A DNA stretch of 64,000 bases from Antedon mediterranea (GCF_964355755.1 NC_092678.1:16721881-16785880); one strand, 5' to 3'; shown: positions 1 to 64,000, counted from the first letter of the stretch. Notes: generated by a model from the sequence alone, not told the origin. Program-made: numbers and translations.

Positions 1-681
1 TCCTACCTCTACACACTGCATTCATTTCAAGTACATTGGACCGTATTAAACACATTGTTACGATGTCATATAAATCTTAATCCAATATAAAGATAAGTCA
101 AAACTAGGGTGAATCTAGAACAAATTGCAAAATAATTTGTTTTTTGGTTTGTCTGTTGATATTGTTAAAATGAACATCATCTAAAGTTAACCAAAAGGAA
201 AATAATATTATTAAATTTAAATTAAAGTATATGACGTCATAAGCTAGTTAAAACTATCTGTTTTGTAATGAAATTAGTTTAATTTATTGTAAATATAATA
301 GTAATAACATAGGCTTATATAGTATCTAAAATGAACTGATGGAAAAAAATAGTATAATATGCCTTACCTTGTCGATTAGCAAATTATCAAATATACTACT
401 TCAAATCTAGGTTTCCACTACTTGACGGCGTAGGAAAAACGCAAATAAGTTGACACATCCCGTTCGGATGACCTATTATGTTATGTCGTATAGTCAAATT
501 ACTTCCTTTTACGTCCTTGCGTTAAGTGTGAACAAAGACAACCAATCACCTTACGGTTAGTAACGCACACGGTTTAACCAGGAATGAGAAATGTCCACAG
601 CGACCCCAACTTAACGTTGGCCTTTTTCATGACCTAGCACCACTACATCTTTACTTTTACGATTCTCAAATGTTTTTGCAG

Positions 682-753
682 GTTGATACAAGGCAACGGA
701 TTAAAAAAATACAAAGATAGTACTTTTGAAAACTTGATCAACTTAAACGAATT
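682..753 (+). CDS. 72-bp leucine-rich-repeat exon of a GRL101-like LRR-GPCR (penultimate exon)
   Basis: tttttgcAG|...|GTaagta, exactly 72 nt, phase 2-2. Reads LIQGNGLKKYKDSTFENLINLNEL (LxxxxNxLxxxxxxxFxxLxxLxxL) and joins in frame (TT|G = Leu) to the exon at 2101. Confidence 0.8.
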
Positions 754-774
754 GTAAGTATTCACATGGCTTTT

Positions 775-1640
775 TAACTTCCAATGACTACCAATTTGCA
801 TTTAAAGCGAAAAACTCGACTGATACGTGTATCTTTGTATTAAAACATGTAATTGACTACTACAATTAAAAACTAACTAAAGCTAAACTAAACTAAACTA
901 TTAACAATGTTATTAATCTTTGATAAATTGCTCAAATGTTGGTATGAGAAACAGAGTTTTATGATACGTTGGGGAAACTCTGTTTCCAATGCATTTACAG
1001 TATCCATTGGGAGTTAGTCAGGGTGGGGTTATGTCCCCTTTTCTTTATAACATATATATTAGTACTCTTAATTGTAGACCAAGTGGTTTGTATCAGGGTT
1101 GCCAACGTAGAAACATCTTGAACCATCTTAGTTATGCGGATGATCTTGTTCTACTTCCCCCCTCAGTTGCTGGCTTCCAGCAATTGGTACATGATTGTGA
1201 AGAGTTTTCGCAAGAGAATGATATTTTATTTAATAATCTTTAGATCTTGCTGTATTAATATGTATTGTGCAGCCCTTTGGTGTATCTATCGTATGAAGAA
1301 TATTAGATCTCTTAATGTATGTTACAATAATGCTCTGCGCTGTATACTTAATGTCTCTATAAGTGTCTTTAAGCTTGGTTCCCACTAGAACGTAACGCAA
1401 GGACGTAAACGCAACGCAAGCGTTTTAACCAATGACAAGCGAAGTTATAGACAGTTAGCAATCACAAGCGAATAAGCCATCGCTTGTGATTGGTCAATTC
1501 ACTTGCGTTGCGTTACGTCCTTGCGTTACGTCGCTAGTGGGAACCACGCTTTAATGAGTACATTAGTAGAAAATCTACCTATGGTTTCATGCAATGTATG
1601 TTGAATAGTGGTAACACATTTGTTGCTTGTGTTTGCAAAC
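775..1640 (+). mobile_element. Degraded non-LTR retrotransposon RT fragment (intronic)
   Basis: Pieces read YQFAFKAKNSTDTCIFVLKHVIDYY, GVSQGGVMSPFLYNIY and NHLSYADDLVLL; frameshifted and interrupted by a MITE. Confidence 0.75.
1372..1550. mobile_element. PIF/Harbinger (Tourist-like) MITE, 179 bp
   Basis: TIRs agcttggttcccactag / ctagtgggaaccacgct with TTA on both sides. Older relatives at ~405-540, ~5820-5955 (repeated in units 2 and 3) and 43968-44129. Confidence 0.8.
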
Positions 1641-2100
1641 ATATGCTCCATAACTCCAAAATGTATTGTAGATGGAGAAGCACTCTATATACTTAAGTCT
1701 AGAGTTTACGATTTTTCTTTTTCTGTTGATGATTTTATTATTAATATGGATGATATTTCCGAAATAAAAAGAAATTAAATTGAATTGAAAGCTAGAATCA
1801 TCTCCAAAGGTGTGCAATTTATTAATATATACAATCCATGAACAAAGATAGAAAAAAGTTTATATATTGATATTGTTATTGGTTCAAATTGGTTAAATTA
1901 ACTTAAACAAATAGAATTTCACATAAAATATAAGATAACTTAATTCTATAAGTATTCAAAGTGAATAACTGTCATGTGATATCAAAATAGCATATTCAAC
2001 AAAACAATTCAAAAATCCCTTTTCAGGATGAATAAGGCTTAGTTATATACACGTTTATATTGCAAATAATACTGTTTTTATTTGTTCATCACCAAAATAG

Positions 2101-3106
2101 GTACTCGGATTTTGCTCGTCTATGCTGTCTTGTGGGTGACATTAAAATCTGCAAGCCGACCGATGTCTTTGCGTCTTGCAAAGACTTGTTAAAAAGAGAA
2201 GTCTTACGGGTGTTGATGTTCCTTATTGGGATATCATCCGTCATTGGAAATTTAGTGGTTATAATCTCACGATGTTATAAAAAGGATGACAACACCGGTA
2301 ATATCAACAGCAGTGCGAAAAAGGTTCAAACCACACTGATCACCAACCTTGCCGTTTCCGACCTGTTAATGGCTATTTATTTAATAACAATAGCAAGTGC
2401 GGATGTTCATTACAGAGGACGATACTGGGTAGTTGCAAAGGATTGGAAGGACAGCTTCCTGTGTAGCTTTTCCGGAGCTGTTTCTACTCTTTCGGGTGAA
2501 TGTTCGGTGTTTACTTTGATGGTTATGAGCGTTGATCGCGCGGTTAACATTGTAAACCCATTTAGCACCAGACGTCTCAACCGCAAATACTGCAGAATTC
2601 TCATCGGAATCGCTTGGCTGGTTTTCCTTGTGCTTAGTTTTCTACCAGTTGTACACAAACTAAGCGTCATCGACATGCCGTATTTCGGCGACAATTACTA
2701 TGGAAAGCAGAGTGTATGTCTTGCACTTCCGCTAACCAGAAGCCGATGGCCAGGATGGGAGTACGCCGTTGCCATATTTGTTGTGTTTAATGGAATAGGT
2801 TTTATCGTCATCGCTGTGAGTTATGCCACCATTTTCTTCTCAGTTCAAAGGTCAGGAGCCACCGTCTGTGGACGACGAAAACGAAAGGAACAATTAAAAA
2901 TGGCACGGAAATTAGGAATCATTGTCTTTACTGATTTTTGTTGCTGGTTCCCGATAATCCTAATGAGTTTCTGTTCAGAAATGGGGTGGTGGGATATTCC
3001 TGACGAAATTTACGTGTGGGCAGCGACGTTTATTATACCAATAAACTCGTCGGTCAACCCTTATCTTTTCACAATTGTCTATATGTGCATATGTAAACAT
3101 AAGTAA
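2101..3106 (+). CDS. GRL101-like LRR-GPCR terminal exon (hinge + 7TM), copy 1
   Basis: Acceptor aaatAG|g. YSDFARLCC..C.P.D.FASCKDLL hinge, NLAVSDLLM, ECSVFTL..SVDR, VCLALPL, IVFTDFCCWFPI and PINSSVNPYLF are typical of the GRL101/RXFP-type LGR group. The TTG start in the ORF track is intronic. Confidence 0.92.
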
Positions 3107-3831
3107 GCCCAAGTATCCATTGAGTTACACGCAAAAGGGTTTTTCCCGAAGATAGAAAATATTTGTGTACTATACAATACAATTTATAGAGAACGTTTCT
3201 ATTTAAAATTAAATAGGCCTAAAAGTAGGACGATCCCATAAAAGACGTAAACAAAGTACATTACATCATTTTTTAATCCATGATTACATATACATTTATC
3301 GATGTGGTTTGGTGGATTACATTAGTTTTATGTAAGATTTGGTATATAAAATTTAGTTTTTATTTCAATTGATGTTGGTTTTATCATTAATTATGACATA
3401 TACATTTATCGATATAGTTTGGTGGATTTTGTGAATTCATGTAAGGTTTGGTAGATAAAGTATTTACGGTACTGTATTTTTATCATTTATAATTAATTTT
3501 GACTTTTCACTAATCATTAAAATAAAGTTAATAATGTGAACATTTCGTAGGCCATATCAAACAAATAATATTTGTTTAGCATCCCGAACCCTAATACGGA
3601 TGAAATTGGAGCGACATGATTGTACTTTCCCTTTAAAAAAACGAATTGTAAGAGCTGATGTAGGCTACTATGTCCGTTTTGATGACATACCATAACATCT
3701 AAAAAAAAAGGCCGACCTCGAAAAGAAGCCCACCTCGAAAAGATGCCCAATCCCGAAAAGATGCCTTTTTTGTGGTTTGCAAAAGTGATCTCGAAACTGT
3801 AGTTGTATAACTTTGTCATAAGAAAAAAAAA

Positions 3832-4554
3832 TAGCACCCCATTTTATTACTATTGGCTCATCTTTCATACATCCGTCTCAATTAGTTACTAATCTTGGTA
3901 TAAAACGTGACGAATCTCTAAACATGCAAGCACACATCAGTTATATTACTAAATCAGTAAACTTTTATCTTCACAATATTGCACACATTCGATGATTTCT
4001 TTCGATACGCTCCACATCCTCTATCATTCATGGTTTTATCTCCTCTCGTCTTGATTATTGCAATTCTCTGTTCTATGCCCTTCCGAATTTTCAAATTAAT
4101 CGTCTTCAACGACTACAGAACTCGGCTGCTCGTATCATTACGTTCACTAACCGTCGCTCTCACATTTCACCTGTTCTTCGAGAACTTCACTGGCTCCCAA
4201 TTGACAATCGAATCAAATTTATAATCTTGCTCCTTACTTTTAAAGCACTTCTTTTCAACCAACCTGCTTATATCCGTCAATTGATCACCTTTTATGTTCC
4301 TTGACGGACTCTTAGATTATCTGATGATTTTTTACTCTCTGTTCCACGCATAACCACTAAAACCTTTGGTCATAGATCGTTTTCTTTTGCAGCACCCACA
4401 CTCTGGAATTCACTCCCCGCACAAATTAAACACTGCTCTTCTGTTGCCTTATTTAAAAAATTGCTCAAAACTCATTTTTTCGACCACTAACATGCCCAGC
4501 GCCTTTGATTTTGTACCTCGGTCTTTGAATTGACGCTTTATAAATTTTGATATA

Positions 4555-4588
<34 letters not shown>
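3832..4588 (+). mobile_element. 5'-truncated L2-clade LINE (copies at ~8960-9716 and ~14091-14843)
   Basis: SSRLDYCNSL..RLQRLQNSAARII..HISPVLRELHWLPI..RSFSFAAPTLWNSLP..LKTHFF, followed by an (AAT)n tail. Confidence 0.88.
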
Positions 4589-6660
4589 GATTGACTTGTA
4601 GCTGTAGATGTGCAAGAAACTTCGTTTTATGATTTTAGAGTTGCACAATGAATTGCAATGATTGATCATAGATTGAAAACCAAAAGTAATTTTGTATTGA
4701 AACTTGTTGAAAATTTAAGTCATATCATGCGCAAACTTTCTATGAATTAAAAATGGCATGTTTCACAGAAAGTTACGATTTTAAAAATTGTGATGACGTC
4801 ATCATGTTCAAAAGCGTCACTTATTTTCACCTATTTTGCACTGCATGTAGTACGTATACAGTTAGTGTATACTGTATATACTTAGACGTGACACAAATAG
4901 GGAGCGCACACGAACATTTTTTCAATGGCATAATCATTTTTCTGTGCGCAATATTCTAACGTATGACGTGCACGTGGCTTTTGCGCTGCAGATAACCCAA
5001 ATCTAGTTCAATTTTTATCTTGTCTTTTTCATTAATATACCATTTACATTTATATATGACAGTAGTTTGGTGGATTGTATTAGTTTTATGTAATATTTGA
5101 TAGATAAATACTGATTATTATTATATTAATGTTCGCTTTTCAGTAATTATTATAAAGATAAAGTTATTAATTTGAATATTTCATATTAGGCCATATAAAA
5201 CAAATACTAATTTTTTAACGTATTGATACCCACTGATGAAATTCATTTATATTAAAGAAAACGAATTTCTAAAAAAGAAGCCGACATCGTAAAGAAGCCC
5301 ACTTTGAAAAAAAAAAGAACACAGTCAAATAAAAAGAAGCCGCTCCTTAGCTTGAAATATTAATCTCGAAAAGAAGTCCATCGGAAAAAAGACACTGTGA
5401 CTATCTGGCTTCTTTTAAAGATAGTTTAGGCTTTTTTCCTAGAGGGTCGGTTTGGCAGTGCAACGGATGCTATGTGAAGACATTCAGCTGATCGCTCGTG
5501 TTCAGTTGCCGGATTACTATATTAAATTTAAATTAATAATTTAAAAATCGTAATTAAAGACTTTTATTTTAACCAATGTTATGACAGTATGTGAAGCACT
5601 CAGATTATGTGCTTTACATATACATGTGCGTTTTTCTGTCCACAACGGACAGAACAATAATAGACAAATTAAACCCTTATAATTACAGATTTCACCAACC
5701 CCGATCTGTAACTTTGTTGGCTTTATCATGTTGTGATTAAATTGTAAGAACCGTATCAATGTATATTCTTGTGAAGATTCTGTGAAGGAATTATTACTGC
5801 ATGCTTGGTATATTGCTAATGTTTGGACCCCTATGGACGCAATGCACGGTACGCAACGTTGTTTACCAATCATGCAAGCGATGGATTATTCCAACTGTCG
5901 ATTGCGATTGGTTAACTCGCTTGCGCATGGCATTGCGTCTCTAGTGGGAACCAAAATTTACTGTATGTGAACATTTATTAATGTTAGATTTAAATAAATC
6001 AATGTTGTAAAAAAAAATATAATTTGTATTTTCTATTGTTATAATTGTCTGGTAATAAAGTAAGGCGCTGCTGTCAGATGTAAATATAATAATATTTCTG
6101 TATAATTATTTGGCAAATTGACAAGTAGGCATACACTGATGCCCCTGTGGAAAGACAATCTCTAACTAAAGACACTGTCAGTCTGCTTGATGAGATTGAA
6201 GTAGACTCGGGACGCATTTTTTTCCCTATTAGGTTAAGGCAGAAACTATAGAGGGCCTGATTCCATACAGGAATATTTATGATGTGACGGCAAACCATGG
6301 AAATGGTTTTCATCAAGCGGTAACCGAAAATGATCTCTCTTGATAAACTGCTTGCACATGGCCTTTAATCAAAAGCAGTGAGTTGGTGACTTACTGTTTA
6401 AAGATTTACTGTCCCCAAAACATTAAAAAAAAATGAAATTAATAAAATCAGAGGACATTTTGTAGTTTTTTATTTCAACAATATTTATCGTACGAGTGTG
6501 TTTCATGGACCAAACTGATTATTAGGGAACGTCACAACAATATAATTTGACATACAATAACAAGAAATATAATAGAACAAAATAAAACAAAAATAAGCGG
6601 TTAAATGCAATGAAAAAATACTATTTTTACTGTTTTTTTTTTTTTTTTTAAATTACAGTG

Positions 6661-6765
6661 TTTAGTCGCGTGCAACGCGACTCTACAGCTCACTATGTCG
6701 GTCGGTTTGTTGGTCGGTCGGTCGGTTAATCGGTAAATACTAACTTGAGCACGCGACTGCAGCCA
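6661..6765 (+). mobile_element. Helentron-associated short element (HINE/DINE-like), 3'-truncated at the array junction; repeated at ~11790-11894 and ~16917-17021
   Basis: tttAGTCGCGTGC..(GGTC)n..GCACGCGACT subterminal inverted repeats. The terminal hairpin seen in the copies at 56.6-58.2 kb is missing here. Confidence 0.7.
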
Positions 6766-7228
6766 AAATGTATTGTAGATGGAGAAGCATTCTATATACT
6801 TAAGTCTAGAGTTTACGATTTTTCTTTTTCTGTTTATAAGTTTGTTAATATGGATAATATTTCCGAAATAAAAAGAAATTAAATTGAATTGAAAGTTAGA
6901 ATCATCTCCAAACGTGTGCAATTTATTAATATATACAATCCATGAACAAAGATAGAAAAAACATGAACCTACAAGTCGGTGTGAAGTTTATATATTGATA
7001 TTGTTATTGTTTCAAATTGGTTAAATTAACTTCAACAAATAGAATTTCATATAAAATATAAGATAACTTAAATCTATAAGTATTCAAAGTGAATGACTGT
7101 CATGTGATATCAAAATGGCATATTCAACAAAACAATTCAAAAATCCCTTTTCAGGATGAATAAGGCTTAGTTATATACACGTTTATATTGCAAATAATAC
7201 TGTTTTTATTTGTACATCACCAAAATAG

Positions 7229-8234
7229 GTACTCGGATTTTGATCGTCTATGCTGTCTTGTGGGTGACATTAAAATCTGCAAGCCGACCGATGTCTTTGC
7301 GTCTTGCAAAGACTTGTTAAAAAGAGAAGTCTTACGGGTGTTGATGTTCCTTATTGGGATATCATTCGTCATTGGAAATTTAGTTGTTATAATCTCACGA
7401 TGTTATAAAAAGGATGACAAAACCGATAATATCAACAGCAGTGCGAAAAGGGTTCAAACCACACTGATCACCAACCTTGCCGTGTCCGACCTGTTAATGG
7501 CTATTTATTTAATAACAATAGCAAGTGCGGATGTTCATTACAGAGGACGATACTGGGTAGTTGCAAAGGATTGGAAGGACAGCTTCATGTGTAGCTTTTC
7601 CGGAGCTGTTTCTACTCTTTCGGGTGAATGTTCGGTGTTTACTTTAATGGTTATGAACGTTGATCGCGCTGTTAACATCGTAAACCCATTTAGCACCAGA
7701 CGTCTCAACCGCAAATACTGCAGAATTCTCATTGTATTCGCTTGGCTCGTTTTCCTTGTGCTTAGTTTTCTACCAGTTTTACACAAACTAAGCGTCATCG
7801 ACATGCCGTATTTCGGCGACAGTTACTATGGAAAGCAGAGTGTATGTCTGGCACTTCCACTAACCAGAAGCCGATGGCCAGGATGGGAGTACGCCGTTGC
7901 CATATTTGTTGTGTTTAATGGAATAGGTTTTATCGTCATCGCTGTGAGTTATGCCACCATTTTCTTCTCAGTTCAGAGGTCAGGAGCCACCGTCTGTGGA
8001 CGACGAAAACGAAAGGAACAATTAAAAATGGCACGGAAATTAGGAATCATTGTCTTTACTGATTTTTGTTGCTGGTTCCCGATAATCCTAATGAGTTTCT
8101 GTTCAGAAATGGGGTGGTGGGATATTCCTGACGAAATTTACGTGTGGGCAGCGACGTTTATTATACCAATAAACTCGTCGGTCAACCCTTATCTTTTCAC
8201 AATTGTCTATATGTGCATATGTAAACATAAGTAA
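7229..8234 (+). CDS. GRL101-like hinge+7TM terminal exon, copy 2 (intact, no ectodomain exon of its own seen)
   Basis: Open frame, acceptor retained, 11 amino-acid differences from copy 1. Confidence 0.85.
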
Positions 8235-9682
8235 GCCCAAGTATCCATTGAGTTACACGCAAAAGGGTTTTTCCCGAAGATAGAAAATATTTGTGTACTA
8301 TACAATACAATTTATAGAGAACGTTTCTATTTAAAATTAAATAGGCCTAAAAGTAGGACGATCCCATAAAAGACGTAAACAAAGTACATTACATCATTTT
8401 TTAATCCATGATTACATATACATTTATCGATGTGGTTTGGTGGATTACATTAGTTTTATGTAAGATTTGGTATATAAAATTTAGTTTTTATTTCAATTGA
8501 TGTTGGTTTTATCATTAATTATGACATATACATTTATCGATATAGTTTGGTGGATTTTGTGAATTCATGTAAGGTTTGGTAGATAAAGTATTTACGGTAC
8601 TGTATTTTTATCATTTATAATTAATTTTGACTTTTCACTAATCATTAAAATAAAGTTAATAATGTGAACATTTCGTAGGCCATATCAAACAAATAATATT
8701 TGTTTAGCATCCCGAACCCTAATACGGATGAAATTGGAGCGACATGATTGTACTTTCCCTTTAAAAAAACGAATTGTAAGAGCTGATGTAGGCTACTATG
8801 TCCGTTTTGATGACATACCATAACATCTAAAAAAAAAGGCCGACCTCGAAAAGAAGCCCACCTCGAAAAGATGCCCAATCCCGAAAAGATGCCTTTTTTG
8901 TGGTTTGCAAAAGTGATCTCGAAACTGTAGTTGTATAACTTTGTCATAAGAAAAAAAAATAGCACCCCATTTTATTACTATTGGCTCATCTTTCATACAT
9001 CCGTCTCAATTAGTTACTAATCTTGGTATAAAACGTGACGAATCTCTAAACATGCAAGCACACATCAGTTATATTACTAAATCAGTAAACTTTTATCTTC
9101 ACAATATTGCACACATTCGATGATTTCTTTCGATACGCTCCACATCCTCTATCATTCATGGTTTTATCTCCTCTCGTCTTGATTATTGCAATTCTCTGTT
9201 CTATGCCCTTCCGAATTTTCAAATTAATCGTCTTCAACGACTACAGAACTCGGCTGCTCGTATCATTACGTTCACTAACCGTCGCTCTCACATTTCACCT
9301 GTTCTTCGAGAACTTCACTGGCTCCCAATTGACAATCGAATCAAATTTATAATCTTGCTCCTTACTTTTAAAGCACTTCTTTTCAACCAACCTGCTTATA
9401 TCCGTCAATTGATCACCTTTTATGTTCCTGGACGGACTCTTAGATTATCTGATGATTTTTTACTCTCTGTTCCACGCATAACCACTAAAACCTTTGGTCA
9501 TAGATCGTTTTCTTTTGCAGCACCCACACTCTGGAATTCACTCCCCGCACAAATTAAACACTGCTCTTCTGTTGCCTTATTTAAAAAATTGCTCAAAACT
9601 CATTTTTTCGACCACTAACATGCCCAGCGCCTTTGATTTTGTACCTCGGTCTTTGAATTGACGCTTTATAAATTTTGATATA

Positions 9683-9716
<34 letters not shown>

Positions 9717-12357
9717 GATTGACTTGTAGCTGTAGATGTGCAAGAAACTTCGTTTTATGATTTTAGAGTTGCACAATGAATTGCAATGATTGATCATAGA
9801 TTGAAAACCAAAAGTAATTTTGTATTGAAACTTGTTGAAAATTTAAGTCATATCATGCGCAAACTTTCTATGAATTAAAAATGGCATGTTTCACAGAAAG
9901 TTACGATTTTAAAAATTGTGATGACGTCATCATGTTCAAAAGCGTCACTTATTTTCACCTATTTTGCACTGCATGTAGTACGTATACAGTTAGTGTATAC
10001 TGTATATACTTAGACGTGACACAAATAGGGAGCGCACACGAACATTTTTTCAATGGCATAATCATTTTTCTGTGCGCAATATTCTAACGTATGACGTGCA
10101 CGTGGCTTTTGCGCTGCAGATAACCCAAATCTAGTTCAATTTTTATCTTGTCTTTTTCATTAATATACCATTTACATTTATATATGACAGTAGTTTGGTG
10201 GATTGTATTAGTTTTATGTAATATTTGATAGATAAATACTGATTATTATTATATTAATGTTCGCTTTTCAGTAATTATTATAAAGATAAAGTTATTAATT
10301 TGAATATTTCATATTAGGCCATATAAAACAAATACTAATTTTTTAACGTATTGATACCCACTGATGAAATTCATTTATATTAAAGAAAACGAATTTCTAA
10401 AAAAGAAGCCGACATCGTAAAGAAGCCCACTTTGGAAAAAAAAAGAACACAGTCAAATAAAAAGAAGCCGCTCCTTAGCTTGAAATATTAATCTCGAAAA
10501 GAAGTCCATCGGAAAAAAGACACTGTGACTATCTGGCTTCTTTTAAAGATAGTTTAGGCTTTTTTCCTAGAGGGTCGGTTTGGCAGTGCAACGGATGCTA
10601 TGTGAAGACATTCAGCTGATCGCTCGTGTTCAGTTGCCGGATTACTATATTAAATTTAAATTAATAATTTAAAAATCGTAATTAAAGACTTTTATTTTAA
10701 CCAATGTTATGACAGTATGTGAAGCACTCAGATTATGTGCTTTACATATACATGTGCGTTTTTCTGTCCACAACGGACAGAACAATAATAGACAAATTAA
10801 ACCCTTATAATTACAGATTTCACCAACCCCGATCTGTAACTTTGTTGGCTTTATCATGTTGTGATTAAATTGTAAGAACCGTATCAATGTATATTCTTGT
10901 GAAGATTCTGTGAAGGAATTATTACTGCATGCTTGGTATATTGCTAATGTTTGGTCCCCCTATGGACGCAATGCACGGTACGCAACGTTGTTTACCAATC
11001 ATGCAAGCGATGGATTATTCCAACTGTCGATTGCGATTGGTTAACTCGCTTGCGCATGGCATTGCGTCTCTAGTGGGAACCAAAATTTACTGTATGTGAA
11101 CATTTATTAATGTTAGATTTAAATAAATCAATGTTGTAAAAAAAAATATAATTTGTATTTTCTATTGTTATAATTGTCTGGTAATAAAGTAAGGCGCTGC
11201 TGTCAGATGTAAATATAATAATATTTCTGTATAATTATTTGGCAAATTGACAAGTAGGCATACACTGATGCCCCTGTGGAAAGACAATCTCTAACTAAAG
11301 ACACTGTCAGTCTGCTTGATGAGATTGAAGTAGACTCGGGACGCATTTTTTTCCCTATTAGGTTAAGGCAGAAACTATAGAGGGCCTGATTCCATACAGG
11401 AATATTTATGATGTGACGGCAAACCATGGAAATGGTTTTCATCAAGCGGTAACCGAAAATGATCTCTCTTGATAAACTGCTTGCACATGGCCTTTAATCA
11501 AAAGCAGTGAGTTGGTGACTTACTGTTTAAAGATTTACTGTCCCCAAAACATTAAAAAAAAATGAAATTAATAAAATCAGAGGACATTTTGTAGTTTTTT
11601 ATTTCAACAATATTTATCGTACGAGTGTGTTTCATGGACCAAACTGATTATTAGGGAACGTCACAACAATATAATTTGACATACAATAACAAGAAATATA
11701 ATAGAACAAAATAAAACAAAAATAAGCGGTTAAATGCAATGAAAAAATACTATTTTTACTGTTTTTTGTTTTTTTTTTAAATTACAGTGTTTAGTCGCGT
11801 GCAACGCGACTCTACAGCTCACTATGTCGGTCGGTTTGTTGGTCGGTCGGTCGGTTAATCGGTAAATACTAACTTGAGCACGCGACTGCAGCCAAAATGT
11901 ATTGTAGATGGAGAAGCATTCTATATACTTAAGTCTAGAGTTTACGATTTTTCTTTTTCTGTTTATAAGTTTGTTAATATGGATAATATTTCCGAAATAA
12001 AAAGAAATTAAATTGAATTGAAAGTTAGAATCATCTCCAAACGTGTGCAATTTATTAATATATACAATCCATGAACAAAGATAGAAAAAACATGAACCTA
12101 CAAGTCGGTGTGAAGTTTATATATTGATATTGTTATTGTTTCAAATTGGTTAAATTAACTTCAACAAATAGAATTTCATATAAAATATAAGATAACTTAA
12201 ATCTATAAGTATTCAAAGTGAATGACTGTCATGTGATATCAAAATGGCATATTCAACAAAACAATTCAAAAATCCCTTTTCAGGATGAATAAGGCTTAGT
12301 TATATACACGTTTATATTGCAAATAATACTGTTTTTATTTGTACATCACCAAAATAG

Positions 12358-13363
12358 GTACTCGGATTTTGATCGTCTATGCTGTCTTGTGGGTGACATT
12401 AAAATCTGCAAGCCGACCGATGTCTTTGCGTCTTGCAAAGACTTGTTAAAAAGAGAAGTCTTACGGGTGTTGATGTTCCTTATTGGGATATCATTCGTCA
12501 TTGGAAATTTAGTTGTTATAATCTCACGATGTTATAAAAAGGATGACAAAACCGATAATATCAACAGCAGTGCGAAAAGGGTTCAAACCACACTGATCAC
12601 CAACCTTGCCGTGTCCGACCTGTTAATGGCTATTTATTTAATAACAATAGCAAGTGCGGATGTTCATTACAGAGGACGATACTGGGTAGTTGCAAAGGAT
12701 TGGAAGGACAGCTTCATGTGTAGCTTTTCCGGAGCTGTTTCTACTCTTTCGGGTGAATGTTCGGTGTTTACTTTAATGGTTATGAACGTTGATCGCGCTG
12801 TTAACATCGTAAACCCATTTAGCACCAGACGTCTCAACCGCAAATACTGCAGAATTCTCATTGTATTCGCTTGGCTCGTTTTCCTTGTGCTTAGTTTTCT
12901 ACCAGTTTTACACAAACTAAGCGTCATCGACATGCCGTATTTCGGCGACAGTTACTATGGAAAGCAGAGTGTATGTCTGGCACTTCCACTAACCAGAAGC
13001 CGATGGCCAGGATGGGAGTACGCCGTTGCCATATTTGTTGTGTTTAATGGAATAGGTTTTATCGTCATCGCTGTGAGTTATGCCACCATTTTCTTCTCAG
13101 TTCAGAGGTCAGGAGCCACCGTCTGTGGACGACGAAAACGAAAGGAACAATTAAAAATGGCACGGAAATTAGGAATCATTGTCTTTACTGATTTTTGTTG
13201 CTGGTTCCCGATAATCCTAATGAGTTTCTGTTCAGAAATGGGGTGGTGGGATATTCCTGACGAAATTTACGTGTGGGCAGCGACGTTTATTATACCAATA
13301 AACTCGTCGGTCAACCCTTATCTTTTCACAATTGTCTATATGTGCATATGTAAACATAAGTAA
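12358..13363 (+). CDS. GRL101-like hinge+7TM terminal exon, copy 3
   Basis: Protein identical to copy 2 in the ORF track; acceptor retained. Confidence 0.85.
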
Positions 13364-16300
13364 GCCCAAGTATCCATTGAGTTACACGCAAAAGGGTTTT
13401 TCCCGAAGATAGAAAATATTTGTGTACTATACAATACAATTTATAGAGAACGTTTCTATTTAAAATTAAATAGGCCTAAAAGTAGGACGATCCCATAAAA
13501 GACGTAAACAAAGTACATTACATCATTTTTTAATCCATGATTACATATACATTTATCGATGTGGTTTGGTGGATTACATTAGTTTTATGTAAGATTTGGT
13601 ATATAAAATTTAGTTTTTATTTCAATTGATGTTGGTTTTATCATTAATTATAACATATACATTTATCGATATAGTTTGGTGGATTTTGTGAATTCATGTA
13701 AGGTTTGGTAGATAAAGTATTTACGGTACTGTATTTTTATCATTTATAATTAATTTTGACTTTTCACTAATCATTAAAATAAAGTTAATAATGTGAATAT
13801 TTCGTAGGCCATATCAAACAAATAATATTTGTTTAGCATCCCGAACCCTAATACGGATGAAATTGGAGCGACATGATTGTACTTTCCCTTTAAAAAAACG
13901 AATTGTAAGAGCTGATGTAGGCTACTATGTCCGTTTTGATGACATACCGTAACATCTAAAAAAAAGGCCGACCTCGAAAAAAAGGCCGACCTCGAAAAGA
14001 AGCCCACCTCGAAAAGATGCCCAATCCCGTTGTGGTTTGCAAAAGTGATCTCGAAACTGTAGTTGTATAACTTTGTCATAAGAAAAAAAATAGCACCCCA
14101 TTTTATTACTATTGGCTCATCTTTCATACATCCGTCTCAATTAGTTACTAATCTTGGTATAAAACGTGACGAATCTCTAAACATGCAAGCACACATCAGT
14201 TATATTACTAAATCAGTAAACTTTTATCTTCACAATAATGCACACATTCGATGATTTCTTTCGATACGCTCCACATCCTCTATCATTCATGGTTTTATCT
14301 CCTCTCGTCTTGATTATTGCAATTCTCTGTTCTATGCCCTTCCGAATTTTCAAATTAATCATCTTCAACGACTACAGAACTCGGCTGCTCGTATCATTAC
14401 GTTCACTAACCGTCGCTCTCACATTTCACCTGTTCTTCGAGAACTTCACTGGCTCCCAATTGACAATCGAATCAAATTTATAATCTTGCTCCTTACTTTT
14501 AAAGCACTTCTTTTCAACCAACCTGCTTATATCCGTCAATTGATCACCTTTTATGTTCCTGGACGGACTCTTAGATTATCTGATGATTTTTTACTCTCTG
14601 TTCCACGCATAACCAACTAAAACCTTTGGTCATAGATCGTTTTCTTTTGCAGCACCCACACTCTGGAATTCACTCCCCGCACAAATTAAACACTGCTCTT
14701 CTGTTGCCTTATTTAAAAAATTGCTCAAAACTCATTTTTTCGACCACTAACATGCCCAGCGCCTTTGATTTTGTACCTCGATCTTTGAATTGACGCTTTA
14801 TAAATTTTGATATAATAGTAATAATAATAATAATAATAATAAGATTGACTTGTAGCTGTAGATGTGCAAGAAACTTCGTTTTATGATTTTAGAGTTGCAC
14901 AATGAATTGCAATGATTGATCATAGATTGAAAACCAAAAGTAATTTTGTATTGAAACTTGTTGAAAATTTAAGTCATATCATGCGCAAACTTTCTATGAA
15001 TTAAAAATGGCATGTTTCACAGAAAGTTACGATTTTAAAAATTGTGATGACGTCATCATGTTCAAAAGCGTCACTTATTTTCACCTATTCTGCACTGTAT
15101 GTAGTACGTATACAGTTAGTGTATACTGTATATACTTAGACGTGACACAAATAGGGAGCGCACACGAACATTTTTTCAATGGCATAATCATTTTTCTGTG
15201 CGCAATATTCTAACGTATGACGTGCACGTGGCTTTTGCGCTGCAGATAACCCAAATCTAGTTCAATTTTTATCTTGTCTTTTTCATTAATATACCATTTA
15301 CATTTATATATGACAGTAGTTTGGTGGATTGTATTAGTTTTATGTAATATTTGATAGATAAATACTGATTATTATTATATTAATGTTCGCTTTTCAGTAA
15401 TTATTATAAAGATAAAGTTATTAATTTGAATATTTCATATTAGGCCATATAAAACAAATACTAATTTTTTAACGTATTGATACCCACTGATGAAATTCAT
15501 TTATATTAAAGAAAACAAATTTCTAAAAAAGAAGCCGACATCGTAAAGAAGCCCACTTTGGAAAAAAAAAAGAACACAGTCAAATAAAAAGAAGCCGCTC
15601 CTTAGCTTGAAATATTAATCTCGAAAAGAAGTCCATCGGAAAAAAGACACTGTGACTATCTGGCTTCTTTTAAAGATAGTTTAGGCTTTTTTCCTAGAGG
15701 GTCGGTTTGGCAGTGCAACGGATGCTATGTGAAGACATTCAGCTGATCGCTCGTGTTCAGTTGCCGGATTACTATATTAAATTTAAATTAATAATTTAAA
15801 AATCGTAATTAAAGACTTTTATTTTAACCAATGTTATGACAGTATGTGAAGCACTCAGATTATGTGCTTTACATATACATGTGCGTTTTTCTGTCCACAA
15901 CGGACAGAACAATAATAGACAAATTAAACCCTTATAATTACAGATTTCACCAACCCCGATCTGTAACTTTGTTGGCTTTATCATGTTGTGATTAAATTGT
16001 AAGAACCGTATCAATGTATATTCTTGTGAAGATTCTGTGAAGGAATTGTTACTGCATGCTTGGTATATTGCTAATGTTTGGTCCCCCTATGGACGCAATG
16101 CACGGTACGCAACGTTGTTTACCAATCATGCAAGCGATGGATTATTCCAACTGTCGATTGCGATTGGTTAACTCGCTTACGCATGGCATTGCGTCTCTAG
16201 TGGGAACCAAAATTTACTGTATGTGAACATTTATTAATGTTAGATTTAAATAAATCAATGTTGTAAAAAAAAATATAATTTGTCTTTTCTATTGTTATAA

Positions 16301-17485
16301 TTGTCTGGTAATAAAGTAAGGCGCTGCTGTCAGATGTAAATATAATAATATTTCTGTATAATTATTTGGCAAATTGACAAGTAGGCATACACTGATGCCC
16401 CTGTGGAAAGACAATCTCTAACTAAAGACACTGTCAGTCTGCTTGATGGGATTGAAGTAGACTCGGGACGCATTTTTTTCCCTATTAGGTTAAGGCAGAA
16501 ACTATAGAGGGCCTGATTCCATACAGGAATATTTATGATGTGACGGCAAACCATGGAAATGGTTTTCATCAAGCGGTAACCGAAAATGATCTCTCTTGAT
16601 AAACTGCTTGCACATGGCCTTTAATCAAAAGCAGTGAGTTGGTGACTTACTGTTTAAAGATTTACTGTCCCCAAAACATTTAAAAAAAATGAAATTAATA
16701 AAATCAGAGGACATTTTGTAGTTTTTTATTTCAACAATATTTATCGTACGAGTGTGTTTCATGGACCAAACTGATTATTAGGGAACGTCACAACAATATA
16801 ATTTGACATACAATAACAAGAAATATAATAGAACAAAATAAAACAAAAATAAGCGGTTAAATGAAATGAAAAAATACTATTTTTACTGTTTTTTGTTTTT
16901 TTTTTTAATTACAGTGTTTAGTCGCGTGCAACGCGACTCTACAGCTCACTATGTCGGTCGGTTTGTTGGTCGGTCGGTCGGTTAGTCGGTAAATACTAAC
17001 TTGAGCACGCGACTGCAGCCAAAATGTATTGTAGATGGAGAAGCATTCTATATACTTAAGTCTAGAGTTTACGATTTTTCTTTTTCTGTTTATAAGTTTG
17101 TTAATATGGATGATATTTCCGAAATAAAAAGAAATTAAATTGAATTGAAAGTTAGAATCATCTCCAAACGTGTGCAATTTATTAATATTATACAATCCAT
17201 GAACAAAGATAGAAAAAACATGAACCTACAAGTCGGTGTGAAGTTTATATATTGATATTGTTATAGGTTCAAATTGGTTAAATTAACTTCAACAAATAGA
17301 ATTTCATATAAAATATAAGATAACTTAAATCTATAAGTATTCAAAGTAAATAACTGTCATGTGATATCAAAATGGCATATTCAACAAAACAATTCAAAAA
17401 TCCCTTTTCAGGATGAATAAGGCTTAGTTATATATACGTTTATATTGCAAATAATACTGTTTTTATTTGTACATCACCAAAATAG

Positions 17486-19434
17486 GTACTCGGATTTTGC
17501 TCGTCTATGCTGTCTTGTGGGTGACATTAAAATCTGCAAGCCGACCGATGTCTTTGCGTCTTGCAAAGACTTGCTAAAATGAGAAGTCTTACGGGTGTTG
17601 ATGTTCCTTATTGGGATATCATTCGTCATTGGAAATTTAGTTGTTATAATCTCACGATGTTATAAAAAGGATGACAACACCGATAATATCAACAGCAGTG
17701 CGAAAAGGGTTCAAACCACACTGATCACCAACCTTGCCGTGTCCGACCTGTTAATGGCTATTTATTTAATAACAATAGCAAGTGCGGATGTTCATTACAG
17801 AGGACGATACTGGGTAGTTGCAAAGGATTGGAAGGACAGCTTCATGTGTAGCTTTTCCGGAGCTGTTTCTACTCTTTCGGGTGAATGTTCGGTGTTTACT
17901 TTAATGGTTATGAGCGTTGATCGCGCTGTTAACATCGTAAACCCATTTAGCACCAGACGTCTCAACCGCAAATACTGCAGAATTCTCATCGGATTCGCTT
18001 GGCTCGTTTTCCTTGTGCTTAGTTTTCTACCAGTTTTACACAAACTAAGCGTCATCGACATGCCGTATTTCGACGACAGTTACTATGGAAAGCAGAGTGT
18101 ATGTCTGGCACTTCCACTAACCAGAAGCCGATGGCCAGGATGCGATTTTTTTTTTCGTACATAAGTTGGGGACCCCCTCATGAAACGTCACAAAATAAAC
18201 ATGAATAATTCATCAGTTAAATTTGTTGTTCCGTGTGCACCCAAGCGTATAGCAACAAGAATTGATTACACGCACAATTAAACTGCGATACGATTCTTTC
18301 TACAGTAGGCCTAGGATTCTAGGTCAATTCACGTGATTCGCGCACTCTACTTCACACGCACACCACTATGCAAAGTGTGTCAGGCTAATCGACAGCTAGG
18401 CAAGACATTAGACTAAGTAGTAATTCATTAAACATAGCCTAAAGAAAGCTTAGACCCACAAGAATAAAAAATGTGTATAGTATTTGTGTACTGTAATTTT
18501 TTAATTCTGCTATTTTATTATCAAACAATATACATGTACTCAAAGGAACTTTAAAAATGCGCGTATATGAACACATGAGATGGGAAGATTAGACCCACGA
18601 GAATAAAAAATGTATTTTTGTGTAATGTTTATTGTTTAATTTTGCTGACTTATTACTCGGTCGGATTGGTTGTGTCATACCTAACACACACACGTCACAC
18701 ACACCGTACCCACACAGCTACTACTAGGCCTAGAATAGACATGGGTTTAGAGACTAATAATTAGGCCTAATAGTATTAATAGAAACTATAATTTTAACAC
18801 GTAATTCTTTAGTAATAAATTATATTAAAAACACCATAAACTAAAGGCTGATTATTTCGACAATCCACACAAAACGCCGCTATTCTTCTATGAAATCGCA
18901 CGCCGCAACAACAGCGGAGATAGGCCTAGAATCGTACCGCACTTGTGTAATCACTTCTTGTTGCTATACGCTTGGGTGCACACGGAACAAGAAAATTTAA
19001 CTGATGAATTATTCATGTTTATTTTGTGACGTTTCATGAGGGGGTCCCCAACTTATGTACGAAAAAAAAAATCGCGGCCAGGATGGGAGTACGCCGTTGC
19101 CATATTTGTTGTGTTTAATGGAATAGGTTTTATCGTCATCGCTGTGAGTTATGCCACCGTTTTCTTCTCAGTTCAGAGGTCAGGAGCCACCGTCTGTGGA
19201 CGACGAAAACGAAAGGAACAATTAAAAATGGCACGGGAATTAGGAATCATTGTCTTTACTGATTTTTGTTGCTGGTTCCCGATAATCCTAATGAGTTTCT
19301 GTTCAGAAATGGGGTGGTGGTATATTCCTGAGGAAATTTACGCGTGGGCAGCGACGGTTATTATACCAATAAACTCGTCGGTCAACCCTTATCTTCTCAC
19401 AATTGTCTATATGTGCATATGTAAACATAAGTAA
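17486..19434 (+). pseudogene. GRL101-like terminal exon, copy 4 (pseudogenised)
   Basis: AGA>TGA at 17580-17582 before TM1, plus a 934-bp MITE inserted in the ECL2 coding region. Confidence 0.9.
18142..19075. mobile_element. Mutator-like (MULE) non-autonomous element, 934 bp
   Basis: ~130-bp TIRs (gcgattttttttttcgtacataagttgggg...) and a 9-bp TSD ggccaggat at 18133-18141 and 19076-19084. The empty site is visible in copies 1-3. Confidence 0.88.
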
Positions 19435-21240
19435 GCCCAAGTACCCATTGAGTTACACGCAAAAAGTGTTTTTCCCGAAGATAGAAAATATTTGTGTACT
19501 ATACAAAACAATTTATAGAGAACGTTTTTATTTAAAATTAAATAGGCCTAAAAGTAGGACGATCCCATAAAAGACTAAACAAAGTACATTACATCATTTT
19601 TTAATCCATGATTACATATACATGTATCGATGTAGTTTGGTGGATTATATTAGTTTTATGTAAGATTTGGTAGATAATATGTAGTTTTTATTTCAATTGA
19701 TGTTGGTTTTATCATTAATTATAACATATACATTTATCGATATATAGTTTAGTGGAATTTTTAAATTTTAATGATTGATCATAGATTAAAAACCAAAAGT
19801 CATTTTGTATTTAAACTTGGTGAAAATGTAAGTCATATCATGCGCAAACTTTCTATGGATTAAAAATGGCATGTTTCGCAGAAAGTTACGATTTTCAAAA
19901 TTGTGATGACGTCATCATGTTCAAAAGCGTCAATAACTTTGGTCACTTATTTACACCTACACACTAAAAAAAAAGGTGCAAATCTCTACCTAAAAAGGTG
20001 CAAACCGATGCAACAATAGCAGCTCCCTTTAAGGTGCACAACTGCACCTTTGACGAAAGGTGCAATTTTGAACCCTGATAAAGGGTGCTATAATGCTCCT
20101 TTGGAGTTCACATTTGCACCATATAAGGTGTAATTTTCTACCCTAAAAGGTGCAAACTAAATGCAACAATAGCAGCTCCCCAAAGGAGCAAAATTCAACC
20201 TCTAAATAAAGGTGCAACTTTACACCCTAATAAAAGGTTCAATAATGCTCCTCTAAGATTCAAATTTCTGTTAAAAAGGTGCACAAATAAAAATCACTAA
20301 AATACAAAAAATATTGATTAAGCTTTGTATAATTTTATTCAACTTTAAAACATTACATTATTCAATTCAACTGCTGAATTAATGGATGGCAATTACCAGT
20401 CTCTGCACCTTAAATAGAGTGTGGCCATCTCTTCTCAAACCAACAATAGGCCTATTGTTAAAATTATCTAATGATGACATCTTTGGCAGTATTCTCTTCT
20501 TATCCCCATATATCTGAAACAGTGTTCTTGATGTCTGGTTCACCTTTTCCGAACATTTTCACCTGATTATGTACTTTCCTAAAAAGCATGAAATAGGAAG
20601 GGAAACTATTATATTAATATTATCATTAATATGACAACATCATACAATACATTATTGACATTGTTCTGATTTTTAAAGTCAAATTACCTTGACCACATGC
20701 TTCACATACTTTAAAGTATGTTCCTCTCCCTTTCCTGAGCTCGTAGTATAGTAGGCCCTATATACTAGAGTATTACAGTACATGTGGTCACATTTCTTTC
20801 TCCTTTTCTGAACATCTTTATTGCTGCTGATTAGAGCAGAGGTGCTCTTTCATGTTTTAAACTTATTTTATCCCTCCATGACATCATGTAGGCTGTAACT
20901 ATAATTAAAAATAATGATAATGTGTATAAGAATTTAATATAGGCCTAGGCCTAATAATACCCAGCTACTGTAATAACTAATATTAATAACTAGGCCCCTG
21001 GCCTGCCTAGCTAGGCCTATTATTAATTATAGGCCTAGCAGGCTAGCTAGGCCTAGGACTGCTTTTAATTAAGTTTAAGGTCTAGGCCTAACCAAGGCAT
21101 ATAGCTAGGCCTATTATGCCTAACCTACTAGCTAGACCCAGGTAAGTAGGCCTCTAGGCCTAGACTGCATACTTTAGGCTTAACCTAGCCTAGGCCTAAT
21201 AGAGGCCGCCTAGATAGGCTAGGTAGGAGGCCTCTAGCTA

Positions 21241-22319
21241 GGGGTGTCACAAAACCTAAGACCACGAAAGCTAAGATCCCCTAAGACCTAAGATCACGAA
21301 AGCTAAGACCTAAGATTACAAATATTTATCTTTCGCACCTCAGACCTGCCTTGTATTTTAACTCCCAACATTTATTCTGAATACCACACCTTAGAATTGG
21401 CACTTTCATGAAAAAGAATCAAATAAAAAGTAACAAATACATTTTTAAATTGATGATTTTACAGACGTTTTTCTCGCACACAAAATGACTAGCCTACAGT
21501 ACACTGGTAGGCCTACCCCATGTTCAATGTTTTTGTTTCTATGGAACGTCAAAAGAGCAAAAATTATATAGAGGGCTGAAAACTCTGTGGAGTCCATCTA
21601 CAGTGTGCATGGAAAAATGTAAAATAAAAATTTTAATGATAATAGTATAATCATGCAAGTACGAAGAAATAAATACTGGCAAATAAATTTTAACTTAAAA
21701 ATCATGATAAGTTTTTTTGTTTTGTTTTCTTTCTGTTTTTATACTTGTACTATTATTGTTGCTTTTTTGGTGCTCTATAAAAACAAAAACATTGAGCATG
21801 GGGAGCTCGAGGAGTTACATTACAGTATACAAAGAAACACGTCTGTAAAATCATCAATTTAAAGGATTTATTTATTTGTTATTATGTGTTTCTCCTTCTG
21901 AAAGTACTTATAAGTCCTAATTTTAAAGTGTGGTATTCAGGATAAAGTTATTAAACAAATTTGGAGTCAAAATACAAGAAAGGCAGGTGCGTAAGAAAAA
22001 CATCCTCTGAACCAACACATTGAAGTAAAATATATACCAACAAACAACCCGTCAAGTTTGTTTGTTGTAAAGAAAAAATATACATTTACTCAACGGGCGA
22101 AAATAATGTGAGTTTATCTGTGTTTTGCGGTAGTATTAAATTATATTTATGGTATTAAATGAAACCTACTGTGTTTAAAATTATGTATGGATAAACAAGT
22201 ATTGTTTTTAAGCTGTAGTATATCTTAGAATTTGTAATCTTAGGTCTTGGGTCTTAGCTTTCGTGATCTTAGGTCTTAGGGGGTCTTAGCTTTCGTGGTC
22301 TTAGGTTTCGTGACACCCC
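21241..22319. mobile_element. TIR MITE with 8-bp TSD (superfamily uncertain: MULE/Merlin-like)
   Basis: ggggtgtcac..ctaagacc repeats / ..ggtcttag..gtgacacccc, flanked by tctagcta on both sides; long internal imperfect inverted repeat at ~21330-21990. Confidence 0.8.
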
Positions 22320-22623
22320 TCTAGCTAGCCATATTTATTTATTTAGCTATCATTTTTAAGTTTTAGGCCTAGCCTAGGCTTATAGGCCTATACAATAATT
22401 AATCTAATAAAAACAACCAAACTACATGCCTATAAAGCTTCGTTACTTACTTTTAACAGCTATCCTACACTGGAGAGGTGTGGGAGCTAGGCCTAGGCCT
22501 AGTTTAATTTTATAGCCTGATTTTTTGGGCGCAAACTCCTCAATTCAAACTGCATGTTTAACAACCGCACGCGCTTAAAATTATTGTTCAATTCCTGTTT
22601 CAAATAAATTTAGAATTTTAATT

Positions 22624-22935
22624 GTGAGTGAGTGGCCGAGCGGTTAAGACAGTGGAACCGTAATCACGTAGCCATAACATCGGCAGAGGTTCGAGGCTCA
22701 CTCACTCCATGGTTCTGGTGGTAGAACGAGTCTTCTCGGATAAGGACTATAAACCGTAGGTCCAGTGTACACAACTTGCTCGTGAGCACTTTAAAGAACC
22801 TAGTACACCTTTCGAGACGAGTAGGGGGTTACCCCGGTGTACTAGTACATCACAGCCACTGATCACCAACTGGGCCCTCTGGGAGATCAGTCTTTGACTG
22901 AAGAGGTTACCTAGTATAAAGATAAAACAAACAAG
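22624..22935 (+). mobile_element. tRNA-derived SINE with Nin/Deu-like central domain
   Basis: A box gtggccgagcggttaag, B box ggttcgaggc, core ggataaggactataaaccgtaggtcc..gcactttaaagaacc, (aaac)n tail. A decayed head of the same family lies at ~42320-42410. Confidence 0.75.
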
Positions 22936-24119
22936 AACAGATGCCTACATTATGATATTAGATATTCTAATAATATTGTTAGATATGAAAGAAAAGTTTA
23001 CTTATTCTAGACTTAAGCAAACCAGAGTAAATAACCTCTGAAATTCAATATTTTAACAATTGTTTACAGACATCTTGCGTGCGCATACGGTACGAAATTG
23101 TACAAACATTGTACAAAAAGGTGCTATTATGCACCTTTTAACTGATGTTAAACCTTATAGGGTGCCCAGTTGAACCTTTGAATTTATCATGTTAAAGGTA
23201 TTAAACTTTAATTTTCAGTTACAAGCCAGCGACTTTCTAATGTTCCGTAAAAAAAAGATTTGTTCGAATTCCGATAGCTGTCCCCACAAACCTATCTATA
23301 TTATTATTAATCTTTCTTATTTTTGTTTTAACTTACCACAATAATGTCATTCTAAAAAAATTGTCCTTATCATCACCTTTTAAGCTTTTAGAAGCCCTAA
23401 GTTAAACATATCAAGAAGCGTTCATTAATCTAATAGGTCTTATTTGTCACACAGTCACCATGGCCTACTTGGGCCTTTGCGGTGCAGTTCTGCACCTTTT
23501 TATACTTGTCTGCATTTTTCGATATAAAAGGTGCAAAAATAAACCTTTTATGAACTCTGCACCATTTTATGAGAAAAAGGCGCAAGTTAGCACCCTTTTA
23601 TAGGTTTGCATCTTTTATTGCACCTTTAGTTTTAAGTGTGTATTCTGCACTGTATGTAGTACGTATACAGTATATAGTGTATACTGTATATACTTAGACG
23701 TGACACAAAATAGAGAGCGCACTAACATTTTTTCAATGGCATAATCATTTTTCTGTGCGCAATATTCTAACGTATGACGTGCACGTGGCTTTTGCGGTGC
23801 AGATAACCCAAATCTAGTTCAATTTTTATGTTGTCTTTTTCATTAATATAACATTTACATTTATATATGACAGTAGTTTGGTGGATTGTATTAGTTTTAT
23901 GTAATATTTGATAGATAAATACTGATTATTATTATAATTAATGTTCGCTTTTCAGTAAAGATAACGTTATTAATTAGGATATTTCATATATTAATATATT
24001 GAAACATTAATCTCGACGAAAAGAAGTTTCTCGGACACGGTTTGTGAATTTCGCATGCTCCATGCCATGTTCAATATTGTCGTTTCTATGAAGCGCCAAA
24101 AGAGCAACTATGATAGAGA

Positions 24120-26337
24120 AATTACAATCAAACCCAGAAAAGTTCAGTTTTCCCCGGCCCATATCACAAGCATTTATTAAAACCTGGTGAAACTAAATTG
24201 GTTCAACTTTACGGGAAAGTGCCTTCCATCCTCAAGAATTCCGAGGTTGTATTACTATCTACAAAACATCTTACCGAGGTTAGCCCGAGCAACATGCTAG
24301 TTAAATTGCATAGAGGGAACGCTTCAATTCCCGTTACCAATAACACTACTAAACATATTTTTCTACATAAACGTCGCCCAGTTGCACATTTTGATACAAC
24401 AGACACTACCCACATTTGTCAACAACTACCTTCACTGACTGCCTCAGATAATTTTGTGCATGGTAAGACTTTCCAAGGTAAATTGCGAGAAACATAAAAT
24501 AACAACTTGCAAAAATATCCTCATCTTCAACCTGATGATTTACGGTTAGATTATACTGATATAGAAATGATTCATAATCAAATTGATCTTAAAGATAGTG
24601 ATTTAACTGAAGTTGAAAAACAACGTGTATTTAATATGTTATCTAGAAATAGACAATCCTTTAGTCTTATGGTGAATTAGGTACATGTCCTGGTTTCGAG
24701 GTAGACTTCGATCTAACAGATCACACACCGTTTTACATTAGACCTTACCCAGTCACAGAGCAGAACAAGAAGTTGATAGACACAGAGTTAACCAAATTAG
24801 TAGATTTAGGTATCCTTGCAAAAGGTCATAAGGCATATACTTCCCCAGTTTTGTTGGTTAACAAGAAAAATGGTGATGAAAAGAGAGTTGTTACAGATTT
24901 TAGATACCTGAACTCTCGAATAAAATGCCATAACCATCCTTTTCAACCATTTAGTCAAGTTATACAACACATTGGACATTGTAATCCCTCTATACTCAGT
25001 GTGATTGATATTAAAAGTGCTTTCCATAGTTTGAGTCTTAGTAAGAAATCACAGGAATATGTTGGTGTATCGTCTTATTCTGGAGGTCAGTCATACTATT
25101 ATAAACGGTTACCTCAAGGTTTAAGCTGTAGTCCTGCTAGTTTTCAATAAAAAATTACAGAAGTCATTTCCGCAATCCCTAATTCTCACCAATTTTGTGT
25201 TGCTATTCACGACGACATTCTTGTCTTTAGTCGCAGTAAAGAAGACCATTTTAATCACCTAAACTCCATATTTGCTGCACTTACAAAACAGGGATTTAAA
25301 GCATCCCCACAGAAATGTAAATTGTTTAGAAAGGAGTGTATATACCTTGGACATGTCGTCCTTATTGATAAACATAATACAGTCAGTATTAGACCTATGG
25401 CAGACAAATGTACTGCTATTCGTGAAATGCCCAACCCAAAGACTGTAAAACAGGTTAAGAGATTTATTGGTGCAGTTGGATTCTTATCATTTTTTCTTCC
25501 CAAATTACAGGAGTTGTTACAACCTTTACATTGTCTTACTAAAAAGGGTGCAAAGTTTATATGGACATCTGAACATCAAGAAGCCGTTGATAAGATTAAA
25601 TGTCTATTAGTGGAGCCACCAATTGTAATGGCCCCACAGCCGAATGGTAGATTTTCTTTATATTCAGATACGTCACGAATTGCTACGGGTTCTTATCTGA
25701 CACAAGAAATTAATGGTAAAGGACGTCTGGTTGCTTATTATTCTAAACGATTGCCACCTGCAGCAGTCAACTACTCTGTTAGTGAATTAGAACTTTTTGG
25801 TCTTCTTATCAATATCACAGGTTTTAAAAATACCCTTTTTGATAGAGAATTTGATGCTTATGTAGATCAATCTTCTTTGATTTATATCGTGATATCTAAT
25901 TCCGTCCCAGCAACATATAGATTAAGTAGGTTGCTTGAGAAATTGTCTGAATACAGTTTTACTTTGAATTATAAGAAGGGAGAAGACATTCCTTTGGCTG
26001 ATTTTCTTTCTAGAGCTCCTAGAGAAGCTGACTCAGAGATTGATAGAATTATGCCCATTTCTTTATGTGCTCAAGATGCATATCCTATCCAAGGACGTCC
26101 ATTTACACGTGCGTACGCTAAGGCACAAGGTATTCAGATTCCGCCTATACAACAACAACAACAACAAACACCTCAAATACCACCAACTTTAAAAAGTAAG
26201 CGATGTACAACAACAACAACGACAAAACGAACAGATTAATCAAAGACGTCAACAACTAAATGAACATATAAATGTTCCACAACAAACCGATCATAACACG
26301 AGACGTCGACATAATGAACATAATGTATATCAAGACG
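24120..26337 (+). mobile_element. Ty3/Gypsy LTR retrotransposon pol remnant, 5' part (RT, RNase H)
   Basis: PFYIRPYP, YTSPVLLVNK..RVVTDFRYLN, IDIKSAFHSL, RLPQGL, AIHDDIL, LYSDTS, YYSKRL..NYSVSELE, ADFLSR; contains stops and frameshifts. Confidence 0.92.
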
Positions 26338-28964
26338 TCATTTGTTTTCAATTTCATTGAGACTCTGAAGAAAGGAAACTTCAATATCAAGAAATGGCAA
26401 TCCAACGTTAGGAATATGTGTGATGAATCAGAAGACGCCACTGCTGCAACAGCTTTGGGAACAAAGTGGGACCTTGTGAACGACACTCTAAAGGTCAAAG
26501 AAGTAAAACTAATTCAAGGTCTAATCCCAACTAAACGTAGCATTCTGAAACAAACCGCTTCTTACTATGACGTATTCGGTATGCTTTCCGGTATCCTTGT
26601 CCGACCGAAAACACTGTTACAAAAACTGTGGCAACTAAACATTGATTGGGATACACCACTTAACCAGAGAAGTGAACTTTGTGCTATTCTCAGTGAAATC
26701 AATAAAGACCTTGAAAAAGCAAGTGACATAGAACTTCCAAGATGTCTTATTTCAGAGCCATTTAGAGGAAAAAGACCATTACCTAAAGTATCTCTGCATG
26801 GTGCAAGTGATGCTTCAGAAGATGCTATGGGTATCGGAGTTTGGCTAAGGTGGTCACATGAAGAATCAACTGAAGCTTATTTGTCGTTTGTGTGCGCCCG
26901 AGCCAGACTCACACCACTTAAACAATCAAGCATCCCCAGGAAAGAACTTCAAGCAATTCTGCTGCTTTTAAGGCTGATGCTCACTGTAAAGAATGCTTTG
27001 AGGTTTGACATAGTTTATTCAAAGATTTGGACAGACAGTATGACTGCCATCAGTTGGCTGAGAGGTCAATCTAAATTTTTCCGATCGTATGTTGCATACC
27101 GTGTAGGTGAGATCACTTCTGAATTTGACCCGATCAAAGATATTGCCTTTGTACCATCAGACCAGAACACTATAGATATTGTTTCAAGAGGAGAAAACAT
27201 TGACGATATGAAGCAAGTCATCGATGGACCAGGGTTCCTACCATCGCCACCAATCTCTTGGCCTAAAACTCCGACAAATGTTCAAGTAGCTCCTGAAGAT
27301 GGAGAACAAAAGAAATTCCATGTCCGTAATGCTAAGACACCCAAAATAAAGGCTATCCCTGAATTTGAAAGAACACTTGATCCCACCAAATTTTCTAGTT
27401 GGCCAAAACTTAAGATGGTCACAGCAAGAGTTGTGTCCTTAAAGCAGTTACCAAAGAACCAATGGTTAAAGAAGTTAACTTCACAAATTTCTGAGTGGCC
27501 TTCACCACATGCATTGAAGGAAGCTGAGTTGCTTTGGGTCCGACAGGGACAAGCTGAGATAAATTTCAATGATCACAACATCATGAAGCTAGTTCCAGTC
27601 TTCGATGAGAAAGAAGGAGTGTACCGTGTTGGTGGACGGATTAAGAATGCACCACTGTCGTATGACATAAGACACCCTTACCTACTACCGAAGGGAAGCA
27701 TATCAGTTTACTGATTGTTCGGGATAGACACAGACACTCTTTACATGGGGGCCACCTGAGAACCGCATCAGAGGTCAGAAAAAAGTGTTGGATTATTGGG
27801 GATACCAACATCTCAAAAACAGTTGTACAACAATGTACTATTTGTAGGAGACACAAAGGGAAGCCAATAGAGCAGAAGATGGCTGACCTACCAGACTTCC
27901 GAGTGAAACCATGCTCACCGCCATTTAGTTCCACACTCGTAGACTATCTGGGCCCAGTTAACGTAAAACTGAACAAAAATACCACCACAAAAGAATATTG
28001 TGCAGTTTTTACGTGTGCCGTAACTAGAGCTGTACACTTAATCTGTGTCCAAGATCTTACTACCCAAGCGTTCCTACAAGAAATGGAATGATTTGTAAGC
28101 ATCAGAGGAGCACCATCTTTGTTGGTGAGTGACAATGGTACATGTTTCAGAGGGGCTGACAATACAATAAGTGAGTTGAATTTGAGACTAGACCAGACGA
28201 AGATACGAGAACAATGCCAACGTTATAATGTGCAGTGGAAATTTGGACCACCAGGTGGACCTCATCACCAAGGAGCTGTTGAGCGCATGGTTCAAGAGGT
28301 GAAGAAAGGCAGGAGACATTTGGTGAAAGCTGACAGACTAACATTTGTTGAATGGGAGACGGTGTTCTGTCAGATATCTGGTCTTATCAAATAGTCGACC
28401 TCTGACGGCCAAGTCATCATCGCCTATGGATTATCCACCGTTGACTCCTAATCATTTCCTGATCGGAAGAGGTGATTTACAGTGTCCGGAAGTACCGTGT
28501 GAAGAATTCCATGGAAATTTGAGAAAACGGAGAAAAATTTGTAACTCTATGGTGAATGGTTTCTGGCACCGATGGATGGAGTGTATCCATAAGCTCTCAC
28601 CAAGACTTAAATGGCAGAAATCAATGGAGAATGTAATGGAAGGTGACATAGTGCTTGTCATTGGTGAGAACAAGAAACGTGGTAGTGGAAAATGGTAGAA
28701 GTCAGTAAAGTTTATCCAGGGAAAGATGACCTTGTTAGGATTGTTGACATAAGATTTGCAGATGGTATCTAAGAAACCGGTTAATAAGTTGATCATGCTA
28801 ATGAAGAGCACCGAACGTTCAGACATGTAGTGATATGTGGATCAGATGATGTTCCTTGACCACTGTGATTGATGATTTAAAGTGTAATTGACATTTATGA
28901 ACTTTTCATTGTTACATATAAAGTTGTAGACTTTGACCATCCGTCACTTTTTAGGGAACTGGGA
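26338..28964 (+). mobile_element. BEL/Pao LTR retrotransposon internal remnant (RT end, RNase H/Pao A17 region, integrase, DUF5641-like tail) nested in Gypsy
   Basis: KKWQSN, LGTKWD, TKRSIL..YDVFG, LHGASDAS, SIPRKEL, WTDS, DYLGP, FTCAVTRAVHL, SDNGT, PLTPNHFLIGR; PPT-like tttttagggaactggga just before the LTR. Confidence 0.92.
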
Positions 28965-29402
28965 TGTCATTACTTCATTTGTTTTCAATTTGTGAGTTGC
29001 GTGCCAGTGCGCGTACAATACGCAGGCTGAACGAAATCATATACAATTTGGTATCGTGTGAGAGATATTCATGCAGTGTAATCATCTTTATTTGTTATTT
29101 GAAACCCTTTGGATGAGTTTTAATTATTATTGTTTATTAATATGTTTAGCCAGGAGTCTGCAGGGGCAGTCTTTGAGTTGTGTACACCTTTAAATATTAT
29201 ATATTTTATTGTTGTTAAAGTTCATATATCTAGGCCTCGCTTGACGTTATCACTTCGTTTAAGTCGAGTCGGCGTACGAGTGTCTACGTCTTTCTATTAC
29301 TATAGAGGGGGTAGTCGTACTATTCTTTATTATCATATGTTTCGAAGTATTTGTTGACTACAGAACTATCTACTTAGTGTATTTTGTTTGTTCTTATAGA
29401 CA
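28965..29402 (+). repeat. 3' LTR of the BEL/Pao element (~438 bp)
   Basis: Follows the PPT, begins TGTC and ends GACA; Gypsy coding sequence resumes immediately after. Confidence 0.75.
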
Positions 29403-30907
29403 ACCCAACACAGTTGTTGAATAATAAATCTAATAAAGACAACACATTGCAACAACGTGTTCACCTCATTATTTCTCACCGATTCCACAACAATGTACAA
29501 AGACAAACCGAACAGAACACACTACATCGCCAACAGATAGTGACAAACAATCAATACGTACAACAATCAAAACAAAATCGAAACACCAATTTCCCTCCTC
29601 AGAAAGAGCCACGCATAGTTGATAGGCCTATACATCTCCCTACTCCTAATCCTTCAGTAATTGAACAGTTAGTTCTTTCTTCTACTACACCTCCAATTAT
29701 TGAACATCAGCATGATCACCCTAGCTTAGAGGATGTACAAGATTCACATCCATTGCTGGACAACGTTGAGATGATCATCTGTAGCCACATTCCAAATCAG
29801 GCACGATTAGATAAAATGATGAAACTGATTAAACGAAAGATCCTAAGAGACTTTAATCTTCCTTTTACTACACAACAATTTGCAATGGATCAACAGACTT
29901 CTTCATTATATAAACCTATATATGATTTATATCCAACAACATTCTACCCAGTGATAAAAAGACAGCTCGATCTATTACATTGCGTGCAGAACAGTATATC
30001 GTCTGTAATAATCTGATATTTCGTTTGTTTTTCCTACGTGATGATAGTTTTATATTACAGCTCGCAATTCCAGAATCGTACATCGATAAAATAATTTGTC
30101 TTTACCATGATTCTTTATTAGGATTTTTAGGTTATGCCCGCACATATTTAACGATGCGTAAACTTTTTTTTCTTTCCATCGATGTTCGAAAGGATTACTA
30201 TCTACATTCGTTCGTGTTCTAGATGCCAACAGATAAAGAATAAGCCTAAAACTCTTAGGTTGTATAACGATAGGATTCCTGGACAATTTGTTCCCTTTGA
30301 AACGCTTAGTATGGATTTTAAATCTATGCCCACTTCTCCATCAGGGTATAAGCATATAATGGTAGTATGTTGTTCTATGACTAGATATTTGATATGTGTA
30401 CCATTGCAAAGAATCGATGCCGAAACCATTTGTGAGGCACTCATTCAGAAAGTGTTTACTGTATTTGGTATTCCCACAACCCTAATTACCGATGCCGGTT
30501 CGTCATTAGTCGGAAAATTGATGACATGACTTTCTGAATCTTTAGGCATTGATCACAAAGTGATTAGCGTAGAAAATCATGGATCTCTACAGGTTAAACG
30601 TCATATTGGTTCACTTGCAAATCTCATAAAGGCCAATTTAGGTCAAATGGGAAATGATTGGGTTCGTTATGTTTCTGTAGCCCAATATGCATATAATTCC
30701 TTTAGCTCTCCTCAATTAGGTGGATATTCTCCATACTATTTACTATTCTTACGAGAACCAATGAATCTTTCAGGCGTGAAATGTCAACCAATGTCAGGTT
30801 TATGTAGTTCATACAGAGAATACATAGAACAACTCGAAGAACGCGTTAAGCATGTGTCGACTTCAATGGCTCAGTTGCAGAAGTATCAACAGCATGCTCT
30901 TGCTTAA
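29403..30907 (+). mobile_element. Gypsy pol remnant, 3' part (Q/P-rich linker, integrase)
   Basis: YHDSLLG..CSRCQ zinc finger remnant, LSMDFKSMP, FGIPTTLITDAG, YAYNS..YSPYYLLF; frameshifted; no LTR seen. Confidence 0.88.
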
Positions 30908-32453
30908 GATTAAAATAAATCATGCAAACGATAACAATAATATTAATTTATCATTACAAAATACATTCGAACTCCTAGGCTAATAATTAAGAGTAAAATA
31001 AATCATTGAAACCAAATAATTTTAATTTATCATACAAATTTAAGGCCCATATTGAATACCATGCTATCGACCTAAATATATTTCACGCCATGATCTTTAG
31101 GGTTTGTTAAATACATGCAGTCAAAGACGTGACCTATTATTTAAGTGTTTAGTTTGCATTCATTGGAATATCCTGTTGTTCCATAGAGAAATAACTTATT
31201 TCTTCTTCATGGTCGACCATAGAGATATTATAGTGATGTTTAATATCTCTATGGCTCGACATATCGCTACAGTTGGAAAATAAATAGTATACAACATAAT
31301 CACAATTATTATATCGTTAGGTCATTTATACAAATAAGATAGATAAGTGTGTATCGTCCCCATTCCTACCGATACAATAGATCCAACGTGATCTGTTTTT
31401 TTATGTTTTTGTAAAACAAAAATTAGGCACCGATTTGAAAGACACTGAAATATAAATCATAAATAATATCACATATACGGAATTATTTTACCTTAATTAC
31501 TAAAGTGAAAGGTAAAAATATTATAGAAGTTAACAACATTAATGATTTAAAGGCCAGGTGCGGCCAAAACATTTCTAATGATCATACATTCCAATAATTA
31601 TCAATCTATAGTTTGCACTATGTTTCATAAGGTTAGGGATTTTATTTGTGTTACGAGCTTGTTGAAAATAAGCCCTTTTTTATCAGGGTGTTTGGGGGGG
31701 GGGGGGAGATAGTTAAAATTACACAGTAAAATCTATATTCTTTTATTTTCAAATATACATGTGTATGAGGTATTTTTTAAAAAACTATGAAAATAAACGG
31801 TGTGTTATAAAAGGTTATCAGACTATGACTGAATATAGATAATATAACTTGAATTTTTGATCATTTTAAGGGAAATTCATCTGTTTTCGTCTTGATTCCT
31901 ATTACAAATATTTGATTTATGTACAATTAACCAGATATTATATTTAAAATTCATGCATGTACATGAGCTTTAAAAACCATAAGACTTTAGAGTACTGGTA
32001 GAAAGCGGATGTGACTTTTTTTCTAACACGCAAGTTTGTCATTATTCCGATTCGAATCCAAATACGTCACCTATCTCTGGTGATTATTTTGTTACATAAA
32101 AGCCCCACAGCCACTGAAGGTATTAGGGGGTTTATGAGTATGGCTAGTTCGAGTTTATAAAATTCCAATTTCTCTCAGCCGTAGAACTCCGTAGTACTAT
32201 TAGCTTCCGCGTGATACAGTTTTCAAATGCCTCCGCCCTCTTGAATAATACGAATTTACAAAACTGGACGGGAAGGTGTTCAGTGAATAATGTATGCATG
32301 AGCTTTAAAAAAGTGGGTGGAGCTTATCGTGAAATTCCGTCGTCTTAACTTTTTGAGGACGATAAACTTCTAATTAAACTTAAAAGTGGAATTTCTGAAA
32401 CTCTAAATAACATTTGAACTTATTATTAGTAATATATGTTTCGCGGCGTTTAA

Positions 32454-33931
32454 AGGGAAGGTCAAACCTGACTTCTTTTTCCCCTCAGGCTATTACTTAC
32501 AATAATATAATCTATTATAAACAATATTGACTATATTTAATAATCAGGTTTACAAGAAATTCGATGTTTATTACGACTACCTACACGAATTGAAAATCGC
32601 CATGTTGAGCGGGCTGTGACGTATGATACGTCCTTTGAAATCTACGCTTGGCTGATCACCGTATAAGTAAATACAGTTTTTTAAATAAATCGACCCATTT
32701 AAAATGTTATTGAACGTTTGTTAAAGGCGGTTTTTAAAATATTTTTTGATGGAAATAAACTAAACTAGCAATAAAATATGTAATACCAAAATAAAAAAAA
32801 CATTTTTTCAACCGGAGACGCAGTAATTTGGGTGGAAATCGAGACATATTTCGTCGGAATGAACGAATTTCGCTGATAGCTTAACAACCAATTACGCATG
32901 CGTTATGACCTGTCTGCATGTTTTGTAACTCTCTAGATCTCTGGCATGGTTGTGTAACTACTGCTGTGAGCGTGTGTGTTGGGTACATGAGTCTTAATTT
33001 TGGTGTGTGTACTCATGCTGTCGATTGTCGTTTTTTATCAACTTTTCTCGCCAAAAAGAAAGTATGGAATCCCTTTGCGACAGTTATGGTTACGGGTGTG
33101 ATCCTGAATATACAGAGAGCGAATTAGTTGCTCGTAACTTAAATAGAGACAGGTTAAACGAAATGAATAAACATTCGCGTGTAAACCAGTCGGTTGATAA
33201 TTAAATGGTGTACATGCGGCCTGTGTTAAGAATGTCCGTTGATGTTGAATGTTTTTGCTGTAAAGAATTAGAGACAGGAAAACATGTAATTGAAGGTAAC
33301 TGCGTATGACATAGCAAAGACTTCACATCAGTATGCTTGGACGAGTCGGTGCTGAAAACGGCGTACACTATGCTGATTCATGTTCGAGGTTACCGTGACA
33401 GACGAAACACTTTGGCGTTTGACAACAGGTACGTAAGGGAAACCGGTTTCGTTGCCGACGTATTTTTTCGCTAGATGTAAGATAACAATTAAAATAATAG
33501 TCTTATGTATACAGTACTGTCAAAAAGATTACTAAAGAGGTGTAGATTTTTTTTATTCGCGAACAACAATGAACAATAAAACAACCCGGAACCACGCGCT
33601 CTTCTCGCTCCTCGCTTGACTGCTCGCTGGGTCACCGATTTCAGCCAATCAATGTAAGGAATTAGATTAACCAATCATAGCATACCTATACAACCGCGAG
33701 GCTTAAATTCGAAAAAGGACGTATCTGACGTCATAAATAAGCTGTAAGAGCATAAGATGGCGATTTTCAATTCAGGAAAAGTCAGCATTAAAATCACGTT
33801 TTCTCAATAACTACAAATCGTACAAAATTGAATTATAATAATATAATTCAATTTCAGTATATTATACTGATAGTTTGTTCAATTAATGAAGGATTCATGG
33901 TTAAAAGATAAAATTAGGCTTGACCTTCCCT
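32454..33931 (+). mobile_element. Kolobok-type non-autonomous DNA transposon
   Basis: TTAA TSD; TIRs agggaaggtcaaacctga / ttaggcttgaccttccct; inverted subterminal blocks gaattgaaaatcgccat / atggcgattttcaattc; KolX-like remnant inside. Confidence 0.82.
33064..33428 (+). pseudogene. KolX / P2X7 cytoplasmic-ballast-like Cys-rich exon remnant
   Basis: MESLCDSYGYGCDPEYTESEL...WCTCGLC*..ECFCCKEL..DFTSVCLDESVLKTA..NR|gtacgt; contains stops and frameshifts. Confidence 0.7.
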
Positions 33932-35055
33932 TTAATGCGAGGCCCTAGCTAGGAAGGCAAGGCCTATGCTGTACCACCAGCAGATCAAGCAAAGTGATTC
34001 AGATAGAGGTGAGAGAGAGAGAGGTGGGAGAGAGATAATGCTGTTTTAGGCAGGTTATACACCTAAAAAAATACACCCGGGCCATACAGTAGCTAGTAAG
34101 TAGCCAACTCATGATAGGCCCTAATAATTGGCTGTTAATAGCTTGTAGGCATGGTTGTCTTTCTCCCCGGCCGGTCGTCATCGTCGTAACTATACATAAA
34201 ACGATTATTTCGACTGTATATGATTTTACGCTCTGTGAAACAGAATATTCGTCGTCCTTCCCTAACCAGTCCTGTTTAGTAAAGTCCTTATAATAACTGT
34301 CTAAAGGAGGCGCGGCGCAAAAAATAACGAGACGTATAACCTGTACAGTACTGTTTGTTTGTGGTTTTACACTGTCCTCTAGAGCAGATGGTAAGAATTA
34401 CATGTAAGGATTTCCGTATAAATAAACGTTCGAAAAGCACACGGATTATTAAGAAAATAAAAATAATTGGACAATGGTTTCTTTACTTATACTTTTATTT
34501 TATTAAGCGCTGAAAATATCAAAATGTCAGTGTTCTGTAAATTGAGATAACAAAAACAATAGTATGTACAATTTATAATCATGGCGATTGTGGACAATTA
34601 TGCTATTAAATTGTTGTTTTATAACACACCAATCTTGCTATTTCATTTGGTATCATGAGGCGTGATTATTACTTCCACAGAACGGTAACATTATAATCGA
34701 TGGTTCTAGCGAGATGACTCGATGGGCTGGTGAATAATGCGGCATCAAATCATTACTAAGCAGTGTGTACCAAAATACAACTTCAGCATTTTTGAATGGC
34801 CTAGAATTCGGCATTCGTTTGACGATAGAAGCGACTAGATTATTTTAATACGTTTGAGAAAAGTAGGTGTGTTATAAAACAAATAAATAGTTTGTATTTT
34901 TTTGAATGACGAGAATACCCTTTTTTGCCAAAAGTTTACTCTATTTAAGTCGCCTCCACCTAATATAATCTTTCCATATTTAATGAAAATATTCACTTCA
35001 TTCATTTCGTAAACATTCAATAAGTATCATAGTTGTAAATACAAGAATAAACAAT

Positions 35056-35120
35056 GAGAGTAACTTCACTCTCTGTAGAGAGTAACTTCACTCTCTGTAG
35101 AGAGTAACTTCACTCCCTGT
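35056..35120. repeat. 22-bp tandem repeat x3
   Basis: gagagtaacttcactctctgta repeated. Confidence 0.85.
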
Positions 35121-35926
35121 TAACATGATGTTTAAATTTTTTTTTTTAGATATTTTATTTAAATATTTTAATGTAAAATCTTCGATACATGTTCTTGCAA
35201 CATACGGTTATTTTAACTATTGTTTATATATATTTTGTTTCCCTTTTTTTACAATTTTTTTTTAATGTTTTTTTTAATTTTTTTTTTAAATTCGGAAAAC
35301 TAATTAGTTCAATGTCACCTACATTTAAAGAAATAATAATAACGTTTCATAATTATTATACTATCATTACACACTTAAAGGAAAAATAAAATAAATAAAT
35401 AAAAATAAACATTTTGATTTATCATACCGACGAATGATCTTCCTGATTAAAGATATTATTTATATAAACATTTAGGTGATCATTTAGAATAAACACCAAT
35501 TGTTATTGTATGAAATATTTACTATTATTCTTCTTTCTGTACACTTGTTGTGTAACAATTATCTCAAAAAGTTGAATGGCAATGATGACAAAAATTTCAC
35601 AATGTCTTTCAAATACTTTAACTTAGTCCTAATAAGCTTTTCAGCGTGATCACTCATCCATGACGTCATTTATACGCCATTTTGTGAAATCACATTATCA
35701 ATCATATCTCCATAATTCATTATCACATATTAATGAAATTCACTACACATAAACTTCAGGTCAGGGTAAAAATATTAGCAAATAAAAACGCACGCGCACG
35801 TAGGGTCATGCGCGTGAAATCGTGCGTTAAATAATGTAAAAAAATCAAAAGTACGTTTTTATCAATTTAGAGCATGAATTAGGCCATTTGCGTGTTTAAA
35901 AAAATTACTGCGCAAAAACACGTTTC

Positions 35927-37247
35927 TACGGTGGCCCACAACTGTCACGCACATTATAACACAGAATCACACAATTAAAGAAGGAATTACACAATTAAAG
36001 AAGGAATCACACAATTAAAGAAGAAATCGCACAATTATAGAAGAAATCGCATATAAACAAAAGAAAGCATGAAAATATAAAACGAAATGCACAAATAAAG
36101 AAGAAACGCGCAATTAAAGAAGAGCTAAGCACAATTAAAGAAGTCTGCAACAAATTCGAAAGCTCCTCGCACAATTAAAGAAGTCCGCAACAAATTCGAA
36201 AGCTCCTCGCACAATTAAAGAATTCCGCAACAAATTCGAAAAAAGGGCCGAATCAAAAAGAGCCGAACGTAATGTTAAATGGGCCGAATAAAAAAGAGCC
36301 GAATGCTGAAAGAGCCGAATGTAATGGTAAATGGGCCGAATAAAAAGAGCCGAATGCTGAAAGAGCCGAACGTAATGGTAAATGGACCAAATAGAAATGC
36401 GCCGAATGCTGAAAGAGCCGAACGTAATGGTAAAAAGGCCGAATAGAAATGCGCCGAATGGTAAAAGAGCCGAACGTAATGGTAAAAGAGCCGAATAGAA
36501 TTAGAGTTTGCTGCCGGAGGCAGCGATGGCGTTCCATACGGACTACGGTACTTTAATTGTGCGAGGTACTTTCGAATTTGTTGCGGACTTCTTTAATTGT
36601 GTGAGGAGCTTTCGAATTTGTTGCGCGAACTTCTTTAATTGTGCGAGGTACTTTCGAATTTGTTGCGGACTTCTTTAATTGTGCGAGGAGCTTTTGATTG
36701 TGTTGCGAACTTCTTTAATTGTGGGAGGAGCTTTCGAATTTGTTGCGGACTTCTTTAATTGTGCGAGGAGCTTTCGAATTTGCTGCGGACTTCTTTAATT
36801 GTGCTTAGCTCTTCTTTAATTGCGCGTTTCTTCTTTATTTGTGCATTTCGTTTTATATTTTCATGCTTTCTTTTGTTTATATGCGATTCCTTCTTTAATT
36901 GTGTGATTTCTTCTTTAATTGTGTGATTTCTTCTTTAATTGTGTGATTTCTTCTTTAATTGTGTGAATATTATTATTATTATTATTATTTATTGCCAAAA
37001 ACCAGTTACAAACAAACAAAACACAGAAACTAAGGGAGTAGGCAGGAACCTAAAAGTGAACCTAATCACTATAACAAGAGTTCAGGTTCCGTACTCCCAA
37101 AGTAACAACAATGATATAAAATAAACTATATAAAAATATTTAAAAAACAAATAGACGAATCAACAGTGTCAATATAAAATAAACGGAAAAAATACATAAA
37201 ACAGAATTTGATTTATATAGTGTGCGTGACAGTTGTGGGCCACCGTA
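35927..37247. mobile_element. IS3EU-like non-autonomous fold-back element
   Basis: TIRs tacggtggcccacaactgtcacgcaca / tgtgcgtgacagttgtgggccaccgta, 6-bp TSD cgtttc; inverted 19-bp and 40-bp arrays (cacaattaaagaag) around a gccgaa-repeat core. Confidence 0.8.
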
Positions 37248-38767
37248 CGTTTCTATGTACGCACGCGCAAAAACGTGTTTTTGCGCGTGCGTAAATAGAA
37301 AGCGTAACAAATAACAATTTTTTGTACAAATTGCATTCTACTCATCTTCCTTAGTACATTCACCAAATTTGAGTTTATTTCGACTTAAAATAGTGCTATA
37401 CGAGCACGTTAAAAATGAAAAAATGCGCACATTAATTGTACAAAAGTGCTAGAAAAAAAAAATAAGGCCTTAAGACCCACATTTTCTAAAAACTTATTAT
37501 GGAAGCCAATGAGTTTTAGATATAAATGTTGGCCTATATACACATTATACGTACAAAATGGTATGACGTCATCATTTGGCCACATGAATTTTTAAAATAG
37601 GGGTTTTTTCCCCTTTTATCATAGACCACCATATTCAACAGAGCGCAACTCGCTTATCTGTGATCGATTTTCTTTTAATTTTTAATATATTCTACTTCAA
37701 CCAATTATGTTACTCATGAGTTGCCAATATTTTCATTTTGATGACGTCATCACCTCTTAAAATTTGAATAACGGTGGTTACGTAATTTCACCTACAACGT
37801 ATATTTGAATATCTTACACCTCTTCTGAATTAAAGTTGACCTTCATGTTTATAACTTATTATGAGAGCTGGTGAAATGTAGATATGAATTGAAGTTAAAA
37901 AGTAGTTTTTTCATCTCTTTCGTCAAAGTTTTACAAATTTTAAAGAGCGCGCACCGCGCTTCTACGTGCCAAATTTTCTTCCAATTGTTGTATTTTATTG
38001 CTCAATTCATTATCTTTCGATATTGTTATCCACAAGTTTATTTTTATGTCATCCGTGCCAAAAAATTAGAACATGATGTGTGTCTGTAATTTCAACAATG
38101 CTACACTGTATATAGATATACAGTATATACTGTACATAATGTATATGGCATGTAATAGGCAAAATTCATCACTATAAGCGTATAATAGGATGGCATACAT
38201 CAACATTTTCCGATTGTATGTTAACATACGTGCATGTTTAAAAATATTAATGTCAATAAAATTATAAAAATGATCACCTATATTCAATATGTCACCTAAA
38301 TAACTTCGTTAAAAATATGCCTGATAGGTAAAGTAACGCTAAATACCGACCAACATTGTTTTTAATCGGATCTTCCTACAATAGGCTTACGATATTGATT
38401 TTTCATAATTATAATATAAACAAATATCTTAAAAAATCTTTATTGTAACCAGATTATTATTGTTAAACCTAATTAATATTTGATTGTAGGCATATTTCAT
38501 AGGAGACCATTCTCAAGTAATTTCAATTTACATCTAAACTTATACTGTTATTGTAATAATATAATAATGAGAATATATTTCCTTTACTTAAATGTTGTTT
38601 TTTTTATGACAAAAAATGATTAAAACGATTATAATTTCTTTATAATACATCTCGTCAATGTATTAGATTTAACAACTATTCGAGAGCAATCTGAATCTTC
38701 TTAGCATGTGGCAATAGATACGTAATGTAGCCTAGTGTCGTTTGCCTACTTTGGTATTAAAGTGGTT

Positions 38768-40791
38768 TCAAAGTTTGGTATTTGCAATCCTACGTCGCGG
38801 ATTTGACATGGCAGTGCTGCTTCCAGTGGCTTCGGTCCGTAGACAGCAGAAACAACTCGCCCACGCATCTCGGACATCCTTACGACGAATACAGAGAAAT
38901 ACGAAGATAACAAATCCTTGTAGGGAATTGAATACGCAGAACAACAATTGGAACGAAAAACGAACTGCGTCAGAAGAATGAATGGAGAAATATCCGAAGA
39001 TCCACGTTAAGCCAAGCAGCATCATTATCGATATGGCTTGACGTAGGCGTGTTGTCAGCTCGTCCATTTTACTTTTATCCTTCAGTTTTGACGACGTTAC
39101 TGTTCGTTGGCAAGTCAGTCCTCGAATGATTAATACGAACATGACCATGTTGATGAAGAGGACGATAGATGAGATGAGTAACAAACCGAAGTATAACGGG
39201 TTTCCAGGTTTCATAAAACAACTGAGTGGGCAAATGAAGGTTAAATTTTCTGTTATTGATTGTATACATGAAGTATAAACGTTTTAGTAAAACTTAAGCG
39301 TAAACGTATAAAGTCAATTTTATAATGGGTAATCTTATTGCAGAATATTAGTAAATAATGCATGCGTTTAAATACCGTACTAGTATCAATATTAGCACTA
39401 CAAGTTGCATTAGTATTAAATAGTATGGAGCTATTGCAGATTCAACAGCATGTGTTGTAAATTGTAAGTACTGTAAATCAAATAGTTTTGGTCTTTCACT
39501 GAATAGATGTCTAGTTTAATCATACAGTTTAATCATTATTTAGCCAATATCGTGGATAGACAGAGTGCTGAATACTCGGGTCACAACAGTCCCGAATTAA
39601 CAATAGTAAGGCCAGGGCAAGAAGAAGTCTCAGCCTTTCATGGTTAGGATTAGCCTACTGTTACGGCAATTGTCTATGGGCCTAAAACGACTGCGATCTA
39701 CCGGTTGGCCTATCTCAAACGTTGTTTTGCAGTTTTTGGAATAGCTCAATAAATAGAAACTTACTAATCGCCATTCGAATATGTTTCATCACACTTCACA
39801 GCAGCAATGAGTGTAACTGGTATGATAGGAAGAACTGTTCAAAAAGAAATAAGCAACACTTTGTTATTTATCCTGATGTATTTTAAGATGTACATTTGTG
39901 TATTGTTTTTATTTTTGTTAATAATATATTTATGCAAATACCGAAGGATAGTTTACTGAAGAGTCTATAAGGTCTGGAACGAAGCGATATAGGAACTACT
40001 CCGGTACGGGGTTGAGGGATGCGTACTGACACGGTGCTATGCTTTAGTAATAATAGTACGGCAGCTTAAATGTATCTACTTACCCCAGCCAATTAAAGCA
40101 GACTTTAACAGGAAAAAACGTATTCCATCGTAAAACACTAAAACGAATTGCAGATACATATTAACGGCTTCGACAAGCATCCAGAAAAGTGTTGTGAGAA
40201 CAAAGTAATGTAGAAGAATGGCTACCACGATGCAGCAATTGGGACACGATGTTAAGCCAATACCGACCACAAATGTAGTGTATAGTAACAACAAAGAAAA
40301 ACACAGATTGACCAGTATACGTTGGGGACGTTTTCCACGTAATTTTCTAAATAAATTTTTAAAGAATAACAAAACCACGTTGTTATAAATTTAATTTTAA
40401 GTGTTTGTTTAAGATAAAGTATAAACATGTTTTATAGACCTACTAAAATTGCTGTTAATAATATAATACAATATTATTGTGGAACTGAAATAGACACATT
40501 CCTGACAACCTAATGTACAATGCACATTTACATCATCGTGATGCTGTATATTGGCTCAGAGTACATTTACAGACACTTGATTAGAAAATGGTGAAAGAGA
40601 AAATAATGAAATCATAATACAGCCCCTAATGTATGTAAATTTAGTTTCTTGTTTTTTACATCTTACCTGAAATATGTAAATGTAACAATCATAAATACCA
40701 AGCAAATGATAGAAATGACACAACCAATGATGCTTATGTATGTAAGTACATCCTCGAATGTAGTGGTTTGGCCGGCTTGTCCAGAGTAATC
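38768..40791 (-). CDS. Adhesion GPCR 7TM exons (40791-40667, 40346-40084, 39834-39765, 39221-38768)
   Basis: LTYISIIGCVISIICL, ILVNLCFSLLLL, HYFVLTTLFWMLVEAVNMY, IGW, LLGLTWIFG, FNSLQGFVIF; GT-AG junctions with phases 0-2-1-2. Confidence 0.93.
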
Positions 40792-42140
40792 CTGCCCAAA
40801 AAAACAAATATGTATACTATACACACATTCACATGAACAGGTCAATCAAACAAACCATGAATCTAACGATTGATGACATTATGCTGTTGGGTTTTATGGG
40901 GCTTTTTTATTGTATCTATTTATTTACTGAACAAAAATGTTGTTGGGACGAAGGTAAGTTAGAACCTTTGGCCCAATGGCACTATATGAACCATCTCGGT
41001 GTTACGTGGCATGTCTTTTAAAAAAAACACCATAATATTAAATAAATAACCAAAAATTATGAAAATATAACGAATACATAATATGAAAGTAGTACTGACC
41101 ATTATGACTGCAAAGTTTGTTAAATGGTCACAGAAGCAGACGATACTATCGTCTGATGTTGTGTTGTAGTAACAGCCTTCGTTAGACCAATCACCATGTC
41201 CGTTTTGCAATGTAAAATCCCAGAAAACACACTCAGCGTAATCAAGTTCATCCTGTGTTAAATACAAATATAGTTATGCTTTCTTTTAAATAATTTCACG
41301 ATAAAACAATGATCATATATTACCAAAGAAGAAAACAATATTGGTAAAATATGTCTCACTAAAACTCAAATTTATCATCATTTTAACATGATATAATATA
41401 TATTTATCTTTGCTATGTTAAATGTGGATGAAATCACACTTTAAGATCATCAAACGCCTAGATGGGGGTACGTGTATCTTATAGTATGTCAATGTCCATT
41501 TCTTCTGAGCGTGAACATAATCACTGGGTCACCTAGTTCTTACCTCAACTGGTAAATATTTGAATTTGATCGGTTCTCGCAGACCTTTTACTATAACCTT
41601 TTCAACTGTAGCCGAAATTATAAGACTTCCAATCCGGCTGTCGTTAATCAATTTCAGACGATTAGATGTAAATAACTTAGACGTTCCATAGACAATGAAG
41701 CTCACTTGAGTCTTGTTTAAACCGGTTTGATTTTGACTTAATTCAACAATTTCAGGAGGTAAAAAGACTGATGCCTCCGTCTTAAAAGTGCCCAATTCTT
41801 CTTTATATGTGTGAATATTCTTTTTTTGAAAACCGGTTCCAGAAGTATCATCAATCAAATATCCAATGCCATTCCTTAATTCATCAGGAAGATACTGTTT
41901 GGTATGCACAGCTATATTCTTCTCAACCGCTTCGTAGTCTGAGAGTGATGCTAGCTGAGCTTCAAGCGACCGTATGATACTGGAAGTTGAAGCTATGTCT
42001 GTTAAAAACAACTCATCATCAACATTCTGTAGGTTACTCACAATATTGACTGTAAAGTCGGTTACCTGAAAAATAAATGATATAATATAATAACTAAATT
42101 GTCATGTTTTCCCTACTCTAACTTAATTCTGTCCTTTACA

Positions 42141-42182
<42 letters not shown>

Positions 42183-45100
42183 GAACTCGAATGGTAACTA
42201 ATCCTTCTATACAAAGATAAATTGGGTCATCCAAAATATATTGTGATATTTGTTTCTTGAAATATTATATTCATAATAAAAACACCTAAACAATACAATC
42301 TAAATCTGCAGGACAGAAGCAGTAAAGTGAATGACAGAGCGGTTAAGAAAGTACAACACTAATACAGTCATACTAAGAGGCAAGGGTTTGACGCTCACTC
42401 ACTCGATCCCTGATTCACAGTCATGCGTTTGTGTGACCATGACTATTTTAACTTATCAATACATAGAACATAACATGCAATTAGATAGAAGCAGTTAGAT
42501 CACTCAGTTAATTGACAAAATACATAACAAGTTATAAGAAAGAAATTTACTCTTTCATTCCCAGCGCCTACGTCAGTTAAACATTTAAGAATCAAGGCAA
42601 TGGCACCAATAGTAACTTCTTTTTCTCCGTTATATTCACCGGTAATTATTGATAACTGCCAAGCAACAGCTTCTGCATTTTCTTTAGTTACGTTTACCTA
42701 AAAAATCCAAGAAAGTTATAATTTATCAATGGTAGTTTCATTATATTATAATGAAGGAAAATAAATGACATACGGTAAATCTAGGATACAACAAATCAAT
42801 TGAAGAAAATTAATTAAACATTAAAGCATAGACATTTAATTATAATTACATATTTACGAAGAGATTAAGTAGTATTGTATTTTTAATGCAAAATAATGAC
42901 ATGACAGAGAAAGAAAGTATGTTTCACTTATAAATAAAACTTATCTGAAACTGTGTGCATAATTATAATGAAATAGCATTAAGATTAACTTTGGTTGTGG
43001 GTACAAGCTTACCTCTTCCAACTCAGTAATGTTATATTTTTTGAAAGGTTGAAACTCAGAAATTACAGCAAAGTTTGTTAAATGATTACAAAAGCAGACG
43101 ATCCGATCATCTGATGTTGTGTTGTAGTAACAGCCTTCGTTAGACCAATCACCATGTCCGTTTTGCAATGTAAAGTCCCAGAAAACACACTTGTGGTTAC
43201 CAATTTTTCCTTCCTATATTGAATACAATCATATACATTATGTAATATTAATCTGTTTTACGCAAGTCACAATAAAAATACACACAATAAGAAAATTCAA
43301 CTTTTATTACGGCGCGTCTCGATGTTCAACTAACACTATGTGCATGCCTATTTTTTGGAGTGTTTACTTACCACAACCGGTAAATATGCTGCTCTAATCG
43401 GTTCTTTTAAACCTTCAACTGTGACGTTTTCAACTGTAGCAGAAATTACTAGGCTTCCAACTACTCTGTCTTTATTTAACATCAGACGATTGGATTGAAA
43501 TAACTTTGATGTCCGATAAACTATGAATCTCACTTGGATCTTGTTTGAGCCCGTCTGATTCCGACTTAAATCAATAATATCAGGAGGCAGAAATATTGAC
43601 GTGTCTATCTTCCTGGTTATCAAGGCTTCCGCTTCGTGAAATGTGTGAATTTTTGTACCTTCAAAATCGGTGGCAGACGTGTTATTTATAAAATATCCAA
43701 TACCCTTGTTTAATTCATCAGGAAGATACAGTTTGGTATGCACAGCTATATTTTTCTCAACCGCTTCATAGTCTGGCATTGATGCTAGCTGAGCTTCAAG
43801 TGACCGTATTATCCCAGAAGCACCAGCTGTACTTAGACTATCTGTTGAAAATAGTTCCTCATCAGCATTTTGTATGTTACTCACAACTCTTAAAGTTGCG
43901 TTGGTTACCTACAAATTCGAGATGTAAAATTACGATTACTATTTCCTAATATTTTCAACGAATTGTAAGCTTGGTTTCCACTACGATGCAAGTTAAAGAC
44001 GTACCGTAAGCCGCAAGTAATTAGACTAATCACGAAGCGATGTATGACGATTATCCATCACCTAAAAATGTGCGTTGCTCTTACATTACGGTATACTTCA
44101 TTGCATTGCGTCTTATTGGGAATCAAGCTTTAACGTGTTTCCCTATTATTCAACATTTTTATTGCCATGGCATCAAACTTTATGACAAAACAATATGATG
44201 TGCCCATATGGACACAATGACATTTAATCACTATTATATTTGTACTTATGTGGCCAAACATGATGGTATTTATTTACAAAGATTAGTTAAGCATTTAAAG
44301 AAAATAATTCTGTATCGTGAATAATCATCAACCAATTATGTATATAAATGACTCAAAGTTAGATAAAACAATATCTAACAATATATATAATACATATAGT
44401 TGAAATTACTTACTAGTTTATTTCCCGGGCTTACGTTAGTTAAATCTTCTAGAATCAAGGCAACGTCATCAATATTAGCTATGTTGTGTATATTTTCTTC
44501 ACTAGTAACGGTTGACAAATGTGTGGCAATCGCTTCAGCATTTTCTTCAATCACATTTATCTAAAACAAATGCAAACAATCTTTTAGTATTATCGATAGA
44601 TAGAATACGGCGACTACAAAACTACGCGGTTCGGTCTCGCACCAATAGATTATTTTTATAAACAAAAGAGAGTCATAAAAAAGCTTATAATTCCTTTTCA
44701 TAAATAAGATAGAAAGGTTCAATTCAATTCTAAAAAATGGTAACACTATAACTATGTACCTATTACATATGATGCGATACGGACATTTATGTTAAGGTAA
44801 TGGACTTCTAGGCCTATCTAAATATAATAATCTTTATTGTCTTTCTTTCTTGTTTGTTCTTTTGCACATACATAAAATCAAAACTAAAGACAAAAGACCA
44901 AAGAAAAAGCTTTCGCTTATCAAGTTTTGGCCTTTTAAAATAAATAACTAGAACGTATATCATTGCTGAGAAATAAAAATCTGAAGAAAATTAATTACAT
45001 AAATGAAAATTAATAACTCACTGGCACTATCAATATGAATATGAAATAAGTAATAGAAGAATATTATACACATTTTTTTGTTTGTTTTTTAAATAGAAAA

Positions 45101-46623
45101 AACTAGAAAAAAAAACTAAAAAAAACTAAGCATCATATAAGGTTATTAAATGTTCTTTGACTTTGATGGCAAATTGTGTTCTAAATGAAATTGACTTAAT
45201 ATTTACTGGGAGTTTATTCCAGAGTTTGGGACCTTGGTATGTTATATTGGTTTGAGATAGAGTCGTACGGCAAAAGGGGATCAAGAGATTAAACGGGTCA
45301 TTAAATCGGCTGTTAAATGGATGGTTTACATAGGTAAAGTATAGTATAATATGATGAGGTAATCTAGAATAAAATAAATCGGAAACAAATTTAAGCACAT
45401 GCAACTCATACAATTTAAACACATCTAAAATCAACAATTGCTTAAACAAATGTATAGAATGTGCTCTAAAATCAGAAAACGTAACACAGCGAACGAACAT
45501 CTTTTGAATAAGTAGAACTTGGTTTAAGTAACTTAAATGTGTACTTCCCCATACTTCAATACCATAGGTAATTAGTGTTAAAATAAATGATTTATAAATT
45601 AAGATCTGAGCTTGCCGATACTACATATGATGCGATATGGAATTGTACGTTAAGGTAATGGACTTGTAAGCCCATCTAAGCTTGCCGGTAATGGACTTGT
45701 AGGCCTATCTGAGCTGGCCGATAATGGACTTGTAGACCTATCTGAGATTGCCGGTAATGGACCTGTAGGCCTATCAGAGCTTGCCAATAATGGACTTGTA
45801 GGCCTATCTGAGCTTGCCGATAATGGACTTGTAGGCCTATCTGAGCTTGCCGGTAATGGACTTATAGGCCTATCTGAGCTTGCCGATACTTGACTCACTG
45901 CCTTATAATCTTGTGGTTTGTTACCTTCATTTATTTAAAAAAAATCATTTTATTCATTTGAAAAAAAACACTTTCAAGTGGATTACCCAATATAAAATAA
46001 ACAAAATTCATTACGTAGCAAAAAACATAGGCCTAATATATTATCCTACCTCTGCTAATTCATCAATGGTGTAGTTTCCGCATAGTTTTACTGTAATTGC
46101 TCCCCAGATTCCTACTGCTCCAAGTAGATTGCGATTACACTTTCGCTCTGCTAATGAACCTAATAAGAAATATGCATGATAATATTTGATATATTATATA
46201 ACACCTAAATAATTTCTGTCATTATTACTGGACGATTGTTCGTCATATGGCGTAGACTTATTTTATTGTGTACGAAGAAAAAAAAACATCTCGCGTACTA
46301 AAAAAAAAATCTGCGTGCGGAAATCCAATAACAGCACTGTCTGTTCGATTGGAAGCAGTGACGCTCATGGCGGGTTTCTCATTCACAAAAACAAGATCTG
46401 AATAATGTCGATGAAAATGACAAAATATATTTGGATATTAAATAAAATAAGTAATGAATAAACGGTAAAAATAATGTCATGAGATGAAATATATAATTCT
46501 TGTTTCACTGGGCTTCGCCTCGAGTAAATACTATTTAATCTTTCACCTCATAAAATTATTGGTATTGTCGCACTCATAAACATTCATTATTTGTATATTT
46601 TTATGAACTAATGTGACAGATTA

Positions 46624-46654
<31 letters not shown>

Positions 46655-49600
46655 TTTCCTCATCTTTATCGTTTCAAATTAATTAATTAAATTTCAGTAT
46701 ATCACCGGGCGGTTTAGAATTAATGTTCATTGCCTGATGTGTTTATATATATAAAAGTATCTCTTCGGAGATCCCGCCTCGTGAATAAAAATACTGAAAG
46801 ATGAGGGCGTATCAATTTAATCTCTGGTGCGCGTGCGTACAACTGAGGACTAGGTTGGGGCGACTTTTTCTCATTCTCACAGATTTCCTCATCTTTATCG
46901 TTTCAAATTAATTAATTAAATTTCAGTATATCACCGGGCGATTTAGAATTAATGTTCATTGCCTGATGTGTTTATATATATAAAAATATCTCTTCGGAGA
47001 TCCCGCCTCGTGAATAAAAATACTGAAAGATGAGGGCGTATCAATTTGGTCTCTGGTGCGCGTGCGTACAACTGAGGACTAGTGCTGTTCCACCGTACCG
47101 CGCCGAGAATGTTAAAGAGTCGCTATCCAATCGAGTTTGAACAATACCATGAAAGCCCCAGTGGTCTAATGGTTAGGACATCTGCATATCAAGCAGACGG
47201 TCCGAGTTCGAGTCTCGGTTGAGGCGACATTTTCTCATTCTCACAGATTTCCTCATCTTTATCGTTTCAAATTATATATATATATATATATATGTCTCAT
47301 CAGACAAAGATACCCCTATACCAGGAAGCCCTTAAAGAAAGCGGATATTATCCTCAACTTGAATTCAATGCTGAACAGCAGAAGCCCAACAACTCGCGTA
47401 CCAGAAACATAATTTGGTTTAACCCACCATTCAGCAAAAACGTAGCAACCAACATCGGCCACAAGTTTTTAGCTATAGTAGAAGATTGTTTTCCTGCCGG
47501 CAACAAGCTCAGAAAAAATATTTAACAGAAATACCTTGAAACTAAGCTACAGTTGCTGGTCGTACGAAACAAATTTGTAGTGATTAAAACAATGACGTAA
47601 CCAAGTTTTCTGCTGTTATTTTAGTTATTTATTTATGCTCTACCTTGGTATTGAGCGATGGCAAATGGAGCGACAATACTCGCAAAGAAAAAGAAAACCA
47701 CTGGGAATTACTACTTAAAACCACACAACCTTTTGGACTTAACATTAGGAACATACTCCCAGATCGGTAAAATTATTCCATTGACTACCAAAATTTAAGT
47801 TTCAATATTAACCACCATTTAAGCTGTTTTTTAGTCTCATTCCAAAATTGTTTATATCTCTACCAAGCTACCTTCTTTGTTTTCTACTCTTATTCAGACT
47901 CCACCCTGGCTCCCTTTGTTATATTTCTTATATTCCTGTCCACCCAGGCAGCACTTGCCAGCTTTATACTATGACGTTATCCAAACTCCTTCACTTGCAC
48001 TGATGAAGGGCTAGTGTTGCCCGAAAGCTCTGCTAACTTTTCTGGCTGTTTACTTTATCGTTTTGATTTAGCTTTTCGCTTTTTATTTTTGTATCTCCAT
48101 TGAGATCCAGCCACTGATACCCACAGCATTGTCATTTTTTTCAGTAATTTGCCTTTGGATTTATATATATAATTAAATTATACTGTGATGCTTGGAACAC
48201 TGAAATACTGTATACTTTTAATAACTATGTACAATAACTACCACAATATTATAGTATCCAAAGACTAGGAAGTTCTAAAGAGGTTTGAAAAATAGCATAC
48301 ATAACAATGTTATTGAACTTACTGTTATCTATACCACACAATTCTATAGAACTCGCTAACATTTCCAACGATGTATATTCAAATGTATAGTTTACATCTT
48401 CAACCATTACAACATCATGTGGGCAACCATCTAAAAGAAAATATTATATAAAAACATTGAATTAATAATCAATAACAATATGAAGATGATTAAGATTACA
48501 GGTAATATTATGAAATAATATAAAATACAGATTTATATATAAAATAAAGATTTATATTTAAAATCAACGCTAAAGCCCGATTGTTGTTAAAACATCATGA
48601 TTGTATCTTTCAGTGAATTGTACACATTTGCTGTATTTACCGGACGCTGTAAAAACTTCACGCCTAATATAATCATTTATATAAATATTATTTATGTTAT
48701 CTGGGGTCTCTTCCTGGTTTTCTGAGACAACCCCATTTCATCATTGTGATTGCACATCTAATTATTTGATTTGACCGGTAAACGAGCCTTGCTCTTATGG
48801 TCATCCATACCAGCATTTGTTATTTATTTGTATTGAACTTGATATGGCAAAATAAATTGATATTGATAGTGATAAATAAATACATATAGGTAAAGCAGTG
48901 CGTATACATATCCTTTACCAACATTATAATCCATAATATGACATTGAATAAGAAATTAACCTTTTTATAAATAAGACTACCGGTTAGTTCAGTCGACTGA
49001 GCGGCGTGTTAACACGAATGCCATCAGTTCGAGTCACACGCAGGTCTGGTGGAATAGAGTTAAAGTATGCGAGCTACTGTGTTTGGGGTTTACATAATTA
49101 TACGTCCCCATTTCCACCACACATCATGAGGCAGCAACATCAATACATCTGGAAACGATCCCAAGGCTGGGACAGGGTCTTAGTGCTGAGGCAAGTCAAC
49201 TAACAGGACACTGAGATCTCCTTGTCGTTACTGTCTTTGATATTATGTCTGGTTTTGACAAATTCCAACAGTACAGTATGTACATTTTCTCCGCGGCTCG
49301 CGGTATCTGTTAAAGGGGCCTGGAACTGATCGTCAGAGCTCAGTATCCTGTTTTTAGATTGCACCGGAGTCAAAATGCCCTGTATAACTTTGGTTTCTTT
49401 AAAAAACTTACCAGTACACAACCTATATCTCTACCAACGTCACGTACGAAATCAGTATCACATTCACACGAGTGGGTAGAAATTGGATCATAACACACCC
49501 CATTTGCAGATTTATACAAGTAACAATAGTAATAATAATAATTAAATACACCAGGTTTCACAAACAGTATCGACAACTTTAAAATGTAAAAGGAAAACAT

Positions 49601-52600
49601 TGATGTCACATTAGATATTTAAATTCGACACATAATCTACGAAAGTTTACGAAACTATGCTTCGTTATAGAAAACCATTTACATTTTTAACATAGTCCTA
49701 CTGTACACATGAATTTTTTCAGTCAAAGAGAGCATTTATCGAAACGTAATAATAGTGGGTTTGTCAACATGCTGCTTATGATTAATTTTAAATGCAAGGG
49801 ATTTAGGTGACATAGTATTTCACTATGCCGATAAAATGGTTTTGGGACTTAATGACACAACATTTGCCCTTTTAACTCCTCAAAATGAGTTAACTTAAAC
49901 AGTCATTGTAATCGTTAAAATCACAAGAATATAACCATACACCTAACAATCTAATTTACAATCTAAATTAAAACAATTTTCATAAGTGCAACGTCTATCC
50001 TCGACGAAAACCGCGGTTGTTACGTCGCACTTTGTAATAATTGTCGCACTTTGTAATAATTGTCGCACATTGTAATACCTGTTGGCTTTGTAACGAAGTT
50101 GTCGCACATTGTAATACCTGTTGGCTTTGTAACGAAGTTGTCGCACTTTGTAATACCTGTTGCACTTTGTAATACAAGTTGTCGCACTTTGTAATAACCG
50201 ACCTGTCGCACTTTGTAATAACCGTCTGTCACACTTTTTAATAAACGGAGCTGTCTCATTTTGTAACACATGCTTGTCACACTTTGTAATAAATTTTGTT
50301 CAGGGTTTTACAACTATATCAATGAGTTATTTTTTTTCTTTAGTAAATCTGATAATACAATGAAGGCCATATATATATATACGATATATACGATATAAAC
50401 AGCATTACACGCGTACATCGTAACGCGAGAATTTCATTCTATGCGCATACGCACTTTTATCGAACATAATTTAAACCAAACCAAATCATACATACAACGA
50501 TAAGACATCAACCGATTCAGTTCAAAACCAGTTTAAGGTAAACATTTTAAATTTAAATAAATTTATGTTTCTATCCACTCTACCATTTTCATATAAAGAT
50601 ATTGTGGAACCACGTCAGGTCAAGTTCAATATTGAATATCGAAACGTGGCAGGCTGAAGGCGCTTGACCTTTGACAAGATCGCCTACATTTTTAATATAT
50701 TAACTTTACAATACTTAGTTTTGTATATTCTGGTACAGCCGCTCCATAATCTCTTTGCTTTTCTTCCTTACATCTATATTTTTAATTTAGGCCTATACTC
50801 AGAAATATCTTTTTTATTAATATAATAATAATAATATATCAAAAATTTATTAAATAATATTCATCGCATAATATGCAATCTACGATAATTTAATTAATTG
50901 ATATAACAAATAGGTCTATATTAAATACATTACATCATTGGAATAAAAAGAACAAATCACATATCTACACATAATCATAACATCGTATACTCTATCTCTA
51001 ACAATTTATTCAATCTTCTATCGACTAAAGCCGAAGTATAGTCGTTATCTCGGGACCGTTCTATGGCCACCACCAGGTAGGCTTACTTCATTAAGGCTTC
51101 TATGAATGGATGTACTGGTTGGGAGCAGGAACGCTAGTAGACCAAACCCAGTACCGTTTTGATTACGATCAATCGGGAAATTACCTCATGACGTAATACT
51201 GTAGTCAAATACGAGTGACTTAATATCACACAACACCACTTGATTTTGTTTACTACATAAATATTAAACCAATGATTTACATAAACATAACCCTGTAATA
51301 CAAGTAGTACTGGTATATGACTTTAACCTTGTGAAATATCGTGCACGTGCTCAACATATAACAAAGATTGATTTGAACAACAGAGGCATATATAACCAAA
51401 TCGTTAAATGCGCACTGTAACCAATAGTGCTGAATGAAGTCAAAGAGTTAAATGTACACTGTAACCAATAGTGCTGAATGAAGTCAAAGAGTTAAATGCG
51501 CACTGTAACCAATAGTGCTGAATGAAGTCAAAGAGTTAAATGTGCACTGTAACCAATAGTGCTGAATGAAGTCAAAGAGTTAAATGTGCACTGTAACCAA
51601 TAGTGCTGAATGAAGTCAAATAGTTAAATGCGCACTGTAAACAATAGTGATAAATGAATACAAAGAGTTAATTGCGCATTTGAACCAGTAGTGTTGAATG
51701 AAGTCAAAGAGTTAAATGTGCACTGTAAATAATAGTGCTGAATGAAGACAAAGAGTTAAATGTGCACTGTAACCAATAGTGCTTGCTTGATACTTGCTTG
51801 ATGTTATGGGTCGGTTAGAAAGCTAAATATAGCTTATATGACCCTTCCTGTCTTCTTATGACTCCGGGCTCCGGGTGTACACATAATGTTCCAAAGTGTT
51901 TATAAATGTGAAAAGGTAAACTTGCAGTCAAGGGACTTCCAATGATCATTGAGGAGTGACTTGAACAGATTTAAATTTGGAGCTTTTACAACATTAGATG
52001 GTAAGTTATTCCACGAGTCCACAACTCTACAACTAAAGGAAAACTTCCTGGAATTAAGCCTAAACTTGTTTTTATATAGCTTGTATTCATGACCTCTAGT
52101 TCTATGACAATCAACAAATGTAAACAACTTTCTGCATTCTATAGCGTCAAGACCATTTATAATTCTGAAGATTTGGATCATATCCACTCTTAATCGTCTG
52201 TACTCCAGTGTAGGTAAACCCAAAAACTTCAATCTATACGGATATGCCAAATGTTTTATTTCTGACAATGATTTGGTAGCTCTTCGTTGAACTGAGTCGA
52301 TTTTCTTAATCAGTCCAATTTGATGAGGTGCCCAGACACAGCAAGATAGGGCGGACTAAAAATATGTATAGACTAAGAAACATATCCTTATCGTTGTAAC
52401 AAAAAGTCCTTTTGATGAGACCCACTATTTTATTTGCCTTAGCAACACAGCAATTTTTATGATAATCAAAGTTCAATTTATGATCAAAGTATACTCCGAT
52501 ATCCTTTTCTATAGCAGTCTCTTCAATTTTAACTTTATCTTGTACATTTACAAAATACTCATTCTTCTCATTTGTTTTCCCAATATACAACATCTTGGAC

Positions 52601-55600
52601 TTGTTGGCATTGAAAGGTAGTTGCCATCTGGTCGACCAATTAAACATAATATTATTATCAAGTGAGATCTGCAATTGTTCTTTGGATTCCCCATAATCAT
52701 AAACGTTAGTATCATCAGCGAACATCTTAACTTCTGATACTGCAACTTCAGGCAAGTCATTGATAAAGAGTAAGAATAAAATCGGACCAAGCACACTTCC
52801 TTGCGGAACACCACTTATCACATTCGACCATTTCGCCAGAGTCCCAATTAACATTACTCGTTGTCTTCTACCTTTTAAGAAGTCTTGCATCCAATTATAG
52901 ACGTTACCGGAGATACCATAAGCTTCAACCTTCCTTAACAGTCTCATATGAGGTACACAATCGAAGGCCTTTTGGAAGTCCAAATATGCCACATGAATAT
53001 CACGCCCATCATCTAAAAGCTTAGATCAATGTTCTACTATCTCTAATAGTTGCGTTGTTGTGGATCTACCGGACCTAAAGCCATGTCGATGTTCCGATAA
53101 TAAGTTATTGTTGACAAAATGCTTAATTAAAGAATCTCTAACAATGCTTTCCATAACTTTACAACAAACAGCAGTCAAGCTAACAGGCCGATAATTATTT
53201 ACTTCCACCCTGCTTCCTTTTTTTAAAATAGGTACAATATGAGCTTCTTTCCAATTCCGAGGAACAATACCTTCTTTCAATGAATTAGAAAACATTTTAC
53301 TTAGCGGCTCAGAAATATAAGTTCTGCACTCTCTTAAAATCATAGGGTGAATACCATCAGGTCCTGGACGCTTAGTCACATTTAACTTCTTTAAATATTT
53401 TACAACGATTTGGGGTGATATTTCAACTTCAGAACAAACTGTATCAAAAACTCTTCTTTGAAACTCTGGTACGTTATCAATATCTTCCCTTACAAAAACT
53501 GTAGAGAAAAAAGTATTAAGTATCTCAGTCTTGGACTGATCATCACTGTGTGTCACATTGTTCTCATCTTTCAGGGATGGTAGTCTCACCTTAACCTTGG
53601 TTTTGGAGTTTACATATCGCCAGAATGATTTGGGTTTCTGTTTTATTTCGGAAGCAATCATTTTTTCAAAGTTCCAAATGGCCTTCCTTTTCATGGATGT
53701 TACTTTATTTCTAGCATCTTTAAATTTTGCTTTATTAGATCTGCTTGGACAATGGTTATACCTAAACCATGTTTTTCTTTTAAGCTTTATCATTTTCTTC
53801 ATACCCTTGTTTATCCAAAGAGGCTCTTTGACCTTACTGTTGTCCCCCTTTTTTGCCTTGGGAATGTGCCGTCCACTAGTTTCTGCAATAATTTCACTAA
53901 ACAAATTCCAACACTCTTCTGTTCCACCATTTTCAAATTTCCCCTCCCAATCAGTCTTTTTTAGTTCTTCATTTATTTGAACATAATCACCATAATGATA
54001 ATTTGGTTTTAACAAGATATTGTCTTGCGACTCAATGTAACAATCAAATTTAAATGTTAATACTGCGTGATCGCTTTTACCGAGTCGTGCACTGTAACAA
54101 ATGTCATCGATCATGTCCTCTTCATTTGTAAAAACCAAGTCTAAAAGACTAGGATTCTGTCCATCTCTAAATCTTGTTGCTTGTGTTACATGTTGAAAGT
54201 AAAAATGATCCTGAACCCAGTTCATAAAATTTGTTCCATCATGACTATCAGAGTATCCTGATGCTTGATTAATCCAATCAATGCTACCAAAATTAAAATC
54301 ACCAGTTATTAATAAATGTGAAAAGTTAGTGCAGCATATATTACTCAACTTATCCAAAAATAAAACGTTCTGCTCCTGACTATTACTAGGGCTCCTATAC
54401 GCACAAACTAACAGTAAGGAATCATTGTTTTTCAATGAAAGTTTCACACAAATAATATCTCCAATATCTCCACTGGATGATTCTGTCACATATCCACATA
54501 AATCTTTTTTTAAATAAATGGCAACACCTCTACCGTCAAAATTTGTAGAAAAAAATACTTGATATCCATCCATTTCATTGTATAATTTGCATTTACAGGA
54601 TCAGCGAAAATGTTCTTGGGGTCTTTGTATAATTTTACCCCTGGAGATAAATAGATTAGGTTCACCTGCACTAATTCGCTCCTGCAACTCTACTCTCAGC
54701 TTTCTATTGGATTCTCTTTGTTGGAATGTTAAATCCGGTGAAATATATACATTGTTTTCCCATCCTTCTAATTTCTCTTTTAGTTGCTATTTCCGTACAC
54801 CACACTCTTATCATTCTTGACCTTCTGATATTTTTATTCTGACCAGACACTTCCTTGGGTGTTATCCTTGAAATATGCATTTCGCTTGGTTGAAGTATTA
54901 ATTTATCAAGAATACAATTTATTTTATCCTGGTCACTAGATTTTTCCTCTTGGGAAACACCATCTGGAGCCTCAGGGACTCCTTTAAAGATCAAATTATT
55001 AACTCTCTTATCCCTTTCTCGATGTTCTCGCACCACAATCTGGACCTTCTCCTCAATTAATTTTTCTATTTCAACTTTTCTAACTTCTTCTTTTTTATTA
55101 ATAATATCAACTGCAGAAGCCAAGCTATCCAATTTGAGCATTATTGTTGATAGTGCTTTCCTAACACCAGACAATCCAGTTAATTCCCAAAGATTCTTTG
55201 CTAGGGCTAGGCCTACCCAGGCCCATCTGTGCTTCCACACATCCATCACACATCCAAATTAGATTTTTAGTTCCCTTTTGTAAAACATTGTATTCTCTAG
55301 CGGACATCGACTTTGTACAGCTTAAATGGACCCAAACATTACAGCTTTCACACATTAATGCTTTGTCCCCATCGTTTACCGTGTCTTCACACGTTCTACA
55401 TTTTACCTTAGGCCCACTTTCGCTACTGCTGGGATCGGCCGAAACACCTGCATCAGGCCGAAGAGAAGCCTCGTTGGACCTTTTTTTATTCATATTTAGA
55501 TAGGCCTAGCAGTAGTCCAACTAAAGAAAATGATATATATCTGGTTCAATGGTTCGCGAAGTACTTAGTTTAATGTTTTTATAGGTCGGTTATTACAAAG

Positions 55601-57856
55601 TGTGACAACTTTTATTAAAAAGTGCGACAGGTATTACAAAGTGCGACAACTTTGTTACAAAGTGCGACAGGTATTACAATGTGCGACAATTATTACAAAG
55701 TGCGACGCAACACGCGGTACATTTTGTAGTAAAATTTACAGGGTTAAGATTACGTAATTTCACATCATTTCGAGACATAGAGTCATAATTATAATAGTAT
55801 AGTAAATAATTAACTGTGAAAGAATCTTTCATCTGTGTACCGGTGCAGTTCCTGTTACATTTTCATCGACTCATTTTAAATAAACGAGACTCATATGAAC
55901 TTTCTGTCTCTATACATTTGAAGCACGAATAGATTCCAAGATATATGTATGAATAATGTTATACCTCCTTAGCCCGATTTTCGGAAACGGAGAAAAGAAT
56001 TGCGTCCTAGTTCGTCTTACAAATTGTTTTTGTCTTAAAATGGTTTACTACTGAATGTGCGACCAACCGTAATAAATTAGATTAAAGGTAACTTTTATGG
56101 AATGTTATTTAGTGTTTCATTAGTACCCACATCCATCGATCCATTTGAGAGAAAATCTATAATTATAGTGTTATTATGCATGAGTAACTTCATTTAAAAT
56201 ACAATATAGAAAATCTACCTTTTAAAATGTATAAGTCTCCTGGAGAATTAAGTCGACTATCGTTACTTTCCTTTGATGATATTCCAGTTGTTCTATCAAC
56301 TCGATATATACCTTTCCACTCTGTCCAGTACAGATAGTTTCCATAAATAGCAATTCTATACGGGTCATCCAGCTCATTTATAATCGTTCTTCTGTTAGTT
56401 CCATCAAGGTTAGATTCTTCAATTAGGTCAGTTCCAAAATCACACCAATACATTTTTCCATCTTATAGTGAAAACAATGAGAGAACTATACATAAGTACA
56501 TTTAAATAATGGTAATAATGGTACAGTTGAATACCGACATCATGTATTGCACGGTGACCTCTATTCATTTATATTTGAACAAGGCCATATACATGGCTGC
56601 AGTCGCGTGCTCAAGTTTGTGTTTAAGCGCGCGTACGCATGCGATATATGCGCTACGCACGTAATTGTATTGTCATATATGACAATACAATTTATGAGTA
56701 CCAAATTTTATTTAATTGTGATTCATGCTTGTGGAGATATGATTACAAACGTGATTTCGTAAAATCGTGCGTAGACCGCGTAATTTTTGATTGCGCACTG
56801 TGAAAAACATAACCACATCGAGTCCTGGCCATAAGGAATATACTCCGAAAAATTGACTTAGCTAGATGAAACTGATATCAAGACAAGGCCATATACAAGT
56901 TAGTGTTTACCGACCGACCAACCGACCGACCGACTAACCGACCGTTTGACCAACCGATCGACATAGTGAACTGTAGAGTCGCGTTGCACGCAACTCAAAA
57001 TACAAGAAACCTTTTGTGGTCACTGATTCTGACAATGTAATCACTGGTGAAAACGTTGTTGGTTCTGCACTTGTTGTTACTGGTGCTGATGGGTCAAGTA
57101 TTGATTGAAACGTTGGTAATGCATCTGTCGTATGTAATAAAGCGCGTTTATTATCACCATTATATATCAATTTTTCGTTTCAGTTTTGTTTTTTAGATGT
57201 TCGAAATTCGGTATATAATTTGTGACTCAGCTTACTATGACGGTTGGTCGGTCGGGATCGTTCGGTAAACACTAACTCAATTTTTCGCACGCGACTGCCA
57301 TGTATATGGCCTTGTTATCGATATATTTAATCAGGCCTTTAGTTATCTCTGGTGCTTAAAGTTTTGTTAATTGATCTTAACTTCATAATTGAGGCGCACA
57401 CACAGATACTTGCCAGAAGCTGGATCAACTACTGTCGTTACGGTTTCTGTTGTGGTAGAAATTTCTGTAAAATAACATTTATGATAACAAAATGTGAATA
57501 CAATTATATGCAAACTTCATGCATTTAAAATAAGTTAATCTTGGTTTGGTAGAGTTTTGATACAGATGTATTTACCATTTTAGGTAACTTAAGTGTATCG
57601 ATTTGAATAAATTTACCTAATTCATAATGATCATAAGGATTCCCAATATAATCTGTCTTCAAGCCACCGATCATATCCTTATTTTTATTGCTTATATCAC
57701 ACTTAAATTGTGTTTTGTAATAATCAAAAGATCGACAAACAAACGATGTTTCTTCAATACAGCGTTTAGCACATTCTTCTGGGTTAACATTGTGTAAGTG
57801 GACATTGTTATGACCACTTATTGCAGAGTCTGGATATCTTGTAAATTTGGACAAAT
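38768..57856 (-). CDS. ADGRG-like adhesion GPCR with tandem GAIN/GPS domains (multi-exon; 5' end not seen)
   Basis: Exons in transcription order: 57856-57617, 57464-57414, 57124-57011, 56461-56219, 48430-48323, 46159-46050, 44560-44414, 43908-43372, 43213-43013, 42697-42551, 42065-41544, 41252-41100, 40791-40667, 40346-40084, 39834-39765, 39221-38768. Splice phases are mutually compatible and no in-frame stop was found. Confidence 0.85.
41100..42697 (-). CDS. Membrane-proximal GAIN domain (exons 42697-42551, 42065-41544) and GPS exon (41252-41100)
   Basis: Exons of 147, 522 and 153 nt, all phase 0. FLPPEI..SFIVY..LF..IGSLIISA; CVFWDF..WSNEGC..CFCDHL|TNFAVIM. Confidence 0.92.
43013..44560 (-). 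CDS. Membrane-distal GAIN domain (exons 44560-44414, 43908-43372) and GPS exon (43213-43013)
   Basis: Exons of 147, 537 and 201 nt, all phase 0 with GT-AG. CVFWDF..WSNEGC..CFCNHL|TNFAVISEFQPFKKYNITELEE|gtaagc. Confidence 0.9.
44821..45602 (-). mobile_element. 5'-truncated CR1/L2-group LINE inserted into a minisatellite unit
   Basis: YGIEVWGS..QKMFVRCV..HLFKQL..YQGPKLWNKLP; the flanks rejoin as ggcctATCT/ATCTgagcttgcc. Confidence 0.75.
45653..45890. repeat. 33-bp minisatellite, ~7 copies
   Basis: ggtaatggacttgtaggcctatctgagcttgcc tandem. Confidence 0.9.
46050..48430 (-). CDS. HormR (HRM)-like domain exons of the adhesion GPCR (48430-48323, 46159-46050)
   Basis: GCPHDV..YTFEYT..C / SLAERKCNRN..GIWG....LCGNYTIDELAE; phases 1-1 and 1-0. 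Confidence 0.8.
46195..46598. mobile_element. Possible non-autonomous Crypton-like interspersed element
   Basis: atataacacctaaataa start, ggcttcgcc hairpin and ...cattatttgtatat end resemble such families; no TSD. Pattern recognition only. Confidence 0.3.
46651..47272 (+). repeat. tRNA-containing tandem repeat (229-bp deleted unit + 364-bp unit + terminal redundancy) between (TA)n tracts
   Basis: cagatttcctcatctttatcgtttcaaatt recurs at 46651, 46880 and 47244. Confidence 0.85.
47155..47226 (+). tRNA. tRNA-like gene with anticodon ATC (Asp-type), probably repeat-borne
   Basis: 72-nt cloverleaf: GCCCCAG/TTGAGGC acceptor (one mismatch), D arm, TCTGC-atATCaa-GCAGA, CCGAG-ttcgagt-CTCGG, G discriminator, TTTT downstream. 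Confidence 0.7.
47292..48165 (+). mobile_element. Penelope-like element fragments with pseudo-LTR
   Basis: YQEALKESGY..RNIIWFNPPFSKNVATNIG..FNRNTLKLSYSC, then RKEKENHWELLLKTTQPFGLN (GIY-YIG C-terminus), a hammerhead motif, and TA-repeat flanks. Confidence 0.8.
47995..48035 (+). ncRNA. Minimal type I hammerhead ribozyme of the Penelope pseudo-LTR
   Basis: gca-CTGATGA-a-gggc(tagtgtt)gccc-GAAA-gc-TC-tgc: catalytic boxes, stem II, short stem I and palindromic stem III. Confidence 0.7.
48980..49110 (+). mobile_element. Decayed tRNA-derived SINE head
   Basis: ggttagttcagtcg A-box-like and agttcgagtc B-box-like motifs at tRNA spacing. Confidence 0.35.
49412..49510 (-). pseudogene. EGF-like exon relic of the adhesion GPCR
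   Basis: SANGVCYDPISTHSCECDTDF..GCVL|gtaagt; no upstream AG, first cysteines missing, and it ends in phase 0 while the next exon starts in phase 1. Confidence 0.55.
51403..51783. repeat. 44-bp minisatellite, ~8.7 copies
   Basis: gttaaatgcgcactgtaaccaatagtgctgaatgaagtcaaaga tandem, abutting the CR1 tail. Confidence 0.9.
51781..55560 (-). mobile_element. Near full-length, disrupted CR1-clade LINE (PHD ORF1; APE + RT ORF2)
   Basis: ORF1 CRTC..CESCNVWVHLSC..WMCDGC; ORF2 YRSPS, TGDFN, SDHAV, NYRPVSLT, DFQKAFD, GVPQGSVLGP, FADDT, WNNLP; (tcaagcaagta)n-like tail; APE start deleted. Confidence 0.93.
56219..56461 (-). CDS. LDLR class B (YWTD) exon of the adhesion GPCR
   Basis: GKMYWCDFGTDLIEESNLDGTNRRTI..PYRIAIYGNYLYWTEW; 243 nt, phase 1-1, AG/GT. 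Confidence 0.8.
57011..57464 (-). CDS. Ser/Thr/Pro-rich stalk exons (57464-57414 with GC donor; 57124-57011)
   Basis: ISTTTETVTTVVDPAS|gcaagt and ALPTFQSILDPSAPVTTSAEPTTFSPVITLSESVTTK|gtttct; both phase 1-1. Confidence 0.6.
57617..57856 (-). CDS. PAN/Apple domain exon
   Basis: FTRYPDSAISGHN..EECAKRCIEETSFVCRSFDY..CDIS..YDHYEL|gtaaat; the expected acceptor reads tgtAT instead of tgtAG. Confidence 0.75.
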
Positions 57857-58395
57857 ATACAACAAAAAATGGAAATTTTAATTTTAATTAAATATATACA
57901 TTACAATTTATAATGTATTATTGTTAAAACTGGGCATATGTACATTTAATGTCTCATCATCTATCATACTCCTCTTTAACCTTTTCAATTGAGTTGTCAG
58001 CAAATAAAATAAAATTTAGTAATAAAATTTATAACTATTATGTATATCATTAACAACAAGGCCACATACATGCCTGCAGTCGCATGCTTAAATCTGAGTT
58101 AGTGTTTACCGACCAACAAACCGAACGGCCAACCGACTGACCAACCATCCGACCAACCGACCGACATAGTGAGCTGTAGAGTAGAGTAGAAATACTACAT
58201 GATGCTGCAATTTGCTATAAAGGAGAAGGTGTTAGATGAAAAAGGAAATCTTATAGATTATTTGAAGAGGTGGCAAGAGGAGAAAACCAAGGGCTGAAAA
58301 GAGAAAGCCCTACATGGAGATTCTTGATGATATTATTAAAGAAAGGTTGTAAAACAGAAATCTGGCAAAAATAGTGCATATTAAGGTTTAATGCG

Positions 58396-60668
58396 CAGTG
58401 CGCGTGGAAAAAACTGCCCCCTAATGGCAATTTTTGAAACGCTTAAAATTGCCTAAAGACTAGTCCAGATAGTCATATTTCCACTCTAATAAGATGCTGT
58501 AGGCATTTCCTGTTAAAAGCGAATAAACATGTGTTTTAGGGTAATTTTGGGGTGCTGAATTCAAATCTGCTTTTTACCAGACCCAATTTTTAGATCTTCA
58601 CCCCTAAAATGTAAAAAACAAAATGGCCGCCATTTCAAACTTATTTTGGCTTATAACTAAACTTTTAAGTGACATAGCAAGTAAAAAATAGTGTCTATAC
58701 CTATGTTTGTGATAGGCCTACTGAGGATTCCAAATATACTGTTATTAAAGTTGAAAATATTATATTTCAGCCGACATGTTGAAATCCAAGATGGCCACCA
58801 TTTTAAATGTATTTTGGCTTATAACTTGACTTTTAAGTGACATTAAAAATGGTATCTATACCTATGTTTGTGATACTGAGGATTCCAATTATATTGTAAT
58901 TAAAGTTGTAAACAGCCGCCATGTTGAAATCCAAGATGGCCGCCATATTGAAATTTTGTGTTATCACTTGACTTAAATTATGTAACATAGCAGGTTTAAA
59001 ATGGTTTCTATAACCATACTTGTGATACTGAGGATTCCAAATATATTGTTATTAATATTAGAGTTGTAAATATTCTATTTCAGCCGCCATTTTGAAATCC
59101 AAGATGGCCGCCATTTTAAACGTATTTTTGTCTTATGACTTGACTTTTATGTAACATAGCAGGTATAAAATGGTTTTCTACAACCATGCTTGTGATACTA
59201 TGGATTCCAAATATATTGTTATTATTAAAGGTGGCTGCCATTTGTTTAATAACGTACTCTTAAATCATACATATATCTTCCATGTACACTTAATATGGAA
59301 TTAAATTGTGTCATAATGGTTGAGGCATAAATACAATATATATATATATATATTGATTTTCAATTTCATAAACTGATTAGCCAAAGTATTAGCATTCAGT
59401 CATATAGAAATTAGTACCTAAAAATTATGTAGAAATAAAATAAGGCCACTCATTGCTCCAAACAAAACCTAGCCTTCTGATTGGCTGAAAGTTTGTGAAG
59501 ACTTTTCAAATCACTGTGGTGAAGTTGTGGTAAGTTAAGCAAGTTATTATATATTTTGTATGAAAACTATTAATTTCATATTTAATTATTATACTATAAA
59601 TTAAACTTATATATTTGTGTATATATTAGCACTAATTACAAAGCATATCGCTTAATGTTTATTGCGTAATAATTGTTTAATGGATTAGGCCGGCTATGTG
59701 CATGCTGGTCCTACATAACTAAGGGCGTGGTCCAGGTTTTCACAGGTTCCCCGGGCACATAGAACTACATGCACAGTAGGCCTAGGATATTCCCAAAATA
59801 AGAAATGTTTCCCATTCGAAGTATACACACTCATAGTTTAATAATATACCCTCTCTTGTTTTCTTTGATTTCTGCAAAAAAAAAATCTCTGTAATAATTT
59901 ACTTTTTAATTACTGTAAAAATCTAGGCGTAGATTATGTTGACCGGGCCAGTGAGAGGACGATCGACTGTACAGTACTACCATAAGTCCTCTAGGTGGAT
60001 ACAACTTATTTCTTGTCTACAAAGTGTACAGTAGTATGCTAATAGAACTATTATTAGATTAGGTAGTTGGAGTAGTTTGGAGAGATACATCTATTTATAA
60101 GAGAGTACTTTATATTTATAGATATAATACCAATAGGTATCATGTATTGGGATGCAATTCAACAGTTATGAATAAAACAACAAAAAACTCTGTATGCTTT
60201 TTTCTAGCTGTGAAATATAAAATTGTTAATTGAAAAAGAAAATTGTGGGTGATCATTCCAGTATTTACAGTCTAAATTTGATCTTTATGCAACAATAGGC
60301 ATAAATAATTTTTAAATTAACAGGTATAAAAGCAAATTGAAAGCCCTACGTACTCTGTATGTTAGAGGAAATAAACATAAGAGCAAATAAAGCCTTGACC
60401 ACAGGATGGAATCAGTAGTACACGACTGTAATTATGTGTGGGGCAGGAATGATGGTAGTGCCAGTATAAAGTGTAATTTAGCCTCAAGGCAATATCATGT
60501 AGCTGGATTAGCTTGCAGAAATACAGTAGAGATTTCATGAGACTTGGTGTGTGATGATTCAGTATGATAATTTGTGCTGTGAAAAAAAAAATTGCTGAAT
60601 TATGAAGAAAATATTGTAAAATATAACAAGGAAGTTATACTATAGTATAATTAAGGGGTAACCGTAAA

Positions 60669-60700
<32 letters not shown>

Positions 60701-62905
60701 ATGCAATGGGAATTACTAATAGTACGTAAACAGTACAATATTAAGTTAAATTCATAGGCCGATATTATTTTATTATTATAAGGAAATCTGTTTTTGAATG
60801 AGAAAAAGCCGTCCCCACCCAGATTTGACCCAGCTATCAATAAGGCTATAAACAGAATAGACCATTATTGTAGCCGGAATTTAGCGTAGACCTACTCGAG
60901 GCCTAGTAAGATTAGCTAGAAGAATACAGGTCAACCCGTACCAATTCCAACTCGTACCCACATTTTGGTTTACTCGTACCCAAAATGTTGGCTCACTCGC
61001 ACTCATCAAGGGCTGGCTCGTACTCTTCATGGGCTGACCAGTACCCATGTTTAATGCTATTAAATGTATATTTATATTACATACAGGTTGGTTTGGTTAC
61101 AGGTTAGCCAAAGTTGGTACGATTTGACCAATTATTTGGGTACGGGTTAGTCAAATTGGGTACGAGTTGGCATGGGTACGGGTTGACCAGCACCCAGAAA
61201 ATGATAAGGTTCAACCCGTACCACTGTGCCAACTCGTTCCCATGGTAGAATACTACTTACAGGTTAGTTTAGCCTAGCTGGGCTAACCTACCTCACCTTT
61301 CACATGCCCTCCTGATAAGTAGGCCGAAAATGCGACCGAAATTACTGGAACCCTACCCTACTCGGCCTAGATAGTAGTGATCCGTAGTACCATGGAACTA
61401 GAAACACATTGTCCTCACAGTTGATGAAGCGATATATCCAAAGCTGATGGAGCTTAAGTGGTCTATGCAGAATACAAAGAAAAACTCATACCTCGCCTTG
61501 GTGGACTACATCCATGAATTTCTTTCGAGTAATTGGACAACATATGGAAGATTGTAGGCTGACTGATTTGTGGATCACATATGGCATTATTGGTACCAAT
61601 GCAGCACACCATGTCATGGCAGGCAAAGCTTATGCACGTGCTATTAGGATCCACAAAATAACATTACCGGCTTTGTGGCAGCTTCTACTTCCTCGACTGT
61701 GCATGTATTTAGAAGAGAACGACAAAGTGTTGAATGATCAGATCAATCGACAATCCAAACACTTTGATATCGAAGAGCTACTACAAACGTTATGTTCTGG
61801 AAAATTAATTTGCCAACAAACTGACAAATAACAATCCAATTGCGCAGTTCTGGTGGCAATACATGGATATGGTGGGCATTCTTTTGATGTTCGTTAGAGC
61901 ACAGCGTGATGGTCTATGGGACCTCCATAAGTATGCATTCAGGAGAATGTAACCGTTCTTTTTCAGGTATGACCACACCCATTATGCTAGATGGGGTACC
62001 ATTTACCTGAAAGAAATGGACTGCCTTCCACCTGAGGTACACAGAGAATTCCAGAATGGCAACTTTGTGGTGAAAGAATCTGACCGAAAATGTAATCAGG
62101 TAGATCCTGACCACAGCCAAGAATGGTTAAATGGTACTGGAAAGAAATGTGGCGGTATTGTAGGGATTACAAAAACAACCACACCATTATCCAGATGGGC
62201 TCTATCGTATAACTTAAGAAGCTATATATCAGACCAAACAAGAAAAATGTTGATGATTGAACAGGACCATGACTATGTGCACAATGAGCTTACACCATCA
62301 AGAAAACGGCGAGATAACCTTGATGAGGAAAAGGTCACCTCAGCTTTCAGGGAATTCAAGGTATTTAGTGAGAAATATCATTCTTCAGTACTATAGAATA
62401 TTTCTAAAAAGGATTTGGCATCAGAGAACATTCAACATTCCTTCCTTAATGCAGAGAAACTCGGACAAGAAAAACTGGATGAGTTTGTTGAATATCGTCT
62501 TCTACAGTCACATGATAGTACACAGCTAGTGAATTTCAATGATGTTCTACACAGGAACAAACCACATACTTTCTCATCTATATACACAGTAGACTGCAAA
62601 CACCGAAAAGGCAAAGAGACGACCATCAAGGCGGATAGAAACATACTACAGCGACTAATAACAGCTTTTAAAGCAGGACGGACGGTAAACCTATATGAGA
62701 TTCTAAAGCACGAGTTAATGCCTGTTCCAATCTCACTTGCTGCCATGAATATAAGTCTCCACACAGCAAACAAATCTGTTCTAGCTGATATGTTGACTGT
62801 AAATGTCCCAACCACATCCCAAGTGAAAATTAGTGGAACCTCTTGCCTAATAATTGACGGACAAGCGCTGACAATGGCCATAGGAAAGCCACATGAAAGT
62901 TCAAG
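58396..62905 (+). mobile_element. Large DDE DNA transposon remnant, probably CMC (Chapaev-like)
   Basis: Subterminal ~130-bp repeats with aaatccaagatggccgccatt (58620-59245). Coding remnant 61395-62900: VLTVDEAIY..GGLH..GKAYARAIRIH..RDGLWDLH..DHTHYARW..GNFVVK..DHSQEWLN..GGIVGIT..RWAL..IIDGQAL. Confidence 0.65.
60929..61188. mobile_element. Small fold-back MITE
   Basis: ggtcaacccgtacc / ggtacgggttgacc with inverted ctcgtaccc repeats; no TSD resolved. Confidence 0.6.
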
Positions 62906-64000
62906 TAATATTTATTTCACATAAATTTGTACATATTATAACAATCCATTGTAATGGTGAAATAGGCACTCTGCTAATAAGCAAGCTTTTACATGCAAGG
63001 CCCTTACATAAACAATGAAAAATAAAACAATACAAAAAGACAGAACTACAAAAAGGAGCTATTAATTTTAAACAACAATAGACTTGATAAAGATTTTACG
63101 TTTACCCACGTAATAATGCAGTCAGTGAGCAATATTATTACAAATTTAACAATTGTTTGAGCACCGAACCATTTCATTTTTATAACCAATCATGTACTTC
63201 TTATTTAATTTATATTTGAATGAGTAAATAATTGTACAGTCCTTTATCTCATCCGATAATCTATTCCACACCATTGAACCCCTGTAAGAAAAACATTTTT
63301 GTCCAACGTTTGTTCGTTTGCGCTCAATAACAAGTTTGTCTTCGTTTCTTGTATAATAGCTATGATAGGATTCAAAGGTATAAAACAAATCATCGAATGA
63401 GGATTGTAACAAACCCTTATTATATTGAAACATGAGGGTTGAGATATTATTTTCGTATCAATCAAAAATATTTAGTGTTTCGGTGGCAATAAATAGAGGT
63501 TTTGAGGGATGTAAGAAGTGAACGTTACAAATAATACGAAGTGCCCTTTTTTGAAGAATGAAAAGTCTATTTAGATTAGTAATATTACCGGTGCTCTAGA
63601 TTGAAAGGCCATAAGTAAGGGTAGGTAAGATTAGTGATTTATAAATTATGAGAAGTACATGGTTAGGTAATATAGTTTTTAAATGATAAATGATTCATAG
63701 CACCAATGATTCTGGGTACTCTAACTGCAATTGCATTTACATGATTTGTAAACTTCAGTTTATCATCTATGTCGTACACCCAAGAACTTCATGTTATCGA
63801 CTCTATCAATAGTATCATGACCGATCATAATTTATATGTCGGACGTGTCTATAGTGACATTCCTTCCAATAAAAATCATGTATTTACTTTTATCTGTATT
63901 TACAATGAGTTTGTTATTTTTTAACCATTCATTTAAACGTTGGAGTTCCATATTCATAATTTGTACCGCATCAGTTATACATTTGTGTTGTAAGAATACA
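62905..64000 (-). mobile_element. CR1/L2-group LINE 3' portion (RT C-terminus), runs off the window
   Basis: WLKNNKL, FLGV, LTYGL, RTNVGQKCFSYRGSMVWNRL; it truncates the transposase remnant. Confidence 0.8.

Follow-up and report, generated by a model that had tools for sequence, protein, structure and literature searches.

Adhesion GPCRs of the ADGRG-like class B2 are the closest described systems to the receptor reported here. Zebrafish Gpr126/ADGRG6 (6v55), the Antedon mediterranea protein XP_071960614.1 (P0002) and the Anneissia proteins P0004-P0006 have the domain order HormR-like, GAIN, 7tm_2. Another adhesion GPCR, ADGRF5 (Ig-Hepta), is reportedly cut at two sites. PIDD1 (ZU5-ZU5-UPA) contains tandem related beta-domains and undergoes two His-X-Ser self-cleavages, which yield three fragments in sequence (PMC9162469, available part).

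The GAIN domain is treated by reviews as a single element just outside the membrane, and the consensus of the tethered agonist is TxFxxLM (available part of PMC13197933). Cleavage-competent GAINs are marked by a helper Phe, which stacks on the catalytic His, and by a Gly before a conserved Cys; the catalytic triad is insufficient, since ADGRB2 resists cleavage despite having HLS (available part of PMC13062082). The same portion of that paper reports that HormR-GAIN ectodomains in isolation can cleave without a membrane anchor. A folded spacer between the ectodomain and its membrane anchor lowered cleavage of ADGRE2 from 45% to 10%, and other receptors behaved similarly (available part of PMC12488864). 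No description of a tandem or doubled GAIN was found in the mostly open-access literature searched, which included the available parts of PMC13197933, PMC12716839, PMC4302439 and PMC11697300. Such proteins may nevertheless be present, unremarked, among the 14,435 domains of PMC11697300 or in the architecture lists of InterPro.

Here, we describe a locus in a window of 64,000 nucleotides from the crinoid Antedon mediterranea (NC_092678.1:16721881-16785880), with all positions counted from the first letter of the window. The original prediction for this DNA proposed an adhesion GPCR with two complete tandem GAIN domains, each with an intact autoproteolysis site and Stachel. Judged by its sequence, the locus is one adhesion GPCR gene with the order HormR-like, GAIN, GAIN, 7TM.

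Results

Six exons on the minus strand form two full GAIN modules upstream of one complete 7TM. As had been predicted, all six (147/537/201 nt and 147/522/153 nt) are in phase 0, are bounded by AG and GT, and have open reading frames with lengths divisible by three and no stops (6/6). The distal module begins with exon A1 (44414..44560, 147 nt), which encodes helices of subdomain A according to the structure model, and continues with exon B1 (43372..43908, 537 nt), which spans subdomains A and B. Exon C1 (43013..43213, 201 nt) is chimeric and encodes the distal GPS (Pfam GPS, E 1.4e-17), the strand TNFAVIS, a linker and helix 1 of the proximal GAIN; the distal triad codons are H at 43084-43082, L at 43081-43079 and T at 43078-43076. 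A 315-nt GT..AG intron (42698..43012) lies between the modules. The proximal module consists of exon A2 (42551..42697, 147 nt; 23/49 amino acids identical to A1), exon B2 (41544..42065, 522 nt; 115/174 identical to B1) and exon C2 (41100..41252, 153 nt), which carries the proximal GPS (Pfam GPS, E 1.6e-17; H at 41126-41124 and T at 41120-41118) and, according to a motif census, the full tethered agonist TNFAVIM. The 7TM and C-tail follow on four minus-strand exons in open frame (40791-40667, 40346-40084, 39834-39765 and 39221-38768, ending in a stop), two of which match Pfam 7tm_2.

The 282-position GAIN of the single-GAIN paralogue P0002 is matched nearly completely by each module, over positions 2-281 by the distal and 1-282 by the proximal, and the proximal module directly precedes the TM1 exon. 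No transmembrane segments were found between the two modules, and TM1-7 come only after the proximal one. These observations bear out the claim of two complete tandem GAINs in one receptor. The 7TM exons are identical to P0002 in 215 of 302 columns. A Pfam search, suggested as a check, recovered the GPS in both C exons; the matches in the B exons to GAIN, and in B1 also to GPR128_GAIN_subdom_B, were weak and below the cut-off. The description of a repeated three-exon module applies in that the six exons fall into two sets, but C1 departs from it in that it includes 3'-terminal sequence of the HormR/helix-1 exon that lies upstream.

Upstream of the modules on the same strand, exon A0 (46050..46159, with AG/GT boundaries) encodes the second part of the HormR-like domain and helix 1 of the distal GAIN, which appears as helix 128-133 in the model. 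The first HormR-like exon (48323..48430) is present in the RefSeq protein, is modeled with a pLDDT of ~80-94 at residues 61-125 and aligns with Gpr126 6v55. Further upstream are two putative stalk exons rich in Ser and Thr, one at 57464-57414 that ends in a GC donor and one at 57124-57011; they form an in-frame, stop-free chain into the YWTD, HormR and GAIN exons. The YWTD exon (LDL-receptor class B), which encodes a portion of a beta-propeller, is in frame at 56219..56461 (Pfam Ldl_recept_b, E 4.4e-8) and has 60% identity to the Antedon adhesion GPCR P0141. A PAN/apple-domain exon (57617..57837, minus strand; Pfam PAN_1, E 9.5e-13) has its donor at 57617 and an uncertain acceptor for which candidates were found; it is likely the N-terminal head of the receptor gene. 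No Pfam domain matched the EGF-like ORF at 49412-49618, which was excluded from the gene.

RefSeq lists a single protein for the gene, XP_071959919.1 (P0001), which bears the generic name 'G6-like', is 100% identical to exon B2, includes both modules and joins the two GAINs at the junction of 43013 to 42697. Its 7tm_2 match spans profile positions 127-250 only, with the TM1-3 exons dropped; the model apparently omits two intact exons by means of a 7-nt micro-exon (40666-40660). Its first 60 residues derive from a repeat at 50259-50080, and the stalk, YWTD and HormR-like exons make a more plausible 5' part of the gene. Such faults elsewhere in the model could suggest that the doubling, too, is an artefact of assembly or annotation. 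We consider this very improbable and largely refuted, as the two modules are 75% identical in nucleotides, the similarity of their three intron pairs is no better than that of shuffles, and the junction is present both in DNA contigs and in spliced form. DNA runs X2, X3 and X5, which come from one sample, each contain a single contig that bridges the distal GPS exon and the second module (42188/42285 to 43112-43139).

The spliced junction was found in run X1, which is from a different sample and is only presumed to be RNA; it also has unspliced contigs. One 217-nt contig joins 43013 to 42697 and excises exactly the 315-nt intron (43012-42698). This contig has a depth of 4.4, has 47 letters on its short side and differs from the window by 1 mismatch in 170 letters on one side and 1 in 47 on the other. 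The predicted splice between the distal GPS exon and the second GAIN is backed by one low-depth contig, and a double-GAIN transcript is very probably made. X1 has no coverage over B1, B2 and the TM1 exon and is informative for the C1 to A2 junction alone. All exons are in phase 0 and the four module-skipping junctions tested (A0 to A2, B1 to C2, A1 to B2 and C1 to TM1) keep the frame without stops (4/4), so alternative single-GAIN isoforms may predominate, with the double-GAIN form being minor. We judge this to be rather improbable because the read-through junction was the sole junction observed, C1 lacks a donor where the exon would normally lead to TM1, and the one RefSeq protein contains both modules, as do 6/6 full RefSeq isoforms of the cod gene described below.

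The two modules are identical at 185 of 282 aligned residues (66%). Their dS is 0.63 and their dN is 0.23, giving a pairwise dN/dS of 0.36 (bootstrap 0.25-0.50), in which selection on the doubled gene and selection on two pre-fusion parents are not separable. This value is below the ratio near 1 that a neutral distal module would show and favors the proposal that both diverged, open modules are constrained. Against four outgroups, neither copy evolved faster (unique changes of 31 vs 33, 26 vs 26, 22 vs 29 and 27 vs 24; 4/4), and under simulated neutral drift the distal module was still without stops in 34, 3 and 1 of 1000 cases at 0.1, 0.2 and 0.3 changes per site, respectively. Among the exons, dN is lowest in the two that encode the GPS (0.09), and these share a 65-nt identical run. 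A 16-row tree groups the two modules as sisters (100/99), adjacent to Antedon P0002 and outside the Anneissia relatives; these nearest crinoid relatives (P0002 and Anneissia P0004-P0006) have one GPS each.

Of the last 27 nt of C1, 19 match the terminal stretch of A0, and the tail of C1 can be aligned to the P0002 linker between HormR and GAIN, with Phe in place of the final HormR Cys. Since C1 is chimeric, with an A0-like 3' end, the breakpoint lies within exons, and we infer a duplication unit that started within A0 and stopped immediately short of the GPS-exon donor. Such a breakpoint would have given the proximal GAIN its first helix and stripped the distal GPS exon of its own donor and final Met. 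The loss of the donor would explain why the distal GPS reads through into the proximal GAIN, and truncation at the same point would explain why the distal agonist lacks Met at +7. Both an internal duplication and a fusion of two paralogues are compatible with the data, and either may have occurred.

Alternatively, two older paralogues may have joined into a chimeric and perhaps polymorphic locus, with a doubled form that was not itself selected for any function. The dS of 0.63 could predate such a fusion, and the summed depth of DNA contigs in X2, which is not a copy number, drops over the distal module: it is ~155 at 42.2-43.6 kb, 310-370 at 41.2-42.2 kb and mostly 700-1300 at the last 7TM exons. 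Variant letters of X2 in the 7TM exons occur at multiples of ~150, which suggests extra near-identical 3' copies; the drop may reflect such copies or a haplotype that lacks the distal module. However, the second sample, X1, shares the junction, and the last HormR Cys copied into the linker, where it would have no partner, is now Phe, so changes postdate the joining. Furthermore, no close parent was found in RefSeq, where the closest paralogue has 59% identity over the GAIN and the protein forms a cluster of one member. We therefore give the chimera only a slim chance.

The original prediction suggested modeling the spliced protein with AlphaFold, and the outcome differed between the two GAINs. 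Model 1 (AlphaFold2) has a pLDDT of mostly 79-97 over residues 61-410, and the distal copy is predicted to adopt the GAIN fold, with a helical subdomain A, a beta-sandwich subdomain B and the GPS strand last (pLDDT ~90). Residues 125-406 superimpose on latrophilin-1 4dlq with a VIA Z of 23.2 (rmsd 2.9, 251 residues aligned) and on GPR110 8hc0 with a Z of 23.4. With the HormR part included, the best match is Gpr126 6v55 (Z 27.7, rmsd 10.7), and the VIA Z across seven GAIN structures is 20-28. ZU5 structures are weak fold matches (4d8o, Z 7.3), and comparison with the ESM Atlas returned generic GPS clusters only. Model 1 is unusable at residues 419-705, where the alignment put the TM helices of relatives over the proximal GAIN. 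In model 2, built from 6 sequences, the proximal GAIN has a like order of helices and strands at low confidence (pLDDT ~25-65); its identity is strong by sequence, given its near-complete match to the P0002 GAIN.

As predicted, the autoproteolysis motif is intact at both sites. Each module has a GPS with HL|T, four Cys and two Trp by Pfam and by alignment to 6v55 and ADGRL3, and alignment to solved receptors shows that both keep the helper Phe (S10.49, before W) and the Gly before Cys S12.50. The distal and proximal modules contain 7 and 6 N-glycan sequons, respectively. The claim of a Stachel in each module held for the proximal copy but not for the distal one. Compared with 179 pattern-matched single-GPS relatives, the proximal strand TNFAVIM fits the agonist consensus, with Ile at +6 in 16/179 and Met at +7 in 103/179. 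The distal strand TNFAVIS has Ser at +7, which occurs in 1/179 relatives, vs a hydrophobic residue in 177/179, and is chained to the proximal GAIN. Its cleavage site is separated from TM1 by 289 more residues than the proximal site, with a whole GAIN in between, so that the distal strand, besides departing from the agonist motif, would lie beyond reach of the 7TM pocket.

By sequence distance, the distal GAIN is also not close to the ER membrane during synthesis, and the spacer effect (PMC12488864, available part) lowers cleavage without abolishing it. By analogy with this effect of membrane distance, it is doubtful that both sites are cut completely; the distal site may still cleave fully, as isolated HormR-GAIN ectodomains can cleave without an anchor. 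The original prediction had raised double self-cleavage into three pieces; in the strong form of this idea, both sites are fully cleaved, with serial release and a middle fragment that bears a second active Stachel. Both sites are canonical and PIDD1 provides a precedent for tandem related domains that self-cleave twice per chain (PMC9162469, available part), but weak distal cleavage is expected from the spacer data (PMC12488864, available part), and the distal strand lacks Met at +7 and is followed by an entire GAIN. The distal strand of the Colossoma protein described below likewise lacks a hydrophobic end. This outcome as a whole is improbable in our estimation.

Another explanation is that the distal GAIN folds and stays uncut, serving as a rigid spacer or binding surface in a normal two-piece adhesion GPCR. 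Membrane distance reduces cleavage (PMC12488864, available part), and the cleavage resistance of ADGRB2 with its HLS (PMC13062082, available part) could be cited in its favor. So could the double-GAIN genes of other animals, as the distal copy of Gadus chalcogrammus is without the helper Phe and both Patiria copies have HA|T. The 65-nt identical run in the GPS exons could reflect gene conversion and not selection for catalysis. Nonetheless, we regard an uncut distal GAIN as unlikely because the distal copy retains all known cleavage determinants, the GPS exons have the lowest dN, and spaced GAINs are still ~10% cleaved (PMC12488864, available part).

To look for double-GPS orthologues, 311 distinct proteins were screened, drawn from three overlapping sets (the best 120 of 618, 70/70 and the best 150 of 5229). 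With a GPS profile derived from the first of these sets, two matches each were found in 10/311 listed proteins, and 5/311 have two GAINs and one 7TM; since relatives were ranked by the double-GAIN query, these counts are not a frequency. The five are the Antedon protein, two genes of Patiria miniata (XP_038050910.1 and XP_038050907.1), ADGRG4 of Gadus morhua (XP_030223940.1) and a gene model of Colossoma macropomum (XP_036450341.1). The cod doubling is annotated in both Gadus species, including G. chalcogrammus (XP_056456393-5.1), and all of these proteins outside Antedon are gene models with two GAINs, two GPS and one 7TM. The GAINs abut in Patiria and Colossoma, as in Antedon. Patiria has HA|T at both sites vs HL|T in Antedon, and cod ADGRG4 has a longer repeated unit with 215 residues between GAINs that are 88-94% identical. 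The G. chalcogrammus distal copy differs from that of Antedon, which has the helper Phe, while the loss of the hydrophobic end in the Colossoma distal strand resembles that in Antedon. Among the other proteins with two matches, P0122, P0124 and P0323 were rejected as double-GAIN receptors, since GAIN-7TM is repeated twice in each and they are probable fused gene models, and P0300 and P0306 were rejected because single GPS motifs are split by an insert.

On another 16-row tree, the AU test rejected constraints that united either the 4 distal copies (p 4e-46) or all 8 copies (p 6e-119) in one clade. On the evidence of these sequences and gene models, the double GAINs in Antedon, Patiria, Gadus and Colossoma arose independently. 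Among the proteins listed, the search for double-GPS orthologues returned gene models with the same architecture but of separate origin, and the nearest crinoid relatives are single-GPS. The same results qualify the view of the double GAIN as a departure from a one-GAIN rule, as the nearest crinoid relatives do have one GAIN but the Antedon gene is not unique.

Discussion

The Antedon gene appears, from its sequence, to be a member of the adhesion GPCR family with a real and recurrent doubled GAIN, for which the cleavage chemistry is predicted. We favor a reading in which the proximal GAIN is likely an ordinary self-cleaving switch and the distal GAIN, for which a folded state is predicted, would be cut only in part and, where cut, act as a silent break-away joint, although we give this combination slightly less than an even chance. 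Strong proximal and partial distal cleavage would follow from the proximal GAIN acting as a membrane spacer for the distal one. In receptors with both sites cut, there would be two joints in series under pull. If the distal joint broke, the adhesive head would be shed and the receptor unloaded; the proximal GAIN would still cover the true Stachel, and no signal would result. While the proximal GAIN remained folded, the distal strand would be out of cis reach of the 7TM pocket. If the proximal joint broke, all extracellular pieces would be released and the 7TM would be switched on. A receptor with its distal site uncut would behave as a normal receptor on a longer stalk.

A stronger version can be put forward tentatively. 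There may have been at least four independent origins of serial GAINs, and the Antedon receptor may truly consist of three pieces, with an outer fuse that sheds the head silently, an inner joint that fires, and a ratio of rupture forces that sets the mechanical threshold. We consider this version doubtful as a whole. The doubling arose in a crinoid, in a starfish and in two lineages of fish, and this recurrence suggests a design that is tolerated or useful. Two canonical, near-identical GAINs at unequal distances from the membrane provide a built-in control for whether cleavage needs membrane proximity, and the same receptor offers a control for separating ectodomain release from activation by the tethered agonist. 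Cod ADGRG4 would be a vertebrate test system for the doubled GAIN.

The described systems differ from the Antedon receptor in distinct ways. In ADGRF5 (Ig-Hepta), which combines SEA and GPS cleavage, the second site is a SEA module rather than another GAIN with a strand of its own. PIDD1, unlike the Antedon receptor, is a cytoplasmic death-domain scaffold with no tethered agonist. The ADGRG-like relatives are the most similar, sharing with Antedon the HormR-like-GAIN-7tm_2 order, a GPS with HL|T, the helper Phe and Gly, a TxFxx[LI]M agonist before TM1 and a GAIN identity of 52-60%. The Antedon receptor differs from them in having an extra full GAIN between the HormR and the juxtamembrane GAIN.

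Gene model of the receptor and its surroundings

The RefSeq model of the receptor, XP_071959919.1, lacks two exons that encode TM1 to TM4, both of which are intact in the window (40791-40084, minus strand). Also left out of this model are PAN, Ser/Thr and partial YWTD exons at 57887-56219 on the minus strand, one of which has a GC donor. These exons are probably the true N-terminal head of the receptor. Upstream of the HormR exon (48430-48323, minus strand), decayed reverse transcriptase ORFs, which we take to be LINE-type, were found at 54600-51900 (minus strand). Other ORFs at 24117-30907 (plus strand) are pol pieces, presumably Gypsy-like, flanking a stretch at 26272-28698 that we assume to be BEL/Pao-like.

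Separately, a rhodopsin-family 7TM exon forms a tandem array with a 5.13-kb period at 1800-19800 on the plus strand. Copies 1-3 of the exon lie at 2036-3106, 7164-8234 and 12293-13363, and copy 4 (17583-18164, resuming at 19030-19434) is interrupted by an insertion of ~0.9 kb. Repeat blocks common to the array copies are mostly 97-100% identical, and the exon presumably resembles that of relaxin/LGR-type receptors.

The two GAIN modules

The distal and proximal GPS exons share an identical 65-nt run (approximately 43178-43113 vs 41217-41152) against an overall dS of 0.63, and gene conversion is a possible source of this identity. Summed DNA contig depth, which is not a copy number, at 42241-43564 was about half that of the adjoining proximal GAIN exon region (42065-41544), and the DNA contigs suggested additional variant copies over the receptor's 7TM exons. 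Both could reflect hemizygosity or near-identical 3′ paralogues.

In gadid ADGRG4 proteins (P0136, P0192-P0196), the duplicated unit seems to take in SEA, HormR and GAIN, and the distal copy of G. chalcogrammus has lost the helper Phe that aids self-cleavage. The Patiria miniata double-GAIN proteins P0123 and P0206 come from two adjacent genes, each with abutting GAINs and HA|T at both GPS sites (4/4 in all); the GAIN duplication is older than the split into these genes.
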